From IMG/VR virus record IMGVR_UViG_3300005911_000002, positions 9,213 through 73,212 of that record: a DNA stretch of 64,000 nucleotides; one strand, 5' to 3'. Origin of the DNA: a virus. Below are positions 1-64,000 of this stretch, in pieces. The translations under genes and the position numbers were made by a program. A model generated the notes under the pieces. The model was given only the letters and a program-made list of their open reading frames with translations. It made no database searches and had not been told where the DNA came from. How positions within the stretch are numbered: the first letter of the stretch is position 1; every line of letters begins with the position of its first letter.

Positions 1-86
1 ACGTAGGTAGCAAGGGGTTTCTGGAAGACCAGTGCTCTGCTGAGCTGTTCGACTTCAGTGATGCCAACTTTAATGAGAACAGCAGA

Positions 87-785
87 ATGGAGGCAGCCAC
101 ACTTGTATCTACAGCATGCTTCGAGACAGACTCAGGATTTAATAAGGAAAAGTTGTATAACACCTTTGTCAAGAAATGCGAGACTCCATTAGAGTTTATC
201 CGTAGTAACTATGTTGGTACGGGTATCAAGCAATCATACAGGAATATAAAATTTGAAACATTTGGTGAAGGTATGGACGGGACTGGCAAAGCAGCAGTTA
301 AAGAGTATAACTCTATCATACAGGCCCATAAAGATACAATAGCATGTTTCAAACTGAGAATACCACTAAAGGTAGTTGGGCACATAGTACGGCATAGAAA
401 CTTCTCATTTATGCAAACTAGTCGGAGGTACACCAAAGTAGAACCGTACGATTTCTATATAAACGAGAAGGTCCCCCGGAACATGGCAAAGAGTCAGATA
501 AGAAGTGGAATCGAGTCCTATCAGAGGTTACTTGAGTTGGGAATTAAACCGGAAGATGCAAGAGACGTACTACCATCGTATGCCCTAATGACAACCTTAT
601 GGGTTATGGGTGATGTCAAAGCTTTCCAGAATTTCTTTAGACTACGATACTACGAAAACCTGATATCGGGAAAGGTAATGCATGAGACCTTCGACACCGC
701 CAAAGCTATGATTCTCCTCATAGAAGAGCATCAGCCCACCTTGTATAACCGGATGAAGCACATGAAATCTGGTATAAACAAGTAA
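87..785 (+). CDS. thyX: FAD-dependent thymidylate synthase; frame is open to the window edge, so the true start may lie upstream
   Basis: ThyX signature RHRx7S (RHRNFSFMQTSRRY), PEDARDVLP, NFFRLR. Confidence 0.9.
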   Translation: MEAATLVSTACFETDSGFNKEKLYNTFVKKCETPLEFIRSNYVGTGIKQSYRNIKFETFGEGMDGTGKAAVKEYNSIIQAHKDTIACFKLRIPLKVVGHIVRHRNFSFMQTSRRYTKVEPYDFYINEKVPRNMAKSQIRSGIESYQRLLELGIKPEDARDVLPSYALMTTLWVMGDVKAFQNFFRLRYYENLISGKVMHETFDTAKAMILLIEEHQPTLYNRMKHMKSGINK

Positions 786-800
786 CAAAAGGAGGCTATT

Positions 801-1382
801 ATGGCAGAAAAGGTATGGTATTGGAAATTAATAAAGAAGCTCCAGGATGTGCACCCTGGCCCTGCATTAAAGAAATTAAGAGAGGGGCGGCAAAGAAAAG
901 AGCAGGACGCAAAGATAGCAGACGTAGCTGCATTCGTAGGATTAAAGGTGTCCTCCCTGCAATCTTACGAGAAGGGTATTGAGGAACATCTCATAGCCCC
1001 AAAGGAAGTTATGACCGCACTAGCTGCAAGGTTGTTCGTAGATCTGGACGATTTCCCAAAGATACGGGATTATTATTTGCCTAAGAAGGCTAATAGTAAC
1101 GTTGAGATAATGAGGCCGACGATCCGAGCTCAAGAGGAATCTACGGTGGAAAACCAGGTGGATGATGGCAAAACCACAGACAAAATTGTAGTAGAGGTTC
1201 ATAGCGATCTAGAAGAACCTATCCAGGTTGAAATGAACATTGACAACGCGGGGCATGTCCATGTTTTTCTGTACGGTACGGATACCGAAGTTAGGAAAGC
1301 AACATGGATGCCGGCCGCTACAAATAAATACGGGAGTAACGATAAGAGATACACCCCAACACTTAGAAAAACAATATATTAA
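801..1382 (+). CDS. XRE-family HTH DNA-binding protein
   Basis: LKKLRE...IADVAAFVGLKVSSLQSYEKG helix-turn-helix; AGGAGG SD. Confidence 0.65.
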   Translation: MAEKVWYWKLIKKLQDVHPGPALKKLREGRQRKEQDAKIADVAAFVGLKVSSLQSYEKGIEEHLIAPKEVMTALAARLFVDLDDFPKIRDYYLPKKANSNVEIMRPTIRAQEESTVENQVDDGKTTDKIVVEVHSDLEEPIQVEMNIDNAGHVHVFLYGTDTEVRKATWMPAATNKYGSNDKRYTPTLRKTIY

Positions 1383-1385
1383 TAA

Positions 1386-1410
1386 GGAGGGGGGTTTCCC
1401 CTCTTTTTTT
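1386..1410 (+). terminator. Intrinsic terminator
   Basis: GAGGGG/CCCCTC stem followed by a T-run. Confidence 0.7.
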
Positions 1411-1427
1411 ACTAGGGAGATACAACA

Positions 1428-1907
1428 ATGATTAAGATAGCATTATGTGGTCACAGATCAGTAGGTAAGACTACTGCTGCCGAATTCTTTTACAACAGGC
1501 TAACTGGGAAGGGGATGCGGATAGCGAAGTATGATCTACATTACCCTGTCGTGGCTTTACTGAAGCACCTGGGGGTAACTAAGCAGAAGAAGATAGATGG
1601 CATGATAAAGAGCGCCTACGAATATTTGGGTGAGGATATTTTTATAAAGGCCTTCGATGCCCGTACCACCAAATCTTCTACACAATCATATATTATAGAT
1701 AACGTGCACACTAAGCGCGAGTACGAATACCTAGTTAACAACGGATATCTATTTATATCGGTTCATATGGACGACTACCTGGAAAAAGTAGACGCGGTTG
1801 AGTATATGAAACCGTTCTTTTCCTTATACAACTTTGGAGCAAGGGAGGATTTCATGAACGATCTAGAAATACTAATACATAGGATATTAATACATTATGG
1901 CAGTTAG
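1428..1907 (+). CDS. Deoxynucleoside monophosphate kinase-like P-loop protein
   Basis: N-terminal IALCGHRSVGKTT Walker A; IIDNV..KREYEYL pattern of phage dNMP kinases. Confidence 0.6.
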   Translation: MIKIALCGHRSVGKTTAAEFFYNRLTGKGMRIAKYDLHYPVVALLKHLGVTKQKKIDGMIKSAYEYLGEDIFIKAFDARTTKSSTQSYIIDNVHTKREYEYLVNNGYLFISVHMDDYLEKVDAVEYMKPFFSLYNFGAREDFMNDLEILIHRILIHYGS

Positions 1908-3510
1908 AGCACAACTGGTAAACGGAAAAACAAAGTGGATATTGTTAAGAGACAGTGTAGATATAGAGAACTTTTACGGATTGCCACAACGTACTTTTAA
2001 GGGTAGATCATATGTAGAGCTAACATATCACTCTGGGAACAAGGTCATGGAACTTGGATGGGACATCTCTGATGAACTACTGGATGCTATTATGTGTATT
2101 ACAGAAAACATGCTCATGCCGTTGGTCCTTCCGCAGGACATAAAATATAGCACAACACTCACACCCTTCCCCGAGCAGAAGAAGAATATTATGCTACTAG
2201 CCGCAAAAGAAATGAAGTGCCTTTTTTCAGATGTCGGCACCGGTAAAACAGCTATGTGTCTAACCCTAATGAACAGCAGACCTGACCTTAAGTTCTTGGT
2301 AATTACTCGTAACGCTATACGTTACAGCTGGCTATATGAGCGAGACAAGTTCTTCCCAGAGTTGGATTTGGGGACATACAAGGATAGATCCAAACCTGGT
2401 AAAACCAGGATCAACCAAGTAAAGGAACACAGGAACATAGTAGTCAGTTATAATGCCCTTAGTCAGAAGTTCTTTGGTGAGTGGATAAATGATTACTCCC
2501 CGGATGTTGTTATATGTGACGAGTCTCACAACATAAAGAATAGACTTGCCCAAACAAGGTATATTCGAATGAAAGAGATGTTTTATCCCCGCGCTGTTTT
2601 CTACATGGCAACCGCAACCCCGATGCCAAGAGAGTATTTGGACGTGTATACCCAGTATTTTTTAGCTTACTATGGATACCCGATAAAATACTTGGATCAA
2701 ATATATCAGAGGTACTATTTCAAAATAAATGTAGAAGATCGGGAAGTGCACCTACCTAAGCTAGAACTAAGTAACGACTTCCGGACCAGATTTATAGCCC
2801 CTTTTGCAGCAGTTGGAGAAAAACCAGCTAACTTGCCAGCGCTACACTACCACGATATACCAGTTGAAATGAGTGCTGCTCAGGAGAGAGCATATAATCA
2901 GGCAAAGGAAGAGATGATAGCTGAACTCCCATCAAGAAATGCTCTTTTGGTCAATTCCCTACAGCAGACATCTTATTTATTCAGGATAGCTACTGGGTTT
3001 TTATCTGACGGGGTAACCGGCGAGATAACTAGATACCCTACCCCATTTAGGTTTGAGGCTCTGCAGTATATTCTTGACAGGCATCCTGACAGCAAGGTTA
3101 TAATATGGTGTCACTTCAAGGAGAACGTCAGAATGGTGTGCGAATACTTGGCGTCCAAGGGTGAGAAATATACATTTACACACGGTGGTATGGATCATTC
3201 AGCGGCCATTGCAGAATTCAGAGACGGAGATGCTCGGATAATAGTCGCAACTTATGGAACAATATCCTCCGGGTTAAACTTGCAGTTCGCCAATATTAGT
3301 ATAAAGTTTACTATACCCATAGAAGCTAAAAATAGTTACCAAAGTGATGGTAGAATACATCGTACTGGCCAGACAAAAGAATGTCACATATATACATTAT
3401 TTAGTCGTGGAACTTTTGAAGAGAAGTTTTCCAAGGTTTGTCTGCAGAGAGTTAATATGAACAAAGATGTCCACTCAATAGGCCGTGTTAAACTCATAAA
3501 CATGGTATAA
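1897..3510 (+). CDS. SNF2-family SF2 helicase
   Basis: DVGTGKT, DESH, TATP, SGLNLQ and QSDGRIHRTGQ motifs. Confidence 0.9.
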   Translation: MAVRAQLVNGKTKWILLRDSVDIENFYGLPQRTFKGRSYVELTYHSGNKVMELGWDISDELLDAIMCITENMLMPLVLPQDIKYSTTLTPFPEQKKNIMLLAAKEMKCLFSDVGTGKTAMCLTLMNSRPDLKFLVITRNAIRYSWLYERDKFFPELDLGTYKDRSKPGKTRINQVKEHRNIVVSYNALSQKFFGEWINDYSPDVVICDESHNIKNRLAQTRYIRMKEMFYPRAVFYMATATPMPREYLDVYTQYFLAYYGYPIKYLDQIYQRYYFKINVEDREVHLPKLELSNDFRTRFIAPFAAVGEKPANLPALHYHDIPVEMSAAQERAYNQAKEEMIAELPSRNALLVNSLQQTSYLFRIATGFLSDGVTGEITRYPTPFRFEALQYILDRHPDSKVIIWCHFKENVRMVCEYLASKGEKYTFTHGGMDHSAAIAEFRDGDARIIVATYGTISSGLNLQFANISIKFTIPIEAKNSYQSDGRIHRTGQTKECHIYTLFSRGTFEEKFSKVCLQRVNMNKDVHSIGRVKLINMV

Positions 3511-3582
3511 AAAAATATTAAATACCTTGATTATCATCGTAGAATAAGCTAGGATATAATCATCAAATTAGGAGGATTGCGA

Positions 3583-5394
3583 ATGAAAAATTTGGAAGTG
3601 AACACAACTGGACTTAAGATGCTCGGGAAGATACGAATGGGTGAAAAGAGGGGTAATAGACCGGTGGCCCTCGATTATTTCGTACTGAATGGGTGTCCGG
3701 AATTAGAGAAACTTTTCTCTATGAAAGGTATCGATAGTGAAGGCCCGGTGAATGTAAAAGAGATTCCAATCATGTTCCCGAATGTACCATTGGAAGATCT
3801 TCTTTCACTGCACCTTAAATTCTACAAGGGCAACGGGGAGAAGAGATGCTGGGGAAACGGGGTGGACGCTCGTTGGAAATTGGAGGATGGTACTTGGAAA
3901 GAAATTGACTGCCAGTACTACGACTGTAAGTATTATAAGCAGCAGAATGGTGGATGCGCTAAGAAAGCCATCATACGGGTGTTAGTGCCCGCCTCTGACA
4001 GAATTGGATACTACCAGATTGATACTGGTGTGATGAGCTACACAGCTCTTCTCGACCAGCTGCATATGGTACAGAGCCAATTGGGCAGGTATTGGGGGAT
4101 CCCCCTCGTAATGTACATGGGCAAAGAGCATCCCATAATGCCCGACCCAAAGACAGGTCGCGTATGCAGATCAAAAATGGCTGTGAACGTAATGCGCATC
4201 AAGTATCCAGAAAGCATGGATAATATGATTGCAAAATATTCGCTCGATAGTTCTCAGGAAGCTCATATTAACATTGTTAATGAGGCAGATGAGGATGATT
4301 ATATCCTCGAAGATACTGACGAAGCGGCAAGCACTCCCATGGAAGGTCCAATAGATAATGCACCTGAGGTTGAAGTCGAAACTATAGACTCTGAAATAGT
4401 AGACCCCACTAAGAAGAAAGGTCTTGATAACCTTGCTGCACTTAAGGGAGAGAATACCCCACCCGTTGAAAAAGAAAGCGCTATACCACCGATCCCAACG
4501 TCGCTCGCCGAACTAGGGGGGATGCCTGTAAAAGCGTTGCGTAAGCTAGCTACACGCGAAGGATTCCGTAATACATCTAAGATGGATAAGCCCATGGCTA
4601 TAAAAGCTTTGGGAGACAAACTATTTCCAGAGAAAGAAGGGGCGGTAGATGCTGACGAGAAGAAGGGAGAACCTGAGGCTAAAAAGGAAGTTGCAGCGAC
4701 AACTAGCGAACCCGTTATCGACCCAGCAACTACGGGCGATAAAGTTGAGACTGGTAATGAAGAGGCTCCAAAAGAACCCGTCGCAGAAGGTCCGAGTGTT
4801 GCCCTTGTCGACACACTATGTGCAAAAGTTCAAGCTTGGGGAGCCAAGAACATCGAAATAGCTAAGCAGATAAAAGCTCAGTACGGCCTCGAAGGCACGG
4901 CGGTGGATTGGACTGTGGACGAACTGCAGACTGTTATCGGTGAGATAAGAAAACGAACAGCAAAACCTGCTGACAAACCCGTCGATAAACCTGTCGATAA
5001 ACCTGTCGATAAACCTGTCGATAAACCTGTCGATAAACCTGTCGAAACACCCCCTGTTAAGGAAGAAGTAACTCCTCCTGTTAAGGAAGAAGTAATTCCT
5101 CCTGTTAAGGAAGAAGTAACTCATCCTGTTAAGGAAGAAGTAACTCCTCCTGTTAAGGAAGAAGTAACTCCTCCGACCGGTGCAGCAGGAGCCCCCGCAG
5201 GCGGTGACGCAGAACTTGAGACTAGACGGGCAGCCCTGTTAGCACTTGTAGCTAAATACGAGGATCAACCTAAGCTCAAAACAATAGTATCATTTGTCAA
5301 GGGAGTTGCGGAAAAAGCAGTTACCATTTCCAAGATAGAAGGCGCGGAGAACGCACTTAAGAATGGTTTGAAGGTGGCTAAGGTAACCATATGA
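3583..5394 (+). CDS. Recombination protein (Gp3-like / recombination directionality factor family) with a long low-complexity C-terminus
   Basis: GKIRMGEK..LDYF, CWGNG and Cys cluster; sits next to a PD-(D/E)XK nuclease; ATG at 3583 has an AGGAGG SD. Confidence 0.6.
   Translation: MKNLEVNTTGLKMLGKIRMGEKRGNRPVALDYFVLNGCPELEKLFSMKGIDSEGPVNVKEIPIMFPNVPLEDLLSLHLKFYKGNGEKRCWGNGVDARWKLEDGTWKEIDCQYYDCKYYKQQNGGCAKKAIIRVLVPASDRIGYYQIDTGVMSYTALLDQLHMVQSQLGRYWGIPLVMYMGKEHPIMPDPKTGRVCRSKMAVNVMRIKYPESMDNMIAKYSLDSSQEAHINIVNEADEDDYILEDTDEAASTPMEGPIDNAPEVEVETIDSEIVDPTKKKGLDNLAALKGENTPPVEKESAIPPIPTSLAELGGMPVKALRKLATREGFRNTSKMDKPMAIKALGDKLFPEKEGAVDADEKKGEPEAKKEVAATTSEPVIDPATTGDKVETGNEEAPKEPVAEGPSVALVDTLCAKVQAWGAKNIEIAKQIKAQYGLEGTAVDWTVDELQTVIGEIRKRTAKPADKPVDKPVDKPVDKPVDKPVDKPVETPPVKEEVTPPVKEEVIPPVKEEVTHPVKEEVTPPVKEEVTPPTGAAGAPAGGDAELETRRAALLALVAKYEDQPKLKTIVSFVKGVAEKAVTISKIEGAENALKNGLKVAKVTI
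4963..5173 (+). repeat. Coding tandem repeats: 12 bp (DKPV) about 6 times, then 24 bp (EEVTPPVK) about 5 times
   Basis: GTCGATAAACCT and CCTGTTAAGGAAGAAGTAACTCCT units read directly. Confidence 0.95.
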
Positions 5395-6473
5395 TAGCAT
5401 ACCCGCTATCTCCTTCGGCACTGAATACATTCCTTTGGTGCCCCTATGCGTGGTTTGTTAAGAAGGTCCTGGGTTTAGACTCAGGATCTTCTATGTTTGC
5501 TGCGGTAGGTAGAATGTGGCATAAGGTTCTTGAACTATACGTAGCCTATCTGCTTGCTGAAGGTATCGGATCGGATATGTTAATGCTTCGAAAGATATAT
5601 AATGAGGTAATAACACAGTATGGGCCAATGGACTTTGAATACGCCGAGGACTTCTACGATACTATTGCTTCGAAGTGCTATTTAGAACCTGGTTCTCTTG
5701 TAGGACAGGAACTTCGGATAGCGCTTAATCACAGGCTAGAGGTTGTCCCGTACTTCCTTGAGAACGGGAAGGCTGATAACACCGTTATGTGTAGGGGGAT
5801 TATCGATATCGTTACCAAAGTTGATGATGAAAGAATTAAAATACGTGATTATAAGGTCACGTGGAAACTCGGTTACGACTCTGGTATCCAACTTGAGATG
5901 TATGCTATGATGGCACTCGCAAAATACCCATGGGCTCAGTATGTAGATGTAGAGCTATGGTTGATTGGGCGAAACATTGTAACTCCAAGCAAGGCGTATT
6001 CGAGAGAGCAGCTTCCCGACTTTCATCGCAAATATCTGAATTACTATAAAATAATAGAAAATGCGATAGATTTCCCGAAGACTCCTAATCCTAATACGTG
6101 TGTGTACTGCCCAGTTCTTGAGGATTGCGCAGAGGCTTGTGGTTTAATGGAAGATATAGCAGATTACGAATCACTATGCCGTGCCTACACAGTTCATAAG
6201 GCCGCGGCTGACAGATTAAAGTCACGATTAGCAGTTGCATTGAATGCAAGAGCTGACGCCGGGGATCTCACATATGTAACATCTCAGAAGAGAGTTATTA
6301 CGGATAAACCCGCCGCTATAGCAGCTGTACTGAAGTACGCCGACAAAGATGAAATAGCAAATATACTCAGCATTAGTGTTGGGGACGCAGCTAAGCTGGC
6401 GTACACAAAAGAATTTATCGGTGCATCAGAAACAAAAGAGTTTGAAAAGACAATCAGAGAAATACTTAAGTAG
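5391..6473 (+). CDS. PD-(D/E)XK Cas4/RecB-like exonuclease
   Basis: LSPSAL..F..CP, G...H, RGIID, IRDYK, QL..Y, CVYCP...C. Confidence 0.85.
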   Translation: MIAYPLSPSALNTFLWCPYAWFVKKVLGLDSGSSMFAAVGRMWHKVLELYVAYLLAEGIGSDMLMLRKIYNEVITQYGPMDFEYAEDFYDTIASKCYLEPGSLVGQELRIALNHRLEVVPYFLENGKADNTVMCRGIIDIVTKVDDERIKIRDYKVTWKLGYDSGIQLEMYAMMALAKYPWAQYVDVELWLIGRNIVTPSKAYSREQLPDFHRKYLNYYKIIENAIDFPKTPNPNTCVYCPVLEDCAEACGLMEDIADYESLCRAYTVHKAAADRLKSRLAVALNARADAGDLTYVTSQKRVITDKPAAIAAVLKYADKDEIANILSISVGDAAKLAYTKEFIGASETKEFEKTIREILK

Positions 6474-6481
6474 GAGAAACC

Positions 6482-6907
6482 ATGCGGTACATAAAATACG
6501 CAAGACACCATGGTGAAGTTGTCAGGATTATCAGTGCTCCGGAGTACGTGAAATATATTTCCATGTACGTCGAAGTGCACGATAATGCGAAAGATGCTGG
6601 GGCCACCGTGCCCCGGCATACCCTGGCAACCATCGATGGAATACATTTTTTTAATTTCCACTATCGTGAAAGCATCCTTCCACGGGTTATACGTGCTGTA
6701 AAAGGAAAGAAGTTCTATAGTTCGGCTGAGGCAGAGCGCACCTTGTGGGATGAATTTTTTAGGCTTGGGGAAGATGATATATTCGTTGGAGAGTTTAAAA
6801 GAATGGCGGTAACGTTAGCTGATGCGATGGTACGGAAGTCCCGTGAGCAGCTTTTATCCGAGAACACTCTTTCTTCCAGTACACCTCCTAAACCGCCTAG
6901 TGGCTAA
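6482..6907 (+). CDS. Hypothetical protein
   Basis: ORF with AGGAG SD inside the operon. Confidence 0.6.
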   Translation: MRYIKYARHHGEVVRIISAPEYVKYISMYVEVHDNAKDAGATVPRHTLATIDGIHFFNFHYRESILPRVIRAVKGKKFYSSAEAERTLWDEFFRLGEDDIFVGEFKRMAVTLADAMVRKSREQLLSENTLSSSTPPKPPSG

Positions 6908-6946
6908 GGTGGTATAAAAGCATAACATTATACTTAGGAGCCATAA

Positions 6947-9547
6947 ATGGAGATACAACGAAGTTTATTTGAGAGTATTGAGGAATCTTCTCCTGTAGCC
7001 TGCAACGGTTGCCCGTACAACAAGCACCATAGGGTGCGGTTTTACGAAGAGCGGGAGATTAAATGCTCAGATACTCTGGTAATCGTAGACGCTAGGACGG
7101 ACCACGAAATGGGTGGTTTCAAATATGACAGATACATTAAAAAATTCTACCCCGGGGCTATGGTAATTCCACATATTATGTGCGGTCTCAAATATCCAGG
7201 GGAGATACCAAAACAAGGTGCCATGTCTCACTGCAAGAGACTAATAAACAAGTACATAGAAAAGTTTAATTACAAGAAAATAATCGTTAGCGGCTCAAAA
7301 GCTGTTAGCCAATTCATAGGTACTATCGGAGGCGACCTTAAGAATCATGGTATAATATACGATTATAACGGAACACCCGCAATTGTGGAGCTTGGTCTTG
7401 CTATGCTGATGAGCTCCCCCGAGATATCCGATATGGTAGTTAAAAAAGACCCTAGTAAGATGAAGCCCATAGAACTAAAATATACTGTGATATCATCCGA
7501 TTCGGAGCTGGAGCCAATAATCCTTGATGTAATGAATGACATTCTTACATCAGAGATAGTGGCGCTCGATATTGAAACTAACGGTCTAAAGGACGTCCTG
7601 TACGGAATAACAGATAAAGAAGTATACCTCGAACAGGAGATGTTCAAAGCTGACATAAAGAAACCTATAATAACAGCCATAGGGATAGGGACAGATGATA
7701 ACATATACATCTTCCCTGTCAAGCATTTCCAGAGAGAATACGTAGGGACAATGCTGTATGACGTGATTCTGCCAACAGTACTAAGTAGGGAGGTAGTGGG
7801 GGCAAACATAGGGTTTGATCTGCAATGGTTAAATAGAGCACTCAACATGCCTTTCCCGGAAAAAGCCAGGGATATTTTGTTAGAGGATTTTCTTGAAAGA
7901 CAACTCCCCGGACATGGTGGTTTGAAAGAGAACACTAGAAGAAATTTCTATTACCCTGACTGGGAATCAGATATACATCTTTACCCAAGCTATGAATTAA
8001 TACCATGGCCTAGACTCGAGGAGTACCTCGCACATGACATAAATGCAACACGGATGAACGCTAGGTACTACCCACCAAGAATACAACATGCGTGGGAGTT
8101 CTACAACGATGTTCTTACAACAGCGGTGGTTTCATACGCCAAGATGCAAAACAGAGGTATGAAGCTTATACCAGCATCTGGTAGCGGCATAGACAAGAAA
8201 ATACAAAGTAGTTACATGCGTATTCAGAAAGAAGCGAAGCTGGTTGGCAGCAAGAAACCAAGGATCAACCCAGGGTCAAACAAAGACCTAGCGCATGTGT
8301 TGTTTGAATTGTCTGGCTTCTCCCCCGTAGAGGAAACGGATTCGGGAATGCCATCTCTCAATAAAGAGTCATTGCATATCTTCTCAACAAAGCTCGGTAG
8401 TGATTTTGCAGAGGCGGTACTTGAATGGCGAGCTCTCACGAAGATAAAAAGCACCTACCTATCCATCCCAACAAAAAAGTCCACTAAGGACTATATTGTA
8501 CACACAAATTACTCCTTGTACCGAACAGCGTCTGGAAGAACAGCGTCAAGTAACCCAAACTTTCAGAACCTCCCGCGTGGAGATTCTCCGGTTGCTGCCC
8601 TGGTAAAAAAGATGGTGGTGTCGAGATACAGAGGCGGTCTCATAATAGAGAGCGACTTTAGCCAGGCCGAGCTTAGATGTCTTGCATCTGTGTCGAGTGA
8701 TAGAAACATGATTCGCGAGTACTTGCAGCAGATGGCAGATGCTGGCTATTCCCCCGACCTACATAAACTTGCTGCATCTTATATGCTGGACTTGCCCGTG
8801 TCGGAGATAACCAAGGCACTACGCCAGTTCGGTAAAGTCATCAACTTCGGTTTGTTCTATGGTATGACAGAGTATGGCCTACATTACAATCTACGGAAAG
8901 TATGTGCTGAAAAAGGGATAGATGTACCGCATGAAGTTGAGGACTGCATAGTTCTCCTCACTAAGTATTTCAAAGGATTCCCCGGAGTAGATAGGTACAT
9001 GAAAAAATACCGTGCGTTTGCGAAAAACAACGGTTACGTTCTATCACCAATGGGTAGGAAGAGAGTTCTTATGGGGGCTACTGACAAGAATTCTCCAAAG
9101 CATAAAGGTGCCATGAACAAAGCTATCAACACACCCATACAAGTTCTAGCAAGCGACCTTAAGATAATGACCGTAAACAAAATTACGAAGTTGATCGAAG
9201 ATCAGGATCTACCATGCTCCCTTATTAATGAGGTACATGACTCCTGCATAATAGATCTACACGACGCAAAATATGCGGAGGAAGTTATTGGGCTGATGGA
9301 GATGTGTTTCGGTGCCAGTTCCTTTCCAGGAATGGTTGTGCCTATGATAGCTGATAGTAAGATTGGTCCGTCCTGGGGAGAAACTAAGACGGTTATGCCT
9401 AAGAGATGTTGGAAATGTGCCAACATGCAGAGTGGAATATGCTTGATAGGTATGACCAACATAAGTAAAGGGTTTCTCGAAGATACCCTACAAGCTGAGA
9501 ATAGATATATACCTTGTTTGGGGTATAAAAAGATAGATAAAAAATAA
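6947..9547 (+). CDS. polA: Family A DNA polymerase with N-terminal UDG-like domain and 3'-5' exonuclease
   Basis: ALDIET (ExoI), NIGFD (ExoII), DFSQAELR (motif A), RQFGKVINFGLFYG (B), VHDS (C); N-terminal CxxC. Confidence 0.92.
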   Translation: MEIQRSLFESIEESSPVACNGCPYNKHHRVRFYEEREIKCSDTLVIVDARTDHEMGGFKYDRYIKKFYPGAMVIPHIMCGLKYPGEIPKQGAMSHCKRLINKYIEKFNYKKIIVSGSKAVSQFIGTIGGDLKNHGIIYDYNGTPAIVELGLAMLMSSPEISDMVVKKDPSKMKPIELKYTVISSDSELEPIILDVMNDILTSEIVALDIETNGLKDVLYGITDKEVYLEQEMFKADIKKPIITAIGIGTDDNIYIFPVKHFQREYVGTMLYDVILPTVLSREVVGANIGFDLQWLNRALNMPFPEKARDILLEDFLERQLPGHGGLKENTRRNFYYPDWESDIHLYPSYELIPWPRLEEYLAHDINATRMNARYYPPRIQHAWEFYNDVLTTAVVSYAKMQNRGMKLIPASGSGIDKKIQSSYMRIQKEAKLVGSKKPRINPGSNKDLAHVLFELSGFSPVEETDSGMPSLNKESLHIFSTKLGSDFAEAVLEWRALTKIKSTYLSIPTKKSTKDYIVHTNYSLYRTASGRTASSNPNFQNLPRGDSPVAALVKKMVVSRYRGGLIIESDFSQAELRCLASVSSDRNMIREYLQQMADAGYSPDLHKLAASYMLDLPVSEITKALRQFGKVINFGLFYGMTEYGLHYNLRKVCAEKGIDVPHEVEDCIVLLTKYFKGFPGVDRYMKKYRAFAKNNGYVLSPMGRKRVLMGATDKNSPKHKGAMNKAINTPIQVLASDLKIMTVNKITKLIEDQDLPCSLINEVHDSCIIDLHDAKYAEEVIGLMEMCFGASSFPGMVVPMIADSKIGPSWGETKTVMPKRCWKCANMQSGICLIGMTNISKGFLEDTLQAENRYIPCLGYKKIDKK

Positions 9548-9559
9548 GGAAGGTGAATC

Positions 9560-9658
9560 ATGAGATATCTTTTGTGTGGTGCTATGCTATCTTTGTTTAT
9601 TGTTGCTGGTTGGACTTTTTTCAGAGATAACACCGAGAAAACAATACGATTAAACTAA
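9560..9658 (+). CDS. 32-aa single-TM peptide (not in ORF track)
   Basis: AAGGAAGGTG SD; MRYLLCGAMLSLFIVAGWTFFRDNTEKTIRLN. Confidence 0.55.
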   Translation: MRYLLCGAMLSLFIVAGWTFFRDNTEKTIRLN

Positions 9659-9684
9659 GAAAGAGGCCCGGGGGCCTCTTTTTT
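9659..9684. terminator. Probably bidirectional terminator between convergent operons
   Basis: AAGAGGCC/GGCCTCTT stem with a T-run on the plus strand. Confidence 0.75.
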
Positions 9685-9788
9685 ATTACGTAGACATGTC
9701 TGTATGTCTAACTTCGTAAACTCTCCTTATTACATTAACCGTACAACTTTTGACAATCGACTCGCGGCTATTTTGGTTGTATTGGGTA

Positions 9789-11603
9789 TCATGACTGTCT
9801 ACCACACATACTCAACAACTTATACACCGAAGCCATCTTATTCTTAGCGTTCCAAGTATCCTTAGTTACGGAGGTAGGTCCTGGAGCAAACGGTTTCAAT
9901 GCCTTAGCCTGTGTTATCGGTTCCGGCACCTTCTCCAGTGGAACCTTGGTATCGGTGTTTGGTTTTACTACACCTTTTATCTTCTTTGTACTACTACTTG
10001 TTCCTGATGGAGTTGAAACCATCGACATCTTATGAAGATTAGCACCTATGCCATGCACGCCCTGGGCGATATTGTTATTCATGGTAGAGGGTGCTCCAGG
10101 CGTTGTTATTGTCGCAGGTGTGATTGGTACTTTGGCCATATCACTCATAGACGTAGCCCCTTCCTTTGGTGCAGTCACGAGCTTAGATATGTTTCTGAAA
10201 GTGTTCCCGGTGCTGTTTCCAATATTACCAATGCCGGCATTGCCGATAGGGGTAATTGGGAGTGTCATATTTCCAGCAGCTTTTATCTCAGCAGCAACCT
10301 TGTTGTGTGAGAGTACGTCGTTTAGACCTTCGATAACAGTGCTATCCTTCGAAGACTGTTTCGTTAACTTTCTTAACGTAGATATATTAGAGTCTATTTG
10401 ATCACTATCGAAATGAAACCTGTCATATTCTGGAGACCATGACTCCCAGTCGATTACGGTGGGTTTTGCCTTGTCGGATATAAATATGTTCCCGCCGTGA
10501 ATATCATTGTGACTTATTTGTTTCTTTTTTAAGAACCCTCGCAAATCCTCAAGACCTTTTATCGCAGGCTCGTACATCTTTTCCTCCTTCCCCTGAATTA
10601 TGTCCGCAACACTCATCCCGGGAGCCCTGGTCATTTTAAACCAATCTTTTCCCTTAGAGTGTATCTCTGGCGTAAGTGTGTCCCCCTTTGACATTGCATA
10701 AAATTTCAACTCGTTAGCCATCCGTTCTTGCCAATTAGACGGCTCGATAGTACCACCGTCAAATATCGCCTTTCTTGAGAACTGTTTTTTTACCAGTTTT
10801 TTGTACATGGTAATTAGTGCTGTTGGGGATTCAATTGTTAGCGCTGCAATCTTCTCAATTGCCGTTGTCTCTAACCCCTCCCGAGATACACTCGAAACCT
10901 TATGTATATGTGAATGTGGGTTTGCATGTCCTGGTAATTTATGTGTAGTATTTTCCGTTCGTTTTATTAATCTTCCTAGTATATCATATATGTTCTGGCG
11001 TGTATATGCGTCACCCCTAGAGCTTGCAACTGTCTCGTCTACTGTCTTAGTTATTCCTGGCATTACTTGTTTTGCGTAAGAGTTCGAGTACTTAGTATAA
11101 CGCCCGGCATCGTCTACCGACATCTTATCTATGAATGTCTGGATGCTGGCTACCTTCTCTTCCACGGGAAGGGCCTCCGCAACCTTCTCACCCTTAAGCG
11201 ATCCGAATAACTTCTTCTTGAAATCTTCGATAGACATGATAGTCATCGACCCAAAGAATTTAGGTGAATCATAATGCTTAAGGTACGCATTCTTGGCGGA
11301 GATAGGTGTGCTGAACCCAAGCATCACCTTATCCTCATCGTACTTACCAGTCTTTGGAAAGTTCTGATGAACCACGTAGACTTCCTTAGGCTCTTCAACA
11401 GGTCCGACGTATACGTCAAGCTTGTCGCCATCGGTACCCCTGCTTCCGAGAATCTCACCATAATGATTACGCATCATGGTGAAGCCCCCTTTCCAATGTC
11501 TTTTCGAACCGGGCTTATTTTCTACGTGGATAGTAATGCCATGTCGTTTTACCGTACCGATAAATGGGTACTCCTTCCGATTTCTTTTCGGAGGAGGACC
11601 CAT
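9789..11603 (-). CDS. Multidomain protein: phage inorganic pyrophosphatase-like (InPase) domain, kinase-like domain and low-complexity tail
   Basis: HYGEI..GTDGDKLDVYVG..YDEDKVMLGF (InPase); HNDIHGGNIF..VIDWE (APH/RIO-type kinase catalytic loop). Confidence 0.75.
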   Translation of the reverse strand: MGPPPKRNRKEYPFIGTVKRHGITIHVENKPGSKRHWKGGFTMMRNHYGEILGSRGTDGDKLDVYVGPVEEPKEVYVVHQNFPKTGKYDEDKVMLGFSTPISAKNAYLKHYDSPKFFGSMTIMSIEDFKKKLFGSLKGEKVAEALPVEEKVASIQTFIDKMSVDDAGRYTKYSNSYAKQVMPGITKTVDETVASSRGDAYTRQNIYDILGRLIKRTENTTHKLPGHANPHSHIHKVSSVSREGLETTAIEKIAALTIESPTALITMYKKLVKKQFSRKAIFDGGTIEPSNWQERMANELKFYAMSKGDTLTPEIHSKGKDWFKMTRAPGMSVADIIQGKEEKMYEPAIKGLEDLRGFLKKKQISHNDIHGGNIFISDKAKPTVIDWESWSPEYDRFHFDSDQIDSNISTLRKLTKQSSKDSTVIEGLNDVLSHNKVAAEIKAAGNMTLPITPIGNAGIGNIGNSTGNTFRNISKLVTAPKEGATSMSDMAKVPITPATITTPGAPSTMNNNIAQGVHGIGANLHKMSMVSTPSGTSSSTKKIKGVVKPNTDTKVPLEKVPEPITQAKALKPFAPGPTSVTKDTWNAKNKMASVYKLLSMCGRQS

Positions 11604-11692
11604 TGTTACCTCGGTAGTATTTTTGGTAAGTATCTCTGCTATCTTAATTCCCGTGCTTGTCTCCTGTGCTTATCTGCTATTAACCATCAGTA

Positions 11693-12811
11693 TTACCTAC
11701 GATCCGTAAGTGCACCATATCCAGAAGAAGCGGCCATTATCCCGCCGAATGTTCCGGGTGCGTAACTAGCTACGTCGGTTATTTTGTTCGTAATCGCCTG
11801 GGTACCGAGATTTTTTTTGGCAGTTGTGAATTTAGATCCTAGCGCTTCGTTTTTTGATATCTGGGAGTCTATTCGGGACTCATTAGCTTTTAGCGCATCG
11901 GTATATACGCCTCTATTAAGTGTCAGATTCTCAGGATCCAATTTTTTAGTTATGCTAGCTCTTGTTTTTGAGAAACCATCCAATTTTCCTGTACCTTTCC
12001 TAAAGTTTCTATCAGCGGTACCCACATCTTCAGCAAGACCCATTAACTTCTGAAGCCTAGCAGGTTCTTGCTTAGCATACCACTTTCTAAACGCAACTCC
12101 ACCCACAAGAGCACCTATTGGGATAATCATAGAAAGAGCTCTATCAGTGAATGTTCTATCATCACGATATCTATCGTTATCTCCCTGAGATCTTTCAGCT
12201 GTTTTCTTTTCATCGGAACTGCCGAACAGAATATTAGTAAGTGCAGCTGCACCTGTAAGTCCTCCGGTTGTTTTAATCAGGTCCATCTCTAACGAAGCAT
12301 CTGAATCATCAAGTCGCTTAGTAGACTTACCTATTAAACTCGTGGCGTCGTCCTGCCTTATTTGATTAACGTCTAGACGTCCCTGGAGATAATTTCCAAC
12401 CTCGCCAGCGTTCCGACTTTCTGGATTGTTATCCAAGATACCTTTGGTTTTATCATACAGCTTTCGCTCTCTTTCACGTCCCAACCCGTGGTGTACAAGC
12501 CTGCTATTCGGATCGATTATAGTCTTTGTGGTTGGGCTCAAACCCATACTTTTCATAGCTGCGCCTTCCGCCGCTGTGTGCATAGTTGCTCGTCGATTCT
12601 CTACGCCACTTATCATTTTCTTAAGACTGTTGCCCTCATCTCCTAACCCGCTTAAATTATGAGACGTCATTCGGATGGTTTTCTTTAAATACTTCTGCAA
12701 TGCGCTGTACCTGCCAGCAACCAATAGCGGTGATGCCATAGCCGCTACGCCAAGTCCCGCTGCTGCATAATCCCCAACAACCCATTCTGCCTTCTTAATC
12801 TTACTAGTCAT
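11693..12811 (-). CDS. Two-module membrane/coiled-coil protein, putative virion or ejection protein
   Basis: Four hydrophobic Gly/Ala-rich helices flanking helical segments; KTA at the module junction. Confidence 0.5.
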   Translation of the reverse strand: MTSKIKKAEWVVGDYAAAGLGVAAMASPLLVAGRYSALQKYLKKTIRMTSHNLSGLGDEGNSLKKMISGVENRRATMHTAAEGAAMKSMGLSPTTKTIIDPNSRLVHHGLGRERERKLYDKTKGILDNNPESRNAGEVGNYLQGRLDVNQIRQDDATSLIGKSTKRLDDSDASLEMDLIKTTGGLTGAAALTNILFGSSDEKKTAERSQGDNDRYRDDRTFTDRALSMIIPIGALVGGVAFRKWYAKQEPARLQKLMGLAEDVGTADRNFRKGTGKLDGFSKTRASITKKLDPENLTLNRGVYTDALKANESRIDSQISKNEALGSKFTTAKKNLGTQAITNKITDVASYAPGTFGGIMAASSGYGALTDRR

Positions 12812-12832
12812 AATACATACCTTCCTTTTTTT

Positions 12833-14269
12833 TTAAAATCTAACTCGGCGCCGGACCATCGGTCTTACGCTAGCGTTAGTTAAGTTTAATGGTTGTGAGA
12901 ATAGCTGATCTACTCTCATTTTGTTTTTCTTCTTTTCTATCTCTTCGTAAGTATCCGGGAAGAAACCTCCCGAGCCAGCTATCCCCGCACCGCCTACTAT
13001 TGCAGCGGCTGGGTACCCCATGCCACCCCGAGCTTTCTCCAGCAACTCCTCAGTGCGGTCACGGTCAGTAAATGCCGGCAAGTGTTCGTCGGTTGCGTCG
13101 ATATAGTTCTTCCGGGAACTCGAAAGATCACCGTCAGCGTGGCTTTTAATCGCCTTTCGCGCGGCAACTGCATTATCACTGGCAGTCCCAAGGTTCTTGT
13201 GGGCAACACCTTGTTCCATCGAAGGTGTTGTGTCGGAAAGGTTGCGCATGGTATTTTTAGCACTATCAAAAGCGTCGTTGGCCTTAACCCTACTATTATT
13301 AAGCTTTTCCGCCTTCCATTGTTCTGATTTCCACATATTCCTAGTTTTAACTACCTGGTCATCGAGGCCTTTGTACCTAGCAGCGCCATCCTTAAGAACT
13401 TTCTCTAACCCCTTGATCTTCCTACCTTTTAAATAAGCATAGATAGCCCCCCCAGCAGCAATGGTTGTCCCTACTCCTGCAAGTATAATCCTCATGGCTT
13501 GGTTGATTGTTGTGTCCTCAGCTAATTTGTAGTTCTTGTTATTCTGCTCTTCTGAGTACATTCTAGACCCAAGAATAGTCCCAGAGGCCAGCATACCGCC
13601 CCCAACTAATCCGCTAAATCTTGCTCTATCGTATGTGTATTCTCCGACGTCACTTAGCTCCTGTAGCTCGGAACCCTTACGTTTAAATTCATTCAGTGTA
13701 TTGATCATATCTGTTTTAGTTTTATTAACATGCCCCATATAATCGGGCTTTCTGGCCATCGTGCCCTGTAAATCGTCGAGGTGTCCCCTAGCTGCTTTCA
13801 GGTTTATGGCCGAATCTGCCATATCATTCTGTTTAGCATGAACTTGGTCAGAAAGATCTTTTATCATACTCCGTGCTCGTGAATAGGACTCTGTTGGAAG
13901 GCGCTCGGCGTCCTGCTTAAGTGCCATTATTTTACTTTTCAGATCCTCTATGTCAGCCACATTCTGCTTAAATATACCCTCCGCTCTGAGTGCCTTATCT
14001 GTCCTGCTAGCAAGATCGGCCATAACCTCAGGACCATTTTGAAATATCTTCTGAGCATCTGCATTACGTGATGTTGCCTCAAGGAACTCAGCCCCTATGT
14101 CTGCAAGGTCTTCTCTTCGTTTCTTAAGCTCTGGCATAAGTTTTTTTAACTTGTGCCTTGCGCCTGCACCCATCAAAGCTATAGCAGAACCTACAGCAAT
14201 AAGTACCGCCGGTACCTTATAGTTCATAGCTGGTGCTGGCTTTCTATCTTCTGAATAATATAGTCCCAT
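12833..14269 (-). CDS. Two-module membrane/coiled-coil protein, putative virion or ejection protein
   Basis: TM-coil-TM architecture twice, separated by NYKLAE. Confidence 0.5.
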   Translation of the reverse strand: MGLYYSEDRKPAPAMNYKVPAVLIAVGSAIALMGAGARHKLKKLMPELKKRREDLADIGAEFLEATSRNADAQKIFQNGPEVMADLASRTDKALRAEGIFKQNVADIEDLKSKIMALKQDAERLPTESYSRARSMIKDLSDQVHAKQNDMADSAINLKAARGHLDDLQGTMARKPDYMGHVNKTKTDMINTLNEFKRKGSELQELSDVGEYTYDRARFSGLVGGGMLASGTILGSRMYSEEQNNKNYKLAEDTTINQAMRIILAGVGTTIAAGGAIYAYLKGRKIKGLEKVLKDGAARYKGLDDQVVKTRNMWKSEQWKAEKLNNSRVKANDAFDSAKNTMRNLSDTTPSMEQGVAHKNLGTASDNAVAARKAIKSHADGDLSSSRKNYIDATDEHLPAFTDRDRTEELLEKARGGMGYPAAAIVGGAGIAGSGGFFPDTYEEIEKKKNKMRVDQLFSQPLNLTNASVRPMVRRRVRF

Positions 14270-14282
14270 GATTCCTCCAAAT

Positions 14283-17200
14283 TTATTCTATAACGGACGG
14301 GCCGTAAACATATCTAGTAAACATAGATGATTCTGGTCCAGCTATGTGAGTACTATCTCCAAACGCTACTCCCTTCTGTAACGATCCTTTGAGCTCTCTG
14401 TACCCAAGACGCTGTAACCAGTCCTGGTTCATAAGTGGAGACCTGTTAGTTCCAATTATAACCTTGTCGGCCTTTATCGGAGTTGTAAACACTCTAACTG
14501 TTTCCACACCCTCGTTTAGAAGAGCTTCCATCATCTTATCATCTATCATTGACCTGATAGGAAATCCTGACACACTTTCAGCCAGACGTTTCCCAACAGA
14601 AAATTCTACATCCATTTCTTTAACTGAGTTCTCATTATAATGGTTTACAAACGATGTGTCAACTATGTCTCCAGGAACTACTGATGATGATGTTCCTGCA
14701 TCTGTCACCCTGGAAAATTTACCCATTGACCTCGTAACTACTTCTGCAGTAGATCTCTTAATCCCAACTCCTGCAGATTGGTACAGACTTGTTAACTCAT
14801 CAGCTATAAAATCTAGCGCCGCGTCTGCACCTTTAATGTCCTTAATATCCATTGGATGTATATTTCCATAGCTAACAGAATCCCCAGCATGTATCATGTC
14901 CCCCTTTTTTACTTTAAGACCTACGGCCGCTGGCACATATAATTTTTTAGTTCCTATATTGACGTCCCAGCCGCCTATAGATGATTCATTAATATCCGTA
15001 ACAAACCCATCCTTAGGGGCTAGGATAGCTCTATCTTTAATCTTCTTAGGTAGTTGGGTTATCTGCCTTATTCTGTCTAAAGACCCGATAGCCCCAACAC
15101 TTGATCCTACTGTAGAACCAGTATGGAACACCCTCATAGCCATTTGAACAAGAGGCTCTCCTAATGTCTGGGCTGCCAACGTTCCTACGTTATCACCTTT
15201 TCCAGGAAGAATCCCGTTTGCCAGATAGCCATGGCATCTTCTGCAGATACCCTTTATAGCTTTGCACTTAAGAGGAGATCGTGCGTATACTTCCCTAATA
15301 CCATGATTCTTTAAGTTTTTAATTGCGTTAGCGTCAAGGTGCTGATCTTTTGGGTGAATAACCTTACCACCCACCCGGATGTTACGTACTGCAAATCTAT
15401 TAAGCACCTCTGGTGATGATACAGGGAACATTTTACCTTCTGATGTTTTACAGTCCTCGGTTGTAATAGTTATTCCAGACGAAGCAGCGAGTATCTCTTT
15501 ACTGAATGCACCCGGCTCTACAACCGACTTAGCTTTGGACACACCACCCATCCTGGCAGCATAACCCATACCCCAAAAGGCAGATGGGCTGAGTCCCGAT
15601 GCGTATGAATCCTTTGATATTATCGGAGGAACGGATCCACCAGGACCCTGGAACATAATAGGTGAACCGATTATCTGTGTAACCGGTGCCCACTGTCCTT
15701 TTGCCCCCGACGCGTCTACATAGTCGTAATATGTGTCTTTCATTCTATCTTTGATAACGTCTTGTATCTTACCTTGGATCTCAGCAGCGTTCTCTACGCC
15801 AGTAACCGTCTTTATAAGGTCGTCGACTTCTTTTATTGGTGCTAAATCATCGTAATTCAAAGACATGCCACGTCTTGTTGCATACGTATCTCCAATTAGT
15901 TTGACGTCTTTTAGAACCTTCCCTATTTGGTCGGGAGTATTCTTCACCACGCTCTTTACAGCAGCGGACAATGATCCGTCAGTAACTGCTTCGTTAATAT
16001 CAACACCATCTGGGAGCGCGTTATTCACCATGATACGTCCTATATTAGTCATTTTGCGTTTAACTTTTATCATATCATTTTCGGAAATATCGCCGGCAAG
16101 GTATGCTTCGAGAGCATCCGTAGTCGTTTTATATTTCTTGTCAGTACTCTTACCATCCTTAGTCATAGCATACAGCCCTGTTAGGTCGTCCCAGCTAGGC
16201 ATGTTCATAACCTCCCCCTTAGTTGGGTGAATTACGTTATTACTTGGAAGCATGAGGTGCGCCTCGGCCTCAGCCTTAGCAGTTACGGGAGTATGTACCA
16301 GTACCTTGTCACCGTCGAAGTCCATGTTAAACCCTTTAACAACCATCAAAGGTACACGTATAGATTTTCCCTGTACCAGCTTAGGCTTAAATGCCATAAC
16401 CCCATACTTGTGTAACGTCGGGGCTCTATTAACTATAACATGTTTTTCGTCCATAACCTTTCCCAGAATCCTGGCTGCTACCGGGGTCTTGTTATCCACT
16501 TCAGCCATAGCCTCGAACGGAGTCATACCTGCAGATAGCATCTTTCTTTTGATCATTGGTTCGAACATCTTATATGCCATCTCTTCCGGAATACCTATCT
16601 CATCTATATCCATCTTAGTGTCAATCGATACCACGCCAGCACCAGTTAGGTTCTGTCTTTTCTTGACCATCTTCTTTTGGAAGTATCCCTCTTTTGGGCT
16701 GTCCCCTGCGATTAGTTCTACAAGTCCTTTCTGGTTAGCTTTCTTTGGGTTGAGTCTAGCTTTATCTGAGGCAGTCGCGTATCCCATAAGCCTCTTAGTT
16801 TGATCGTAGATATCCTTAGCTATATTTTCCTGCTCACGCTGAGGAACAAACTTACTTTTCGATGCATTATTTAATAGTATTAAATCTTTATATAGATCAT
16901 TTAAAGGTGAGTTAATTAAATTCCCAGTATCATCTGGATACACGGGCCTAATCTTAGGTGGTACAACCGGCACATTGTGTAAAAAGAATGATCTAGCTGT
17001 GAGTTTCCCGTCTATCATGTTCTTGAGAAACCTCATCTTCTTGTTCAATTTATTCAGCGCACTACCTTCTGCAGTAGCCGCTTCTTTTTTTAGGTTAGCA
17101 AGCTCCTCCTCCGGAGATATTTTGGATAGCATGGCCTGCATAGCGTCCCCAAATTTTTTACCATCAACCTCAGTTCTGCCCGCTACTAAGTCGTCGTACT

Positions 17201-20200
17201 GCGTTTGGGTTATATCCAATATATTCTTAATAGCTGGCTCAAATACTGGGTTAGGTATCTTACGTGTAAGTGCTATGTGTGACCAATTCTCTCCGTCGGT
17301 GCCGCCAGTTATCTTAATATCAAATAACCCGTTTTTTTCCGGTAGCAATGTTTTTGCAATTACCACTTTTGCCTCAGTAACCTCTCCCTTAGACTGCCCT
17401 AAAATATCCCTGTCGGTAAGTGGTACAAGTTTTATCTGATCGCCACTCTTCTTAGGCTTTATCCCGGCGCCCTTTAAATAGTCCATAAACATATGGTATG
17501 AAAAAGTTGGGCTCGGTGTAGGTAGTTGTGATCCTGTGATATACGATCTCCAAAATTCAGGGTTGTCCTGTGATTTATATATGGCTATGTCTCGGAGGTT
17601 GGCCTTAGCACCGTGTGCCATTAGAGAATACATCGGCAACATCCCTACGGTCTTCCCCCCAGACTTACCACCAGCAGTAGGAGTCTTATCGAATCCTGTC
17701 GGCCCATAATAACTTCTAGCAGAGAACCCCTTATCCTCTTTGTATTTTAGTTTATAAATATATTGCTTTCCCCAAAGAACCTTGTCGGTAGTCTCTTCCC
17801 CCTCTACCATGAGTTTCTCATTGGGCTTTATTCCTAGTTCATCAGCTTTTTTTTTAACCGAAGTATAATAACTTTCATCGCTAAACCCTGGAACCATTAT
17901 AGGCGCACCTTGCGCATCCGCAACCCTGCCGAGAACAACTTCGTGCTCCTGTCCAACGTTCAATCTCTTCTGTACTGGTAGAGGTGACATGATCAACCCT
18001 ATCTTCTCACCATTAGGAGCCGTCGGGGCTTTCTCATCTGGGAATACTGCAGAAATTATACCCTTGTTACCGTATCGTCCGGAAACCTTATCACCCTTCT
18101 TTGCTTGCTCGGATGTTTTTACCTCTATGAAAATAGCCTTACCAGTATCGCGTACTGATATAACTTCACCGGAAGCTCCATGCTCCCATCTAACTATCTT
18201 TTCCCTGAAAGGACTAGACAATGTAGAATGCACTTTTGCCAAAAGCTTGTCTTCCTCGGACAACGACTTTTCTACAAGGTATGCGGCGATCACACTTCCG
18301 TCGTGAACCTTCGACCCTTTCTTAACAATACCATCCTGATCCAAGTTACTTGTCTCCAGGGAGGATAACTTACCCATCGCAACGTTCTTAAAACGTGTGA
18401 AATCGAAGTGAGCTCCCTTTTTTGAAATCTCCATCTTGTACATATGCTCTGACGTCATCTTCTTGGCACCAGATTCAAACAGCACGATAGCATCCTCTGA
18501 ATTCATAGAATGATACGGCATATAAGCCACATTAAGATTAACGCCAAGAGCCAGTGTATCGTCTTTTTCATAGTTTGACCTCATAAGTTTATCGCCTTTC
18601 TTAACGGTGCTACCTTCTGATACAGATGCTTCTGTAGTAACGTAAGAACTATCCCCTATCTTGTAATTCTGGTAGAAGGGTAGTTTCTCCGTTTCACCAT
18701 TCTCATACTCGACGGTCATGCTCTTCTTTCCAACCGAAGTAACCTTCCCAGCTCCTTGTGCGGTAGGGACAGAATCCCGTGCCATAATCTTCTCGAAGGA
18801 GGTTCCTGTTCTGTCATCAAGTGTCTGTATAAGGGGGGCTTCTGGGTTCTTTAGTAGTAATGTCTGCCCTGCCATCTTGGCGGACATATTAACCCTGTTA
18901 CCCATATTACTGCTTAAAAACGGAGTTAGGTTTGTTGATGGTGAGTATAGCTCAGTAGCATACCTGAATATATAATCCACCTCGCTAGAAGGAACTTTAT
19001 CCTCACTCCCCTTACTAACGGCATATACCTCGTCATCACGCCATTGTTTCTTATTGTAGTCATATTGGCCTGCAAATGCGATCGTGTACTTGTACATGTC
19101 ATCATTAGATACACTCTCTTCCTGGCCTGTTTTTGGATTATATAATTTCTTAGAAAACGCATCGCCCTTCTGCATAGTTCCAACAGGAAGTTTGACAGAA
19201 ATACCAGCAGCGTCATCCGGTGTATGGAGTGGATCCAGTACCCCTGCAGAAGAGCCGTAAACCATCATGGCTTTTTCGGTTATAGCATGGTCTGACTCAA
19301 TACCACCCTCACCTTTCCTGGTGTAGTGTATATCCTCATCTATAAAATTTAGCGGATTTACAAAATCTATAGGGGCTGCAAGCGACGACTGGTTAAATAG
19401 CGGTGTTATATTCCCATTAAGGTAGTTAGTTGGGACAATCTCTTTAATAGTTTTACGAGTTCTCATACGAACTTTTAACGCACCCTGGCTACTCTTGACC
19501 TTGCGTGGATTTAGTATATAATCGTCCGATAACATGGCTACCTCATCAACTGCCTTTGCAAAATACGAGTCATCCTTGTTATCCTGTTTCCCGTTGTCCT
19601 TGAAAACCTCGAGTATCCTTGATGACGTAGCTAACAGGGTTTTGGCATCCATCTTTTCGAAGGATGTTCCGAGAGTTTTCTCAGTTGTTTTTTTGTCGAG
19701 GACTGTGTCGTTAAACCTGTCCTCCACAGCTCCCTCGGCGGCGTCTATATCTTTGTATGCTTTGTATGTATAGTTTGTTGCAAAGTTTAAAAAGTCAGAC
19801 TCATGCTTGCTACCCCTAGAAGAGTTCGCTTCAAAAAGTTCTGGCCCCCATGCTTCTCGCATATCAGAATCAGGTATATCCAGGTGTGTAAGTATCGAGT
19901 ACACCGGATATTTTCTGCCTTTAAGTACAACAGTGAATATCTTCTTTACAGGGTCAAGAGACATTGTTAGGTTGTGTCCTTTTTGGAGGTTCAACTTGGC
20001 CTCGATCTCCCCGTTTTTCTTCACTTCGGTGTATACTCCAGACCGCAGCCTGAGCATTTTGGTTACCTTGAATTCGGTACCACCCACGATATATGTGCCA
20101 GCAGCTGTTCTAACGGGCATATCCCCAATCTTGACCTTAGCCTTATCAATTAGCTCAGTACCAACCCTAAAGGAAAAGGTTCCGTAAATAGGTACAGTCA

Positions 20201-20393
20201 GGGACTTATCGCTTTCCAGGAGTTTCCTGAATTTTTCAGGGTTTATTACATCCGCGTTGTTTGTATTAATACTTAGCTTGTCTAGTGAGAGTGATCTGCT
20301 ACCGTCCGTTATTGGGAACGCTGCTTCCTTGTATTTCTCAAATACCTCAGCGAGTCTATCGTTAAATTCCTTGGCACTTTTTATATTATACAT
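14283..20393 (-). CDS. Phage DNA-directed RNA polymerase, fused beta-beta' single chain (~2036 aa)
   Basis: beta: NSEDAI, GDKVSGRYGNKG. beta': NRAPTLH, NMDFDGD, RSPLKC..GICRRCHG, GEPLVQMAMRVFHTG. Start moved to ATG 20393 (AGGGGA SD; a promoter lies inside the longer ORF). Confidence 0.93.
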   Translation of the reverse strand: MYNIKSAKEFNDRLAEVFEKYKEAAFPITDGSRSLSLDKLSINTNNADVINPEKFRKLLESDKSLTVPIYGTFSFRVGTELIDKAKVKIGDMPVRTAAGTYIVGGTEFKVTKMLRLRSGVYTEVKKNGEIEAKLNLQKGHNLTMSLDPVKKIFTVVLKGRKYPVYSILTHLDIPDSDMREAWGPELFEANSSRGSKHESDFLNFATNYTYKAYKDIDAAEGAVEDRFNDTVLDKKTTEKTLGTSFEKMDAKTLLATSSRILEVFKDNGKQDNKDDSYFAKAVDEVAMLSDDYILNPRKVKSSQGALKVRMRTRKTIKEIVPTNYLNGNITPLFNQSSLAAPIDFVNPLNFIDEDIHYTRKGEGGIESDHAITEKAMMVYGSSAGVLDPLHTPDDAAGISVKLPVGTMQKGDAFSKKLYNPKTGQEESVSNDDMYKYTIAFAGQYDYNKKQWRDDEVYAVSKGSEDKVPSSEVDYIFRYATELYSPSTNLTPFLSSNMGNRVNMSAKMAGQTLLLKNPEAPLIQTLDDRTGTSFEKIMARDSVPTAQGAGKVTSVGKKSMTVEYENGETEKLPFYQNYKIGDSSYVTTEASVSEGSTVKKGDKLMRSNYEKDDTLALGVNLNVAYMPYHSMNSEDAIVLFESGAKKMTSEHMYKMEISKKGAHFDFTRFKNVAMGKLSSLETSNLDQDGIVKKGSKVHDGSVIAAYLVEKSLSEEDKLLAKVHSTLSSPFREKIVRWEHGASGEVISVRDTGKAIFIEVKTSEQAKKGDKVSGRYGNKGIISAVFPDEKAPTAPNGEKIGLIMSPLPVQKRLNVGQEHEVVLGRVADAQGAPIMVPGFSDESYYTSVKKKADELGIKPNEKLMVEGEETTDKVLWGKQYIYKLKYKEDKGFSARSYYGPTGFDKTPTAGGKSGGKTVGMLPMYSLMAHGAKANLRDIAIYKSQDNPEFWRSYITGSQLPTPSPTFSYHMFMDYLKGAGIKPKKSGDQIKLVPLTDRDILGQSKGEVTEAKVVIAKTLLPEKNGLFDIKITGGTDGENWSHIALTRKIPNPVFEPAIKNILDITQTQYDDLVAGRTEVDGKKFGDAMQAMLSKISPEEELANLKKEAATAEGSALNKLNKKMRFLKNMIDGKLTARSFFLHNVPVVPPKIRPVYPDDTGNLINSPLNDLYKDLILLNNASKSKFVPQREQENIAKDIYDQTKRLMGYATASDKARLNPKKANQKGLVELIAGDSPKEGYFQKKMVKKRQNLTGAGVVSIDTKMDIDEIGIPEEMAYKMFEPMIKRKMLSAGMTPFEAMAEVDNKTPVAARILGKVMDEKHVIVNRAPTLHKYGVMAFKPKLVQGKSIRVPLMVVKGFNMDFDGDKVLVHTPVTAKAEAEAHLMLPSNNVIHPTKGEVMNMPSWDDLTGLYAMTKDGKSTDKKYKTTTDALEAYLAGDISENDMIKVKRKMTNIGRIMVNNALPDGVDINEAVTDGSLSAAVKSVVKNTPDQIGKVLKDVKLIGDTYATRRGMSLNYDDLAPIKEVDDLIKTVTGVENAAEIQGKIQDVIKDRMKDTYYDYVDASGAKGQWAPVTQIIGSPIMFQGPGGSVPPIISKDSYASGLSPSAFWGMGYAARMGGVSKAKSVVEPGAFSKEILAASSGITITTEDCKTSEGKMFPVSSPEVLNRFAVRNIRVGGKVIHPKDQHLDANAIKNLKNHGIREVYARSPLKCKAIKGICRRCHGYLANGILPGKGDNVGTLAAQTLGEPLVQMAMRVFHTGSTVGSSVGAIGSLDRIRQITQLPKKIKDRAILAPKDGFVTDINESSIGGWDVNIGTKKLYVPAAVGLKVKKGDMIHAGDSVSYGNIHPMDIKDIKGADAALDFIADELTSLYQSAGVGIKRSTAEVVTRSMGKFSRVTDAGTSSSVVPGDIVDTSFVNHYNENSVKEMDVEFSVGKRLAESVSGFPIRSMIDDKMMEALLNEGVETVRVFTTPIKADKVIIGTNRSPLMNQDWLQRLGYRELKGSLQKGVAFGDSTHIAGPESSMFTRYVYGPSVIE

Positions 20394-20427
20394 GAACGTT
20401 GTGTCCCCTTCATAACCGATTTCTCTA

Positions 20428-20456
20428 ATTCTATCACGTTCAAGATTTGTTGTCAA
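20428..20456 (-). promoter_or_regulatory. sigma70-type promoter of the RNAP gene
   Basis: TTGACA-17-TAGAAT with extended -10 TG. Confidence 0.8.
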
Positions 20457-20515
20457 TTTGCATAATATATTATATATTAACCCAGTAATAGGAAGGTGAC
20501 TAGGAAATATCATTC

Positions 20516-21007
20516 TGTCATGTTTTGACCCATAAATGTCATGTTTCGGGTCAAAAATGTCATGTTTCGGGTCAAAAATGTCATGTCTAAAAATCAGTGC
20601 TCACCTACTACTATACTATACTATAACTATTATATTTATATATATATAATAATAGAATACATGACAAAATACCAGAATTATTAATGGTAACTACTCATGT
20701 ACGGATTGAAAAAAATTATTAATTAGTGTTTCATTTTTTTTTATGGTTTCCCTAAGGGGGTACATTTTTTTTTCTACATTTTTGTCATGTCTGAGAGTAA
20801 ATGCCTTGGTACGACTGGTCGGAAGCGCGAGACATTTTGTTTTCAAAATGTCATGTCTAGTTTTGATAGAAGTCTGATATCCCCGTCTATGACTAGTCTA
20901 GACCCCTGTCAAAAACGTCATATTTTTGTCATGTCATTTTGTCCTGTTTGGGTATTTTTGTCCTGTTTTGTTTATGATCGCACATAGTTTTGTAACAATT
21001 GTTACAA
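20516..21007. repeat. Iteron array, AT-rich tract and palindrome: candidate replication origin
   Basis: TGTCATGT at 20516, 20537, 20558, 20579 (21-bp period), inverted at 20659, again at 20783, 20849, 20927; AT tract ~20607-20660; 18-bp palindrome at 20990-21007. Confidence 0.7.
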
Positions 21008-21036
21008 TTTTGGTATAAATGACCAAGGAGGGATTT

Positions 21037-21423
21037 ATGAACCGAGAAAAAAATTGGGAGAATCCGGCTGTGGGATATTTGTATGCTAGCGGACGGATAC
21101 ATGATTCAAGTCTTGTTTGTAGTGGTATTCCGTGTGGGAGAAAAAACCAGAGTGCGGTAGTAAGCCTGGACTATCTTGGCTGCATAATGCGTAAGCACCA
21201 CCCCGATGGAATACAAAACATACTAAACCTGCTTTCTGATAGTGGGACGGGTTATGTAGTAGTTTCGTCGGCTAACTATCTTAAGAAGCTATCTACTAGT
21301 GCCAGACTTCTGAGTCAGTGCCATGGGTACTTTGTTCTAACCAAACTAGAGTACCCTGTACTACGGAGAGCTAGGATGTATAATATATACATTCTAAAAA
21401 AGAGGTGGGGCGTTATAATATAG
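21037..21423 (+). CDS. Hypothetical protein
   Basis: AAGGAGG SD before ATG 21037; followed by a terminator. Confidence 0.55.
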   Translation: MNREKNWENPAVGYLYASGRIHDSSLVCSGIPCGRKNQSAVVSLDYLGCIMRKHHPDGIQNILNLLSDSGTGYVVVSSANYLKKLSTSARLLSQCHGYFVLTKLEYPVLRRARMYNIYILKKRWGVII

Positions 21424-21448
21424 AGAGAGGGGCCCACCCCTTTCTTTT
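21422..21448 (+). terminator. Intrinsic terminator
   Basis: AGAGAGGGG/CCCCTTTCT stem followed by Ts. Confidence 0.6.
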
Positions 21449-21459
21449 ACCTGATAGAA

Positions 21460-21488
21460 TTGACAACAGAATTGTAATATGTTATGAT
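21460..21488 (+). promoter_or_regulatory. sigma70-type promoter of the head module
   Basis: TTGACA-17-TATGAT, extended -10. Confidence 0.8.
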
Positions 21489-21515
21489 ATGAAAAAGTAG
21501 TCCAGGAGTAAAAAT

Positions 21516-22208
21516 ATGAAAGTACCTACAGATATAATGAAGCACGCGGAGCATGCGGCGTCTAAATATCTCAACGATGGTGTTGAGATGAACTACACCA
21601 TAACTAAGATAGCTAAGGATTCCTGCATGAACTCCGACAAGATTGATAGGGTATGTGAGGTTGCTAATCATTTGGTAAATAAGGTTGCGGTTAAAGTTCA
21701 GGATCGGTACACAGCATTTCCCGTAGCGGACCCAACCAAAGTAAAAGTGGCAGTGGATTCTCTTGAAGGAAACCTTTCTCCTTTGAGCCGACGGGTATCC
21801 GACACTACAAAAGATAGTGATAAGGTAGAGAAGAAGACCGCATCGATTAAAAATACCCGGGAGGATATACCAACGTATGATCAGTTATCGGTTAAGATAG
21901 CTAAAGTACGAATGGATCTCGGAGATAAGACTGCATCGGTTATTGATATTATATCAAATATCGCCAAGGAAGTTGGGATTGATAACGCCGAGGAGTATCT
22001 TACAAAGGTAGGTAGTGCTCTGCCGGAAATGATTAAAGATCACATATTAATAGAAGCGTTGGATAAGAGCGCCAGTACTATAACTACTAAAGTGGCTAAC
22101 ATAGTGTTTATCGAGGATGACTCGGATGCAGAGTGCATACAAGGTCTCGCCGACTCACTCAAATTATCTCACGAGTTATCTATTTTGAGGGACCATTTTT
22201 ATGGCTAA
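21516..22208 (+). CDS. K-x-A-rich head-associated (core/scaffold-like) protein
   Basis: 9 K-x-A motifs in 230 aa; first gene of the protease operon. Confidence 0.55.
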   Translation: MKVPTDIMKHAEHAASKYLNDGVEMNYTITKIAKDSCMNSDKIDRVCEVANHLVNKVAVKVQDRYTAFPVADPTKVKVAVDSLEGNLSPLSRRVSDTTKDSDKVEKKTASIKNTREDIPTYDQLSVKIAKVRMDLGDKTASVIDIISNIAKEVGIDNAEEYLTKVGSALPEMIKDHILIEALDKSASTITTKVANIVFIEDDSDAECIQGLADSLKLSHELSILRDHFYG

Positions 22209-23679
22209 CATCACAAAGTCAGCTATCTACGATTTTGGAATCAGTAAAACCCTACCCATGTCTGCCGCGTACCTTGACAGCATTAAGGATAGCTTCAGAA
22301 CTAAGGGCATGGGGGAGAAGGTTCTGAATTGGTTAAAAAAACCAAGTACTTTCAAACTCCGGAATTCACTCGGGGTTTTTGATTTTGCAGCTGATGGACT
22401 ATTCAGCTTAGTGAATGTGGGTTTGAGTGCGGGCGTTAAGCCGTCCCTGTTCTCTTCTAGAACCCCCAGTAGATTAACCCCGACTATATCAAAGTTAACA
22501 AATAATTTTAAAATAAAAAAGAGCAGTGCCGGAGGAAACATGGTTAAGAAGACAGCAGCAGAAATGGAAGACGGGATACGTTCGCAGGTAAGCCAATACC
22601 AGCGCATGTTTCCAGATTTATCGGTTAGCCAAATAGTACAAGAGATGCAAACTAGCCGCGCAGTAGAGGAAGATGACTTTATACGGGGGATGGCCCGATT
22701 GTCTAATGCAGAGGTTTCTCCAGAAGTGGTCCCAAACTTGAAGCGTGTATACCCGACCCTGGATGCCGGGGAGCTCTACGGAGCTTCTAAGTATAACATT
22801 AACCATGAGGGTGGAGACCAGAAGGCGCTATACAAATATCTTGATAGAGTTCTAAATGCGCAACCCATCGACCCTAGCGTCGTAGCTAGAGATGCGGCTA
22901 ATATTACTAAGGTTATGCCAGAAGGAACCCATGTGGGTGACATTGGTAAAATGATATATAAGTCTAATGGCAATAACGAAAAGTTATTCACAGACCTCAA
23001 GATGCATACCAAAGAGTTGGCAGATACAGAATTGTCTAAAAATAAAAAGTTACTTGTTGGGAGCGGGATTGCACTGGGTACCATGTACCTCGGTAAAAAA
23101 TTGTATGATTACGTTTCCAATAGTTCTAGACGAAACTTTGCAGAAGAGAAATATCCCGAATTATATAGCAGATATCAAACACACGAGGACGGAAATAGCT
23201 ACAGGTCAGAGCCAAAGTACGAGAAAATGGGGCATATCCTAAGTGAGGAAGATTTCATTAAGAAGACTGCCGGACTCAAGAGTATACTTACTAATCTTGG
23301 CGTTGGTCTCGGGTTAACGATGGCACCATCAGTAATAGGGTCTATCACGGGTGGTTCGTCTGCAGGTGCTTCGAACGATGACGTTCTGGAACTGTCTATG
23401 AACCTACTAAACTTTGATCCTAGTTTGAATGACATACCACGGCAGATTCTTTTTGATTTAGTTAAGAGCGTTGTGATACACTCGCCGTCTTTGGCACAGG
23501 ATCTATCTGCATTGTCGCAGGCAGTAAAGTCTGCACATTACTACGGTGGAATGGGACCTCAGATGGTACAGAGCCTGACTAAGATTGAGTCCGATAAGGG
23601 CAAGATGAACCAGACGGCAAACAAACCGATATTGGATGCTCTTGGAATGATGACTAGCATTAACGTACTATCGAGGTAA
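22201..23679 (+). CDS. Modular head-associated protein; possible internal start at 22540
   Basis: KSA and KTA (x2) boundaries; hydrophobic Gly-rich helices; GGAGG-ATG at 22540 in frame. Confidence 0.55.
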   Translation: MANITKSAIYDFGISKTLPMSAAYLDSIKDSFRTKGMGEKVLNWLKKPSTFKLRNSLGVFDFAADGLFSLVNVGLSAGVKPSLFSSRTPSRLTPTISKLTNNFKIKKSSAGGNMVKKTAAEMEDGIRSQVSQYQRMFPDLSVSQIVQEMQTSRAVEEDDFIRGMARLSNAEVSPEVVPNLKRVYPTLDAGELYGASKYNINHEGGDQKALYKYLDRVLNAQPIDPSVVARDAANITKVMPEGTHVGDIGKMIYKSNGNNEKLFTDLKMHTKELADTELSKNKKLLVGSGIALGTMYLGKKLYDYVSNSSRRNFAEEKYPELYSRYQTHEDGNSYRSEPKYEKMGHILSEEDFIKKTAGLKSILTNLGVGLGLTMAPSVIGSITGGSSAGASNDDVLELSMNLLNFDPSLNDIPRQILFDLVKSVVIHSPSLAQDLSALSQAVKSAHYYGGMGPQMVQSLTKIESDKGKMNQTANKPILDALGMMTSINVLSR

Positions 23680-23690
23680 GGAGACATACT

Positions 23691-23984
23691 ATGTTTACAA
23701 TATACAAAAAAACAAAACCGGTAGCTATGGTAGGGGTAGTTCAGGGAGTTGTCCTGGTATCCTCAAATACGCTACTTATCCACAACATTCTAAAGAATGT
23801 CCTTTCAAGACCTCATTTTGTCAGGGATAAGAAGGGGCATAAAGTCCAGACTAACGACAAGAATGTAATCATAGAGGATATCCTAAGAACTAAGGTATAT
23901 TCTCCATACCGGGTAGTAAAAGAGAATGCGTTGCTAGGTGCGACTAAATATGTACATAAGGTAGTGTTATACGATGTTAACTAA
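23691..23984 (+). CDS. Hypothetical protein
   Basis: AAGGAG SD; overlaps the next start. Confidence 0.55.
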   Translation: MFTIYKKTKPVAMVGVVQGVVLVSSNTLLIHNILKNVLSRPHFVRDKKGHKVQTNDKNVIIEDILRTKVYSPYRVVKENALLGATKYVHKVVLYDVN

Positions 23985-26001
23985 ATATGTTCAATGGGCG
24001 AGTGTGCTTCCTGACGGCCGACCCGCTAATTACCTGATCGACCCGAATGTTAAAGTAGCTGCGGCTGTTTTATCTGAGAGTGCCGAGATACATCCTGAAA
24101 TTGTGGAGTTCATCGAGAACCTACAGCCCGAGGATACCAAGAGCTATGTCCTAGCAATAGCTATGGGTTGTGGGGAGTTCTGGGGTTCCAACCTCAATGC
24201 GGATTACTTCGGGTGGGATGAACTATACCCGGCAGACCCCAAGGCCAAGTATGGCTTTAAAACTTTTATGGGTAACAAAATGTTCCGCAGGCATAAGCAT
24301 ACCGACACTAGCCCTTACTTTGGGAGAGTTGTTATGGTGGCGTACAATGAGCAGATGGGTCGGGTCGAGGTAATATACACACTTGATCACGACAAACCAG
24401 AGAATGACAAAACGCTTAGAAACATGGACAAGGGAATATTCCCACAAGTGTCTATGGGGTGTAAGATAGCGTATGATGTATGCACAGTTTGCGGGCATAG
24501 ATCGGACAACGGAAAAAGACGATGTGACCATATAAGACTTAGGAGAAATCATATTTATCCTGATGGAACTAAAGCTATGATGGATAATATACGACCTATA
24601 TTCTTTGATCTTTCCATAGTAGATGTTCCAGCGGATTGCACGGCCTGGAGTGTTAAGAAGGTAGCTTCTATGGCGTATATTCCTGATATGAAGATGTCGT
24701 CTATTAGCAAGAGAGTGCCATCCCAGACAATCGTAACAAACGACGTCAAAGAGTGGCTACCAGGAGCATTACTAGTAAACAGCGCTATGGATAATAGTGT
24801 GGATATTCCAGTAGAATCGTTAATGGAAAGAGTGTCTCCGGAGTCGTTACTTCATGGTATGATGCTTATGGGTATGAAGCCTAAGCCAAATGAGTTTTGC
24901 CGTATGATAAGTAAGATGTTTGGCATAGATACTCCTGAAACATTCTCGCCACACATCGTGGACAGTGTTCCAACGGATGAGTTTGCAGCGTTTAAAGATA
25001 TGATCTCTAAGGTAGTGAAGTCCGTTCCGGAGTTAGACGGCATAAAAGACTTTGTGAAAGATAGGACGTCAGCATCTCCGAGAGTACTAAGGATTGTCGT
25101 GGTTAAGAAATCACCTAAAGAAGTAATGGTTAAGAATGCTATGGAACATACTCCTATACAGGACACACTGAATAACTTGTACTTTATGCTGGGAGGCCAG
25201 ATGTCAGATATCGCTGTTAAAAGTGCATCAGTTATAGGGCTCCCAATATTACGTAGAGTTCTGGACTATTTTGACATTGCTAAAATGAGGCGGGTACTGG
25301 CATTTCTTGTCGGGGCACGCGTTATTAATCAGGGTACGAATATAGCAACAACGCCATATACTGGAGTATATGACAACTCAGCTGAGTTGGCTACATATAC
25401 GGATATTATGACAGGCATGCCCGCTGCTGTAAGTCTTCAAATGTTTAACAACATGACAGGTAAAACAGCTGGTATTGCATCTAAAGTATTGATACCACCA
25501 GCGGTAGCGTACGCTACAAAGGCGTATCTGGACTACAAAGTTAATCGGGATGGTGTTTCCACACCTACCCAGGAATTAGTTCGGAATAACCCAAAGATGA
25601 TGACGCTCTTACTTGCTATATCACCATGGTTAGCAAAGAAGACCGGTCTTAATGAAGCGTCCCTTCTACTGGGAGCGGGTGTAGCGGGTTACGGCGCTGG
25701 CCAAGTAGCCGCAAAGATGGCTTCGTATGATGAAATAATTCTTACAGATGACAACAGGGATGACATATTCACAAAGTTAGCGATGGAAAATATAACCCCG
25801 CAGAGAGCGGAGTTACTAAAGAATATAGCAGCGGTGTTTCTCGCTGGGGCAGGGATAGGTGCTGTTGTAGGTGTTTCACCTGCATCAGATGAGATTAAGG
25901 TAGAACCCCAACCTAGACCACAGCAGCAGAACCAACAGGAATTGCGGGAACAGTACGCTAAGAGATATTATAGCATGTTAAAAAGGAGGGGAGAGTTATG
26001 A
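23974..26001 (+). CDS. Prohead maturation protease (HK97/herpes-type fold inferred) with long C-terminal extension
   Basis: NxNxDxF, FRRHKH (His), VSMGC (Ser), CTVCGH..CDH, FFDLSIVDVPAD; located upstream of scaffold and capsid genes. Confidence 0.7.
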   Translation: MLTKYVQWASVLPDGRPANYLIDPNVKVAAAVLSESAEIHPEIVEFIENLQPEDTKSYVLAIAMGCGEFWGSNLNADYFGWDELYPADPKAKYGFKTFMGNKMFRRHKHTDTSPYFGRVVMVAYNEQMGRVEVIYTLDHDKPENDKTLRNMDKGIFPQVSMGCKIAYDVCTVCGHRSDNGKRRCDHIRLRRNHIYPDGTKAMMDNIRPIFFDLSIVDVPADCTAWSVKKVASMAYIPDMKMSSISKRVPSQTIVTNDVKEWLPGALLVNSAMDNSVDIPVESLMERVSPESLLHGMMLMGMKPKPNEFCRMISKMFGIDTPETFSPHIVDSVPTDEFAAFKDMISKVVKSVPELDGIKDFVKDRTSASPRVLRIVVVKKSPKEVMVKNAMEHTPIQDTLNNLYFMLGGQMSDIAVKSASVIGLPILRRVLDYFDIAKMRRVLAFLVGARVINQGTNIATTPYTGVYDNSAELATYTDIMTGMPAAVSLQMFNNMTGKTAGIASKVLIPPAVAYATKAYLDYKVNRDGVSTPTQELVRNNPKMMTLLLAISPWLAKKTGLNEASLLLGAGVAGYGAGQVAAKMASYDEIILTDDNRDDIFTKLAMENITPQRAELLKNIAAVFLAGAGIGAVVGVSPASDEIKVEPQPRPQQQNQQELREQYAKRYYSMLKRRGEL

Positions 26002-26426
26002 TAAGCAGGCTACCAACAGACGGGAAAGCAGCATACGAAGCGACCTATAAAACGGCGTTGAGTTATTATGGGGGTGACAAAGAGGCCGCCTCGAAGGTTG
26101 CTTGGAGCACTGTGAAGAAACGTTACAAAAGAGACCCAACTTCCAAACAGTGGGAAAAACGGGCCAGTGCGGAGAGCTGGAAGTATAGTAATGTCAACAT
26201 AGAGGACGAGCTTAAGAGTGCTAGTGTTACAAAGGATATGCTTATAGGCACTACCGGGGATAGCACAGACCTCAGTAAGGCGGCTATGTGGGACGACGAT
26301 ATAAAGATGGGGATATGTATAGCGATACGATCCCAGAACAAGGAACTGCTCAGAAAGGTAGCTCAATCAGATATTACCTATAATAAAATACTGCTTGACA
26401 ATTACTTGAACTGCGTGGTACAATAA
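25998..26426 (+). CDS. ChaB-family protein
   Basis: LP..GKAAYEATYKTALSYYG..EAASKVAWSTVKKRYKR...W matches ChaB. Confidence 0.8.
   Translation: MISRLPTDGKAAYEATYKTALSYYGGDKEAASKVAWSTVKKRYKRDPTSKQWEKRASAESWKYSNVNIEDELKSASVTKDMLIGTTGDSTDLSKAAMWDDDIKMGICIAIRSQNKELLRKVAQSDITYNKILLDNYLNCVVQ
26395..26424 (+). promoter_or_regulatory. sigma70-type promoter
   Basis: TTGACA-18-TACAAT with TG. Confidence 0.7.
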
Positions 26427-26457
26427 TTAGGAAATTTACGGTAGGAGGAATACTACA

Positions 26458-27063
26458 ATGGGTGTTAATGTACATGATATCCTTCGTACGAAAACTGCAG
26501 AAGTTAAACCAACTTTCGCACAGGTACGGGAGAATTTAGTAAAAATGGCGGCAGTTAAAGTTGCTACTGAAGTTGTTACTGAACCAGCTACTAAACCAGC
26601 GCAGGAGACTGACCAGTCTAAATACGCTGCATACGGTGGAGAAGATAATGCAAAGGCTATCGTCCAATCAGCAGAATTGTTTGCAGATGTGGCCGGAGAT
26701 TTACTCATCACAAAGCTTGCAGAAGCAGTTATGGGAATGGGAGCACCAGCTCCAGCAGTTCCAGCAGCTCCAGCAGCTCCAGCAGCGCCAGTAGACCCAG
26801 CAGCTCAGGGAGCTCCAGGCGGTGGTGAAGAAGAAGCTATAATGGATGCTCTTCATCAGTTGCTCAGTGATCCAAATTCTCTGAATGACCCAGAAGCTAA
26901 AGCGGCAATCGCTGAACTTCTCGCGGGTCTTGACGAACAGAAAATAGCAGAATTAGCGCAGGCTTATCCGGTAGTACAAGCTGTACTCCAGGAAGCTTCA
27001 GGAATGGGCGGACAGGCTCCAGCGCCAGCAATGGCACAGGCACCTGCTCCAGCAGCGATGTAA
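26458..27063 (+). CDS. Scaffold-like Ala/Pro-rich protein
   Basis: 8 of its 10 Lys are in K-x-A; PAA repeats; strong AGGAGG SD; upstream of capsid genes. Confidence 0.55.
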   Translation: MGVNVHDILRTKTAEVKPTFAQVRENLVKMAAVKVATEVVTEPATKPAQETDQSKYAAYGGEDNAKAIVQSAELFADVAGDLLITKLAEAVMGMGAPAPAVPAAPAAPAAPVDPAAQGAPGGGEEEAIMDALHQLLSDPNSLNDPEAKAAIAELLAGLDEQKIAELAQAYPVVQAVLQEASGMGGQAPAPAMAQAPAPAAM

Positions 27064-27140
27064 TTCTTTTTTAAATCTAACTTAGATAGACAGGGGAGAG
27101 GGTGTACTTCTCCCCTGTCTTAGGTTATCGGAGGTTGTGA

Positions 27141-27656
27141 ATGGACATGAATGCTTTGGCCGAAGCATTAGAAAGTATCGCGTACCAGTATGAGGATGAG
27201 CAGCTACGTAGAGTTGGTGAATCAATAGAGCTCGGAGTAGCACGAAGTCTTGTAAAGCTTGCACGAAAACAAATAAAAGTCGGGTATGGCTCCTCTATGT
27301 TTGGAGATGATATGGACTTTTGGGAAGGGTATGAGAACGTTAAGCCAGAACCAAAGAAGTGGTTCAGAGAACGCAAGCCATTTGTAGCGGATAAGACTGT
27401 CACAAGGATGGACCCGAATCCGGCTAGAAATTTCCAAGCGGACCCGCCGAAAGCACCCGGATGGACCAAGCGATTTTTCACAGCTCTTTCGAAGAAACTA
27501 AAGAACATACCATGGAAGTATAAAGGACCTGGCGGGGCACTGCTTGCGGCCGGAACTAGCTATAAACTTCTAGATTGGATTACCAAGCGCAAACCGATGC
27601 GGGGATATGCTGGAGATCTACAAAAAGTTGTAAAGTTACCTTACTACGGGAGGTAG
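27141..27656 (+). CDS. Hypothetical head-module protein
   Basis: GGAGGT SD; KLA motif; C-terminal hydrophobic helix. Confidence 0.55.
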   Translation: MDMNALAEALESIAYQYEDEQLRRVGESIELGVARSLVKLARKQIKVGYGSSMFGDDMDFWEGYENVKPEPKKWFRERKPFVADKTVTRMDPNPARNFQADPPKAPGWTKRFFTALSKKLKNIPWKYKGPGGALLAAGTSYKLLDWITKRKPMRGYAGDLQKVVKLPYYGR

Positions 27657-27658
27657 TT

Positions 27659-28051
27659 ATGAATATACGAGAAGAACTTCTAAAAGTAGCCGGACTCATG
27701 AAGCAAGAGGCCGCTAAATCAGAGATTAGGAGTATTATAAAAACGTCTTCCAAGGCAGATAGTATTTCACTGGACATTCCCCCGGTGCAAGACACCACTA
27801 AGATCGCTCTCGAAGTTGCTAATGAGATGATCAATAAGGGCCTTGCACCAGAGCACCAGTACAGGAACCTTGTGAGTAACCTAATAGAAATGCCAATGGA
27901 AAAACTGGCCTCTTTTAGGGATGGTATTGGCAATGGGATTTTCGATTTAATGGACGTGGACAAGGAAAACACTAGACTTGTAGACGCCAGCTCACTAGGA
28001 AACACTAGTAGTCCAGCGTTTGCGGACTGGCTGGACAAGTATAGTGGTTAA
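27659..28051 (+). CDS. Hypothetical scaffold-like protein
   Basis: Start moved to ATG 27659 (GGAGGT SD); KVA, KIA, KLA motifs. Confidence 0.55.
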   Translation: MNIREELLKVAGLMKQEAAKSEIRSIIKTSSKADSISLDIPPVQDTTKIALEVANEMINKGLAPEHQYRNLVSNLIEMPMEKLASFRDGIGNGIFDLMDVDKENTRLVDASSLGNTSSPAFADWLDKYSG

Positions 28052-28057
28052 TTTGAA

Positions 28058-28086
28058 TTGACAAGTAGTGGCAGATATGTTATACT
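28058..28086 (+). promoter_or_regulatory. sigma70-type promoter of the capsid operon
   Basis: TTGACA-17-TATACT, extended -10. Confidence 0.85.
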
Positions 28087-28118
28087 GTATTTGATAAGTT
28101 TAATGAGGAGGAAGATTA

Positions 28119-28565
28119 ATGGAACCTAGAATGGAAATTTTAAACAGCTGCGAAAGATACAGAGTTAGAAATGTACTTCTTGCAACTGGCGTTACAGGCC
28201 TTCTGGAAGGCGAGCCAATTCAGTTGGATTCCGCTGGAAAAGGCATTAAAATTGGATCGACCGCGGCATCGAGCCCGTTTACGTATTTGGTATATGAGGA
28301 AGATTCAAACTCACCAGGTACTTGGCCTAATGCAGGTGTTGCCGTTATTGAAATATTTGGACACCTTAATATTCGTACTACTGTGTATAACGCAGCAAAA
28401 ACGTACGCAATAGGAAGTGCTCTCACATTAGTAAGTGGTAAATGGGACCTCGCTACTTTCGAACAGAAGATATTTGGGTATGCACAGGTACTCCCAGCAT
28501 CGCAGGATGCACCGATGGAAATCCAATGTATTGAGAACGGCATTACATTGCCAGCGGAGGCATAA
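28119..28565 (+). CDS. Capsid decoration/cement protein
   Basis: 148-aa beta-rich protein directly upstream of the capsid gene. Confidence 0.55.
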   Translation: MEPRMEILNSCERYRVRNVLLATGVTGLLEGEPIQLDSAGKGIKIGSTAASSPFTYLVYEEDSNSPGTWPNAGVAVIEIFGHLNIRTTVYNAAKTYAIGSALTLVSGKWDLATFEQKIFGYAQVLPASQDAPMEIQCIENGITLPAEA

Positions 28566-28568
28566 TCG

Positions 28569-29528
28569 ATGAATATAACACGAGAAGAAAAAGTTAAAGT
28601 TGCTGGTGTTTTTCGCGAAACACTTATTGATGGAAATATCAAAGAAGCCGAAGCTCAGATTTCTGATTACGTAAAACTACGTATTAGAGAAGAATCTGTT
28701 GCCAAACAGCTTTTTAGGGTCCGGGACGATATTACTCTTAAGAGTAGAGAAGTCAGAGAACAAGATGAACTTGTTGATGATGCTAATCAGCTCTTTAAAG
28801 GGATGCTCGAAAACAACATAGAATTGTTCGTAAGAACAAAACTAGCAAAATACGCCACCGCAGAACAAGGCTCTTTCACTAGAAATAGTAGAGTCCGCAG
28901 AGAAAGAAGAGAATATGCTTACTTTCCAATCATGAGAATCTGGACTGACGTCTATGAATTCGACTTGGACAAGTTAGATATCCATTCTGACACAGAGCTT
29001 ATTACGGAGCTTGAGAATGACTTCGTATATGCTTTCAACGACAGACTCGATGCAATTGTTCTTCAGTTATTCTTGGATGCTATTGGTAAAGTTACTGCAA
29101 ACAACGTAGTTTCTGCAAATGCTAATGCTACAAGAGCGGACTGGAAAGCTTTGATTGACGCTATGGAAGCCAACAAACTGTTGGCCAGTGTACTCGCTAC
29201 ATCAACCACAAGAGCAAGGGATACATTCCTTCTCACTGGTACAGATATAGGTGATCACGCTGGAGAAACTTTTAGACAGGGTGACAAGTACTTTGAAACT
29301 ATCGCTGGTCTTAAGAAAGTAACATCTGTTGCTTCTCCACTTACCGTCGATAATGTTGTATGGTGTATGGCTTCATCTGATTATGTTGGTGATATGTTTA
29401 ATGTAACTCCAATGACAATCAGAACGAAAGAAATACCTTTCGAAAACAAAATGCAAATGAAGGGTTTTTGTGATGTAGCTGTTGGACTTGCTAACATTAA
29501 AGGTGTTGCAAGACTTAGCTTCACATAG
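28569..29528 (+). CDS. Major capsid protein (HK97 fold inferred)
   Basis: Size, position, strong promoter and terminator; C-terminal VGLANIKGVARL pattern. Confidence 0.7.
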   Translation: MNITREEKVKVAGVFRETLIDGNIKEAEAQISDYVKLRIREESVAKQLFRVRDDITLKSREVREQDELVDDANQLFKGMLENNIELFVRTKLAKYATAEQGSFTRNSRVRRERREYAYFPIMRIWTDVYEFDLDKLDIHSDTELITELENDFVYAFNDRLDAIVLQLFLDAIGKVTANNVVSANANATRADWKALIDAMEANKLLASVLATSTTRARDTFLLTGTDIGDHAGETFRQGDKYFETIAGLKKVTSVASPLTVDNVVWCMASSDYVGDMFNVTPMTIRTKEIPFENKMQMKGFCDVAVGLANIKGVARLSFT

Positions 29529-29553
29529 AAACTGTTCGCGCAACGCGATATAT

Positions 29554-29587
29554 AAAAAGCACGAGGGTTTGGCTCTCGTGCTTTTTT
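29554..29587 (+). terminator. Terminator after the capsid gene
   Basis: AAAAGCACGAG/CTCGTGCTTTT stem. Confidence 0.85.
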
Positions 29588-29588
29588 C

Positions 29589-29617
29589 TTGTATTTTTGT
29601 CGTATATGTGATATAAT
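29589..29617 (+). promoter_or_regulatory. sigma70-type promoter
   Basis: TTGTAT-17-TATAAT with TG. Confidence 0.7.
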
Positions 29618-29647
29618 CATATTATTAAAATTCCATGGAGGATTAGT

Positions 29648-30031
29648 ATGAAAAAAGTTATAGTAAAGAATAAGTCAGAGGCGACCCTAGTATTAGATGG
29701 TGGCCCGGTAGTTAAGGGTCTAGAGGAGAAGTTAGTCGACGCTGATATTATGTTACGACCCTCAAACAAACGGCTATTAGGCAAATACATCCAGATTCTT
29801 GAAGCTACAATGCCTGTTGCTACCGTCCCAGAACCATTGAAAGAAGCACCTAAAGTAGCTGCGCCCGTAGTACCTGCGGTACCTGATGTAGAGGCGGTCG
29901 TAGAACCAGACCCACTCGAAGCAGACATACTCGCGGCTATGGAAGCAAGCATTAAAGAAGAGCCTGCAGTTAAAGAAGATGTTAAGGAAGACGTGCCTGA
30001 AGTTAAGAAAAAAAGAAACAGAAAAAAATAG
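29648..30031 (+). CDS. Hypothetical protein with Pro/Glu-rich region and basic tail
   Basis: GGAGG SD. Confidence 0.6.
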   Translation: MKKVIVKNKSEATLVLDGGPVVKGLEEKLVDADIMLRPSNKRLLGKYIQILEATMPVATVPEPLKEAPKVAAPVVPAVPDVEAVVEPDPLEADILAAMEASIKEEPAVKEDVKEDVPEVKKKRNRKK

Positions 30032-30101
30032 ATGAAGAAAATCGTCTCATCTAATTTTCAGACGTCAGACGAAATAACAAAAGTAGCGGAGAAGCTAAAA
30101 G

Positions 30102-30506
30102 ATGAGTATATTAGAAAAAATAAGAAAAAGGATGAAGGACACAGAGGAAGCAAACGCGATCCTAAACGCAGTTGAGTTTTCAGAAGTAACTATGCAGGAT
30201 GCGATTGATGAAGCAGTTGACGAGTTCAACACATTATATGCCCCCCAGAGTTCTGATACGGAAGAAACCATTCCGTTTTTTGCTTTATTTTTCGGAGTAT
30301 GTACAAAGCTTCATGAAACCGCTAAGCTAGTAGCCAAGAGGAACTCGATTGCGTATAACGACGCAGGTGAGTCTCTTGACTACGATGGGAATAAAGACAG
30401 GGCCTATTCAGAATCTCTGCAGTACTTTTCTACTTTGTGGGAAAGGAGACAGAGGAATCTTAAGGCCAAAAAGAATGCACTGGGGTTTATGGGGTCACTA
30501 GTATGA
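30102..30506 (+). CDS. Putative head-tail adaptor
   Basis: Helical 134-aa protein following the capsid gene. Confidence 0.5.
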   Translation: MSILEKIRKRMKDTEEANAILNAVEFSEVTMQDAIDEAVDEFNTLYAPQSSDTEETIPFFALFFGVCTKLHETAKLVAKRNSIAYNDAGESLDYDGNKDRAYSESLQYFSTLWERRQRNLKAKKNALGFMGSLV

Positions 30507-31300
30507 TCATAGGGAGAATGCTTCCAACTGGGCCGTACTCGATTTATTTAGAATGGAGTATCCGAGATATTGAGCTCTTAACCATGGACACTGTTGAAAT
30601 ATACAGGAGTAGTGGTGAAGCAGGTCCCTACGATTTGAAAGTTAGCCTTGATACTGGGCCCGCAGCTTACCTAGACGAGGGTATGAACAATGTTTCATAT
30701 CAAAGAGTATTTTACTACATCATCAAACTGGTTAGGGATGATGAGGTAATCGACCAGTCCCCCAAGCTGTGCATAGAACATACGGACGGACAGCAAGACC
30801 TTCTATATGGTATGATACAACGCGCGTCGTCTATCGGCTATCGAAGGTTGTTTGGTTCCAAATTATATGTTCTCCAGAAAAGGGACTGGGGTGTCCCTTG
30901 CGAGTGTCGCGACATGATACGAGGGCACTCTAGCGAGGATGACTGTAGAGCCTGTTATGGGACTAGCTTCCATGGCGGGTTTTACACCCCAGTTATAACA
31001 AGAGGTAAAAGGTCCCCGTTTGTTAAGAAATCTATAATGCAGTATTTTGTGACAGAACCGGGTGACGAGATGATAAAGCTAATGAACTATCCTGTAGTTA
31101 AGGTGGGGGACACGTTAGTGGATTCTATGAATCATAGATATGAAATTATAAACATCCGAGTGAATAGGCGGCTGGACTTAATGGTCTCCCAACTATTGCA
31201 GGTTCGGAGATACCCGTCAATTAGCGACTTGATTTATATGTATGATTTAGATATCCCAGCCCTTAAACCTGAAATCTACAGGACGCATGTTCCACTATAA
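30503..31300 (+). CDS. Putative head closure/neck protein
   Basis: FN3-like N-terminus; CxC..CxxCYGT..GG; P.VK.GD..VD..N.RY. Confidence 0.55.
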   Translation: MIIGRMLPTGPYSIYLEWSIRDIELLTMDTVEIYRSSGEAGPYDLKVSLDTGPAAYLDEGMNNVSYQRVFYYIIKLVRDDEVIDQSPKLCIEHTDGQQDLLYGMIQRASSIGYRRLFGSKLYVLQKRDWGVPCECRDMIRGHSSEDDCRACYGTSFHGGFYTPVITRGKRSPFVKKSIMQYFVTEPGDEMIKLMNYPVVKVGDTLVDSMNHRYEIINIRVNRRLDLMVSQLLQVRRYPSISDLIYMYDLDIPALKPEIYRTHVPL

Positions 31301-31312
31301 ACTGGGGGAGCA

Positions 31313-31792
31313 ATGCGAGTAGTAATAGAACCTAAAACACAACTACCATATCAGAATAAAGAGTTATCAGATGATAGATATAAGCAGCTACTGCTGTTTA
31401 AGTGTATCGAAGAGATAAAAAAAGTAATGGCTTCGGGGATATTTAAACACCCTACGGGAGCACTTATGAACTCTATAAACGGGTATGTTGTTGGCGAATA
31501 TATCATTATCTATTCAGATAAACAATACGCGACAGCGCAGGAGTTCGGGGTTAAGCCCCATGCTATGTGGTATCTACTTGGGAAGACCGTCCCGATTAAA
31601 ATATTCAACACATTTGGCGGTCCTCCTAAAACGATCTATAGGAAGGTTACCTTCGAAGCGTTGTCCAGGGGTAAGTGGCATCATCCGGGTTCTCCGGGGA
31701 AATACTTTATGAAAACAGGTATTGACAAAGCAATGTCCCAGGCAACGGAGTTAAGGATGAAGATGATAAGTGGGGGGAATGTATTCATATGA
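31313..31792 (+). CDS. Putative neck/tail completion protein
   Basis: TGALMNSI, YA..QEFG, HPG.PGKYFM; HK97 gp10-like pattern. Confidence 0.55.
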   Translation: MRVVIEPKTQLPYQNKELSDDRYKQLLLFKCIEEIKKVMASGIFKHPTGALMNSINGYVVGEYIIIYSDKQYATAQEFGVKPHAMWYLLGKTVPIKIFNTFGGPPKTIYRKVTFEALSRGKWHHPGSPGKYFMKTGIDKAMSQATELRMKMISGGNVFI

Positions 31793-32502
31793 TTAAAATA
31801 GCAGGATATCAGGGAGTTTCTACTGTAGACTACCCTGGAAAACTTTCGTTTGTGATGTATACTTATGGGTGCCCCATGAGGTGCCCTTACTGTTTCAATA
31901 GTGCTCTCGTAGATCCATGTATGGAAAAAGATATGACATTCCTAACAAAAGATGATATCTACTCTGTGCTGGATTCTAGAAAAGATTTTGTAGAGGCTAT
32001 CGTTATATCTGGTGGAGAGCCTACCCTACATTCAGGGTTAATACCGTTTATTAGGGAGCTCAGGGATAGGTATCCGTTAGCTATCAAAGTAGATACTTCC
32101 GGGATAAACCCAGGAGTCCTGCTAAAACTTATGGATGGGGTGGACTATATCGCCATGGATGTGAAAACATCTTTTGATAAGTATAGTATGTTCTCCCCGG
32201 ATGTAACTGCTTGGAGGAGAATACTCGAGAGTATGGTATTTTTAAATAATAACGGTAGGTGTGACTATGAGTTTAGAACTACCGTGTGGAAGGGCGGATT
32301 CAATCTAGAGGATGCAGTTTTAGTAGCTAGATTTATGTCAGGCGGTGCTACATATTATCTACAGAACTTGGTGGATAACGCTAGCCCGATGCTTCTCCCA
32401 GACAAAGTCGGGGATGAGAGATATACGAAGAAAGAAGTGCTTGCGATAGCAAAAGAACTCGGGGATTCCGGAGTAACTGTAAAACTTAGGGGGTTTGATT
32501 AA
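31789..32502 (+). CDS. nrdG: Anaerobic RNR activating radical-SAM enzyme
   Basis: STVDYPG, CPMRCPYCFN, SGGEPT, AMDVK, YEFRTT. Confidence 0.9.
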   Translation: MIKIAGYQGVSTVDYPGKLSFVMYTYGCPMRCPYCFNSALVDPCMEKDMTFLTKDDIYSVLDSRKDFVEAIVISGGEPTLHSGLIPFIRELRDRYPLAIKVDTSGINPGVLLKLMDGVDYIAMDVKTSFDKYSMFSPDVTAWRRILESMVFLNNNGRCDYEFRTTVWKGGFNLEDAVLVARFMSGGATYYLQNLVDNASPMLLPDKVGDERYTKKEVLAIAKELGDSGVTVKLRGFD

Positions 32503-33149
32503 TGCGACAAGAGAGTATAGAGTATGTAAAACAAACACACCGGAATATGGTATCTTTTCCGAAAATGGTGGGGATATCGTGCTTGCAGTGGATGTTCCAA
32601 AATAACCCTGAATATCCCTGGAGCCCAAGCCCAACCGAATCAAAAATACTTATACAGGAAGATGGGATATTCCCAGAGGAAGTCGGTACCAGGCCTATCG
32701 TAGTTATGTCTAGAGCCCCTATATCGTTCTTGAGTACATCCATGGACCAACGGAAATCAGGAACTTTCCAGTTTATGGGGGGTGCGAGGAATTACAAGGA
32801 GTCATTTCTAGACTTAGTCCAGTGTTCTTTGACGTTCAACTGTATTGGAAAAACTAGAATTGTAGCTGAATATATAGCCATGGCCGTAGTAGCTGTATTT
32901 CATTTCTTTCATACTGACGTTCAGGCGGTATTTAACATACATGACCTGGAGCTACGATCTATCGGCAGCGACCAAGCTTTAATGGGGGCTGATGGCAGGC
33001 AATTCCTAGCTCATTTTATCCCTGTGAACGTTCATATGATATGGCCTTATGAGTGGACTAAATATCAATTGGACCCGGAGGTATTAAGGCAATTGTTCAT
33101 AGAGCAGGTAGATGAGAATGGTCTGACTTTTCAAACAACAGACCCATAG
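32502..33149 (+). CDS. Putative tail terminator protein
   Basis: Size and position between neck and sheath genes. Confidence 0.45.
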   Translation: MRQESIEYVKQTHRNMVSFPKMVGISCLQWMFQNNPEYPWSPSPTESKILIQEDGIFPEEVGTRPIVVMSRAPISFLSTSMDQRKSGTFQFMGGARNYKESFLDLVQCSLTFNCIGKTRIVAEYIAMAVVAVFHFFHTDVQAVFNIHDLELRSIGSDQALMGADGRQFLAHFIPVNVHMIWPYEWTKYQLDPEVLRQLFIEQVDENGLTFQTTDP

Positions 33150-33182
33150 TAAAAAAAGGGGCGTGAGCCCCTGTACTGCATA

Positions 33183-33425
33183 CTACTCTACCGGAGCTTC
33201 TCCGACTTTCGAAGGGGTCTCCTTATGATTCGCGGCTGCCCAGCAATTAGTCAAAGTATGCAGGGCGTCCAACATAATATGATCACTCCGAACATTAATT
33301 CTAGACGATATTAGCTGACTCTTATTATCAGCATCCTCTTCAATAATGCACAGCACAAACTGAGTTCCATGTGTTCGACAAAGCTCGTCTACTACCGATA
33401 TAGCCTTGCTTAATGATTCGTTCAT
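33183..33425 (-). CDS. Small hypothetical protein
   Basis: GGAGG SD before ATG 33425; hairpin terminator at 33151-33172. Confidence 0.55.
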   Translation of the reverse strand: MNESLSKAISVVDELCRTHGTQFVLCIIEEDADNKSQLISSRINVRSDHIMLDALHTLTNCWAAANHKETPSKVGEAPVE

Positions 33426-33519
33426 AATAACCTCCAAGTTAAGTAATATTGCTTTATGCCACGTTTATAGTATATTAGAAAAACAGGTATAAATAAGTAA
33501 CAATCAAAAGGAGGGGTAT

Positions 33520-34467
33520 ATGACCAAAAAGATATCACCGTTGGTAGCCCTCCCTAGTGGGTGGGTACTTCCGAACACACACCAGAAATATGCTAGTGAT
33601 AGGAGGAATATCATGGACACACTATATTTCGCAAAACTAGTCGGTACAATAGATAAGTTGACAGACTCTGAGAAGATCACAACCTCCGCGTGGGGTTTGT
33701 TAGATGAACTCGAGGTAGCCGCACGAGGAACATTTTTGGGAAAGATTTGCATCAGCCATGGGAGTTCCGTCGGGTGCTACTTTACAACAGCCCCTCCGTG
33801 GGTTATGGCTAGTGAAAAAACACCCTATGGGTTATTTATGCAGCATGACGGCAGGGTAGCTCGGAAGTATTTCCTGCAAGGTAAGGTAGATAGCATCCTT
33901 AAAGTATTGGATACCTGGGCTAACCAAGTAAAAAACGGAACCCCTCTGTTAGCTATTGACGTCAAGAGAAAGCATGATTTCGAGGACACCCTGGCGGAAT
34001 ACGAAAAGTTCGTAGAACTCACTGACTTAGAGTACGACGTCGGGGTGTTCCTGCTCAAGAGCACACCTGATAAAGAAGCTGCCTCAAAGAGTCTACTGGA
34101 AATTGTCAAGGTAGGCGAGCATGGTCCCAACCTGCTAGTACCACTAGACAAAATGGCGTGGACTCCGGTAGAGGGGAACAGGTACGTGATAGAAGCGGGT
34201 AAAACTAATATATGGAATCGCACATACAGTGAGAGGCAGCGAGAATTTAAGTGCAGACTCTTGGCATACCACGCGTTAGCAAACGATGATCTACCCGACT
34301 TCCTTGTACACTTGCTGGGTGTAGCTGATAGGGGTATCCTGGAATCCCATCTCGGCAAAAGACTAAGAGATAAAGTATATAGGCAGCTAGGAATATGGGC
34401 TCTCATGGGCAAGTCGAAAGCTGAGAATAACATCAGAGAACTGGCAGATCAGGATTTCCAAGATTAA
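33520..34467 (+). CDS. Hypothetical protein directly upstream of the ncRNA
   Basis: AGGAGG SD; 315 aa; no recognised motif. Confidence 0.7.
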   Translation: MTKKISPLVALPSGWVLPNTHQKYASDRRNIMDTLYFAKLVGTIDKLTDSEKITTSAWGLLDELEVAARGTFLGKICISHGSSVGCYFTTAPPWVMASEKTPYGLFMQHDGRVARKYFLQGKVDSILKVLDTWANQVKNGTPLLAIDVKRKHDFEDTLAEYEKFVELTDLEYDVGVFLLKSTPDKEAASKSLLEIVKVGEHGPNLLVPLDKMAWTPVEGNRYVIEAGKTNIWNRTYSERQREFKCRLLAYHALANDDLPDFLVHLLGVADRGILESHLGKRLRDKVYRQLGIWALMGKSKAENNIRELADQDFQD

Positions 34468-34484
34468 GTATTATATGGTATAAA
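34456..34484 (+). promoter_or_regulatory. Putative promoter of the ncRNA
   Basis: TTCCAA-17-TATAAA with TG. Confidence 0.5.
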
Positions 34485-34490
34485 GAAAAG

Positions 34491-34867
34491 AATAAGAAAC
34501 AGTTACTACGACGGTAGTAACTGTAGGTACTACGTCTTTCCGTGCTGCGGGGGAGCGTATGTTTAGTGATAGGCAGCTGTCCTACGTGGGGACAATGGAA
34601 GTAGGGTAATTGGTACCCAACCACGAGCGGATCCTTTGTACCATCCGCTAGTAGCTACATAGCTACGCACCTCGAAGCTACGATGCTTCAAGTACCTAAG
34701 CGCATGAACGGCGCAATGTCCAACCGAGGACACTAAACTCGGCAATAATATCTTGGGGAAGATCCAAGACGCTGGTAAGGCTCAGGCGGACATAAGAGCT
34801 AAGGACTTAGATCCGAATTGAATAGGCGCAAGCCGAATTATATAAATTTAGCCTTCGGGCTTTTTTT
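34491..34867 (+). ncRNA. Large structured non-coding RNA, family unassigned
   Basis: At least 10 nested helices, long-range pairs 34524-31/34691-98 and 34716-21/34788-93, GCAA tetraloop, terminal UUCG hairpin plus T-run; no credible ORF. Confidence 0.7.
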
Positions 34868-35003
34868 ATCCCTAAAGAAAGATTTATATGATATAATAAG
34901 GTGTTCTGATAGATAAAGCAAAATCATAAAAAATACACAAATATAATAAAAATTGCTTGACGAATAAACTGTATTGATGTAAACTAATTGTAGAGGTTGA
35001 GAG

Positions 35004-35594
35004 ATGAAAAAATATATTAAACTATCAGAATATGCAAAAAATCATAATCTAAGTTATGTTACTGCCTATAACCACTTTAAAAAAGGTTTTGTTCCCAACA
35101 CAAAACAATTGATAACCGGAACAATCTTGGTTGAGGAAGAGCAAGAAAAAACTGTTGGTGTGATTAAAAAAGCGTGTGTATACGCAAGAGTACCCAGTAA
35201 TGAAATGAAAGACAACCTGATAAGACAACAAGAAAGACTAGAAAACTTTGCGATTTCTAATGGGTTTGAGGTTATAAAATCAGTTAAAGAAATAGGTTCT
35301 GGGTTAAATGATAAGCGGAAGAAACTTGAGAAAGTGTTAAAGGACGATAGTTGGAATGTTCTTATTGTCGAACACAAAGATAGACTAACTAGATTTGGTT
35401 TTAATTATATAGAAACACTTCTAAATAACATTGGGAAAGAAGTAATTACGGTAAATAAACAGGATGATAAACAAAATGATTTAATGGAAGATTTAGTTTC
35501 TATAATCTACTCATTTTCTGCCAGAATGTACGGGCTGAGAAGAAGTAAGAGAAAGGCTGAAAAGATTATTAAAGAAATACAAGAGGAAGATTAG
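35004..35594 (+). CDS. tnpA: IS607 serine recombinase/transposase
   Basis: N-terminal HTH; YARVPS (canonical YARVSS), EIGSGLN, EHKDRLTRFGF, FSARMYG.R. Confidence 0.92.
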   Translation: MKKYIKLSEYAKNHNLSYVTAYNHFKKGFVPNTKQLITGTILVEEEQEKTVGVIKKACVYARVPSNEMKDNLIRQQERLENFAISNGFEVIKSVKEIGSGLNDKRKKLEKVLKDDSWNVLIVEHKDRLTRFGFNYIETLLNNIGKEVITVNKQDDKQNDLMEDLVSIIYSFSARMYGLRRSKRKAEKIIKEIQEED

Positions 35595-36805
35595 TGAATT
35601 TAGTTGAACAACATATTATAAAAAAGAAACATAGGTTATATGACGAGCTGGATAGCCTGTCATTCCTCTCCAAAAATTTGTATAATGCTGCCAACTATAT
35701 TATCAGACAGGGATTTATTAATAATAAGCAGTATTTAAATTACACTAAAGTCTTTCATCTAATAAAAAAGACGGTCGATTATAAACAGCTACCGGCCAAG
35801 GTGAGTAATCAAACATTAAGGTCTCTGGATGGTAACTGGGTTAGTTTTTTCAGGGCAATAAAAGATTGGGGAAAGCATCCAGAAAAGTATAACAGCAAAC
35901 CCGGACTCCCTAAGTATAAGAAAAAGTCGTCTGGCAGGAACATCATTATCTACGAAAAACAGGCGGTGGGAAAACGCCATCTTCTTAAATATAATGAGAT
36001 TAAATTGTCTAAGTCTAATATTAGTATAAGAACAAAAATCAGCTATACTGAGTTAAGGCAGGTTAGGGTTATTCCAAGGTATGACCACTATATAGTGGAA
36101 GTAGTACATGTCAAAAAGGAGGTAGATAATGACCTGAATGAAAATAATTTTCTTGGAGTTGATATGGGCATGAATAATTTGTGTGCTGCAAGCACTTTGG
36201 ATGGGGACTTTTTCCTGATAAATGGAAGACCCCTAAAGGCTATAAACCATTATTACAATAAAAAACTAAGTAGACTAAAATCTGAGCTGGAGAAATCTAA
36301 CAGTAAAAGAAAATCGTTAAGAACCCGAAAATTAACTAATAAAAGAAACAGGAAGATAAAACATTACTTACACAAAGTTAGTAAGTTTATTATCAACTTC
36401 TGCTTAACTAACAATATTGGTAAAATAATCGTGGGGAAAAATGATAATTGGAAGTCTGAAATATCCTTGGGCAAGAAAACTAACCAGAACTTTGTTCAAA
36501 TACCACATTCACTTCTTGTAAATCAGATTAAATATAAGGCGAAGTTACAGGGGGTGTCCGTAATTCTTCAGGAAGAGAGCTACACCTCCAAGTGTAGTTT
36601 TATAGACAACGAACAGGTTGGGAGACATGAACGGTATGCTGGAAAGAGAATAAAAAGAGGATTATTTAAGTCTAAAGAAGGAATTCTGATAAATTCAGAT
36701 ATTAACGGTAGCCTGAACATTATTAAAAAAGTAGTCTCAAACTTCACTATTCGTGAAAATGAGATAAAGGGCTTTGCAGTAAGCCCAAGATTGGTAGCTT
36801 TATGA
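35594..36805 (+). CDS. tnpB: IS607 TnpB RNA-guided nuclease
   Basis: GVDMG (RuvC-I), IIVGKN..WK, EESYTSK, NSDINGSLNI (RuvC-III). Confidence 0.92.
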   Translation: MNLVEQHIIKKKHRLYDELDSLSFLSKNLYNAANYIIRQGFINNKQYLNYTKVFHLIKKTVDYKQLPAKVSNQTLRSLDGNWVSFFRAIKDWGKHPEKYNSKPGLPKYKKKSSGRNIIIYEKQAVGKRHLLKYNEIKLSKSNISIRTKISYTELRQVRVIPRYDHYIVEVVHVKKEVDNDLNENNFLGVDMGMNNLCAASTLDGDFFLINGRPLKAINHYYNKKLSRLKSELEKSNSKRKSLRTRKLTNKRNRKIKHYLHKVSKFIINFCLTNNIGKIIVGKNDNWKSEISLGKKTNQNFVQIPHSLLVNQIKYKAKLQGVSVILQEESYTSKCSFIDNEQVGRHERYAGKRIKRGLFKSKEGILINSDINGSLNIIKKVVSNFTIRENEIKGFAVSPRLVAL

Positions 36806-36858
36806 GTTATGATTCTAAAGGAAAAAGATTTTTTAATATTTTTCCATACTGTAATCTG

Positions 36859-37068
36859 ATGAAGATAAAGAATAATAGAGGTGGTGGACCAGGTATACCT
36901 ATATGGTTACTAGGTGTTTTTCTACTATGCGCATATGGTATTCCCGCGGCTAACGTAGTACTGCTAATGGTGGCTGTTTATAAAAAGAGTAAGAAGCTCG
37001 CTATAATATCAGGAGTCCTGTGGATACTAATGATAAGCTTTTACGTATGGCTAACATGCCTACGGTAA
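36859..37068 (+). CDS. Small two-TM membrane protein
   Basis: MKIKNNRGGGPG...; two hydrophobic helices; ATG just outside the IS right end. Confidence 0.6.
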   Translation: MKIKNNRGGGPGIPIWLLGVFLLCAYGIPAANVVLLMVAVYKKSKKLAIISGVLWILMISFYVWLTCLR

Positions 37069-37225
37069 ATTTGGTGATCGTATTACTGGCCACCGGGGGC
37101 TCTGAGTGGTAAAAACCATACTCAGCTAGTGGTGGGCATTTTCGCGTTATCTTTTTTTAAGTGACAAACCTATAATATCATGCTATACTATAATAGAAAA
37201 CGTATATAAAAAGGAGGATACGAGC

Positions 37226-39064
37226 ATGACAACTACAGGAAGATCAACTGGTGTAAATGTATACCAGATTATAGAAACTGTTGCTCAATCGTTGGGGCTT
37301 CCAGAATTAGTCCCAGTCATAATCGGTCCGTGCTACCAAATACGCGACTATACCGACGGAACTGCCGGTGCCTACGCTGCTGCGGAAACTACATACAGTT
37401 ACCCAGACCTTATTAGCGGAGCTATCCCAGATCCAGAAAGCGTTGTAGTGTATGGAAGATATCGAGACAAACCACTGGAAGTTATTGCCGCGGCAAGTTT
37501 TAGTGCTGACGCATCAGGAATCACTGTTGTAGCTAGCCTAGTCGACGCATTAAGCCGACCTTTTACAGCAATGTACATTGGATATAAGGCTTTTAGAACT
37601 GACTTATCTGATGAGGTTGTAGAGGTTCAGCACGTTGACGAAATCGAAAGTTTACTGGGAGTTATTTCTTTAGATAACCCTCTTGCATACGCAGCTAGTA
37701 AGTGCGCTCTTGGAACATCATATTCATTTTACGCAATAGGGATTGATGCAGATAGTGAAGTTGGCTACCAAAAAGCAGCGAACAACCTGGAAACTGAAGA
37801 ATGTTACTTTATGGTACCATTGTCATCAGATGCGGCGGTCATTCAGATATTTAATGATCACGTGAATCAAATGTCAGACCCGCTGGAAAGAAAAGAGCGT
37901 ATAGTTCTATCAACAGTAGACCTGATACTTAATGAAACTTATATTGAGGAAGGTGTTGCAGGGTCTATAGCAGACACGACTTCAACGTTCATCGATGCAG
38001 CGCAAGATTTCTTCTTGTCTGACGTAAGTGCGGGAATGACTGTTACAATAGACCCAAATCTCAGAGGTACTGGGACAGCGGGATCAGTTACAATTAGCAC
38101 CGATGTGTTTACTGACTTGGACGCAGATTTTACTACAGATGGAGTATCCATTGGTGATTTTGTACAGATTCCTCTCGGACTGAATGCTGGATATCGCCAG
38201 GTTCTGGCCGTTACTTCTGCTACAGTGCTACAGCTAGACACAGTATTTTCAGCAACAGAAGCTAGTATCGGATATTCTATATCTGAACTTGGCCCAAATG
38301 GCGGTGCTAAAACAATTGCAAGCGTTACTAGCGCTACCACACTTGTAATGAGCGCGGCGTTCACAACCACTGCTACTGCAATCAGCTATACTATTATAGA
38401 TGATTACTCTGACAGTAAGTATGAACAGGCTACTGCTTTGAAAAGTTATGCGGCAGCTATAGCAGACAAACGTGTTATGGTAATATTCCCAGATGTAGTC
38501 GTTGTATCAGTTAGCGGATCGGATGTTGATGTTCCGTCATACTATTTTGCAGCATACCTTGCGGGAAAGGCTTCTTTTGAGAAGGCTGATAAGCCGTTTG
38601 CGAACCTTGCAATGGGTGGTGGTTTTGTAGGACTTAAGCACTCGAACAAATATTTTAATGAATCTCAGTTGAGAACTATCGCCGAAGGCGGTATTTATCT
38701 AGTTCAACAGGACTCCGTACAGGCTCCAGTTTATGCCAGACGGCAGTACATGACCGACACAAGTGACCTTAAAACTCAGGAATTTTCTATTGTGAAAGCT
38801 GTGGATTGGGGAGCTAAGTATTACAGAGCTAACCTCAAACATCTTGTTGGTATCTATAATATATCGGACAGGTTTTTACAGAGGCTGGGTATCATCGTTG
38901 AGGGCATTAACGACTTCGTATCTGATGATGTGCATGGCGTATTCAGGTATGCATCGGTCAGAGAACTCGTACAAGACCCTATAGAACTCGACCACGTCGC
39001 ACTCAGACTCAACATTGGTATTAAATACCCAATGAGTGAGATTGATGTGTACATGTACTTGTAA
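37226..39064 (+). CDS. Tail sheath protein
   Basis: GVNVYQ..PVIIG N-terminus, QEFSIVKAVD, C-terminal IKYPMSEIDV; promoter GTGACA-17-TATACT upstream. Confidence 0.85.
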   Translation: MTTTGRSTGVNVYQIIETVAQSLGLPELVPVIIGPCYQIRDYTDGTAGAYAAAETTYSYPDLISGAIPDPESVVVYGRYRDKPLEVIAAASFSADASGITVVASLVDALSRPFTAMYIGYKAFRTDLSDEVVEVQHVDEIESLLGVISLDNPLAYAASKCALGTSYSFYAIGIDADSEVGYQKAANNLETEECYFMVPLSSDAAVIQIFNDHVNQMSDPLERKERIVLSTVDLILNETYIEEGVAGSIADTTSTFIDAAQDFFLSDVSAGMTVTIDPNLRGTGTAGSVTISTDVFTDLDADFTTDGVSIGDFVQIPLGLNAGYRQVLAVTSATVLQLDTVFSATEASIGYSISELGPNGGAKTIASVTSATTLVMSAAFTTTATAISYTIIDDYSDSKYEQATALKSYAAAIADKRVMVIFPDVVVVSVSGSDVDVPSYYFAAYLAGKASFEKADKPFANLAMGGGFVGLKHSNKYFNESQLRTIAEGGIYLVQQDSVQAPVYARRQYMTDTSDLKTQEFSIVKAVDWGAKYYRANLKHLVGIYNISDRFLQRLGIIVEGINDFVSDDVHGVFRYASVRELVQDPIELDHVALRLNIGIKYPMSEIDVYMYL

Positions 39065-39075
39065 GGAGGTATATT

Positions 39076-39852
39076 ATGACTAACCCTAGATTAACCACAC
39101 TCGGTGACGGGTGGGATTATCAAAATGATCATGTGCAGAATGAGATACAAGCGGGTTCGTTTGTGTCTGGGAAAAGCACATTATTGATGGCTGGTCCTGC
39201 TAAATTAGGAGAGCTTTCTGGTAGTGCACTGGGATCTGACGTGAAACTTGCAGGCACTGCACTTGACAAGCTGTATCCAATTGGACTAGCACAGCAGTTT
39301 GGATTTAACCAAGCTCTGCCTTCTCAGGAGGTTCACGAAATCGGTTCGGAACGTTCATACTTTATGAAAGCTAGAACATCATACTCCGCTACAATCGGAA
39401 CAGTTTTCTACAACGGGCCAAATATACTGCGGTCGTTGTACGCCTATTCACCGTTTGCTCTTAGAAACGGGGGCGGTAACCCAAATGATTTTCAACCAAT
39501 ACTGAAGGACTTCGCCGTCGGTTACCAAAACTTCCCAACGCTGGCTAATAAAGATTTTGGAGAACTTCCAGGATACGGAAACATATGGCTGAATGGTAAA
39601 TCAGATCTATTCTCTTATCCATTTGGACTAGCTGTTTTGTTTGCAGATACATCTGGCAAACTCGTTACTGCTATTTATATTGAGGATGCATACATCCAAG
39701 GACATAATATGTCTATTGGCGCAACATCTACCATTATAATGGAATCGTGCACTATACGGTTCGACAGAATTAAACCAATCAAGATGGAAATCAAGTTTGG
39801 GACAGATACTGCCGGTAGCTCAACGGGATCAATAGGATATACAACTAAGTAG
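39076..39852 (+). CDS. Tail tube protein
   Basis: Follows sheath; IGLAQQF..Q..HEIGS, YIEDAYI motifs. Confidence 0.75.
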   Translation: MTNPRLTTLGDGWDYQNDHVQNEIQAGSFVSGKSTLLMAGPAKLGELSGSALGSDVKLAGTALDKLYPIGLAQQFGFNQALPSQEVHEIGSERSYFMKARTSYSATIGTVFYNGPNILRSLYAYSPFALRNGGGNPNDFQPILKDFAVGYQNFPTLANKDFGELPGYGNIWLNGKSDLFSYPFGLAVLFADTSGKLVTAIYIEDAYIQGHNMSIGATSTIIMESCTIRFDRIKPIKMEIKFGTDTAGSSTGSIGYTTK

Positions 39853-39888
39853 CAACAGAAGTAAGTTAAAAAATACGTTAAATATACA

Positions 39889-39917
39889 AAGTGCTCCTCC
39901 GGGAGTACTTTTTTTTT
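39889..39917 (+). terminator. Terminator after the tube gene
   Basis: AAGTGCTCC/GGAGTACTT stem followed by a T-run. Confidence 0.8.
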
Positions 39918-40015
39918 GCCTTGTTTTTCCTGCTCCTATGTGATAGTATATTTAGACAATATTGCTGAGATGCGTCAAATGCGGAAAGCAATTATAAATA
40001 CTTGGAGGTATTACA

Positions 40016-40405
40016 ATGAGTGATTTTCTTAAGAATCTTTTTGACAACAGTGTGAGTGATGACTCAATAGGCAACCCCGGAGAAGCTTCCGGAATACAGG
40101 AGGACGCGGATAATACTTTTATTGGGAAGCATTTTGTAGGCTCTTTGGTAGGACACTCTGATGGGACCACGGTGCTATATTTTTATAGAATATACAAAGG
40201 GAAGTATATTAATCTAGATAGGAACGCGGCTTCGTACCTGTTGGACAAAGCAACTGAGTACTTTCAACAGTTCCCAGCATCTATGGATAATGCATATATT
40301 AAAAGGACAGAAACAGGTTGTGGGGCATACGTTCTGTTCAAGAGTGCCAAAGAGTACGGCTATGTGTTTAAGCAGATAGTAAAAGATTTCTTCAAAACAG
40401 TATGA
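40016..40405 (+). CDS. Hypothetical protein
   Basis: GGAGGT SD. Confidence 0.6.
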   Translation: MSDFLKNLFDNSVSDDSIGNPGEASGIQEDADNTFIGKHFVGSLVGHSDGTTVLYFYRIYKGKYINLDRNAASYLLDKATEYFQQFPASMDNAYIKRTETGCGAYVLFKSAKEYGYVFKQIVKDFFKTV

Positions 40406-40776
40406 CCGAATCTAAAGTAAAGAGAATGCTGGATGCCAGGATATACAGGATAGCAATGTTATTAGGTGTCCCGGTCCATATTCTTCCGATATCCGATAAG
40501 TTTAATACAGGGCTTCCTGATAGATTAATACTAACGTCAGGGGCCCCGTTTATGTATGAGGCTAAACTTGATGGTAAAAAATACGGGTTCACTAAAGTTC
40601 AGAAAGGGAAAGCTAGGCTGTTATACAGCGATTTGGGTATAAAAACATACGGCATTGAATCCAAGGATATGAAAACAATAAAAATATATGATAGTCTTGA
40701 TTCGGAAGCCATGGTGGTGCACGTAGACCATCTGGATATGATGCTAGAGCACATGCTAACGGAGGCAATAGGATGA
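40402..40776 (+). CDS. VRR-NUC / Holliday junction resolvase-like nuclease
   Basis: MTES..., GLPDR, YEAK, T..Q. Confidence 0.75.
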   Translation: MTESKVKRMLDARIYRIAMLLGVPVHILPISDKFNTGLPDRLILTSGAPFMYEAKLDGKKYGFTKVQKGKARLLYSDLGIKTYGIESKDMKTIKIYDSLDSEAMVVHVDHLDMMLEHMLTEAIG

Positions 40777-43181
40777 TAAAATTTATTAAAGATTCAAGTG
40801 GGAATAGGAGGAAGTTTGACCCGGAGATGATAGTAAAAGCTATTAAGCGGGCATCCGACTCCCCTATTAACTATGAGGCAGTAGTTTCTAAGGTGATTGA
40901 CTTTATAATGATTTCGTATAAAGCATACTCACGATACCCTACAACAGGAATGGTCGATGACCTTGTAGAAAAAGTCCTGATTGAGATGGACTACTCGAAT
41001 GTGGCAAAGGCGTATATCCTGCAGAGGGAAAATGAGGATAGGGCTAAGGACGCTAAGAAGATGTTCAAGGACTCTATCACGATGATAAACGAGTACATTG
41101 GGGAGGATATTTGGGAAGTAAATGAGAACTCCAACATGGCGTATTCTGTACAAGGACTTAACCACCACGTTGTGGGAAAGGTGGTATCAAACTACTGGTT
41201 AAACACTGTCTATTCGAGAGAAATTAGACAAGCGCACCTGTCGGGAGACCTGCATATCCATGATTTATCAGAACTTTGTGGATATTGTAATGGGTGGGAT
41301 TTGGCGGATCTGCTTGCAACAGGGTTTAGAGGGGCGCCCGGTAAGGTAGAGAGCGGTCCTGCTAAGCATTTCAACACTGCCGTTCTGCAGATGGCAAACT
41401 TTATTTTCGTTTTGGCTGGCGAGGGGGCGGGAGCACAAGCTTTTAGTAACTTTGATACGCTTCTCGCCCCGTATGTGCGCAACGATAGCTTAACTCAAAA
41501 AGAAGTTGACCAGATAATACAAGAGCTGCTATTTCACCTAAACACCAGTACTAGAACGGGATTTCAAAGTCCATTTTCTAACATTACGGTAGATATCCAC
41601 CCGTCTCAAAATTACAGAGACCAGGAAGTGTATATAGCCGGAGAAAGTACGGGGACTACTTACGGCGACTATCAAAAAGAAATGGATATGATAAACAAAG
41701 CGCTCGTATCTAATATGCTCCACGGGGATGTTAATGGCGCGATATTTAGCTTTCCTATCATAACTGTAAACATCGGAAAAGACTTTGAGTGGGATAGACC
41801 TGGTATGGAAGACATGTGGGAACTTACAGCTAAGTACGGGCCGTTCTATTTCGCAAATTACGTTAACTCCGATCTTAAACCGGAGGACGCTGTTAGTATG
41901 TGTTGCTTACGCGGAGACACGGCGGTATCCTTTGGTATGCCAAGTATCGATGACGGGACGTACACTGGTAGGTTAAGCTACTCTTTGGCAGAGGCCTTCA
42001 AAGTGTGCGGTGGGGATATCGTGGATGTGTCACGCGGTGGCGAGTCCGTCAAGGCTAGATTTGTGAAAGTTCCTTATGGGAGACAGATGTATCGGTTGGA
42101 TGTGCTTGTGGATGGAGAAAAAGACGCCCTCGTTACCACCGACGATCATCTAAACCCTACATTACATCATGGGGATGTTAGATCAGACGAAGTTACTACA
42201 TCGCATACACTAATAGGATCTTCGAATCGCACCCCCGTAAAGATTTTAAAGATTACCAAACTTGAAGAAGTAGAGGATTTCGCATACTGCGCGGAAGTTC
42301 TAGAAGGTGAGCCATACTTCGATGTAGGGGCTTCCGGAATACTAACGCACAATTGCAGATTACGCTTAGACACCAAGGAGATAAACAAGCGCGGCGGGGG
42401 TCTGTTCGGATCTAACCCGCTAACGGGATCCGTTGGTGTAGTAACTTTGAATTTACCTCGCCTGGGGTTCCTATCGAGCACAGACGACGACTTCTTTGAA
42501 AGGTTGGATATCTTAATCGATAACGCGAAGAAGTCTCTTGTAATAAAGAGAAAGTTTATCGAGAAGTTCACCGAGCAGGGGTTATATCCATATAGTAAGT
42601 TCTATCTACGTGCGATCAAAAAACGAACCGGCAGTTACTGGACTAACCACTACAACACGATAGGTATAGTAGGGATGCACGAATGTTGCCTGAACTACTT
42701 AGGAGTTGGGATAGAAACAGACCCAGGGTTGGAATTTGCAGTGAAGGTTATGAACTACATGAGAAAACGTATCCTTGAATTACAAGAGAGCACAGGACTA
42801 CTATTCAACCTTGAGGCTACTCCAGCAGAATCTACCGCGTATAGGTTGGCATTAAAAGATAGAGAGCTGTATCCTAAAATAATAAGTTCGGGTGAGGACG
42901 AACCCTACTACACAAATTCAACAAACCTACCGGTGGATTTCACCGACGACTTGTTCATGGCAATGAGACATCAAGAGCAACTACAACCCCTGTATACGGG
43001 TGGGTGCGTTTTTCACGCATTCCTAGGAGAGAGATTGGAGGACGGTGACATAACTAAAACTCTGGTTAGGAAGATGTGCGAGCAATCAGAGATACCATAC
43101 ATATCGATCACACCTACATTTTCAATATGCCCCGACCACGGGTATATTGCTGGGGCCCATCCGGTATGTCCTAAATGCTAG
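40773..43181 (+). CDS. nrdD: Class III ribonucleotide reductase with ATP cone and mini-intein, lacking the C-terminal glycyl-radical segment
   Basis: ATP cone, LHIHDL, GYC.GW, SMC[intein]CRL, EATPAE, YTGG; stops at CPDHG..CPKC. Confidence 0.93.
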   Translation: MIKFIKDSSGNRRKFDPEMIVKAIKRASDSPINYEAVVSKVIDFIMISYKAYSRYPTTGMVDDLVEKVLIEMDYSNVAKAYILQRENEDRAKDAKKMFKDSITMINEYIGEDIWEVNENSNMAYSVQGLNHHVVGKVVSNYWLNTVYSREIRQAHLSGDLHIHDLSELCGYCNGWDLADLLATGFRGAPGKVESGPAKHFNTAVLQMANFIFVLAGEGAGAQAFSNFDTLLAPYVRNDSLTQKEVDQIIQELLFHLNTSTRTGFQSPFSNITVDIHPSQNYRDQEVYIAGESTGTTYGDYQKEMDMINKALVSNMLHGDVNGAIFSFPIITVNIGKDFEWDRPGMEDMWELTAKYGPFYFANYVNSDLKPEDAVSMCCLRGDTAVSFGMPSIDDGTYTGRLSYSLAEAFKVCGGDIVDVSRGGESVKARFVKVPYGRQMYRLDVLVDGEKDALVTTDDHLNPTLHHGDVRSDEVTTSHTLIGSSNRTPVKILKITKLEEVEDFAYCAEVLEGEPYFDVGASGILTHNCRLRLDTKEINKRGGGLFGSNPLTGSVGVVTLNLPRLGFLSSTDDDFFERLDILIDNAKKSLVIKRKFIEKFTEQGLYPYSKFYLRAIKKRTGSYWTNHYNTIGIVGMHECCLNYLGVGIETDPGLEFAVKVMNYMRKRILELQESTGLLFNLEATPAESTAYRLALKDRELYPKIISSGEDEPYYTNSTNLPVDFTDDLFMAMRHQEQLQPLYTGGCVFHAFLGERLEDGDITKTLVRKMCEQSEIPYISITPTFSICPDHGYIAGAHPVCPKC
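41904..42353 (+). other. 150-aa mini-intein in NrdD
   Basis: Begins CLRGDT, block B TDDH, ends ILTHN followed by Cys+1; splicing restores SMCCRL. Confidence 0.92.
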
Positions 43182-43197
43182 AATACAAGGAGAGTAA

Positions 43198-43479
43198 ATG
43201 TTACAAAGATTACTAACTAAGGAATATGAGCTCGGGGTTGAAATAAGAGAAAACTTCGGGATATGTAGAACTGACCTGCAGTTCAGGTCGTATGGTATAA
43301 CAATGCCAGAAGAATTTATTATAATGGTACTGCCCGGGAATAACAGAACTAAATTGATTCTTGAGTTGTTCTATAATAAGGAAGTTACCTTTGAGACACA
43401 TGCAGAGGTTATCAAAGATATACTGATTTCAAATGAAAATAATGCGGGAGTTTACAGACCCGCAGATAACATGATGTAA
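43198..43479 (+). CDS. Hypothetical protein
   Basis: AAGGAG SD; no RxxG radical motif. Confidence 0.55.
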   Translation: MLQRLLTKEYELGVEIRENFGICRTDLQFRSYGITMPEEFIIMVLPGNNRTKLILELFYNKEVTFETHAEVIKDILISNENNAGVYRPADNMM

Positions 43480-43506
43480 AATAGGGGGCACCAGCCCCTT
43501 ATTTTT
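43479..43506. terminator. Bidirectional terminator
   Basis: AAAATAGGGG/CCCTTATTTT between convergent genes. Confidence 0.75.
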
Positions 43507-43924
43507 AAATAAAAGGGCTCGGTGTAATTTTGCCCAGTGCTTTACCAGATAAGTACTCTGCACCACCTTTTGCAGCGTATATCCCACCAACTATACCAGA
43601 ACCCAAAGCAAAATTCTTTAGGGCTCTTCTTAGATGTGTTGATCCATTTTTACGTTTAACCATGGCTACAAGGCCTGATATAGCGGATATGAGAATAGCA
43701 TTTGCATAAATCCCATCCTCCGCCTCACCAAACATTATCCCACCAACTCCTCCTGGTTCCCCTGTATGCTTTGCCCGCATACCTGCAGAAAATGGTCTAC
43801 CCAGGTAATGGTCGACTATTGGATACGCATCTCTGAGCTCAGCCTCAGATCCTATATTCATAACCTTTCTTGTTACATGGTATGCTGGACTACTGTAATC
43901 TATCTCACGTGCTTTTTTAATCAT
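43505..43924 (-). CDS. Small protein with two hydrophobic helices
   Basis: AILISAISGLVAMV and FALGSGIVGGIYAA; KKA at the N-terminus. Confidence 0.55.
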   Translation of the reverse strand: MIKKAREIDYSSPAYHVTRKVMNIGSEAELRDAYPIVDHYLGRPFSAGMRAKHTGEPGGVGGIMFGEAEDGIYANAILISAISGLVAMVKRKNGSTHLRRALKNFALGSGIVGGIYAAKGGAEYLSGKALGKITPSPFI

Positions 43925-44565
43925 TATAAACCTCCTTGAGTAAGGCTAAGAACTGCTACAGCCCCTGACTCTGCTGTTATACCGTATGCAATAACTGCCA
44001 CGTTGTTATCATAGTCTAGATATGCGTCTCTTACCGTAAGCAGTGCCAACCGCTCGTCGGAATTAACAATATCTTCCTGGTAATATTTTATTATTCCGGA
44101 AACCCTGTTCCCCGCTTCCGTAGCTAACGCAACAATACCTGTTTCGGACTGCAGGTACTCTGGATTCTCTGCGGCCATCCGTCTAAGGTTGCCGCCGATA
44201 GCAGGATCCACAATGTCCTCGCCTGTATTTGTTAATAGAAGCTTTATGACCATCTGCTCTAGTTTTTTTATTCCTGAAACTCCCAGAGGACTTTTACCGG
44301 ATGTGAAACTAATCTGACTAGCCTGGTTTATCCCAATACCCGACGGTAGAAACTCGGTTATCTCGGTATAAGTTACGGGGGCTGTATTGAATTGTATTTT
44401 GTTACTATCAACACTAAAGTCATCTGTAGGACTACCATCTGAAGTTATTACGACTTCATTAGCACTAAAATCCGGAACAAAACCTAATTCCCATAGAGTA
44501 CAAGTACCGTCCCAATTGGACTTCGCCTCGGTAATTACCCCAACCATGTTTATTGCATAATCCAT
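43924..44565 (-). CDS. Baseplate wedge gp25-like protein
   Basis: GIKKLEQMVIKLLLT..G....P..GG.L, DERL. Confidence 0.7.
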   Translation of the reverse strand: MDYAINMVGVITEAKSNWDGTCTLWELGFVPDFSANEVVITSDGSPTDDFSVDSNKIQFNTAPVTYTEITEFLPSGIGINQASQISFTSGKSPLGVSGIKKLEQMVIKLLLTNTGEDIVDPAIGGNLRRMAAENPEYLQSETGIVALATEAGNRVSGIIKYYQEDIVNSDERLALLTVRDAYLDYDNNVAVIAYGITAESGAVAVLSLTQGGL

Positions 44566-46493
44566 TATGCCCTCCCCGTAGCAGTTAGTACTTGTTGCAT
44601 CAGCCCTTCAATTTTAGACATATATTCCCTGGATTCATCTATATTTACTTTTGATAATTCAGCATAGGATGCCATTATATTACCCGACAGCCTATTAGCA
44701 TAATCGACTGAAGTAAACTCAGTTATAAGTATATCTAATACCGCAAGCATATCTACACTAGTGGTTTCGAGCTTTAGTTTCCTCAGCTCCTGACACAAGC
44801 TACCTTCGTATGTAGATGTTGTAGGCGTTGCCTTAAATACATCTTTAGTTGCACCCTTGCCAATGTCATCCCCGAGTTTTTTAAGACCCGCGGTATCGGC
44901 TGTGCTCTTTATATCCTCTAAAAAATTATCTTTAAAATCTTTAACGGGGGTAGAGTCTAACTTGTTATACGCAGATATTACACTGACTACTTCAGTATTA
45001 AACGAAGTTAGCATGGTCTCGGTAGTTGACCGTAGTTCCGGTGTCATGACTTGCGCTCCAGTTATAAGGTCCTCTACAATCCTAAGGGCAGCACTAGCTT
45101 TATATACAACCTCGGTAGTATCCGGCTCCTCCCACGCAGACACTGCAGTTGCTGCCGATGTATACGCTGACTTTGCCACGAGAGGCATACTGGCTACAGC
45201 TGCACGCCCAACACTTGACGTTGCAATAGAGTCCAGATATGAAAGCATATCAGTAAACGAATCGTAAACGTCACGATAATACGGTAACCCCTTCGACCTA
45301 GATGTCGATTGCGTATACGCCGCGGTCTTCTGCTCCAGGTCTTCGATTTTACCTTTTATAGCTCCCGGCATTACTTTTTGTAAAAAATTAGATCGAGCAT
45401 ATTTCTCGGTATCGCTGAACAACGACATAGCCATATTAAGTTGATATCGTATGCCACTGGTATTCTCCGAGTTATATAGCGTGTAAGATACTATATTTGA
45501 GAGAATATCACTGAACGATACCCCATATAAAATACCCTGCACTAAAATCCCTTCCAAGGTTGTTGTATCGTACTGACGACTAAAGCTTATAAGATTTGCC
45601 GATGGCATGCTTCTCCCCATTAGTTGGGCAACTTGCTCTGGTGTGAATGACCCGGACATCTCTTGTAGTGCTATGGATGTAATAATACTTTCTGGAGTAG
45701 CTCCCGACGTCATACCTACTATAACCTGCGTGGCAACCCCGTTAGGAAAGTATTTTCCGAATATACTCGATATCATAGTGTTCTGGGCTGTACCTTGCAT
45801 AACTGCGGAGAGTATTTCTGGAGGAAGTAGTGCCCTAAGCTCATTATAGGCAGCGTCTTTTACAATATCACTCGTAAGGTTACGTCCCACAAGACCATTT
45901 AGCAGGGCCGCGGATATCTTAGAGTCTATTGTTGTAGGGAGTATTTCCTGTGGGAGTGTTTTATTAGATACCATTTGTATCAGACCCCAAGCATCACTTA
46001 TGGTACTTGACATCCCAGATAGTACAGTTCTTAATACCTGGGCCCCAAGGTCATATCTGTACGGCTCAGTGCTAACTATATTCTTTACAGTTGAGATTGT
46101 GCCAGATACGTCCGGTATGTCGTAGTTACCGCTCAATGCCTCACCCAGAAGAGAGCTTATTGGGCTAGCCATATTCTCCAGGGCGCTAACAGCCTCGTCT
46201 CTAAGGGTAGTGGCATGGGATATCGCATTAAAACCCATCCCTAGTATAGTTGTTGGAGAAGTTGTCATCCTTTGCAGCATAGACGCTTGTATTCGGTCCG
46301 TAGTACTCGTGTCTTTTAGATTATCAATGGGTGTCATATTATACTGGTCCATTGTTTTTTTCATCTGACCTGCCAATGCTAGTGCAGTTCCTTCTTCTTT
46401 ATCAAGGGTCTGGTTCTTCTGCTTTTTCCACTCCTTGTACTCTTTCAGAGAATTACGCACCTCACTGTCAGTATACCATGTGTATGTAGTCAT
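44565..46493 (-). CDS. Hypothetical helical virion-associated protein
   Basis: 642 aa, translationally coupled within the baseplate operon. Confidence 0.6.
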   Translation of the reverse strand: MTTYTWYTDSEVRNSLKEYKEWKKQKNQTLDKEEGTALALAGQMKKTMDQYNMTPIDNLKDTSTTDRIQASMLQRMTTSPTTILGMGFNAISHATTLRDEAVSALENMASPISSLLGEALSGNYDIPDVSGTISTVKNIVSTEPYRYDLGAQVLRTVLSGMSSTISDAWGLIQMVSNKTLPQEILPTTIDSKISAALLNGLVGRNLTSDIVKDAAYNELRALLPPEILSAVMQGTAQNTMISSIFGKYFPNGVATQVIVGMTSGATPESIITSIALQEMSGSFTPEQVAQLMGRSMPSANLISFSRQYDTTTLEGILVQGILYGVSFSDILSNIVSYTLYNSENTSGIRYQLNMAMSLFSDTEKYARSNFLQKVMPGAIKGKIEDLEQKTAAYTQSTSRSKGLPYYRDVYDSFTDMLSYLDSIATSSVGRAAVASMPLVAKSAYTSAATAVSAWEEPDTTEVVYKASAALRIVEDLITGAQVMTPELRSTTETMLTSFNTEVVSVISAYNKLDSTPVKDFKDNFLEDIKSTADTAGLKKLGDDIGKGATKDVFKATPTTSTYEGSLCQELRKLKLETTSVDMLAVLDILITEFTSVDYANRLSGNIMASYAELSKVNIDESREYMSKIEGLMQQVLTATGRA

Positions 46494-47206
46494 AATTTGC
46501 TTACTTTCTCTTTTAGTATATTTGAAATTCGCAGTCTAACTGAGCTAACCCACCTGGGTGACTTATTTTCCTGTATTGCAATATCTTGTGTAGATTTTCC
46601 GCTAAGTAGACTATCCATTATGCGATTTTCGGTCTCATCAAGTTCATACCTAGTCATCTCAAGTAAATCTTTTGGTGTGTAGTTCCGCACAACGGAATCA
46701 TCTCCACGTCCAACGTCAGCTTCTGGTTCGAGAGTATAATCTTTCCGAACCATTCTTCGTAGATCCCTTACTTGAGTTTGTGGTATATTCATGTGGGTAG
46801 CTATCTCAAGCTCGTCAGGATCTCTCCCAAGGGATTCAGTGAGCTCCGTTACAGCCGTGTTATATGGTGAGATAAGTTGTATTTTACTTTCCGGGATTCT
46901 CCCCGTGTTTTGATGATTTCCAACATACCTATATAATTTTCTCAGATAGTAATCAACATGAGTTCCTATGGCAGCTTTCCCAGGTTTGTACGTTTCCAGA
47001 GCTTTGCCGGCTAGCCTATACCCCTCAGCCTTTATAGCTTGGAACGGTATCGGGGCGTTTCTATACTTACTTGCATGGTGAACTATAGCAGGTGTGAGGG
47101 ACTCCATTAAATCATCAAGGGACTCTGTACTCCCCGTATCTTTCCAATCAGTCCATAACGCAAGCTGCCTATCAAATCTTGTTGTGGTATTCGGCTGAGA
47201 TTCCAT
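46490..47206 (-). CDS. Sigma70-family RNA polymerase sigma factor
   Basis: Region 2 (IVHHASKY..KALETYKP..IGTHV), RIPE, region 3 LGRDPDELEIA, region 4 HTH. Confidence 0.8.
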   Translation of the reverse strand: MESQPNTTTRFDRQLALWTDWKDTGSTESLDDLMESLTPAIVHHASKYRNAPIPFQAIKAEGYRLAGKALETYKPGKAAIGTHVDYYLRKLYRYVGNHQNTGRIPESKIQLISPYNTAVTELTESLGRDPDELEIATHMNIPQTQVRDLRRMVRKDYTLEPEADVGRGDDSVVRNYTPKDLLEMTRYELDETENRIMDSLLSGKSTQDIAIQENKSPRWVSSVRLRISNILKEKVSKL

Positions 47207-48857
47207 AATATTTACTCCCCCTAATGGCTATTTCGTCAAACTCTTTCTTGAATAAAGTTACAAATTCTTTCCGGGCGGTTTGATTGAAAGTTACTTCAGA
47301 CCGGTATTTATCTCCGGTAATGACACCTTTCTTTCTTTTACTCTTATACAAATCCAGGTCTGTATGCCCTTTCTTTACCATTTCTAGAATGGTGTGGCTA
47401 AGCTGATCTCTAACACTATCAAAACTTGATGTGTTAACTAGTATCTCCGAGCCCAGTTTTGCGTACTCTTCTCCCAGAGTTGCAGGATTTGCTATATCTG
47501 CCTTGATCCACGGATGATTAACTGTATTCACTTGTGATTCTACCATAAAACAGTATTCAAGTCCAACAGAAGTTGTAGCTACTCCTCCTACGGAGTACGA
47601 ATGTGTTATTGATTGCACAGTTCCTACAATGTGGTCCTTGTCCACCGGGTCAAATATTATAGCAGGAACGCCTGCTAATATCATGGGATCGAACATCGGA
47701 AGATTTACACTTGGGACTGCGTTGGCCCCTATACCACTGAGCTCGTGGAAATATTCCGTAGTCAACTGGTATACGTCCTTTTCCGGATCCTGGGATTTAA
47801 GTATACCTGATACTGGTACCATCATCTCTATTCTAGGATTAGCTACGGCGCCTTTGTATATTTCATCTGACTCCAGCAATACCTTTCCCTCAAGTGTATA
47901 CTGGTCGGTAAGGATGTCCTTGGGGTACCCTCGGTACTCCCACGAAATACCCGGCTTGCTAGGGATACCCTTGGTTTTTTGCATGTTACCGAGCGACATT
48001 ATTGTCCTTGTGGGAGCTGCCATAATATTCTCCACCATAGTAAATGATGTAGGTGTTAATATGTTGCACTTGGGTGGAATCGCTGTAATAAGTTGGGGTA
48101 AAATATCAATGTTACCAAGTAGCCCACCGGTTGGGGAGAACTGCTCATACTGGTTATAACTTATAAGGCGCATAAAGGAGCGAATAGTATAGTTTATTGA
48201 GTTGTTAGATGACTGCTGCCCCTGGTTTTTTGCGAGAATATTATCGTAAACTAACTTAGCGTTCCCTACGTCTGAGAGAAAACTATCATCGAAAGAAACT
48301 CGGTATCTGCTTGCCAATTTGGTAGTTACCAGATAGTCTACCGTAACGCTGTCCAGCTTAGCAAGGTGTGATGTTCTTGTATCTGTTCCCCCTGAGGATA
48401 CTATTGATTTTACAAATTCCCTAATTCCGTTAGTAACCGACGGGTCACCGCCAGCAGCAGTTCTCTCCGTCATCCTTGTCACTAGTTCAGAAAAAGTAGA
48501 TCGTGGCAGTTTGGCTGACATCTGGTGTAGTGCTGCATACCGCACGTCTACCTGGTCATATGGTATATACTTTGTCCGACTACCGACGCCCTCAAAGGAG
48601 TATGCTACTGATTGATTTGGTCGCACACCTTGTCTAGTTGTCAGATACCCGTCACAAAGAAGAAGGTACTCTGCATCAAAACTAAACTTGTAAAAGATAG
48701 CTACGTGAGTATTGGCTTTGAGATTATATGCTGATGTTATCGGTGGTAATGATATCACCCCACTCATACCTCCCCCAGCAGAGGTTGTATGAAAACTTAG
48801 AAATGGTACTTCGACACCTTCCATGAACACTTGGAACTTTGCACCTGCGGTATCCAT
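47172..48857 (-). CDS. Putative baseplate hub protein
   Basis: VFMEGVEVP N-terminus, PPKCNIL, FDP.ILAGVPA..G.VQSITHS C-terminus. Confidence 0.55.
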   Translation of the reverse strand: MDTAGAKFQVFMEGVEVPFLSFHTTSAGGGMSGVISLPPITSAYNLKANTHVAIFYKFSFDAEYLLLCDGYLTTRQGVRPNQSVAYSFEGVGSRTKYIPYDQVDVRYAALHQMSAKLPRSTFSELVTRMTERTAAGGDPSVTNGIREFVKSIVSSGGTDTRTSHLAKLDSVTVDYLVTTKLASRYRVSFDDSFLSDVGNAKLVYDNILAKNQGQQSSNNSINYTIRSFMRLISYNQYEQFSPTGGLLGNIDILPQLITAIPPKCNILTPTSFTMVENIMAAPTRTIMSLGNMQKTKGIPSKPGISWEYRGYPKDILTDQYTLEGKVLLESDEIYKGAVANPRIEMMVPVSGILKSQDPEKDVYQLTTEYFHELSGIGANAVPSVNLPMFDPMILAGVPAIIFDPVDKDHIVGTVQSITHSYSVGGVATTSVGLEYCFMVESQVNTVNHPWIKADIANPATLGEEYAKLGSEILVNTSSFDSVRDQLSHTILEMVKKGHTDLDLYKSKRKKGVITGDKYRSEVTFNQTARKEFVTLFKKEFDEIAIRGSKYYGISAEYHNKI

Positions 48858-50437
48858 TAATTTCCCCTCGTTGCTTTATGAGAAGATTCTCCGAGTGAAA
48901 CTGAGTTAGGTACTATCTTCAACGAACTTTTAGAAGGAGTCATTGGAATGCCGCCCGTGTATCCCATACTCCTGACAGCACTATATGCGGCGGATCCAAC
49001 TCTACTTAAAGCATTATTTTTTGGGGTATCATAATTCCTCGTGGTAGAAAGCTGTTCAATATCTGTAGTATATACAGTGCCTGCCGACGTGTATCCACCA
49101 CCAGACACTTTTTTTAGCAAGGTGAATTTTTCTACACCAGGCAATGACTTTATAGATGATTGCCCGGCCAATAGCGTGTTATCGGCAACCATGCTCTCTA
49201 AACTATCTAGTAGTGATATACGTATAGTTCGCTGTGTATTTGTTACAGAGTTTAACACGGGACTATGTGCTACACCAATATTCTCATTCGAATAAAGGGT
49301 TATAGCGTTAGTACTGTCAAGTGTTTCCCCCGATACTGCAGGAACTCCTGGGTAGAGTGGGCTAACCGGGGTCGTCACCCCTCCCACAACAGCGCTCCCA
49401 GATACGGATGTTTCCCTTGCAGAAGGTGTGGTGGTAACCTTATCTTCGTGGGATATTTCAAAGAAAGATATGTTAAAAGGAACTCCCCGCGGCGTCTCCG
49501 AATTTCTGTTGAATGACGCGCTTAGTATAACCCCTTTTTTTATAACGGTTTCGTACTCTATGACTACAACTTCGTTCTTGCTCGCTATCACAGATCCTCG
49601 TAATCTTGTTCGCATATAGTGTTCAATCTCTCGTGCCCATCGCGGACCGTTACCCACTCCGTTAGGTAATATAAACGACATATTAATTACTGGCTTGTTA
49701 GTTCCGTAAAACAGTACAAAGTCCTTCAAGTTGGATCGCACTATTTGGTTACGCTCTGGTAAACTAACACTAACCGCCTGTAAAAAAAACTTGTCTGTCT
49801 CGAATACTATTTTCGAAGACCCTGCGGTAGGACCATCTGAATCCCCAGTAGTCCGTTCGATCTTTATCATCGAAGGCACTCTTTCCTGATAGTAGTTGCA
49901 CCAGAATGAACCATCCTCCCTAAGGTCAGATTTTTCAGCGTAGTTATCTACATCCGTGACGTTAACACCTGCAGAAAGCGTGCTACCGAGTTCCGCGTTT
50001 CCGTTGGTTGGACGTTTCCCAGTGGTACTTTCCAGTATCATCTTCTGGCTACCGTTCATATATTTAACTAATCTATCAGCCTTGCCGAGTGGATTACCCG
50101 AGATACCGCTAGCAACGTCAATTATGTTCCCCATCACTGCGGCAATATCGTCTAGGGAGTACTCCGGGAGTACAGAGTTTACCGCCGGAGCATAGGAAGT
50201 AAGTGTGGCTGACCCGGATGACGGGATAGTTCGGGCGACCGGGAATGGCATAATTTTACTCCCTAAAGTACAGTCGAACCTGCGCGTGGCATTGTAGAGT
50301 GGTATCTTTTTTATTAATTCGGAAATCCTACCAGTGCTAATCAGGTTGCTGACTGATCTCTCTACTACGGAAGTCCCATCCAAAAATGGAGAGCCCGGTT
50401 GAAAGGAAATCTCGTTAAGTGTTACCGTATCTGACAT
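48857..50437 (-). CDS. Putative tail-tube initiator/baseplate protein
   Basis: FFLQAVS...ER.QIV...FYG..P tube-like segment; position. Confidence 0.45.
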   Translation of the reverse strand: MSDTVTLNEISFQPGSPFLDGTSVVERSVSNLISTGRISELIKKIPLYNATRRFDCTLGSKIMPFPVARTIPSSGSATLTSYAPAVNSVLPEYSLDDIAAVMGNIIDVASGISGNPLGKADRLVKYMNGSQKMILESTTGKRPTNGNAELGSTLSAGVNVTDVDNYAEKSDLREDGSFWCNYYQERVPSMIKIERTTGDSDGPTAGSSKIVFETDKFFLQAVSVSLPERNQIVRSNLKDFVLFYGTNKPVINMSFILPNGVGNGPRWAREIEHYMRTRLRGSVIASKNEVVVIEYETVIKKGVILSASFNRNSETPRGVPFNISFFEISHEDKVTTTPSARETSVSGSAVVGGVTTPVSPLYPGVPAVSGETLDSTNAITLYSNENIGVAHSPVLNSVTNTQRTIRISLLDSLESMVADNTLLAGQSSIKSLPGVEKFTLLKKVSGGGYTSAGTVYTTDIEQLSTTRNYDTPKNNALSRVGSAAYSAVRSMGYTGGIPMTPSKSSLKIVPNSVSLGESSHKATRGN

Positions 50438-51162
50438 TAGGTTGCTCCTTTATAAAGTAGTTTACTGGTATCATATGAACCGGCCGAGGGTATTCGGTAT
50501 TTTAACCACTCGATGTATATCCGAATGCTACTTGCATTCACATTGGTATTGTAACAGTATGCAAGAAGAGTGTCGTCGTCGAAAACATCGTATAACATCC
50601 CAAGCATATCAAATGCCACTACCACCATTTCATATTTATTATCATATTCCGTAACACCCGCCGCTATGAGGTCATCCTCCCGCAGTGAAAATGGGTGTAT
50701 TCTGTACTCCGTAGCTATAGACATTCCTTGTAACACAGAAAGTACGTCTGCTGTTACAGAATCAACCGCAGACAAAACCTGACTGTATATAACACTGGCA
50801 GGCCAATATACGGATATAGACGGTATAACTAGATTGCTTACGACGGCTTTCTCCGTATATTCCCCGCGCACCAGAAACTCAATAACTGAAAATTCAGTAA
50901 CGTCGAGTATAATGGATTCTTCATAGTCGTCGTCTGGAAATGACAGCGTTATAGATGAAGGTAATAGTGCTATTATTTGCGCGGTAGCCTCTATAAGTGC
51001 TGAGTCTTCCGGGGGTGCTTGTATCCACGGGAACCTCGTGACTGTCTCGTTCGCTGCTGTAAATAGATCATCGAATTGTTTAAAAAAACAAGCAATTCGA
51101 TCGTTCATTAGTCCTGTTGTATTGTACTTCTTAGTTATTATATCTAAATTCTCTATTCTCAT
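50437..51162 (-). CDS. Hypothetical protein of the tail module
   Basis: Coupled ORF after the tape measure gene. Confidence 0.55.
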   Translation of the reverse strand: MRIENLDIITKKYNTTGLMNDRIACFFKQFDDLFTAANETVTRFPWIQAPPEDSALIEATAQIIALLPSSITLSFPDDDYEESIILDVTEFSVIEFLVRGEYTEKAVVSNLVIPSISVYWPASVIYSQVLSAVDSVTADVLSVLQGMSIATEYRIHPFSLREDDLIAAGVTEYDNKYEMVVVAFDMLGMLYDVFDDDTLLAYCYNTNVNASSIRIYIEWLKYRIPSAGSYDTSKLLYKGAT

Positions 51163-51174
51163 TGTTATCCCCTG

Positions 51175-54100
51175 CTAAATATTTCTTCTCTGCTTATTGC
51201 CACCTAGTGTAACTGAACCAGTCCTTATTTCATCACGTATCTTTTTTTTCTCATCCTCTTTGGTTTTCCCTGACAAATATACAGCCATTAGTTCTGTAGC
51301 CGCAGCTGTTCTAGCTATGTTAGTCTTATTTACTTCCCCGGTGCTATTTAGCTTATCATCTATTTTCTGTTTAATATATTTCTGTGATTTGAACGTGTTC
51401 ATAATAACATCATCGTATCCGAGTTTGTTAATAAATTCATCCCTTGGCAACGTGCCATCACTCTTAGCTAGTATCTTATTCCCAGCGATTCTTACAGAGT
51501 TAGATAACTTCAAGCCTCCCCAGGTTTTCTGTGTTATAGAAGCTTTGTCCCCGACAGAGCCTTTTATAGCCACAAGGTCCCTGACTAGTAACGCGGCTTC
51601 TGAAAACTGGTAGGCCTTCTTGTCTTTTATAAGCGTGAGTAGTTCTTGGTAATCGTCCTCAAGAGCTGCCTTACTCATACCACCAAGGTTGTTTATTGTC
51701 CCAACCTTATCGGCCACACCTTTTCCGTCCCATGGAGAAATACCTAAGATATCATTAAGAAGACCTATATTACCCGCATTGCCATAGGCTGCTTTATGGG
51801 CTAGGGCTAGGGTTTTTGCCGCATCAACTTCTTTTCTATGGGATGCCTGTATTGCACCCTTCTTTCCTAATGTTCTAATATTGGGATCATCAATTAGTGT
51901 GACAAGTTTATTATACCACGCGGCCATACCTTTTAGTTCGTGGGGTACGACGGTGTTACTTATCATGAATTTCTTTGTGGCGGTCATCCCCATATCCGAC
52001 CTAGAGTAGTCTACAACGTTTCCCCGCAGTCTGGAAACCTTGTTAAAGTCCTCAGATAACCCATATGCGTTCAGGACGGTAGAAATAGATTTTCCTTGAG
52101 CAGCCGATTTAGTTAGTCTGTCCCCTATTGTTCTGACGTCATCCCGGTCCATGGAACGGAGCTTACTTATTACCGATAGCGTTGGGGCTAACATAGGATC
52201 CATGCCAGGCGTAGCCCCTTTCTCTGCTAGTGAAAGTTCTCCATAATAGTCATAATTATCATAAAGAGGTGTATTTTCTTTTCCAGAGCTCTCCCCGCCC
52301 TTTAAGGTATACCCAAACACTTTTTTATTCATATCATAGATTCTCTGTTCTTGTTTTGCAAAGAATTTTGTAAACCTGGATACCTCAATGTTGCGTGTCA
52401 TGTTAAGGTTAGACCCTATTTCTGGATTCCTGTTTGCGTAGATGTTCTGTTGGTGAGTCGACTCCCACTTATCTGGGATTACTCCATGGTAGGCGTTATC
52501 AATAGCAGCATGTTCATCTAGTGTGCCGGGGTTAGAATGGGATAACATAGTTCCCATAACTTGATTTTTATACGCGCTTTCAAGAGCGTCGTATTTCTTT
52601 ATAAACAGTGAACCTGCTTTTTTACCAAGTTTTTTCATTACCTCTGGTGCCCAGATATCACGATATTTCCTTCTTGTAGCATCATCCCTAGCCATTGAAC
52701 CTAATAACAAAGCATTCGATGTCCCTTTGGACAGTTCCCCGTGTTTCCCTCGGAGTTTTACATAGTTCCACTTATTAACGTTTTTGAGTTTGCCTCCGAA
52801 AATAGCCCCCATGCGAGATGCCGCTTGGGAAGGTGTTAATTTCCCCGTATTAGTCAGCGTATCTATTTGATCAAGAGTACTCGTGATAGTATCCATGTCT
52901 CCAGAGTACCCTATATCAGCAAATTCTACTAACGCATGTCCGCCATCCTCCTCTGAGTTCATTATGGACGCGTACTTATACGCGTTGTCTACTCCGCCCA
53001 TCATCTCAAAGTATGAGTTCTCAGATCCAAGTGTTCTCATTATCGCATCGTGTTCCTTCGCATCTTCTACGGAGGTTATTACGTCATTCATATTAATATG
53101 TGTAGCCATTGCTAAATTAGTGGACGTTTTCAGTTTATCTCTATAATATTTCTTGGTGTCATCTAGGGTATTTCCGCCCATAAACCCCCAGAAGCCTCCG
53201 GATTTCCTAAGTTGTTCCTTACGGGTTTCATCATCCTCCATGAAATAACTCCAAGTATTTGCTACCTTTCTAAAAAAACCTGTATTCGATTGGTTTTTGG
53301 CATCTCTGTAGTATGTAGATTTAGCATTAATAGCTATACTTTTTTTCTTAAGATCTGCAGACAAGGCCTCAGACATTCTAGTTATTGGGTCCGTGGCGCT
53401 CACCATGGCGTCCCCATCCCATTTGTTACTGGTATAACCAAGACTGGTGAATGCAGCCCCCAAACTAAGCCTGGTTACAGGTATCCCCCTTGAATCCAGA
53501 AACTCTACTGCGGATCTTCTCGTCATAGCTAGGTTCGCATCTTGACCCATCTCAGATATCTCCCCACCCGATGTATACTGGTATCCAAGAATATCCTCTA
53601 CAGATTTAAGATTTCTACCCGCTGATGTTTGCGTGGAACCGATCGATGTTTTCCCAGTTAGATAGTCTACGTATACTCCAGAATCGTACTCCCCTGTTTT
53701 TGGGTCGAATGCAGAAGCAACTACGCTGCCCATATACGGGCTCTGCGCCCCCGCAACCATAGACTTTTCCAGAATAGCTCTAAACCCTGGGACGCCGCCG
53801 ATCTGTTGGTATGTTCGTGGATTCATATCGGTCACAAAACCTCCATATGCAAGTCGTGCCGCCATATTTGTTATATCCATCCCCATAGTTGCATTAAATC
53901 CGCTTCCTTGGAACCCCACGCCCATCTGAGATCCCCGCTGCATAAGGCTGCCACTCGAAAAACCCGTCATCCTGGAGGTTATTCCAACAGCTGTCATCAT
54001 CTGATCGACATCCGCCCCAGTCCCACGCGCTATTTGTGAGAACATGCCCATAGAAGCTATAGCCTCCTTCGGACCTTGCTCCAAAGCTACCATCCACTGA

Positions 54101-55170
54101 TGGAGCCCGCCTTTTATTATATTCTTAAGTTTCTTTTTAAATTCACCTGCTGGGCTAAACGGGTCGAGAATTCCCTGGTTTATCATCCCTTGGGATAACT
54201 CCATAAGTGACTGTCGTCCAACGGTGCTTCCCTTAGTGTCCATGAGGATGTCCATTACTATATCCTCGATATCCATCGCTTTGACAACAGCTTCCGCCCC
54301 AGACATACCTGCCCCAGAAGAACTACTGCCTATGCCCCTAGCTTTTGATACCGTCTTGATAGAAGACGCCAAATCGTAATAATCCGCTAATTGCACATGC
54401 GACCTAAGACTTTCATCTACAAGCATGGAAGGCCGTGATAGGTATTCACCCACTTTTGCAAACGGGGTGAGTATTGTAGAAGCAATATTGCCCTCACCAA
54501 ACATCACATCGGTACCAAGCTTAGCGATACCTGCCAAAGCACCTACCCCCATGGGGCCGGCTAGACCAGGTATAGCGGATGTTGCCAGCCAAGCAGTCCC
54601 ACCCAGAACTCCAGCCCCAGCATCCTGGAAGAACTGCCCAGTTCTATCGCGAAGCTCTACCCTGGATAGCTGAGCATTTTCTTGATAGGTCTGTGCAGCT
54701 TGTGCAGATGTTATCCAAGGAGCGTAATCGGATGTCATTTTGTCCATTCTTGACTCAAGGCGATACATACCTCCCCCATCACTGAATGGTATCATATCTT
54801 TAATACCACCCATAATAGCGTCGAGCCCCATATCCGCGGAAGCAGTTTCCCATAGGGATGGCTGCATGAATGCGTATGAACTTCTTCTATTTTCGTACAC
54901 CTGTGGTGTGGCGGCCGTTCTCATCTTAGCCATTCTAGCAGAATCGAGGATAGCTTGTGGGTACTGCATAGCACCCTGAGCAATACCATGAGATGCGTTT
55001 GCCATAACACCTCCGACGTTAGCTCCGATACCGCCCCCAAGACTTCCTAGAACGGTGTTGATAGGCGTAGCTATAGTATCCAAAAACCTGGTTACTGTGC
55101 CAGCCAATGCCTGCATCTGTGCTGAAAAATCGTCTTGGTCTATCCTAATCTTATAGGTGGTATCTTCCAT
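51175..55170 (-). CDS. Tape measure protein
   Basis: 1331 aa, G/A/M-rich and helical, upstream of hub genes. Confidence 0.7.
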   Translation of the reverse strand: MEDTTYKIRIDQDDFSAQMQALAGTVTRFLDTIATPINTVLGSLGGGIGANVGGVMANASHGIAQGAMQYPQAILDSARMAKMRTAATPQVYENRRSSYAFMQPSLWETASADMGLDAIMGGIKDMIPFSDGGGMYRLESRMDKMTSDYAPWITSAQAAQTYQENAQLSRVELRDRTGQFFQDAGAGVLGGTAWLATSAIPGLAGPMGVGALAGIAKLGTDVMFGEGNIASTILTPFAKVGEYLSRPSMLVDESLRSHVQLADYYDLASSIKTVSKARGIGSSSSGAGMSGAEAVVKAMDIEDIVMDILMDTKGSTVGRQSLMELSQGMINQGILDPFSPAGEFKKKLKNIIKGGLHQWMVALEQGPKEAIASMGMFSQIARGTGADVDQMMTAVGITSRMTGFSSGSLMQRGSQMGVGFQGSGFNATMGMDITNMAARLAYGGFVTDMNPRTYQQIGGVPGFRAILEKSMVAGAQSPYMGSVVASAFDPKTGEYDSGVYVDYLTGKTSIGSTQTSAGRNLKSVEDILGYQYTSGGEISEMGQDANLAMTRRSAVEFLDSRGIPVTRLSLGAAFTSLGYTSNKWDGDAMVSATDPITRMSEALSADLKKKSIAINAKSTYYRDAKNQSNTGFFRKVANTWSYFMEDDETRKEQLRKSGGFWGFMGGNTLDDTKKYYRDKLKTSTNLAMATHINMNDVITSVEDAKEHDAIMRTLGSENSYFEMMGGVDNAYKYASIMNSEEDGGHALVEFADIGYSGDMDTITSTLDQIDTLTNTGKLTPSQAASRMGAIFGGKLKNVNKWNYVKLRGKHGELSKGTSNALLLGSMARDDATRRKYRDIWAPEVMKKLGKKAGSLFIKKYDALESAYKNQVMGTMLSHSNPGTLDEHAAIDNAYHGVIPDKWESTHQQNIYANRNPEIGSNLNMTRNIEVSRFTKFFAKQEQRIYDMNKKVFGYTLKGGESSGKENTPLYDNYDYYGELSLAEKGATPGMDPMLAPTLSVISKLRSMDRDDVRTIGDRLTKSAAQGKSISTVLNAYGLSEDFNKVSRLRGNVVDYSRSDMGMTATKKFMISNTVVPHELKGMAAWYNKLVTLIDDPNIRTLGKKGAIQASHRKEVDAAKTLALAHKAAYGNAGNIGLLNDILGISPWDGKGVADKVGTINNLGGMSKAALEDDYQELLTLIKDKKAYQFSEAALLVRDLVAIKGSVGDKASITQKTWGGLKLSNSVRIAGNKILAKSDGTLPRDEFINKLGYDDVIMNTFKSQKYIKQKIDDKLNSTGEVNKTNIARTAAATELMAVYLSGKTKEDEKKKIRDEIRTGSVTLGGNKQRRNI

Positions 55171-55193
55171 AATGTCCCCTCGAATTATTCATT

Positions 55194-55358
55194 TTATCTA
55201 TCCAACATATCGTTTATTTTACTTTCCAACCACAGAAGCTCGTCTAGTTCTGCCTCGGTAAGTTGCTCCCCGTCATGCACCACCTTGGCCAGAAACTTTA
55301 AGTACCTACCCATGTACGGTGCCACTTCTGGGAATCTTGGGGAGTTGACGTTGTACAC
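55194..55358 (-). CDS. 54-aa hypothetical protein (not in ORF track)
   Basis: AGGGGGA SD, GTG start, MYNVNSPRFPEVAPY...MLDR. Confidence 0.5.
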   Translation of the reverse strand: MYNVNSPRFPEVAPYMGRYLKFLAKVVHDGEQLTEAELDELLWLESKINDMLDR

Positions 55359-55395
55359 AAAATCCCCCCTTTATCTTTACTAGATCCTACCATCA

Positions 55396-56337
55396 TCACC
55401 CCTTCATTGTGGAGGTAGTCATTCTATACGGAGTAATCACCGCAGAATTCAAATATGTACCCCATGCAGGGATTGTATCCTTCATTTCTTTTAGGGCTTT
55501 CATAGTCCCGCGTTCTTTTGCTATATTCGAGAACCCGCGCATAGAGGCCACAGCTTCTTCAGCAACCATTGGCATCCCCCCGAGAACTGAAACAATCGGA
55601 GCAAACCTTTTGTACTCTTCTGGGGCAGCCTTCGCCATGGCCATTCCCCCAATGGTAGAGTATGTTGGTCCTAGTTGTCTGGACAGGTTGTACAGTTTTT
55701 CTACCGCCGGCGACATTTTACTCATGTTTATTGCGTGCCCGGCCTCGTGCATCCCAACCCCTAGATTAGCGTACTCTGGCATGTTTATAACACCGTCTGT
55801 TCCGCGCACGGAACCGAAAAATGGCCCGTAATCAGAGTTCACTGCTTTTTCTCGCATCTTAGCTATAGCCTTTTCACCCAAAATCTTCCTAAGCATGGGG
55901 CGATCTGCGAGGTTGTCGTCGAATAACTTCCCAATAGCGTCCGGAGTTATCTCAGCTTTAATACTGCTCCTAGACAGAAAGTCCTCAACCCGAGACACCG
56001 CTTTTGCGTGATCCTCCGGAGAGAGTACTTTGTTGGGGTTAATAGCTATTTTCCCAAGCAAGTACGTTGCAAGGGTGCCTTCCGCGAACCTCTGTACATG
56101 CGGGTTTTCTTTCAGAGCCTCCCCGGCTGTGTCGCCGAATTCGCGAGCCTTGCCCTTCGTAGTCTGTATCAGTTCGGAGTGTTCATTGATCTTATCCTTT
56201 ACCTTCTGGACAAGTGACCCAGGTCCTGTGTGCTCCGTGACCGTGCCCCTAGCTTTCCCAATAAATTGCTTTGCTTTCGCAAATATCCCAGCTGTTTTCG
56301 TCATACGCGCTTCTAAACACTTGGCCAGTAATGTCAT
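55396..56337 (-). CDS. Putative zinc metallopeptidase with KTA propeptide
   Basis: HEAGH plus downstream EEAVAS; promoter TGGACA-17-TATAAT at 56402-56374. Confidence 0.7.
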   Translation of the reverse strand: MTLLAKCLEARMTKTAGIFAKAKQFIGKARGTVTEHTGPGSLVQKVKDKINEHSELIQTTKGKAREFGDTAGEALKENPHVQRFAEGTLATYLLGKIAINPNKVLSPEDHAKAVSRVEDFLSRSSIKAEITPDAIGKLFDDNLADRPMLRKILGEKAIAKMREKAVNSDYGPFFGSVRGTDGVINMPEYANLGVGMHEAGHAINMSKMSPAVEKLYNLSRQLGPTYSTIGGMAMAKAAPEEYKRFAPIVSVLGGMPMVAEEAVASMRGFSNIAKERGTMKALKEMKDTIPAWGTYLNSAVITPYRMTTSTMKG

Positions 56338-56475
56338 AATATCCCCATTCTACTTTTTATTAATATCTATCATATTATAGCACGATTGTCATATGATGTC
56401 CAACAGAATGATGATTGACATGGGAAAACACCTTTATCATGGTATAAACAATAGAATAATAATAGGAGGTGCGAC

Positions 56476-57090
56476 ATGGACGTATCTATTACTTTTAAAA
56501 ATGGCGAGGATCGCCTACTACAAGACACAGTAAGCACTCTCTGTGCAAAAGGTATCGAAGTGGAGCTGTCGTCAAAAACAGCAACACAGACCATTAAAAA
56601 GGAGAACAATATGTCTGGTGTTCCAGATGATATAGTTAAGAATCTTCTGAGGGGGTTGGTAAGCCCAGTTCTTCGCGTGAAGTTCAAAGCCAAACATCTT
56701 CCAACGGCTAGTTTATCAAAGGATATTCTAAACAGATGTCGTTTTTGTATTGAAGGTGCATCTGGAAAAACCTACCATAAGTCAGTGTTACTTACTAACG
56801 GCATGCCATGCGACCCGGTAAAGGAGAACATCTACTGGGCTAGAAAAGGGCTGATATTGCTGATATGGGAAGACATAGGATCGTTTTCTTACAGATTGGA
56901 GTATTTTAACTCCAGGTACGGGTCATTCTCCCCGGTACTTATCGCAGAAGAAACCGATGTTAACCAGGTGAGTCTTAATATTGTAAGACCCACGCTGGTT
57001 AAGAATCTAATTGTTTCTGATATTGAAGAGAGAATACATACATCTATTATGGAGATGCGGAATCAAATAGGTCGAGCAGAGACCGTATAG
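56476..57090 (+). CDS. Hypothetical protein, possible degenerate HNH motif
   Basis: AGGAGGT SD; TNGMPCDPVKENIYW. Confidence 0.55.
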   Translation: MDVSITFKNGEDRLLQDTVSTLCAKGIEVELSSKTATQTIKKENNMSGVPDDIVKNLLRGLVSPVLRVKFKAKHLPTASLSKDILNRCRFCIEGASGKTYHKSVLLTNGMPCDPVKENIYWARKGLILLIWEDIGSFSYRLEYFNSRYGSFSPVLIAEETDVNQVSLNIVRPTLVKNLIVSDIEERIHTSIMEMRNQIGRAETV

Positions 57091-57844
57091 TTTTCCAATA
57101 CAGTAAATGCTTCTTGGGCTTCCTTAATGATCTTATCCTCAGTCTCTTTCTTCCATGGTTGAATTACTTCGTCAATAATACCGGAATCGGTTCCAGTAAG
57201 AGATGCTAGGAAGCTAAAAAGAAGTTTCTCCTTATTCAGCTCATGAAATACAAATGAGTAAGCCACCCCTTCTTCATGGGGTGGCATTGTGTCAAGCGCC
57301 ACCCCGTACTTATATTTCAAGACGCATCTTGCATAAGTTACGGGGTGGTCTACTAGTTTTTTAATTCACCATATGTGAGATATTTTTTTATATTTTTTAT
57401 TTCTTCTAGCAATAGGTCTTTTATCACAGTGATAAGACAGGCTTCCGAACCACGGAACATTTGTATCCTGGAAGCTAACAAGCACTTTCTTGGGTTGTCC
57501 CCGTATAAGCTTTTATTAAGCTGTACATAATTATCGTTTATCCCAGCTATATAGCACCCAATACTGCTCTGGAGTTGTATCTGCATAGCGCCTTCCCCGT
57601 AAGTCTTGGCGTCTGCAATAATATCTGTAGCAATGTCTGATACTACTGACAGGTCAGAACCTGCTAGAGTTTCAATATGTACTTTATTCCCGAACACATT
57701 CAGGTCAAAAGTAGCAACCCTCTTAAATATAATATCTGACAGAATCCCAAGGTATTTTTCAGGGACTACTAACCGTTCCTCTTCTTCGTCATTCACCTCT
57801 TCTTGTTTTACTACATCTTCACTGGTTTTAATATCTTCTGACAT
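57063..57844 (-). CDS. Tail assembly chaperone (57353-57844) with -1 frameshift extension to 57063
   Basis: A-AAA-AAC heptamer at 57362-57356 directly before TAG; the -1 frame is open into ORF 57063-57320. Confidence 0.7.
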
Positions 57845-57928
57845 GCAACTTACCCCCTACGAGTTATTTTTTAACATGGTACTCTAAGTTGTGTGTGGTT
57901 GTCAAGAAAAGGTTTCCTGCTGAATTAT

Positions 57929-60580
57929 TTATGGGATGGGGGTCCCTTTGGCGTAAACTAACACAGTGCCATCATATGAACTATCGTAGTTGCCGTACGC
58001 CAGTAAATTTAAACCTATGCTAGGGTTGAAAACACATACCATGGGGTATGGTTCATCAGTTGTAAATGCATAAGGCGTGCCAAAAGTTATAGAAGTACCC
58101 GACACCGTGCCTATTATTACGATCCCAAGGCCATAACTATAATTGATATCGCCCTTAAATACTATAGTCACCGTACCATTGTCTGAGTTGAAGCAGCAGT
58201 GCCCGTATCTTGTAAAACTACTATGTATTACCACTGGAGTCCCAAAGCTAATAGATGAATCTATTACTGACACCATACCTACTACGGCGGTCGCATAGTT
58301 TGAATTCGCCCCATCGGCGTATTCTATAACTACTTTGTTGTTGACGGAATCGAAGCAGCAAGATGGGTTTAGTGGGGTAGGAGAATCAGTCTCAACATAA
58401 GACCCAAAACTAATAGCTGTACCCGTCACCGTTCCCACGAAAACTGTGTTATTGAATATTACGACTACTCTGTTGTTGTAGGAGTCAAAACAGCAACCAA
58501 TAGAGACTGTAGACAAGATAGACAGGGTTGTCTTAATACCAAAGTCAATGGTTATCCCGGATACTGTGCCTACTATGGCAATTACGGAGCCAACCATATT
58601 GTAACATACCACTACTACCTTGCCATTATCGGAATCAAAGCAACAATCTGAATTCATTGTATGATCAGAATCAATTAGGGTAGCTGTCCCAAAGCTAATA
58701 TCCCAGTGTGAGAACACTGTTCCCACTACAGCATACGAATAGAAAGGATCGGCCCCTTCCCCATACACTACAACTACCTTGTTATTGGTGGAGTCGAAGC
58801 AGCAAGATATGTGGTCTGCAGTGCTCGAACAGAATGCAGTGGGGGTTCCAAAGCGTATGTCTGTCCTAGATGCCACTGCTACTACTGCCATACCTCGATT
58901 AGGTGCAGTATTCTCCCTGTAGCATATGACAACTTTGCCACTCTCTGAATCGTAGCAGATGTCCATTTCTTTCGGGTGCCCTAGAAAAACCTTGGCGGTC
59001 CCAATAATGTCATTTTTGTACAATATTGTCTTATTTATGGCATCCGGTGTTTCCAACATGTCAAGTATCTCCGACATATCATCCACCTTACGGCTTTCAA
59101 CTTCCATGCTACGAGATTCACTGTTACATATGTAATTCCAGGGGTAGTCTTCTACTTCATATACAGTTCCCTGATCCGCACGGACATGCACGCGAGGTTC
59201 GCCTGCCTCCGGGTGCCCCACGGGGTACACACTTCCAGCTTCATAAGCCCATAGATCAGTATCTGCCAACATTACTGTAGCTCCTACATCCACTATGGCT
59301 TCCACAGTATCAATGTCGACATACTCCTGCGTTTGGTAAGACTCTATCCGCTCCAGACTACTCTCCACATTGTAATACAACGGAACTATGTCGCCGCCTG
59401 CAAGGTAATACAACGGGTCTCCCGGATCCTCTGCGTAGTAATAATTAACCTGCTTCACTACTGAAAGTCCATATGTAACATTGCGCGGGTCGTTGTACAC
59501 AAGACACATGTCAAGCATATGCTCCGACTTGGAGTTATATTTAAAATAATAAAATGCATCATCGGGAACTTCAACTTCTTCCCATATGTCAAGGAACGCT
59601 TCTATAGTATAGTCTGTGTGCGATGGTTTGATTTTGTCCATGAATTTAATAATATTACCCAGAGCATCTTGGTCATCGGACGCCCACAAATGATTCATGT
59701 CTACCCAAACAGCAAAGTGATTATACTTCCTAATTTCCCAGTATGTTTCATTGTACTGTGCGTAAGGGACAACTGGGTAGTTGGGCCCTCTCTGGTACCA
59801 GTGGGGATTACGTATATAATCATCTACCCACACAGCTTCTGATATAAGATCAAATTTTTTAACAGGGTCGCCAACAGCAACTCTAAGAGCTACATTCTTG
59901 GCCCACTGATACTCAAACCCGTTAGAATCAGATACAGTGCCACCAAATAAACTGCTTGGGTCCGTATCATATGTAATTGCCGTAACTATCCCATCGTCGT
60001 AGAAAAACGGAGCATCGCTTACTATGTGCGCCCCCATTTCTTCATTGGCTATCTGTGGTCCGCCCCATAAGGCCAACCATACACCCTGCACTCTACGCAA
60101 GTATTTGAAGGAGCTGATACCATCATTAGTGAAATCTATGAGGTCCCCGAACGTATCCTCGATCATTCCCGGGTCTATCCGGAGTTCGGCAGCCCACAGC
60201 ACCGCGGTAGTTGGGGTAGACTTAAATGCTATTACCCCTGAATTCGGGTAAACTATATAATCCTCTATCGGAAATAGAACCGTGGAGGGGTTATCATAAT
60301 TATCCGTGAGTAGAGGTATGTCTACGATGTCGGAACTTATTGCGTATGCCTCTGGGTATGTAGTCGGATCAGGAGACTCTATGGTGTCGGTAAAGTTGTG
60401 TACAACGTACATGTCTGTTATAGTAACAGGCGTGTATTCTATGGACTTTCCGAGGTTAACCTCGTATAGGTGAGTGTACATATACCCGACGGAAGACACA
60501 TACCCGTTCCAAACGCGCTCTATGTCCTCCCTGCCAACATACATGTTCCAGAAAGAATCAAGGAAATCAAAAAAAGCCAT
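57929..60580 (-). CDS. Baseplate wedge protein with C-terminal beta-propeller-like repeats
   Basis: KIKPSHT wedge motif; about 6 repeats of CCFDSxNNKVV..GTVSG..I.FGT. Confidence 0.65.
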   Translation of the reverse strand: MAFFDFLDSFWNMYVGREDIERVWNGYVSSVGYMYTHLYEVNLGKSIEYTPVTITDMYVVHNFTDTIESPDPTTYPEAYAISSDIVDIPLLTDNYDNPSTVLFPIEDYIVYPNSGVIAFKSTPTTAVLWAAELRIDPGMIEDTFGDLIDFTNDGISSFKYLRRVQGVWLALWGGPQIANEEMGAHIVSDAPFFYDDGIVTAITYDTDPSSLFGGTVSDSNGFEYQWAKNVALRVAVGDPVKKFDLISEAVWVDDYIRNPHWYQRGPNYPVVPYAQYNETYWEIRKYNHFAVWVDMNHLWASDDQDALGNIIKFMDKIKPSHTDYTIEAFLDIWEEVEVPDDAFYYFKYNSKSEHMLDMCLVYNDPRNVTYGLSVVKQVNYYYAEDPGDPLYYLAGGDIVPLYYNVESSLERIESYQTQEYVDIDTVEAIVDVGATVMLADTDLWAYEAGSVYPVGHPEAGEPRVHVRADQGTVYEVEDYPWNYICNSESRSMEVESRKVDDMSEILDMLETPDAINKTILYKNDIIGTAKVFLGHPKEMDICYDSESGKVVICYRENTAPNRGMAVVAVASRTDIRFGTPTAFCSSTADHISCCFDSTNNKVVVVYGEGADPFYSYAVVGTVFSHWDISFGTATLIDSDHTMNSDCCFDSDNGKVVVVCYNMVGSVIAIVGTVSGITIDFGIKTTLSILSTVSIGCCFDSYNNRVVVIFNNTVFVGTVTGTAISFGSYVETDSPTPLNPSCCFDSVNNKVVIEYADGANSNYATAVVGMVSVIDSSISFGTPVVIHSSFTRYGHCCFNSDNGTVTIVFKGDINYSYGLGIVIIGTVSGTSITFGTPYAFTTDEPYPMVCVFNPSIGLNLLAYGNYDSSYDGTVLVYAKGTPIP

Positions 60581-60593
60581 TTATGTCCTCCAA

Positions 60594-62039
60594 CTAAGTT
60601 ATCTTAGATACGTTTATGTCACCTGGGTAGTAGATATTCAAATAATTTATAGCATGTTCTGAATCAATTACCTCAGATACACCAGCCACCTCTTTGGTTG
60701 CTACTCTTACGGCTACTGAATACGGCTTCTCAATGTAACTAACCAGCCCAGTATCATATAGATGGCTTACCATATCAGTACTCTCCCATGCTGTTTCCAA
60801 CAGTTTGTTATCCAATATGTAGGAAGATAGGGCCGCTAGTACCTGCACTTCAGTCCCAGTCCCACGATAATTAAATGTTATATCTAACCATGCAGGTAGC
60901 AGGTTATATATAACATGGTTGGCATTGCTTACTCGGTTATCAATGCTCAAAACATAGTCCTGTACGTCAGATATAGTTGGATTAAATACATAGAAAATTT
61001 GAATTGCTGTTCCTACATGCGGTGTGCCAATAGTTATGGTCATCTCCTGGTACACTGAATAGTTTTCTTCTATTTTATTAGAATTAACAGTTACTGTGTA
61101 ATCCACCCCTTCTGCAAGAGAATATATAGTGGGTTCGTATGTTACAGAGTCTATAACTCGAATTTCGGATATAGCTAATACAGGTGTATCAACTATCATA
61201 TATGTAGGGTCATCCCCCTCGGCAGCTTTTTTAATGTTTATTGTTGCGGGGATATTTAGAAACACCTTGGACGCGTACGCCTTGGATGATGTATCTATAT
61301 AATGGTCTACTAGACCACCCATATGCTGCCCGAGAAAAATATCACGTAACATTTCAGGATCGCCAGTGCCTACTATATCCATACGTAAAATTTCTGGGAA
61401 AGCCCTGGTAAGTATTGTAAATGAACCATCGTCACGAAGAAGCGTCCGCTCCCCTATTGCACGTTTCGACGCGATATACAACTCCTCGTTTGTTTCCTCG
61501 CTAACTCCGCCGGATATAGCAGTTATATTCTCTATCCTAGCTAAGGTTGAAAAAGATATTGTGGTTTTAAATATACTGTTTAACTCTGTTACGTTGGAAT
61601 CAGGTCCTTGGTCGTACGCTTCCACGGGAACATCCATGTAATAAAAAATACCATCTATGTTGTATTGCATATTCTGTGCTGTCATAGATACTTCTGAGGA
61701 TGCGTTGTATATTATATTATCATCCGAGTACACCACGGCACCGTACGGGATAGTCGCTGATGTTGGCTTTGTAAACTGGAATCGCATTGTTCCAGAAGCT
61801 TTAAGACCTTGCTTCCTATCCAGTAGTAAATTCCCAACACCCAGGTCCATCTCATCGTTGCTCATTAGTGCGTAATTTTTAAGACTCTGACTTAACCTAA
61901 CACGATCTATTTCTTGTAGTAGAGGATCCATTAGCAGTATGTGCGGTTTAATTAGTAGATCTCTTACCACTGTTCCGGGCCTTATGTCGGTTATGCCCTG
62001 GCCCACCAAATTCGTTTTTATATATTCTAAAATATCCAT
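60594..62039 (-). CDS. Baseplate J-like protein
   Basis: PGTVVRDL, R..G.KASG, VEA...G..SN, GG..EETNEEL. Confidence 0.85.
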   Translation of the reverse strand: MDILEYIKTNLVGQGITDIRPGTVVRDLLIKPHILLMDPLLQEIDRVRLSQSLKNYALMSNDEMDLGVGNLLLDRKQGLKASGTMRFQFTKPTSATIPYGAVVYSDDNIIYNASSEVSMTAQNMQYNIDGIFYYMDVPVEAYDQGPDSNVTELNSIFKTTISFSTLARIENITAISGGVSEETNEELYIASKRAIGERTLLRDDGSFTILTRAFPEILRMDIVGTGDPEMLRDIFLGQHMGGLVDHYIDTSSKAYASKVFLNIPATINIKKAAEGDDPTYMIVDTPVLAISEIRVIDSVTYEPTIYSLAEGVDYTVTVNSNKIEENYSVYQEMTITIGTPHVGTAIQIFYVFNPTISDVQDYVLSIDNRVSNANHVIYNLLPAWLDITFNYRGTGTEVQVLAALSSYILDNKLLETAWESTDMVSHLYDTGLVSYIEKPYSVAVRVATKEVAGVSEVIDSEHAINYLNIYYPGDINVSKIT

Positions 62040-62075
62040 ATTCGTATTATATCACAGAAGAAATACTTTGTCGAT

Positions 62076-62105
62076 AAAGAAAAAGCCTCCTCGTTAGAGG
62101 AGGCT
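62076..62105 (-). terminator. Intrinsic terminator
   Basis: 9-bp stem AGCCTCCTC/GAGGAGGCT with U-tract on the minus strand. Confidence 0.85.
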
Positions 62106-62205
62106 ACTGTCACAATCAAATCCATGCCGGTGTGTGCCATGCATAGTTAATATTAATATACCTTAGTATATCCTACTGAATGTACGTAAGTCAACTACTT
62201 TTTTT

Positions 62206-62355
62206 TTAATTCAAACACTTTTTTTTTAATTCAAACACTTTTCTTGCTTTACGCTCTTCATCTTTTCCAGGATTCCAGTTTTTTATCGGTCTATAAAATC
62301 CTGTAACTCTTGAATATACGTCTGTACTCTTACCACATACCTTCTTCTTATCCAT
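62206..62355 (-). CDS. 49-aa stand-alone NrdD glycyl-radical peptide (not in ORF track)
   Basis: MDKKKVCGKSTDVYSRVTGFYRPIKNWNPGKDEERKARKVFELKKKCLN; TAATG overlap with the lysozyme stop. Confidence 0.88.
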   Translation of the reverse strand: MDKKKVCGKSTDVYSRVTGFYRPIKNWNPGKDEERKARKVFELKKKCLN

Positions 62356-63299
62356 TAAATATCTCCCCCAAGATTTACTATTATAGGCTTTCCGCCCTTA
62401 CTAAGTATAGCATAGGAATCGCTACTTAGGAGTTCTTTTATTTTACTTTCTGTGCCTGGTCGTTCGATTTCAAGTAGACGTATAGACTCCGTAAGGGCGT
62501 CCCCAGCAAGTATGCTCAGCTGCTTTTCGCCGATAAGGAGTGTGTACTGAGGGTATATTTTGTATTCGGCGCTAGTATTCTTACCGCTAGCAACAAACGC
62601 ATCTAACACCGAATCCCCTTCTTTAACTCGGGTCGCAGGTTTATCTACGAAATCTTGCATAGTATTTTCGTGTGGGTTCTGGACTATCCCAAAACTCTGG
62701 TTATCAAGCCACTTGTTAAACTTGACACACCTGTTTATCCAACCACGTAAATAATGTGACTGTTTTTCCCCAAGGTGGGAATACCTATCGAGCCGAGCAT
62801 TTCGCATTTGCATATAAAATCTCAAGTCTAACAATGTGTTTTTAAATGCTTTCTCAGTCCGCGCACCAAATGCACCGTCCACCATTATATTCTTGTTATC
62901 GTGGTAGTAGTTTATGGCCTGCTGGAGAACTTTTATAGCTCCGCCCTTGCCCATGTTAATGTTCATATCATAGAATAGCCAGTTCATAGGTTCCGGGAGT
63001 TTCTCACAGAATGTACCAGCGTAGTACTTCTGGTGCAAATACTCTGCGGCAGAATCCAGTACTTCTGGACAACCTTGTATTGCTTTCACTATCTCCACCA
63101 ACTCCTCGTCCGGATCAAATAAGTCATCTCGGTCCAACATTAAAAGGAGATTATCAACGATGTCCCAACCATCCCACTCCTTATTGTAGTTCCGGGCTAT
63201 ACCGTAAACAGTCTGCCCCCCTTTATCCCGAGGGTCATCTGAATACACACCCTCCAATTCCTCAATAATAACTGATAATACATTATGTACTCGTGACAT
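62355..63299 (-). CDS. Glycoside hydrolase family 108 lysozyme with peptidoglycan-binding segment
   Basis: EGVYSDDPRDKGGQTVYGI, D..INMG, VDG.FG..T, GWINR; start moved to ATG 63299 (AGGGGGA SD). Confidence 0.88.
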   Translation of the reverse strand: MSRVHNVLSVIIEELEGVYSDDPRDKGGQTVYGIARNYNKEWDGWDIVDNLLLMLDRDDLFDPDEELVEIVKAIQGCPEVLDSAAEYLHQKYYAGTFCEKLPEPMNWLFYDMNINMGKGGAIKVLQQAINYYHDNKNIMVDGAFGARTEKAFKNTLLDLRFYMQMRNARLDRYSHLGEKQSHYLRGWINRCVKFNKWLDNQSFGIVQNPHENTMQDFVDKPATRVKEGDSVLDAFVASGKNTSAEYKIYPQYTLLIGEKQLSILAGDALTESIRLLEIERPGTESKIKELLSSDSYAILSKGGKPIIVNLGGDI

Positions 63300-63990
63300 A
63301 TTTCCCCCTAATGGCACCCACGTGCCCGTCCATGATACAAATCGGGTCATCTAAATCAATCTCTATTAGATCCCCAAACTGTTCTATAATAGTCCCAGTT
63401 CCATCCGGATCTCTAAAGACAACCCGGTAACCGCCGTCTATAGATTCATTGATAAAACAAATCTTCTCAGCTATAAGTCCCACTATGGATATTCGCCTAG
63501 CGCTTTCCAACATGTCGCAGTAGTAAACATACCCGTAGGGTTCCCTATAACATGAAGCCTCAAGGAACAGCAGGGCCTCGGCTCTAGTCTTTAGACTGAG
63601 TATCGCCTCTTTCTTCGGAGTAAAGTCCCATGGGGACGGAATATACTCTGCGGGAACCTCAACTGGGAAATCACAGAGCATCTTCTCACGACCAATGTCT
63701 GTGAGTACGTACCCACCTGATCCATGCTGAACTTCGCCGTAGCCGCAACATATCCCAAGACAATGTCCGTCGATCTGATTTTTAGATCGGAGACACTTCC
63801 CAATGTTCCCCGCCCCTGCGAACGTAAACGACACAAGTGACTTTTCTTTACGAATACTCGTTATCTTACCTACTTTGATAATACCGTCTACCAAGTGCAG
63901 AACCCTCTTACCAAGTATATTCTCGTCGATAGGTTTCCATGCAAAGGAATCTGCCATCAATATTTCCGCCCCATGTTTCACAATAGCCAT
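63283..63990 (-). CDS. Stand-alone degenerate intein/Hint-like protein
   Basis: GAEILMADSFAWKPID resembles the intein N-terminus; IEIDLDD..IMDG resembles blocks F/G; no catalytic C1 or HN. Confidence 0.45.
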   Translation of the reverse strand: MAIVKHGAEILMADSFAWKPIDENILGKRVLHLVDGIIKVGKITSIRKEKSLVSFTFAGAGNIGKCLRSKNQIDGHCLGICCGYGEVQHGSGGYVLTDIGREKMLCDFPVEVPAEYIPSPWDFTPKKEAILSLKTRAEALLFLEASCYREPYGYVYYCDMLESARRISIVGLIAEKICFINESIDGGYRVVFRDPDGTGTIIEQFGDLIEIDLDDPICIMDGHVGAIRGKYVTST

Positions 63991-64000
63991 AATAGTCCCC

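Follow-up and report, generated by a model that had tools for sequence, protein, structure and literature searches.

The window (the whole 64,000-nucleotide stretch analysed) carries a phage gene for an RNA polymerase (RNAP) in which a beta module and a beta' module are fused into one 2036-aa polypeptide (14283..20393 including the stop codon, minus strand; translation and Pfam). The gene is real, and its product is an architectural variant of the phage multisubunit-type RNAP that has not previously been described. A polymerase of this fused, zinc-finger-less kind characterises a very large phage family that has hardly been described and that has its own sigma factor. As a whole, the evidence is probably best explained by a one-chain phage RNAP core that works with its own sigma and in which the fusion replaces the alpha dimer.

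Architecture of the fused polymerase

The reading frame is open on the minus strand from 14283 to 20513, and its first ATG gives a protein of 2076 aa, whose numbering is used for all residues below. ATG 20393 (2036 aa) is the better start, because the N-termini of family members align only from about residue 40 and because a Shine-Dalgarno-like and a promoter-like site fall inside the 120-nt "extension" upstream of it. The former is the word GAAGGGGA, and the latter is a candidate sigma-70-like promoter, TTGACA-17-TAGAAT with a TG (20428..20456, minus strand; pattern match only), 35 nt 5' of the start. A repeat array also overlaps this extension. An open frame of 6.1 kb with all catalytic motifs is well past chance expectation, and the single ORF of about 2036 aa with beta motifs followed by beta' motifs, as described in the first-pass annotation, is borne out by the intact frame and by the order of the Pfam domains.

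The beta module spans residues 41-1020 (17454..20393, minus strand; aligned with Salmonella beta) and the beta' module spans residues 1021-2076 (14283..17453, minus strand; Pfam, PDB phmmer and alignment). Specifically, Rpb2_6 matches residues 597-935 (E 4e-39) and is followed by Rpb1_1, Rpb1_2, Rpb1_3 and Rpb1_5 (residues 1125-1939), and the top phmmer matches in the PDB are bacterial beta' subunits (E 1e-91). Residues 41-640 match no Pfam model; their AF2 model (pLDDT 92) finds bacterial beta chains as its best Foldseek matches (TMq 0.83, E 3e-34). The beta and beta' folds are thus canonical, without the lineage-specific inserts of the E. coli enzyme, and the resemblance to the cellular enzyme proposed at first reading holds over the full length of the protein. 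At the junction, DYLKGAGIKPKKSG is directly followed by DQIKLV (17424..17483, minus strand; alignment and AF2), so that the C-terminal motif of beta runs straight into the equivalent of the beta' "DAIKIAL" without a linker. About 17 N-terminal residues of beta' are missing here in the alignment, and AF2 models across the junction with a pLDDT of 93-98.

The catalytic elements, whose positions were verified by translation of the exact coordinates, are likewise in place. The active-site lysine motif of beta, GDKVSGRYGNKG, lies at 18060..18095 (minus strand); its K809, K817 and G818 do not vary across 18 family sequences. The catalytic loop (16308..16328, minus strand; alignment and translation) indeed reads NMDFDGD instead of NADFDGD, and precisely this variant is found in 17 of 216 family proteins. 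The bridge helix (15474..15599, minus strand; aligned with Salmonella beta' 765-805 and translated), the trigger loop, which lacks the SI3 insert of E. coli (15039..15158, minus strand), and the second Zn site (15234..15452, minus strand), the last two placed by alignment and translation, had all been called recognisable and could all be located. The second Zn site comprises C1688, C1750, C1757 and C1760, the first three of which are invariant in the 18 family sequences, with C1760 likewise among the columns given as invariant. The catalytic DPBB motifs that mark bacterial RpoB and RpoC, with three Asp in beta' and two Lys in beta, are thereby present: NMDFDGD, GRYGNKG, the bridge helix and the trigger loop all align with their counterparts in the bacterial subunits.

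By contrast with the bacterial subunit, the N-terminal Zn ribbon of beta' is deleted, as the first reading had it. The ribbon (E. coli numbering 68-99) corresponds to a 32-column gap in the window protein and in every fused relative shown when aligned with the beta' subunits of Salmonella and of Rhizobium phage Y65, and GLFDIKITGGTDGENWSHI stands at the site (17274..17330, minus strand; alignment and translation). A short loop without the four cysteines is present in 170 of 216 family proteins; the Cys4 ribbon itself occurs in 0 of the 216, versus 49 of 50 bacterial beta' rows. This element has been implicated in bacterial termination and antitermination, and its family-wide loss offers a natural experiment.

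The gene most probably encodes, in one polypeptide, the catalytic core of a DNA-dependent RNAP that is of bacterial type but belongs to the phage. A full beta, with lobes, fork, flap and lysine motif, leads directly into a beta' module that has the clamp helices, the DPBB for Mg binding, the bridge helix and trigger loop, and the second Zn site.

A deep family of phage polymerases

Relatives are encoded by at least 527 IMG/VR contigs (527 of the 596 pattern-matched stretches among the matches listed), and each of the top 80 gives one match of about 6 kb. Among representatives of a 1.8-billion-protein library, the best 150 of 8026 matches are all of the fused type, and in 127 of these 150 at least 900 residues stand before the beta' match. 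Five of five relatives, as well as the record from which the window derives, have one RNAP set per genome. The neighbourhood of the gene is not kept, since tblastn finds matches for 4 of 41 window proteins in 82 relative loci. The other genes of the fused-RNAP phages are mostly unrecognisable. The fused gene is a long, easily spotted marker for their very large clade, with genomes of about 160-190 kb and from many habitats.

In trees of beta' and beta (LG+G4, quick mode, without an archaeal outgroup), a branch with an SH-aLRT of 100 separates 44 phage rows from 28 (beta') and 26 (beta) bacteria of at least 14 phyla. The phylogeny proposed as a check at first reading thus places the phage family outside the sampled bacterial clades. 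The median tree distance is 1.9 within the family versus 1.0 among the sampled bacterial phyla, a depth that bears on the debate about the origin of phage RNAPs, as ancient enzymes or as fast-evolving captures. No bacterial beta or beta' shares more than 29% identity with the protein (best 80 matches among bacterial genomes), and scores stay below the NCBIfam equivalog cut-offs for rpoC (TIGR02386, 421 versus 963.5 bits) and rpoB (PRK00405, 267 versus 896; TIGR02013, 242 versus 801).

It is very improbable, in our judgement, that the gene is an ordinary bacterial rpoB-rpoC on a misclassified contig, a recent capture, or an assembly or frameshift artefact. In the PDB and in NCBIfam the protein matches bacterial beta' and beta best, as a bacterial region would; however, the source record (73 kb, 41% complete) also carries baseplate J, a GH108 lysin, a family A DNA polymerase and other phage genes. 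Cultured phages, and over 150 clusters formed at 50% identity, repeat the seamless junction and the loss of the Zn ribbon identically. The fully supported split from all sampled bacteria and the low identity to bacterial genomes likewise contradict such a reading.

Sigma partner, alpha subunit and virion entry

A 238-aa ORF of the sigma-70 family (46490..47206, minus strand; Sigma70_r3, E 6e-8; phrog_351) is the candidate specificity subunit. It matches RpoD_Cterm with an E of 2e-9, below the cut-off of that model, and an orthologue is present in each of the other family genomes (6 of 6). Structure prediction of the polymerase with this ORF, which the first-pass annotation had suggested, places sigma on the clamp helices (RNAP residues 1190-1261 with sigma residues 50-70) with a score of 0.82, versus 0.01 for the best of three controls; contact agreement between runs is at least 64% and partner pLDDT at least 75. 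Of solved complexes, 58 of 80 attain the mark applied to such models, as do 2 of 110 mismatched pairs. Because sigma and the clamp helices are a textbook pair, this pass may only mirror likeness to solved holoenzymes, and the model could fit a phage core or a host core as the partner of sigma alike.

On the preferred reading, the one-chain core would pair with the phage sigma via the canonical sigma2/clamp-helix contact, as modelled, and the holoenzyme would then read the TTGACA / TGnTATAAT-type promoters of the phage. Promoter-like sites (at least 10 of 12 matches) are concentrated between genes: 10 of 26 are intergenic, with intergenic sequence making up 8% of the window (odds ratio 7.2, p 1.7e-5), and among these ten, nine point towards a gene start no more than 150 nt away and six have a TG. 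Such sigma-70-like promoters, including that of the RNAP gene, could equally be used by the host RNAP. As a tool, the enzyme would provide an orthogonal, sigma-programmable transcription system.

The absence of alpha and omega from the window, noted at first reading, extends to the whole 73-kb record, in which the HMMs for alpha (PF01000, PF01193) and omega (PF01192) find no match, while the same searches give matches in 14 of 14 control genomes. The alpha HMMs score above cut-off in 0 of 7 family records, that is, in none of six other family genomes beside the window record, and the omega HMM matches in 0 of 3 family records searched. Judging from gene absence, the polymerase apparently needs neither subunit, and the covalent beta-beta' link would most likely do in assembly what the alpha dimer otherwise does. 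Since the window record is 41% complete, an alpha-like gene could lie in its missing part, although none turned up in the six other family genomes either, and host alpha, or a structural analogue of alpha outside the reach of the HMMs, could still serve the enzyme. If it is free of alpha and omega, no simpler cellular-type RNA polymerase would be known than this natural 230-kDa single chain, and a single recombinant protein together with a small sigma would allow a direct test of what alpha does in assembly.

The fusion might instead bring no more than covalent convenience, much as fused rpoBC does in bacteria that have it, with the enzyme assembling on the host alpha dimer and omega, a view that we find unlikely. 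Natural bacterial beta-beta' fusions, such as that of Helicobacter, keep alpha, and a canonical fused rpoBC also occurs in a Paceibacterota MAG; fusion alone is thus no proof of alpha independence, and the canonical folds of both modules would suit a host dimer. Against this stand the distance of the family from every bacterial beta and beta' and the wide differences among its hosts (Salmonella, Vibrio and unknown anaerobes), which make a conserved fit to the alpha of each host seem unlikely. In addition, phiKZ/AR9-type RNAPs, as described in PMC7598289, function without alpha.

Three co-oriented ORFs follow the polymerase gene and have no tblastn match in the 82 relative loci. The first (478 aa; 12833..14269, minus strand), 13 nt past the RNAP stop, and the second (372 aa; 11693..12811, minus strand) each have an N-terminal hydrophobic helix and a coiled coil; the third (604 aa; 9789..11603, minus strand) starts with an InPase (pyrophosphatase) domain (PF18823, E 5.5e-32). 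A terminator-like hairpin with a 9-bp stem, five G-C pairs and a T-rich tail (9660..9681, minus strand) ends this four-gene unit. Because an InPase domain is fused to the C-terminus of the polymerase in the nearest relative, P0122, and inserted in the polymerase of another, P0032, the InPase protein probably removes PPi.

Whether the polymerase travels in the virion is a closer call. The first-pass annotation took K-x-A motifs in the polymerase and in co-transcribed proteins as a hint of packaging. These tripeptides are not enriched (9 in the RNAP versus 15.2 +/- 3.2 in shuffles; z of -1.15, -0.82 and +1.47 in the downstream ORFs), and the argument from them therefore fails. Nevertheless, the polymerase, possibly with sigma, may ride in the virion and start transcription on entry, to which we give slightly less than an even chance, an estimate drawn from the proteomics of one relative, Salmonella phage Arash, and not from the window. 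In the virion preparation of Arash as reported in PMC10585845, the polymerase part Gp206 tops the spectra (3516), above any structural protein, with 1210 spectra for Gp216 and 467 for the sigma Gp10; being the most-detected protein there makes packaging plausible, as imperfect support. Additionally, the RNAP gene directly follows the portal gene in Arash and D69, and the InPase domain of the 604-aa protein at the end of the window operon has matches among PHROGs whose annotation is minor head or virion protein.

These points are balanced by a contrary account, to which we assign even chances: the polymerase is absent from the virion, is expressed from a host-type promoter after entry and, together with the phage sigma, takes over the middle and late phases of transcription, and the Arash signal is carry-over of an abundant protein. 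The promoter-like site 35 nt upstream of the RNAP start could be used by the host RNAP, so the enzyme could be made after entry and not brought in, and the lack of K-x-A enrichment agrees with this account. According to PMC10585845, 116 of 252 proteins were recovered in the Arash preparation, primase, ligase and ribonucleotide reductase among them, and carry-over is offered there as an alternative by the authors themselves. The single RNAP set per genome also differs from the virion and non-virion sets described for phiKZ-type phages in PMC7598289. More tentatively still, and in our view rather doubtful, the single chain, the lack of alpha, omega and Zn ribbon, the own sigma and the pyrophosphatase, attached or encoded nearby, may together be an adaptation to delivery, in which a complete sigma-loaded holoenzyme would be packed in the head and threaded through the tail, would refold in the host without assembly partners and would begin phage transcription with no need of the host RNAP. 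In that case the ejected set would also include the co-transcribed InPase protein and both membrane-anchored coiled-coil proteins.

Relation to known RNA polymerases

The closest described counterparts are the polymerases of Salmonella phage Arash and of Vibrio phages D69, D181 and D148, Arash and D69 being cultured members of the family; that of D69 is about 29% identical to the window protein over 92% of the length. Arash (Gp206 plus Gp216) and D69 have the same junction and short trigger loop and likewise lack the Zn ribbon, and the window protein matches the Arash/D69 type (phrog_24349 plus phrog_25354) in junction, missing Zn ribbon and full-length collinearity. Like the window phage, these phages, with genomes of about 180 kb, have an orthologous sigma, no alpha or omega found and one RNAP set. 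Unlike the unsplit window gene, theirs is interrupted within beta', near query residue 1489, which gives beta-beta'N (1525-1527 aa) and a beta'C of about 610 aa, separated by small ORFs (D69), a homing endonuclease (D181/D148) or 4.7 kb (Arash), and the catalytic loop reads AADYDGD instead of NMDFDGD. In the annotation given in PMC10585845 the two Arash parts are named "beta" and "beta prime", with no mention of a fusion in that annotation.

The mReC lineage (Weinheimer and Aylward 2020, PMC7481178) comprises 97 contigs of uncultured IMG/VR tailed phages whose beta and beta' are picked up by cellular HMMs, and its RNAPs are described there as a clade apart from cellular RNAPs; the window polymerase shows both features. 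The inclusion rule of that study is NADxDGD, whereas the window protein has NMDFDGD, and its main text applies "fused" to crAssphage only, never to mReC subunits. The eight mReC capsids detected there are all Gp23-type (PF07068), a model that matches 0 of 7 fused-family records (the window record being 41% complete) and the one positive control, Rhizobium phage Y65 (1/1), which has a separate beta' with Zn ribbon as well as a Gp23-type capsid. A link between the fused family and the mReC lineage is plausible.

With the bacterial RNAP core (beta, beta', alpha2, omega) the window polymerase shares domain order, folds, catalytic motifs and a sigma-70-family partner, but it lacks the Zn ribbon, falls below the NCBIfam cut-offs and comes without alpha or omega genes found. 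Fused rpoBC genes are present in Helicobacter and Wolbachia, and the fused-RpoBC models NF007172 and NF011417 give 368 versus 5372 and 320 versus 4632 for the window protein. The bona fide fused rpoBC of the Paceibacterota MAG adjoins ribosomal genes, has 11 Pfam domains and groups with bacteria, whereas the window protein has five Pfam domains.

The phiKZ/AR9-type enzymes are phage DPBB RNAPs akin to beta/beta' and without alpha or omega, as described in PMC7598289 and PMC7824862. They consist of four to five polypeptides in two sets, have no recognisable sigma and are far more diverged; the window enzyme is one chain, in one set, with a sigma. Accordingly, PHROG matches to phiKZ/AR9 families are weak (E 1e-5 to 1e-26) compared with those to the unannotated phrog_24349 and phrog_25354 (E 1e-64 to 1e-92). 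The RNAPs of crAss-like phages and YonO, like the window polymerase, carry both barrels on one polypeptide, and the single-chain crAss enzyme is a virion protein. As reported in PMC7481178, crAss-like RNAP and YonO are missed by cellular beta/beta' HMMs. They also lack most cellular domains, whereas the window polymerase is collinear with bacterial beta and beta' throughout.

Anatomy of the single-chain polymerase and its gene

The RNAP gene (window 14283-20393, minus strand) encodes one chain in which β precedes β′, as the first-pass annotation had read it. Specifically, Pfam places Rpb2_6 at residues 597-935 (numbered on the 2076-aa translation), followed in order by Rpb1_1, Rpb1_2, Rpb1_3 and Rpb1_5 across residues 1125-1939. 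No Pfam model matched the first 550 residues; residues 41-640, modelled with AlphaFold2 from 53 family sequences (mean pLDDT 92), superpose on bacterial β chains with a TMq of 0.83-0.84 at 20-21% identity (E ~3e-34). Alignment with 18 full-length relatives and Salmonella β and β′ upholds the earlier reading of the catalytic loop as NMDFDGD and of a bridge helix, a trigger loop (short here) and a second Zn site, whose four cysteines align, and the β lysine motif GRYGNKG and the clamp helices are visible as well. The N-terminal β′ Zn finger (Salmonella/E. coli β′ 68-99), previously described as deleted, is indeed missing, together with the last 36 β′ residues and with β 230-356, β 934-1045 and β′ 946-1134, which we take to be lineage-specific inserts. 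At the junction, the β C-terminal motif runs straight into the equivalent of β′ 'DAIKIAL' with a linker of 0 residues and approximately 17 first β′ residues gone; a model of residues 900-1340 has a pLDDT of 93-98 across this joint, and its top Foldseek matches are bacterial β′ chains. Additionally, the positions that we take to be the rifampicin-resistance clusters of β (residues 372-442, approximately nt 19188-19400) differ from Salmonella β throughout the family, the window RNAP included, and this dissimilarity of the drug pocket at the sequence level suggests that the enzyme would be insensitive to rifampicin.

The minus-strand frame is open from 20513 to 14283. The ATG at 20393, chosen in the first-pass annotation, is the likely start and gives a product of 2036 aa, because the alignment of relatives begins only at approximately residue 40, a GAAGGGGA word lies ahead of this ATG, positions 20456-20428 hold TTGACA-17-TAGAAT plus an upstream TG, and a repeat array overlaps the 120 nt upstream. 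The divergent intergenic region upstream of the gene (20394-21018, 625 nt) holds 8 of the 11 window copies of ACATGACA (chance mean 1.97), four of them at a 21-nt phase (20516-20586) adjoining a pure A+T tract at approximately 20600-20680. This region coincides with the cumulative GC-skew minimum and a switch in gene orientation, and could serve as a replication origin or an operator array. A 16-mer upstream repeat was rejected as a genome-wide promoter, since all five matches (at most 3 mismatches) are confined to one intergenic region and hence form a local array rather than a promoter consensus. The source record, an IMG/VR virus of which the window takes bases 9213-73212, is linear, 73,212 bp long and 41% complete by CheckV.

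Separation from bacterial polymerases and extent of the family

In β′ and β trees combining 44 family proteins with 28 and 26 bacterial rows, respectively, a branch with an SH-aLRT of 100 separates the family from the bacterial rows (LG+G4 quick trees, no outgroup). The family rows were proteins of 1950-2200 aa with both motifs, plus Salmonella phage Arash and Vibrio phage D69, leaving out one relative (P0201) for its misplaced junction; the bacterial rows were hand-picked from 80 loci to span at least 14 phyla, plus Salmonella. The family thus stands apart from bacteria in both trees, and nesting within an ordinary bacterial clade, which by the first-pass annotation would have refuted its reading, is not seen. 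The β′ of Rhizobium phage Y65, a separate gene that keeps the Zn ribbon, is placed between the family and the bacteria, and NCBIfam scores fall far under every curated cut-off.

A search of 185,579 species genomes gave at least 600 matches, of which the best 80 listed are all plain rpoB-rpoC loci at no more than 29% identity, with no prophage or host clue among them. One of these 80, on a Paceibacterota MAG contig (L086:172-7017), is truly fused: its rpoBC product has 2281 aa and contains all 11 β and β′ Pfam domains. It adjoins ribosomal protein S6 and SSB genes and groups with other Patescibacteria in the β′ tree; this fusion is independent of, and unrelated to, the phage family.

Among 120 matches listed by a word-indexed protein search, 66 are phage-type; by precomputed Pfam lists, approximately 27 of these have a whole β′ (2000-3268 aa, the longer ones carrying intein or homing-endonuclease domains) and approximately 39 stop after the β′ N-half. 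With residues 1000-1500 as query, a HMMER scan yielded 8026 matches at E ≤ 0.001, the best 150 of which (E ≤ 1.2e-83) are all of the fused phage type, with at least 900 residues ahead of the match in 127 and the other 23 being possible fragments. IMG/VR encodes at least 527 relatives among at least 596 pattern-matched stretches, and the best 80 stretches are single matches of approximately 6 kb on contigs of up to 192 kb, two with terminal repeats. Across 216 family-type proteins, a short Cys-less loop is found in 170, a Cys4 ribbon in none and neither pattern in 46, whereas 49 of 50 bacterial β′ rows keep the Cys4 ribbon. The catalytic loop reads NMDFDGD in 17 of the 216; NADFDGD is commonest (93/216).

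Cultured members are Arash and Vibrio phages D69, D181 and D148, and in these the gene is cut at approximately residue 1489 into β-β′N and β′C. Elsewhere in the family, intein and LAGLIDADG domains (PF14528, PF14890, PF03161, PF05204) bring many RNAP genes (P0002, P0012, P0019, P0022, P0025, P0034 and others) to a length of 2400-3400 aa, and D181 and D148 carry a homing endonuclease gene between the two RNAP halves. Invasions of this kind may have given rise to the split form.

Candidate transcription partners, neighbouring genes and possible virion packaging

The first-pass annotation had noticed no α or ω subunit in the window, and α and ω HMMs likewise gave no match over cut-off there. Over seven records (that of the window, four IMG/VR genomes rated 88-100% complete, D69 and Arash) none passed the α cut-off, the sole match scoring 16.5 bits with three stop codons inside, and the ω HMM matched in none of three records searched; the control genomes gave a match in 14 of 14. 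All five relatives analysed carry one RNAP set per genome. The window does encode a sigma-70-family ORF of 238 aa (46490-47206), with orthologues in 6/6 other family genomes; that of Arash is located where its annotated sigma, Gp10, should be. When sigma was modelled in complex with RNAP residues 1021-1420, the score was 0.82 (best of three controls, 0.01), a mark that 58 of 80 solved complexes met, as did 2 of 110 mismatched pairs; since sigma-core complexes have been solved many times, this score reflects likeness to them, and the partner of sigma may instead be a host core. At least 64% of contacts are common to the runs, partner pLDDT is at least 75, and the modelled contacts join the RNAP clamp helices (1190-1261) with sigma 50-70. 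Sigma-70-like sites (at least 10 of 12 matches) are 7-fold enriched in the intergenic 8% of bases (10 of 26 sites, p 1.7e-5); nine of these ten point towards a gene start no more than 150 nt away, and an extended -10 TG is present in six. Metabolic genes, baseplate genes and the RNAP gene are all preceded by such sites; candidates include 20428-20456, 21460-21488 and 28058-28086.

Downstream, two minus-strand ORFs co-oriented with the RNAP gene (478 aa, 12833-14269; 372 aa, 11693-12811) each have an N-terminal hydrophobic helix of approximately 20 residues and then a predicted coiled coil, and are possible membrane-anchored proteins. The loci around other family RNAP genes contain no relative of either, and atlas searches with both found only coiled-coil look-alikes, all sub-threshold. 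The unit ends with a 604-aa ORF (9789-11603, minus strand) bearing an N-terminal InPase pyrophosphatase domain (PF18823), after which comes a terminator-like hairpin (9681-9660). The same domain is fused at the C-terminus of one relative's polymerase (P0122) and inserted in β of another (P0032), which argues for a functional link to the RNAP, presumably PPi removal. By tblastn against 82 family loci, only four of 41 window proteins found matches and the three downstream ORFs found none, which leaves no conserved accessory-subunit candidate. One of the very few window proteins that tblastn matched in a relative is a 675-aa ORF (23974-26001, plus strand), which weakly matches a head-maturation-protease PHROG and is 35% identical to D69 gp270 (L001:17224-18639).

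Two further observations concern the plus strand. A serine-recombinase (Resolvase) ORF followed by an OrfB_IS605/Cas12f-like TNB ORF (35004-36805) looks like an IS607-type insertion sequence (TnpA + TnpB) in the phage genome. The presence of ThyX (87-785), an NrdG-like radical-SAM activase (31789-32502) and NrdD with an ATP-cone, the anaerobic ribonucleotide reductase (40773-43181), suggests an anaerobic or facultative host.

K-x-A motifs, earlier read as a hint that the RNAP is packaged, are not enriched, and that hint falls away. In virion mass spectrometry of Arash, Gp206, which is β-β′N, ranked first among all proteins by spectra (3516), with 1210 for Gp216 and 467 for sigma Gp10 (PMC10585845). 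The same preparation yielded 116 of 252 proteins, replication enzymes among them, and its authors leave carry-over of abundant proteins as an option (PMC10585845). In Arash and D69 the portal gene immediately precedes the RNAP gene, which is placed otherwise in the window. We regard packaging of the RNAP in virions of this family as a real, if slightly doubtful, possibility.

Comparison with known phage polymerases

In the literature library searched, we found no paper naming a fused bacterial-type β-β′ in phages, and a related-locus search of IMG/VR with the single protein found no close relative. The window RNAP shares no more than 35% identity with the relatives listed by the word-indexed search and approximately 45-50% with P0122, its nearest relative among all matches; this makes it a divergent member of an existing, architecturally undescribed family. 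Unlike this enzyme, the jumbo-phage RNAPs treated in the relevant passages of two reviews are split and sigma-less only (PMC7598289, PMC7824862). Deep-branching β and β′ have been described in uncultured tailed phages as the mReC set (multisubunit-RNAP-encoding Caudovirales; PMC7481178), whose main text leaves fusion unmentioned, whereas the present family is fused. The mReC inclusion rule is NADxDGD (PMC7481178), while the window RNAP reads NMDFDGD; the capsids detected in mReC were Gp23-type (PMC7481178), a type found in none of seven fused-family genomes but present in Rhizobium phage Y65. The mReC set and the fused family may nevertheless overlap.

Follow-up and report, generated by a model that had tools for sequence, protein, structure and literature searches.

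In the large uncultured phage analysed here and in many of its relatives, the tripeptide Lys-x-Ala (K-x-A) most likely marks where the capsid-maturation protease cuts. From the sequence evidence taken together, K-x-A is probably the core of the signal of the prohead protease encoded by ORF 23974, which would cut the proteins of the head module, and the best reading of the extended signal is [L/M/I]-x-K-[V/T/L]-A-[S/A]. If true, K-x-A represents a new cutting preference in a familiar kind of enzyme. The window, the whole stretch analysed, comprises 64,000 nt of IMGVR_UViG_3300005911_000002 (record positions 9,213-73,212); the CheckV completeness of the parent 73-kb record is 41%. Ten ORFs at window positions 21516-29528 constitute the head module, in which the following features are discussed.

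21516..22208, plus strand: ORF 21516, 230 aa, family unknown, nine K-x-A (residues 9-192), predicted to be scaffold/core-like
22201..23679, plus strand: ORF 22201, 492 aa, K-x-A at residues 6, 117, 355 and 443, candidate processed head protein
23974..26001, plus strand: ORF 23974, prohead serine protease, 675 aa, assigned from PHROG, homologs, AF2 and Foldseek
25998..26426, plus strand: ORF 25998, ChaB-domain protein, 142 aa, eight K-x-A, candidate substrate directly downstream of the protease
26458..27063, plus strand: ORF 26458, Ala/Pro-rich, 201 aa, predicted scaffolding protein that would be degraded at maturation
27659..28051, plus strand: ORF 27659, 130 aa, K9-V-A-G, K48-I-A and K82-L-A-S, candidate substrate
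28569..29528, plus strand: major capsid protein, 319 aa, profile match to Arash gp226
28596-28604, plus strand: capsid K10-V-A12 (KVAG), invariant within the close group
28641-28649, plus strand: capsid K25-E-A27 (KEAE), invariant with D181 and Arash

Distribution of Lys-x-Ala in the head module

K-x-A was counted in 59 window ORFs, 10 in the head module and 49 outside it, with expectations taken from per-protein composition shuffles. Moreover, a residue-pair scan was conducted over 1600 motifs (gaps 0-3) with no motif chosen beforehand. The dense K-x-A in head proteins that a sequence-only reading had described was borne out: the head module holds 45 copies compared with 18.2 expected (p=9e-8), K-x-A ranks first among the 1600 motifs, and 0 of 5000 shuffles contained any motif as extreme, while K-x-A elsewhere in the window runs close to expectation (90 vs 93.1). 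The counts given in that reading were reproduced, namely nine in ORF 21516 (2.09 expected, p=5e-5), eight in the protease (3.96 expected, p=0.036, only marginal alone) and eight in ORF 26458 (2.37 expected, p=3.5e-4), where 8 of 10 lysines lie within the motif. The copies it had placed in the ChaB protein, in ORF 27659 and at the capsid N-terminus (KVAG, KEAE) are all present, and the middle residue is T, V, I, L, M or S in 34 of the 45 sites, as it had stated. ORF 25998 carries eight copies (1.65 expected, p=5e-5) and ORF 27659 three (0.84 expected, p=0.039). After Bonferroni correction for the 59 ORFs tested, three ORFs are individually significant. Neither the capsid protein (4 vs 1.87, p=0.105) nor ORF 22201 (4 vs 2.8, p=0.30) is enriched alone, and beyond the five ORFs given above as enriched, none of the 59 reached p<0.07. 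The signal logo of the window reads [V/T]-K-[V/T/I/L]-A-[S/A/G], in which K-x-A-S is kept and the preference at position -2 is weak; a strict motif was defined as K[VTILMS]A[SAG].

The T4 prohead protease motif is I/L-x-E, and the same scan applied to T4 gp67, gp68, gp21, gp22, gp23 and gp24 placed I.E (23 vs 10.4) and L.E (23 vs 12.0) ahead of all other gap-1 motifs. Helical structure is typical of scaffold proteins, and in ORF 26458 Ala makes up a very large share (48 of 201 residues), both of which would suit K-x-A being a by-product of Lys/Ala-rich helical scaffolds, or of a DNA-level repeat, with no specific function. The controls already contradict this reading, the probability of which is close to nil. 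The shuffles keep composition, enrichment is confined to the i,i+2 spacing (KA, K..A and K...A show none in the head module), the flanking positions carry extra information and the sites are positionally conserved. The codons at the head-module sites (AAG 23, AAA 22, and all four GCN) are as mixed as background, and therefore the signal resides at the protein level. Furthermore, it persists across base compositions, from 40-46% G+C by bins in the window to 53% in Salmonella phage Arash (PMC10585845).

Individual ORFs differ in what else is known of them. ORF 21516 has no Pfam or PHROG match, and a search among 5.8 billion proteins in the range 126-403 aa returned no homolog but itself. ORF 25998 matches ChaB in Pfam (PF06150, E=1e-10) and contains five copies in residues 1-56 (1.26 expected, p=0.0014) and three in residues 57-142 (0.55 expected, p=0.008); K-x-A in its ChaB domain may be partly intrinsic to ChaB. 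ORF 22201 has two strict-motif sites, KTAA at 117 and KTAG at 355, and ORF 27659 likewise has two. Regarding the capsid protein, its profile matches Arash gp226, annotated 'major capsid protein' (E=5e-5, probability 67.5%), in a match confined to the last 100 columns, at the C-terminal end, and the N-terminal alignment with the D181 and Arash proteins falls outside that significant match; the pLDDT of its AF2 model is 35. When the protein is aligned with P0001, P0002 and the capsid proteins of D181 and Arash, K25 and A27 show no variation; K10 and A12 show none within the close group.

The protease and its putative substrates

The sites of interest in ORF 23974 are as follows.

24052..24060, plus strand: K27-V-A29, just before the catalytic domain, predicted site of N-terminal propeptide removal
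24292..24294, plus strand: His107, predicted catalytic histidine, invariant in 61 sequences
24451..24459, plus strand: Ser160-Met-Gly (VSMG), predicted catalytic serine, with S160, M161 and G162 invariant in 61 sequences
24658..24669, plus strand: K229-V-A-S232, where the catalytic domain ends, predicted to serve self-release like the herpesvirus R-site

Judged from sequence and predicted fold, ORF 23974 encodes a prohead serine protease whose clade is uncharacterised, and its predicted catalytic residues are His107 and Ser160; the VSMG serine of the earlier proposal is that of the invariant S160-M161-G162. It matches PHROG 18299 'head maturation protease' (E=1e-8), and 2781 homologs were found at E<=1e-3. 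The catalytic domain spans approximately residues 30-231, with pLDDT >90 over residues 40-230 in the AF2 model. A Foldseek search of BFVD found 220 matches with E<=1e-3, named prohead proteases among them, and those termed 'COG3740 phage head maturation protease' or 'prohead serine protease' had E values of ~1e-9 to 1e-7. In the PDB, the top 10 structures are herpesvirus proteases (best E=1.6e-3, TM 0.26-0.44, 8-11% identity), and T4 gp21 appears at rank 25 (E=0.12). A Pfam search returned no family for ORF 23974, and 0 of 61 protease members reached the S78 threshold, one being weak at 0.037. Within the HK97 / T4 gp21 / herpesvirus-assemblin fold, ORF 23974 falls into a large clade that has no name.

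K-x-A brackets the catalytic domain, and its sites keep their positions within sequence that otherwise varies strongly. When the homolog alignment was examined for conservation, K27 and A29 on one side and K229 and A231 on the other were found in at least 90% of the 61 sequences; in 7 of 7 aligned proteases the K27-V-A29 site is present and KVAS or KIAS occupies the 229-232 position. The pre-domain site also occurs in the proteases of D181, Arash and phage G (gp19), and at the domain end these have KVAS, KVAN and KVAS, respectively. In the AF2 model pLDDT is <50 at residues 26-29, and K229-V-A-S232 closes the last strand (225-232), followed by a low-confidence linker (236-268). The C-terminal extension of ~440 residues contains K-x-A at 387, 416, 497, 581 and 601, of which sites 497 and 581 align between proteases only 30-39% identical, as well as the one hydrophobic segment of the protein (residues 618-636).

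The following process is proposed. Within the prohead, ORF 23974 would recognise K-x-A and cut itself, losing an N-terminal piece at K27-V-A29 and freeing the catalytic domain at K229-V-A-S232, and its C-terminal extension would be cut several times. The scaffold/core-like ORFs 21516, 25998 and 26458, with one site per 10-45 residues, would be chopped to small peptides that leave or stay in the head; the scaffold role of ORF 26458 is itself a prediction. The capsid protein would lose a 12- or 27-residue N-terminal piece, at K25-E-A27 and perhaps at K10-V-A12, and ORFs 22201 and 27659 are further predicted substrates.

A binding motif would likewise give enrichment, co-occurrence with the head module and conservation, and all of Arash gp220-226 were found in particles at high coverage, so K-x-A might instead be non-proteolytic, either a repeated motif that docks core or scaffold proteins to the capsid interior or the protease or a lysine modification or cross-link site. 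This appears improbable, given where the motif lies: on either side of the protease catalytic domain (in a disordered N-terminus and where the domain meets its linker), within residues 6-12 in 6 of 10 head ORFs, and at its greatest density in the scaffold-position gene. In addition, the same statistic recovers the T4 cleavage motif, and the layout fits T4 and phiKZ protease substrates as described in PMC9026906.

Recurrence in other phages, proposed cleavage register and cargo

The K-x-A motif tracks the protease family across distant phages. It is the top motif in the head genes of Vibrio phage D181 (43 vs 17.8 expected) and in Arash gp220-226 (39 vs 16.9), where 22 of the 38 extended motifs found genome-wide (13.7 expected) are located. 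Across 138 protease homologs, the variable C-terminal parts contain 482 copies compared with 230 expected, with an excess in 124 of the 138. A further count covered 65 non-redundant IMG/VR loci, which derive from related phages and hence are not independent events, and took in the ORFs up to 4 kb from the protease gene on the same strand, leaving out the protease: K-x-A exceeded expectation in 65 of 65, ranking first among 400 motifs in 46, in the top 3 in 55 and in the top 10 in 61. Pooled, near same-strand ORFs hold 2012 copies (1006 expected), and far or opposite-strand ORFs 510 (464 expected). Enrichment is highest (3.4x) in the ORF whose start lies <=500 bases downstream from the protease gene, and it falls off at distances above 2 kb. 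L.K and M.K follow K-x-A as the most enriched pairs, and the family-wide logo is E-[E/G]-[L/M/I/F]-E-K-[L/V/T]-A-[S/E/A]. In Table 2 of the Arash particle proteome, a broad list of 116 proteins, gp220-226 are detected at 80-100% coverage, with no sign there of scaffold-like protein degradation.

The bond that would be cut is probably the one after Ala (P3 Lys, P1 Ala, P1' Ser/Ala/Gly) rather than that after Lys, and we infer that ORF 23974 cleaves K-x-A at this position. Lys and Ala, the best-conserved positions, are one residue apart, Ser is enriched 3-5x directly after Ala, and window sites keep K-x-A-S despite their weak preference at -2. With the same enzyme and substrates, a cut after Lys at [L/M/I/F]-x-K / [V/T/L]-A-S (Lys P1, Ala P2') is rather unlikely, though it has a precedent in the fold: the HK97 gp5 junction T-F-N-K / S-L-G-S-D-A-D has a hydrophobic P3 and Lys at P1, and we take T-F-N-K / S-L-G-S to be the cleavage site, with the mature protein starting at Ser104. 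It would also suit the family-wide enrichment of L/M/I/F at position -2 (1.7-3.1x), the rank of L.K and M.K just below K-x-A, and the stronger match to HK97-type COG3740 proteins in BFVD than to T4 gp21 in the PDB. However, Ala at +2 is conserved equally with Lys at conserved sites, K-x-A enrichment in the 65 loci (2.0x) exceeds that of L.K (1.55x), and window sites show little preference at -2 yet keep A and S. A cut after Lys would need a strict P2'/P3' requirement, for which we know of no precedent in this protease fold. Other systems also speak for the cut after Ala: the T4 IPIII targeting sequence has its processing determinants at residues 8 and 10, one residue apart like Lys and Ala (PMC9026906), Ser is favoured at P1' of SPN3US gp245 (PMC10052503), and pseudorabies virus has YLQA-T and VQA-S, both cut after Ala (PMC4498786).

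Outside the head module, a single candidate substrate was found.

9789..11603, minus strand: ORF 9789, 604 aa, with an N-terminal InPase domain (residues 16-132)
11145-11186, minus strand: K140-V-A and K150-V-A-S of ORF 9789, directly after the InPase domain

The sequence-only reading had gone further, proposing a virion 'polyprotein' in which K-x-A marks cargo genome-wide and many enzymes and membrane modules are released in the head. Of the five distant genes it named, only ORF 9789 stands out: it matches PF18823 (InPase, E=5.5e-32) and the PHROG 'minor head protein' (E=1.5e-21), and has four strict motifs compared with 0.35 expected (p=5.5e-4; ~0.03 corrected for 59 ORFs). The other four, 11693, 12833, 43505 and 55396, are without K-x-A enrichment (p=0.87, 0.92, 0.74 and 0.67, respectively). 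Arash gp242, distant from the head module and detected in particles, also speaks for the wider proposal (8 K-x-A vs 3.49, with four extended motifs), as do the five sites in the 440-residue extension of the protease. Nevertheless, the proposal is very unlikely. Non-head ORFs are neutral in the window as described above, and in Arash (220 vs 249.1). N-terminal K-x-A (residues 3-15) is near background, in 7 of 49 non-head ORFs compared with 3.0 expected. Both Arash homologs of the fused RNA polymerase of the window are among the most-detected particle proteins, and this polymerase is likely packaged in the window phage, yet it has 9 K-x-A, below the 14.95 expected. The 'many enzymes and membrane modules' reduce to one enzyme-like candidate, the InPase of ORF 9789, with no other enzyme domain among K-x-A-rich proteins in Pfam or PHROG, and to one hydrophobic segment among K-x-A-bearing proteins, that of the protease.

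Comparison with known systems

HK97 gp4 (Peptidase S78 / COG3740) resembles ORF 23974 in fold-level matches, and the HK97 capsid junction also has a lysine in the site. However, S78 is unmatched among the 61 members, the F-N-K/S junction is without Ala at +2, and HK97 has no separate K-x-A-rich scaffold genes, its delta domain holding 1 K-x-A compared with 1.12 expected.

Herpesvirus assemblin (the pUL26 protease-scaffold fusion), the kind of protease filling the PDB top 10, shares with ORF 23974 an N-terminal protease domain followed by a C-terminal extension, at weak overall similarity. In both, the protease domain ends in a self-release site, YLQA-T at position 226 in pseudorabies virus and, by prediction, KVA-S at 229-232 here; if the preferred register is right, the cut follows Ala with Ser/Thr next, as in pseudorabies (PMC4498786). 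In the proposed signal, unlike in assemblin, the second residue before Ala must be Lys, dozens of candidate sites in several proteins replace the two of assemblin, and a Ser-His-His triad is not evident, the 61-sequence alignment containing a single invariant His.

In T4, as in the window, the serine protease gene (gp21; substrates gp22, gp67, gp68, internal proteins, gp23 and gp24) lies in the head module beside scaffold/core genes, with many copies of a two-residue, one-gap motif. T4 gp21 self-processes, as predicted for ORF 23974, and T4 internal proteins lose short N-terminal propeptides (PMC9026906). The sites at residues 6-12 of six head ORFs here resemble these propeptides, the capsid targeting sequences of T4. 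Differences are that the motif is Leu/Ile-x-Glu in T4 and Lys-x-Ala here, where [LI].E is absent from the top head-module pairs, that no sequence-family match links the two proteases, and that gp21 lacks the long C-terminal extension.

K-x-A and the T4 and phiKZ cleavage motifs have a one-residue gap in common, and the phiKZ S/A-X-E motif has been called 'highly reminiscent' of that of T4 (PMC9026906). For phiKZ gp175 and SPN3US gp245, many head and internal proteins are described as cut at a three-residue motif, with multiple redundant sites in propeptides and Ser favoured just past the cut (PMC10052503, PMC9026906). Their motif is S/A-x-Glu rather than Lys-x-Ala, their protease clade is different, and the genomes here are ~180 kb, unlike those of these giant phages. 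A multisubunit RNA polymerase inside the virion would be a further trait in common with these phages, as suggested by the Arash homologs detected in particles.

Enrichment of K-x-A in the head module

The window covers bases 9213-73212 of an IMG/VR virus record that comprises 73,212 bases and is 41% complete by CheckV, so the full genome is probably ~180 kb. DNA polymerase, helicase and exonuclease genes are encoded in the window, along with the following features.

14283-20513, minus strand: fused beta/beta' multisubunit RNA polymerase of 2076 aa (Pfam Rpb2_6 and Rpb1 domains 1, 2, 3 and 5)
~21.5 to 29.5 kb, plus strand: head module (ten ORFs), after which neck and tail genes come next

The head module was analyzed for the motif K-x-A (Lys, any residue, Ala; K.A where residue pairs are counted), which a sequence-only reading had taken for a protease cleavage mark. 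The counts given there were exact on recount. Composition-preserving shuffles were then evaluated for each of 59 ORFs, named here by start coordinate.

Table. K.A in individual ORFs, observed vs expected in shuffles
ORF 21516: 9 vs 2.09, p=5e-5
ORF 25998 (ChaB): 8 vs 1.65, p=5e-5
ORF 26458: 8 vs 2.37, p=3.5e-4
ORF 23974 (protease): 8 vs 3.96, p=0.036
ORF 27659: 3 vs 0.84, p=0.039
ORF 28569 (capsid): 4 vs 1.87, p=0.105

None of the remaining ORFs among the 59 was at p<0.07. Enrichment over shuffled controls was confirmed for the head module as a whole (45 vs 18.2), and the rest of the window was neutral (90 vs 93.1). Because the motif had been picked after being seen, all 1600 residue pairs with gaps of 0-3 were scanned. 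K.A is the most enriched of these pairs in the ten head ORFs (p=9e-8), and none of 5000 shuffles gave any pair as extreme, the smallest shuffle p being 1e-6. KA, K..A and K...A displayed no enrichment in the same scan of these ORFs, and the gap-1 pairs at the top were K.A, I.K, Y.G, D.I and G.G. The Lys and Ala codons at K.A sites are a mixture like that in the rest of the sequence; therefore, the signal is located at the protein level. Each half of ORF 25998 is separately enriched in K.A. This ORF matches the ChaB family Pfam PF06150 (E=1e-10, 42.4 bits against a cut-off of 27; 43.9 bits in a second run), with no tblastn match in phage genomes and no match to PDB sequences, and some of its K.A may be intrinsic to ChaB. 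The sole match of ORF 21516 in the homolog search was itself. Immediately upstream of the capsid gene, a 148-aa ORF (28119-28565, plus strand) contains zero K-x-A (0 vs 0.56). The unannotated counterpart gap in Salmonella phage Arash holds an abundant particle protein, 'Gp225.1', and the window ORF may encode a decoration protein or a second shell protein, one that is left uncut.

The same scan was applied to T4 gp67, gp68, gp21, gp22, gp23 and gp24. The two top gap-1 pairs were I.E (23 vs 10.4) and L.E (23 vs 12.0), jointly 46 vs 22.4 for [LI].E (p=8e-6), which is the cleavage motif of T4 gp21. Motif enrichment in a head module can therefore reveal an established protease specificity, and the signal for K-x-A is stronger than that for T4. 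An x-x-Glu specificity of the T4 gp21/phiKZ gp175 type was rejected for the window, where neither [L/I]-x-E nor [S/A/G]-x-E is among the top gap-1 pairs of the head module.

The protease and the recurrence of the motif among its relatives

The candidate protease, ORF 23974, is located in the head module with the capsid gene 2.6 kb downstream, a layout that is the same in Vibrio phage D181, Arash and phage G. It matches no Pfam family. None of 61 aligned family members passes a Pfam threshold, the one Peptidase_S78 (HK97 gp4) score being E=0.037, and the protease profile has no PDB sequence match at E<=1. A match was obtained to PHROG 18299, 'head maturation protease' (E=1e-8). Residues N73, D77, H107, G117, S160, M161, G162, D168, C170, C173, C184, N205 and S214 are invariant in the 61-sequence alignment. 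These include a His followed by a Ser (H107, and S160 in S-M-G), as prohead serine proteases require, and both are predicted from the alignment to be catalytic. In the AF2 model, pLDDT exceeds 90 over residues 40-230. Among predicted viral structures (BFVD), 220 matches were found at E<=1e-3, among them phage G gp19 (7.9e-17) and the protease of Gordonia phage Pupper (6.5e-15), and many carry the name prohead protease or COG3740 head maturation protease. Among solved structures (PDB), the top ten are all herpesvirus proteases, matched weakly (best E=1.6e-3, TM 0.26-0.44), and T4 gp21 is at rank 25. ORF 23974 has the prohead serine protease fold (HK97 / T4 gp21 / herpesvirus assemblin) and belongs to no curated family. 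Within residues 170-184, the invariant C170, C173 and C184 suggest a metal-binding insert beside the predicted catalytic serine, and both C..C (163 vs 14) and C.H (187 vs 29) are strongly over-represented in the homologs. The phage G paper goes no further than naming gp19 a head maturation protease (PMC12484599).

By protease, the closest cultured relatives are Vibrio phages D181, D148 and D69 (31-35% identity) and Arash (36%), with Bacillus phage G gp19 and actinophage proteases much more remote. Recurrence elsewhere is the decisive test of the motif, and enrichment was found at every level: in D181, in Arash, in the protease family and at IMG/VR loci. Around the D181 protease, K.A reaches 11 vs 3.9 in CDS 8448-9383 and 10 vs 2.9 in the gene after the protease; the corresponding Arash values are 10 vs 3.0 in gp220, 8 vs 3.0 in gp223 and 7 vs 1.8 in gp225. 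K.A tops the 1600 pairs in both protease neighbourhoods (D181, 43 vs 17.8; Arash, 39 vs 16.9). The extended motif [LMIV]-x-K-x-A-[SAG] occurs 38 times vs 13.7 in the whole Arash genome, with 22 of the 38 in the seven genes gp220-226, 4 in gp242 and one, at residue 27, in the capsid protein. Arash gp242 (L007:38466-39335, 289 aa) is a particle protein without a Pfam family, encoded at a distance from the head module. Its 8 K.A vs 3.49, in addition to the extended motifs, make gp242 a candidate for processing although its gene is outside the head cluster.

The N-terminal 340 residues of ORF 23974 were used to query a library of 1.84 billion representative proteins, giving 2781 homologs at E<=1e-3. 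A candidate motif is assigned to a large clade with neither a Pfam family nor a studied member, which includes cultured Arash and D181 and, more distantly, phage G. For the best 149 of the 2781, K.A amounts to 1258 vs 569, with observed above expected in 147. The C-terminal parts (residue 341 on), which are non-homologous, were evaluated in 138 of these proteins, leaving out seven that were fragments or had the domain elsewhere than at the N-terminus and those shorter than 420 aa. Here, K.A is the top gap-1 pair (482 vs 230), and observed exceeds expected in 124. In IMG/VR, scanned with the protease alignment, at least 488 relatives were confirmed in the stretches that matched. Of the best 80 loci, which were carried forward, 76 had an ORF fitting the protease profile, and 65 were left after near-duplicates were removed. 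Among protease neighbours (same strand, within 4 kb, the protease itself left out), K.A is above expectation in 65/65 loci, ranking first of 400 gap-1 pairs in 46, in the top 3 in 55 and in the top 10 in 61 (worst rank 57). These loci belong to related phages and are therefore not independent events; even so, the signal is retained at all of them, with proteases at just 28-41% identity to that of the window. Pooled counts are 2012 vs 1006 in the neighbours and 510 vs 464 in far or opposite-strand ORFs. Enrichment depends on the distance to the protease gene: it is 3.4x for an ORF whose start is no more than 500 bases downstream, 2.1-2.3x for ORFs up to 2 kb away in either direction and 1.2-1.3x for those farther out. 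In the head modules of phage G and Pupper, K.A is the third gap-1 pair (22 vs 13.5 and 21 vs 11.7); both phages look intermediate, and the motif may be weaker in distant members.

Predicted cleavage and the scissile bond

Head maturation by prohead proteases is well understood in T4, HK97, phiKZ/SPN3US and herpesviruses, where a short motif allows processed proteins and cut positions to be read from sequence; T4 gp22, for example, is cut to short peptides. For the window, K-x-A is likely the central element of the signal at which the protease of ORF 23974 cuts. The enzyme would trim itself at the N-terminus, release its catalytic domain through a cut at K229-V-A-S232 and break up its C-terminal extension. 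Like gp22, the products of ORFs 21516, 25998 and 26458 would end up as short peptides, and the capsid protein would be shortened by 27 residues (or 12). The predictions given by the motif are cuts in the capsid protein at K25-E-A27, at the end of the protease domain, and every 10-45 residues in each scaffold-like protein. Against this reading stand the weak structural match to solved proteases and the third rank of K.A in phage G and Pupper. In the particle table of Arash, gp220-226 are at 80-100% coverage with no sign of degradation, which argues neither for nor against processing. The system works like head maturation in T4 and phiKZ; the novelty lies in the predicted K-x-A specificity and in how large the unstudied clade is, the mode of maturation being already known. 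No K-x-A specificity of a phage protease is described in the literature searched, which lay outside subscription journals and supplements, and the words 'protease' and 'cleav' are absent from the Arash paper (PMC10585845). According to a T4 review, propeptides contain several redundant sites, residues 8 and 10 of the ten-residue T4 IPIII targeting sequence control processing, and the phiKZ motif S/A-X-E is 'highly reminiscent' of that of T4 (PMC9026906).

Conservation of the motif in homolog alignments was upheld at the sites of interest. At least 90% of 61 sequences conserve protease K27/A29, within a low-confidence N-terminal stretch of the AF2 model, and K229/A231. The latter site (KVAS) sits where the final strand of the domain ends, just ahead of a linker modelled with low confidence; KVAS or KIAS is aligned in 7/7 proteases (30-39% identity). 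Both flanking sites are retained in D181, Arash and phage G gp19. In the extension, which otherwise cannot be aligned among the seven proteins, the sites at 497 and 581 stand out as islands of conservation. The capsid protein, ORF 28569, has only 2 homologs in 5.8 billion proteins (P0001 and P0002), and no relatives were confirmed in IMG/VR. An AF2 model of it from three sequences reached a pLDDT of only 34.9, too low to support a fold. K10 and A12 are invariant in the close group. K25 and A27 do not vary between the window, P0001, P0002, D181 and Arash. For D181 and Arash, this N-terminal correspondence depends on 17 residues of local similarity within a global alignment, since the capsid profile matches the D181/Arash proteins significantly for the C-terminal 100 columns alone (E=5e-5).

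The context of the sites is G-[L/M/I]-E-K-x-A-[S/A/G] in D181 and Arash and [E/D]-x-x-[V/T]-K-[V/T/I/L]-A-[S...] in the window, and the logo over 1945 pooled sites reads E-[E/G]-[L/M/I/F]-E-K-[L/V/T]-A-[S/E/A]. Ala is obligatory, and Ser is enriched 3-5x just after it. The scissile bond would probably lie after Ala, because Lys and Ala, the best-conserved pair, have the one-residue spacing of the motifs in T4 and phiKZ, because Ser follows Ala as it occupies P1' in SPN3US (PMC10052503), and because the pseudorabies R and M sites, YLQA-T and VQA-S, are cut there (PMC4498786). A cut after Lys would agree with the hydrophobic residue two places before Lys in the family logo. It would also resemble the HK97 capsid junction, T-F-N-K/S-L-G-S, after the Lys of which the mature capsid protein starts. 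The cut after Lys is rated about half as probable as the cut after Ala. As a precedent for K-x-A itself, HK97 was rejected (F-N-K/S), as was P1, which cuts E120/S121 (PMC9024508); the Felix O1 protease is of the S49 type and irrelevant (PMC3185647).

A cut after Ala and before Ser would link phage and herpesvirus protease specificity. More tentatively, this widespread clade may cut at Lys-x-Ala/Ser, behind the Ala, with an N-terminal M-x(4-10)-K-x-A in head ORFs acting as a capsid-targeting/processing signal, a combined proposal that we consider rather unlikely. An N-terminal K.A at residues 6-12 is present in 6/10 head ORFs (0.92 expected). At the 65 loci, K.A at residues 3-15 occurs in 149/588 neighbour ORFs (54.8 expected) and 47/382 far ORFs (25.8 expected). 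If the proposal were true, the Ala-Ser chemistry, the protease with its extension and the self-release site at the domain end would be common to the clade and herpesvirus assemblin, and the clade would connect phage maturation functionally with that of herpesviruses more closely than T4 or HK97 does. If the N-terminal tag did act in this way, the internal head proteome could be deduced from sequence, and the tag could serve to bring foreign proteins into these heads.

Proposed packaged cargo and other features of the window

The sequence-only reading had further proposed that K-x-A marks packaged cargo genome-wide, a claim that is not supported by the neutral counts outside the head module. 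The distant genes 11693, 12833, 43505 and 55396, cited in its favour, are not enriched, and their N-terminal K.A is near the background for N-termini. All that remains of the 'membrane modules' is a single hydrophobic segment, located in the tail of the protease; another lies in ORF 23691, which is without K.A. ORF 9789 is left as the only credible outlier (4 strict motifs vs 0.35, p=5.5e-4, ~0.03 corrected).

9789-11603, minus strand: ORF of 604 aa with an N-terminal InPase domain (PF18823, 5.5e-32), followed directly by K140-V-A and K150-V-A-S

Its product is possibly a packaged enzyme. Among the PHROG matches of the InPase domain are 'minor head protein' and giant virion proteins of the DarB-like kind.

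The RNA polymerase of the window contains K.A below expectation (9 vs 14.95, lower tail 0.07), so depletion in likely packaged large proteins was rejected as not significant; Arash gp206, gp216, gp4, gp229 and portal are at or slightly above expected. The polymerase aligns with Arash gp206 (29%, 1535 columns) and gp216 (27%, E=8.5e-51), which rank first and fifth by spectra in Arash particles (PMC10585845). Alignments and spectra together suggest a virion-packaged polymerase, present in fused form in the lineage of the window. Other features are as follows.

31789-32502, plus strand: radical-SAM activase-like gene, interspersed with structural genes
35004-36805, plus strand: IS607-like insertion amid neck/tail genes, with a serine-recombinase transposase (Pfam Resolvase N-terminal, 7.4e-17), then a TnpB-like protein (OrfB_IS605, 1e-25, and a Cas12f1-like TNB domain)
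40773-43181, plus strand: anaerobic ribonucleotide reductase (NRDD and ATP-cone, 6e-161), likewise interspersed with structural genes
46490-47206, minus strand: sigma-70 region 3-like protein, homolog of Arash gp10 (32%, 3e-19)
60594-62039, minus strand: Baseplate_J-like protein
62355-63350, minus strand: GH108 endolysin with PG_binding_3 domain

Arash gp10 carries a sigma factor annotation and is among the proteins reported from particles of that phage, and the Baseplate_J-like protein is homologous to Arash gp13.

Follow-up and report, generated by a model that had tools for sequence, protein, structure and literature searches.

Gene-free stretches of phage DNA may serve as spacers, or they may themselves encode an RNA. 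We addressed this question for positions 34491-34867 of a phage genome fragment. The window, i.e. the whole stretch of 64,000 nucleotides that was analysed, represents most of a 73-kb IMG/VR virus record with an estimated completeness of 41%. An earlier reading of the letters alone, below referred to as the sequence-only reading, had proposed that positions 34491-34867 specify a multi-domain structured RNA with its own promoter and terminator, analogous in kind to ROOL/GOLLD or a packaging RNA, and possibly partnering the protein encoded upstream. The features that are relevant to this proposal are compiled in Table 1.

Table 1. Features in and around the stretch at positions 34491-34867 of the window.
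Feature	Position	Strand	Description
ORF84	33183-33437	-	Leftmost gene of the island, divergent from ORF315
ORF315	33520-34467	+	Predicted orphan protein gene; stop codon at 34465-34467, 24 nt before the stretch
Promoter-like extended -10 motif ATATGGTATAAA	34473-34484	+	Predicted start at ~34491
5' hairpin	34499-34524		11 bp, perfect; pair probability 0.95-1.0
'Domain 1'	34524-34698	+	8-bp closing helix round seven short hairpins; predicted fold only
Long-range helix	34524-34531/34691-34698		8 bp; closes 'domain 1'
Five inner hairpins of domain 1 listed in the sequence-only reading			5-7 bp; fully complementary
'Domain 2' region	34699-34836	+	Three to five short hairpins
Closing helix of domain 2, ATGTCC/GGACAT			6 bp; pair probability 0.08
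Two hairpins of domain 2	34724-34742 and 34751-34769		Fully complementary
Weak terminator-like hairpin AGCC-UUCG-GGCU + U7	34849-34867	+	4-bp stem; -5.1 kcal/mol
Second promoter-like motif ATATGATATAAT	34886-34897	+	18 nt past the U-run
IS607-type insertion	35004-36805	+	TnpA 35004-35594 (serine recombinase), TnpB 35594-36805; putative extent of the element ~34900-~37100

Coding potential, composition and relatives of the stretch

A frame scan revealed several stop codons in each of the six reading frames of 34491-34867, and the coding signal was lost after position 34467, the best 120-nt window scoring 0.12 as compared to a mean of 0.29 and a minimum of 0.12 for the training genes. The stretch is non-coding. 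Since no frame reaches coding statistics past the stop codon of ORF315, it is also unlikely that the stretch represents a recently decayed gene. The GC content is 0.48 over 34491-34867 and 0.51 over 34500-34799. This is the highest value among all gaps of at least 70 nt between our gene calls, the others ranging from 0.28 to 0.44. With 536 nt, the gap upstream of tnpA that holds the stretch is unusually long.

Searches with the 4227 models of Rfam 15 gave no match in the 64-kb window at the gathering threshold, and permissive scans of the stretch (E≤10) returned only chance lines of 11-22 bits on hairpins (STnc370, SpF51, malK-II, PVT1_6, the ClpQY promoter and two snoRNAs). No riboswitch, T-box or leader family was matched by the stretch in the Rfam scans, ARAGORN identified no tRNA or tmRNA genes in the window, and the group I intron model RF00028 had no match at E≤10. 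These results agree with the view that the stretch lacks tRNA, tmRNA and intron signatures and that it belongs to no Rfam family.

Two further candidate functions were considered. A role at the DNA level of four GTAC sites was rejected, as GTAC is not rare (260 occurrences in 64 kb) and clusters of four in 200 nt occur at 10 places. The search for antisense targets within the window yielded matches of chance length only, the longest exact match comprising 12 nt and the longest imperfect one 21 nt at 86%.

Relatives of the stretch were sought at the DNA and RNA levels. No match was obtained by blastn against phages and plasmids, and a DNA search of 15 records of distant kin gave only matches of 12-19 nt (best E-value of 0.06). 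Likewise, nhmmer and blastn detected no relative at 9 loci, and no similar sequence was present in five genomes with TnpB relatives. A single-sequence covariance model of domain 1 (R1), which scores itself at 219 bits, found nothing at E≤1 in 21 records of kin or of TnpB carriers. Viral contigs were scanned twice and metagenome contigs once for exact patterns, which reach near-identical copies only, and no match was obtained. In the collections searched, where the reach was that of the exact-pattern scans and of ~26 records examined with models or sequence, the stretch appears to be an orphan sequence.

Predicted fold of the stretch

All helices listed in the sequence-only reading were found to be fully complementary, and the mean pair probabilities of the domain 1 helices were 0.78-0.98 in the partition function. 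The full 377 nt of the + strand have a predicted energy of -126.6 kcal/mol (z-score of -3.85), and none of 100 shuffles was as good. This z-score is carried mainly by the 11-bp 5' hairpin, which on its own reaches -14.9 kcal/mol with a z-score of -5.78 (0 of 200 shuffles as good) and is the only element of the stretch that is clearly beyond chance. When the 5' hairpin and the 3' end were removed, the remaining core of 312 nt (34525-34836) had a z-score of -1.39, and 6 of 100 shuffles were as good. Similar values were obtained for domain 1 alone (z-score of -1.67; 13 of 200 shuffles) and for positions 34699-34867 (z-score of -1.90; 7 of 200 shuffles). The proposal of a multi-domain structured RNA thus did not withstand this analysis, because without the 5' hairpin the stretch is no more stable than its shuffles. 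The ornate multi-domain architecture is unsupported, and an 8-way junction of short hairpins is a typical MFE drawing on arbitrary sequence. More generally, a list of hairpins read by eye, together with a whole-region z-score that is driven by one hairpin, is insufficient to establish a multi-domain RNA.

The second domain was supposed to be closed by ATGTCC/GGACAT, a helix that hardly forms in the ensemble (Table 1). Instead, the MFE structure and the ensemble favour a pairing of 34771-34781 with 34851-34860 (probability of 0.78; 9 of 11 positions paired), which competes with the terminator hairpin. The possible pseudoknot GGCTC/GAGCT amounts to a 5-bp complementarity.

For the reverse complement, the z-score was -3.35 over the whole region, and the core reached -1.70. 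The + strand is favoured by a fold that is 9 kcal/mol better than that of the - strand and by its higher rank in a comparison of GC-corrected energies with 425 genome windows of the same length, 4 of which had lower values on the + strand, as compared to 20 on the - strand. In a different part of the window, a gap of 262 nt with a GC content of 0.42 (57091-57352) lies within the genome window of lowest GC-corrected folding energy on the - strand (residual z-score of -3.65).

Promoter and terminator signals

Immediately before the stretch, TGG-TATAAA at 34476-34484 corresponds to TGn followed by a TATAAT-like hexamer. The degenerate motif ATRTGRTAKWAW occurs in four copies in the 64 kb (at 29606, 34473, 34886 and 39938), all of which are intergenic and on the + strand, but since it was derived post hoc from these same four sites any enrichment over the 0.73 copies expected is a circular figure. 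The two copies outside the flanks of the stretch precede genes at 29648 and 40016. The motif at 34473-34484 was not listed by a sigma-70 scan that requires four of six matches in the -35 hexamer, because its -35 hexamer is poor.

At the other end of the stretch, the UUCG hairpin (34849-34867) has a z-score of -1.48, 20 of 200 shuffles being as good, and two other terminators in this phage have energies of -19.2 and -12.5 kcal/mol. It was not listed by the terminator scan; intrinsic terminators are taken to combine a U-run with a preceding GC-rich stem of 5 bp or more, and the 3' stem of the stretch has 4 bp followed by U7. The same scan lists the 11-bp hairpin at 34499-34524 as a terminator for the - strand, on which it is followed by a U-rich tail. 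Of the promoter and terminator that had been ascribed to the stretch, the former can be retained as a predicted phage-type extended -10 motif, whereas the latter is weak with its 4 bp and -5.1 kcal/mol.

A terminator followed by a promoter is also encountered at 29555-29617 and 39890-39949, where the motif is located 16-19 nt past the terminator. The same layout is found at the end of the stretch (34867-34897), with a U-run and, 18 nt further on, a motif copy. On account of this recurring layout, a phage transcription unit would end at the U-run, and the IS607 insertion would be placed downstream of the next phage promoter. The putative transcript may lie on either strand, as the strong terminator-like element faces the - strand and both strands fold similarly.

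The phage and its insertion island

The window belongs to a large tailed phage with a family A DNA polymerase, NrdD, its own RNA polymerase, a sigma-like protein and a baseplate J protein. The RNA polymerase assignment relates to an ORF of 2075 aa (14283-20513, - strand) with Rpb2 domain 6 followed by Rpb1 domains 1, 2, 3 and 5, as would befit a fused beta/beta'-like enzyme, and an ORF of 237 aa (46490-47206, - strand) matches sigma-70 region 3. Directly adjacent to the RNA polymerase gene, a gap of 505 nt between divergent genes (20514-21018; GC content of 0.32) contains 8 of the 11 copies of TGTCATGT in the window, as compared to 1.8 expected in the whole window. Some of these copies are part of longer 21-nt tandem units, and the array looks like an iteron-type origin or operator.

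The record or part of it was present in 20 of 22 listed run rows (19 salt-lake metagenomes and one labelled 'metagenome'), none of which is on record as RNA. In four salt-lake runs (X6, X7, X9 and X10) spanning 2010-2018 the sequence was identical, with no variant in 34491-34867 as judged by read mapping at 80% likeness.

Recognisable phage kin in GenBank, found via the 612-aa ORF at 37226, were limited to Salmonella phage Arash and three Vibrio phages (26-36% identity). The product of this ORF is sheath-like, with a faint PHROG tail-sheath line. An alignment query with this protein gave 13 loci at 25-34% identity, and scans of viral and of metagenome contigs with it revealed no closer phage kin. 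A gene of ~200 aa immediately precedes the counterpart of the 612-aa gene in Arash and Vibrio phage D181, so that the flanks are adjacent and there is no island. ORF215 (32502-33149) weakly resembles this ~200-aa neighbour (E-values of 5e-5 for D181 and 0.001 for Arash, from a single comparison each), and for the next gene past the 612-aa ORF there is a match to Arash gp237 (E-value of 2e-24). In the window, ORF215 and the 612-aa ORF are 4,076 nt apart, and the island between them contains ORF84 (- strand), ORF315, the stretch, the IS607-type element and ORF88. In three closer kin contigs (34% identity), the same slot holds an ORF of 295 aa that is unrelated to ORF315. Since the flanking genes are adjacent in distant kin and a different ORF is present in closer kin, the stretch is cargo of a variable insertion slot. 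The island itself is, as judged from these comparisons, lineage-specific and located between two conserved tail-module genes.

An ORF-free gap of 377-378 nt in these three kin contigs (L018, L019 and L021) was considered as a homolog of the RNA and rejected, because it reads as a protein of the ORF215 family. At 8195-8572 of L018, and also in L019 and L021, this ORF215-like gene shows no ORF of at least 70 aa over 377-378 nt and is still family-like (WNED...), which may be due to a frameshift, an unusual start or a sequencing error. Arash, for its part, has two unannotated gaps of ~0.9-1.0 kb (11557-12462 and 13346-14343) inside its annotated structural region.

The gene upstream of the stretch

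ORF315 is preceded by a strong Shine-Dalgarno sequence, AAAGGAGGGG, and by the promoter-like TTGCTT-16-TATATT (read by eye). Its codon statistics of 0.20 in frame versus -0.46 and -0.50 out of frame indicate that it is coding. The GC content of the gene is 0.47-0.49 in windows and 0.50 at third positions. No match to ORF315 was found in Pfam, PHROG or PADLOC, and tblastn against GenBank phages gave none. Only ORF315 itself was retrieved from 5.8 billion clustered proteins (word-indexed search), from 1.84 billion representatives (full HMMER search) and in an IMG/VR scan. At the structural level, there was no usable match in the ESM Atlas (pLDDT of 0.30 for its own model), and the AF2 model was unusable with a pLDDT of 34.7. 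By all these searches, ORF315 is an absolute orphan. The divergent ORF84 had only a DUF2326 line in Pfam at an E-value of 0.009, which is under the cut-off, and was assigned to no family. ORF315 has no terminator of its own, and the stretch would therefore also be the 3' tail of the ORF315 mRNA.

Two repeats were observed around these genes. A 12-nt inverted repeat, 92% complementary, connects 33446-33457 with 34913-34924 and places TTGCTT on each outward-to-inward strand; the left copy forms the -35 of the ORF315 promoter-like site, and from the right copy, transcription could proceed leftward in the direction of the 11-bp hairpin. In addition, the end of ORF215, ORF84, ORF315 and the stretch are enclosed by an imperfect, collinear direct repeat in two parts, one of 15 nt (87%) and one of 12 nt (92%), with copies at 33009-33042 and 34859-34894, a distance of 1850-1852 nt. 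This repeat may be a chance match or a trace of the arrival of a cassette.

A tentative transcription unit and its alternatives

It is plausible, and unproven, that the stretch represents an orphan ncRNA. The reading that we favour, tentatively and with limited confidence, is that of a small stand-alone non-coding transcription unit on the + strand, an 'RNA moron' in the accessory island that would specify a trans-acting RNA of ~375 nt. RNA polymerase would start at ~34491 from the extended -10 promoter at 34473-34484, and the first 35 nt would form the very stable 11-bp hairpin that would guard the 5' end. This would be followed by ~310 nt of ordinarily foldable, GC-rich RNA. A fraction of the transcripts would end at the weak U7 hairpin (34849-34867), 18 nt before the next phage promoter, leaving a leaky 3' end, and the stretch would double as the tail of the ORF315 mRNA. 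The product would work as RNA, in trans, and its likeliest mode of action would be the binding of a protein, either ORF315 or a host factor. We infer the transcription of the stretch, its strand, both ends, the higher-order fold and the function.

The evidence that favours such a transcription unit consists of the high GC content, the upstream extended -10 motif and the recurring terminator-then-promoter layout. Against it stand the core fold at chance level, the reverse strand that folds nearly as well, the weak terminator and the strong terminator-like element that faces the opposite way. The more far-reaching idea that the stretch encodes a first representative of a novel class of large, structured phage RNAs is unlikely. 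This RNA would have its own promoter, form an RNP with ORF315 and be accessory cargo in the tail-module slot; the role of such an RNP would be, for example, in anti-defence or host takeover.

We consider it almost equally probable that the stretch is the functionless untranslated tail or spacer of a horizontally acquired orphan cassette composed of ORF84, ORF315 and this tail, in which the short hairpins arose by chance and the 11-bp hairpin acts either as a leftward terminator that prevents antisense transcription into ORF315 or as a 3' stabiliser of the ORF315 mRNA. The finding that the core folds no better than shuffles fits this possibility, and so does the scoring of the hairpin with its U-rich tail as a - strand terminator. 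Moreover, 4 of the 425 genome windows, which are mostly coding, are lower in GC-corrected energy, and both ORF315 and the stretch are orphans. The GC content of the cassette (0.47-0.49 for ORF315, with a GC3 of 0.50) is near that of the stretch, the high value of which may thus reflect a foreign cassette origin. On the other hand, 375 nt of idle DNA would be unusual for this phage, the other gaps of which are short or AT-rich; a phage-type promoter motif lies exactly at the start of the stretch, and no residue of a decayed gene is present in any frame.

A fairly unlikely alternative is an RNA gene on the - strand, which would start at TTGCTT-17-TATTAT (~34926-34898, read by eye), proceed leftward and end at the 11-bp hairpin and U-rich tail at ~34490. 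In its favour, the sole strong terminator-like element of the stretch faces this way, the z-scores (-3.35 for the whole, -1.70 for the core) are no worse than those of the + strand, and the 12-nt inverted repeat pairs the -35 region of ORF315 at 33446-33457 with 34913-34924. However, the candidate promoter agrees with the -35 hexamer at only three of six positions, is missing from the list of the scan and may fall inside the left end of IS607. Furthermore, several G-U pairs of the + strand helices would become A-C as read from the helix sequences (a tally of the helices in the sequence-only reading gives only two), and the rank against the genome windows is lower (20 versus 4 of 425 lower).

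We consider it very unlikely that the stretch acts in cis as a leader or attenuator, transcribed from the promoter at 34473, in which the terminator hairpin (34849-34860) and the 34771-34781/34851-34860 pairing would set the read-through into the downstream genes, which before the IS607 insertion would have been ORF88 and the sheath-like gene. Structural genes indeed lie downstream, the terminator alone is weak, and the competing pairing is favoured over it in the MFE structure as well as in the ensemble (probability of 0.78). However, this pairing covers 9 of 11 positions and may be due to chance, the stretch matches no riboswitch, T-box or leader family, and the separate promoter motif right after the U-run would make the downstream genes independent of read-through.

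Returning to the + strand transcription unit, if it is real, the few large non-coding RNAs of phages would be joined by an unclassified RNA gene of ~375 nt, located in a slot that is occupied by other cargo in related phages. For now, the stretch is best filed as a ncRNA candidate from a single sequence, as yet unvalidated, in an accessory island of the phage.

The IS607-type element downstream of the stretch

The IS607-type element was recognised by domain matches to Resolvase (7e-17), OrfB_IS605 (1e-25) and Cas12f1-like_TNB (2e-9), with a MerR-like/resolvase arrangement of TnpA. Its GC content is 0.28-0.37 as compared to ~0.43 for the phage. Contigs of the runs X6 and X9 bridge the end of the stretch into the IS, and no joint that skips the IS was detected in the four runs X6, X7, X9 and X10. 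The nearest TnpB relatives are 32-46% identical, and no other copy of this IS was found (0 matches for the left-end 20-mer). At 7 viral and 6 genome loci with TnpB relatives, nothing like the stretch was present nearby. ORF88 (36802-37068, + strand) has a start that overlaps the stop of tnpB (ATGA), and two hydrophobic membrane spans seem to make up its last ~70 residues. Possibly ORF88 is a phage gene whose original promoter was that at 34886; alternatively, it may overlap the guide-RNA region of TnpB.

According to a report on IS607-family IStrons, these elements carry a group I intron in the long gap just upstream of the serine-recombinase tnpA and tnpB, and the introns match the Rfam group I model RF00028 (10.1101/2023.11.20.567912). 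In the whole 73-kb record, RF00028 gave no match at E≤10 (4 candidates scored), nor did local Rfam scans, and in a control search the model had matches in 8 of 14 genomes. At the U-run the GC content steps from 0.51 to 0.28, and the U7 hairpin and the phage-type promoter motif at 34886-34897 stand between the stretch and tnpA. No gene is interrupted by the stretch, as ORF315 ends at its own stop codon before it. For these reasons, a group I intron and membership of an IStron were rejected.

An RNA that belongs to the IS607-type element in the manner of an IStron intron, but that is an undescribed non-group-I ribozyme or other structured RNA, is extremely improbable: the 536-nt gap with a putative structured RNA just upstream of tnpA/tnpB resembles the layout described for IStrons (10.1101/2023.11.20.567912), but the known introns match RF00028 whereas the stretch does not at E≤10, the GC step, the U7 hairpin and the phage-type promoter motif separate it from tnpA, ORF315 is uninterrupted, and the TnpB relatives at the 7 viral and 6 genome loci have no similar sequence nearby.

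Comparison with known systems

Like the group I intron of an IStron, the stretch occupies a long gap that immediately precedes a serine-recombinase tnpA and a tnpB, the feature from which IStrons were recognised (10.1101/2023.11.20.567912). Unlike such an intron, it has no group I match, is set off from the IS by the GC step, the U-run hairpin and the promoter motif, and interrupts no gene.

The phi29 pRNA shares with the stretch that the latter is a candidate phage non-coding RNA with a predicted promoter of its own and a proposed protein partner. The differences are that the stretch has no covariance-model match, the phi29 pRNA model being included in Rfam, and that the present phage is large and tailed, encodes a family A polymerase, an RNA polymerase of its own and a baseplate, and is not phi29-like.

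The analogy to ROOL/GOLLD or a packaging RNA that was drawn in the sequence-only reading would be one of size alone, and ROOL and GOLLD RNAs are longer than 377 nt. Like these RNAs, the stretch is a large non-coding part of a phage genome with many predicted hairpins. In contrast to them, it has no match in Rfam 15, either at the gathering threshold or at E≤10, although the ROOL and GOLLD models are presumably included in this release, and there are no tRNA genes nearby. Moreover, its fold is at chance level, and it has no homologs and hence no covariation.

Lastly, morons carry protein genes as cargo, and sRNAs that are embedded in 3'-UTRs and have an internal promoter measure 50-150 nt. The putative cargo of the present island differs from both in that it would be a 375-nt RNA, with no target complementarity above chance within the window. 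Since the counterparts of the flanking genes are adjacent in Arash and D181, the stretch is accessory cargo in the same way as morons are. Like morons and 3'-UTR-embedded sRNAs, it forms a predicted promoter-to-terminator unit between conserved phage genes that would at the same time be the tail of an upstream mRNA.
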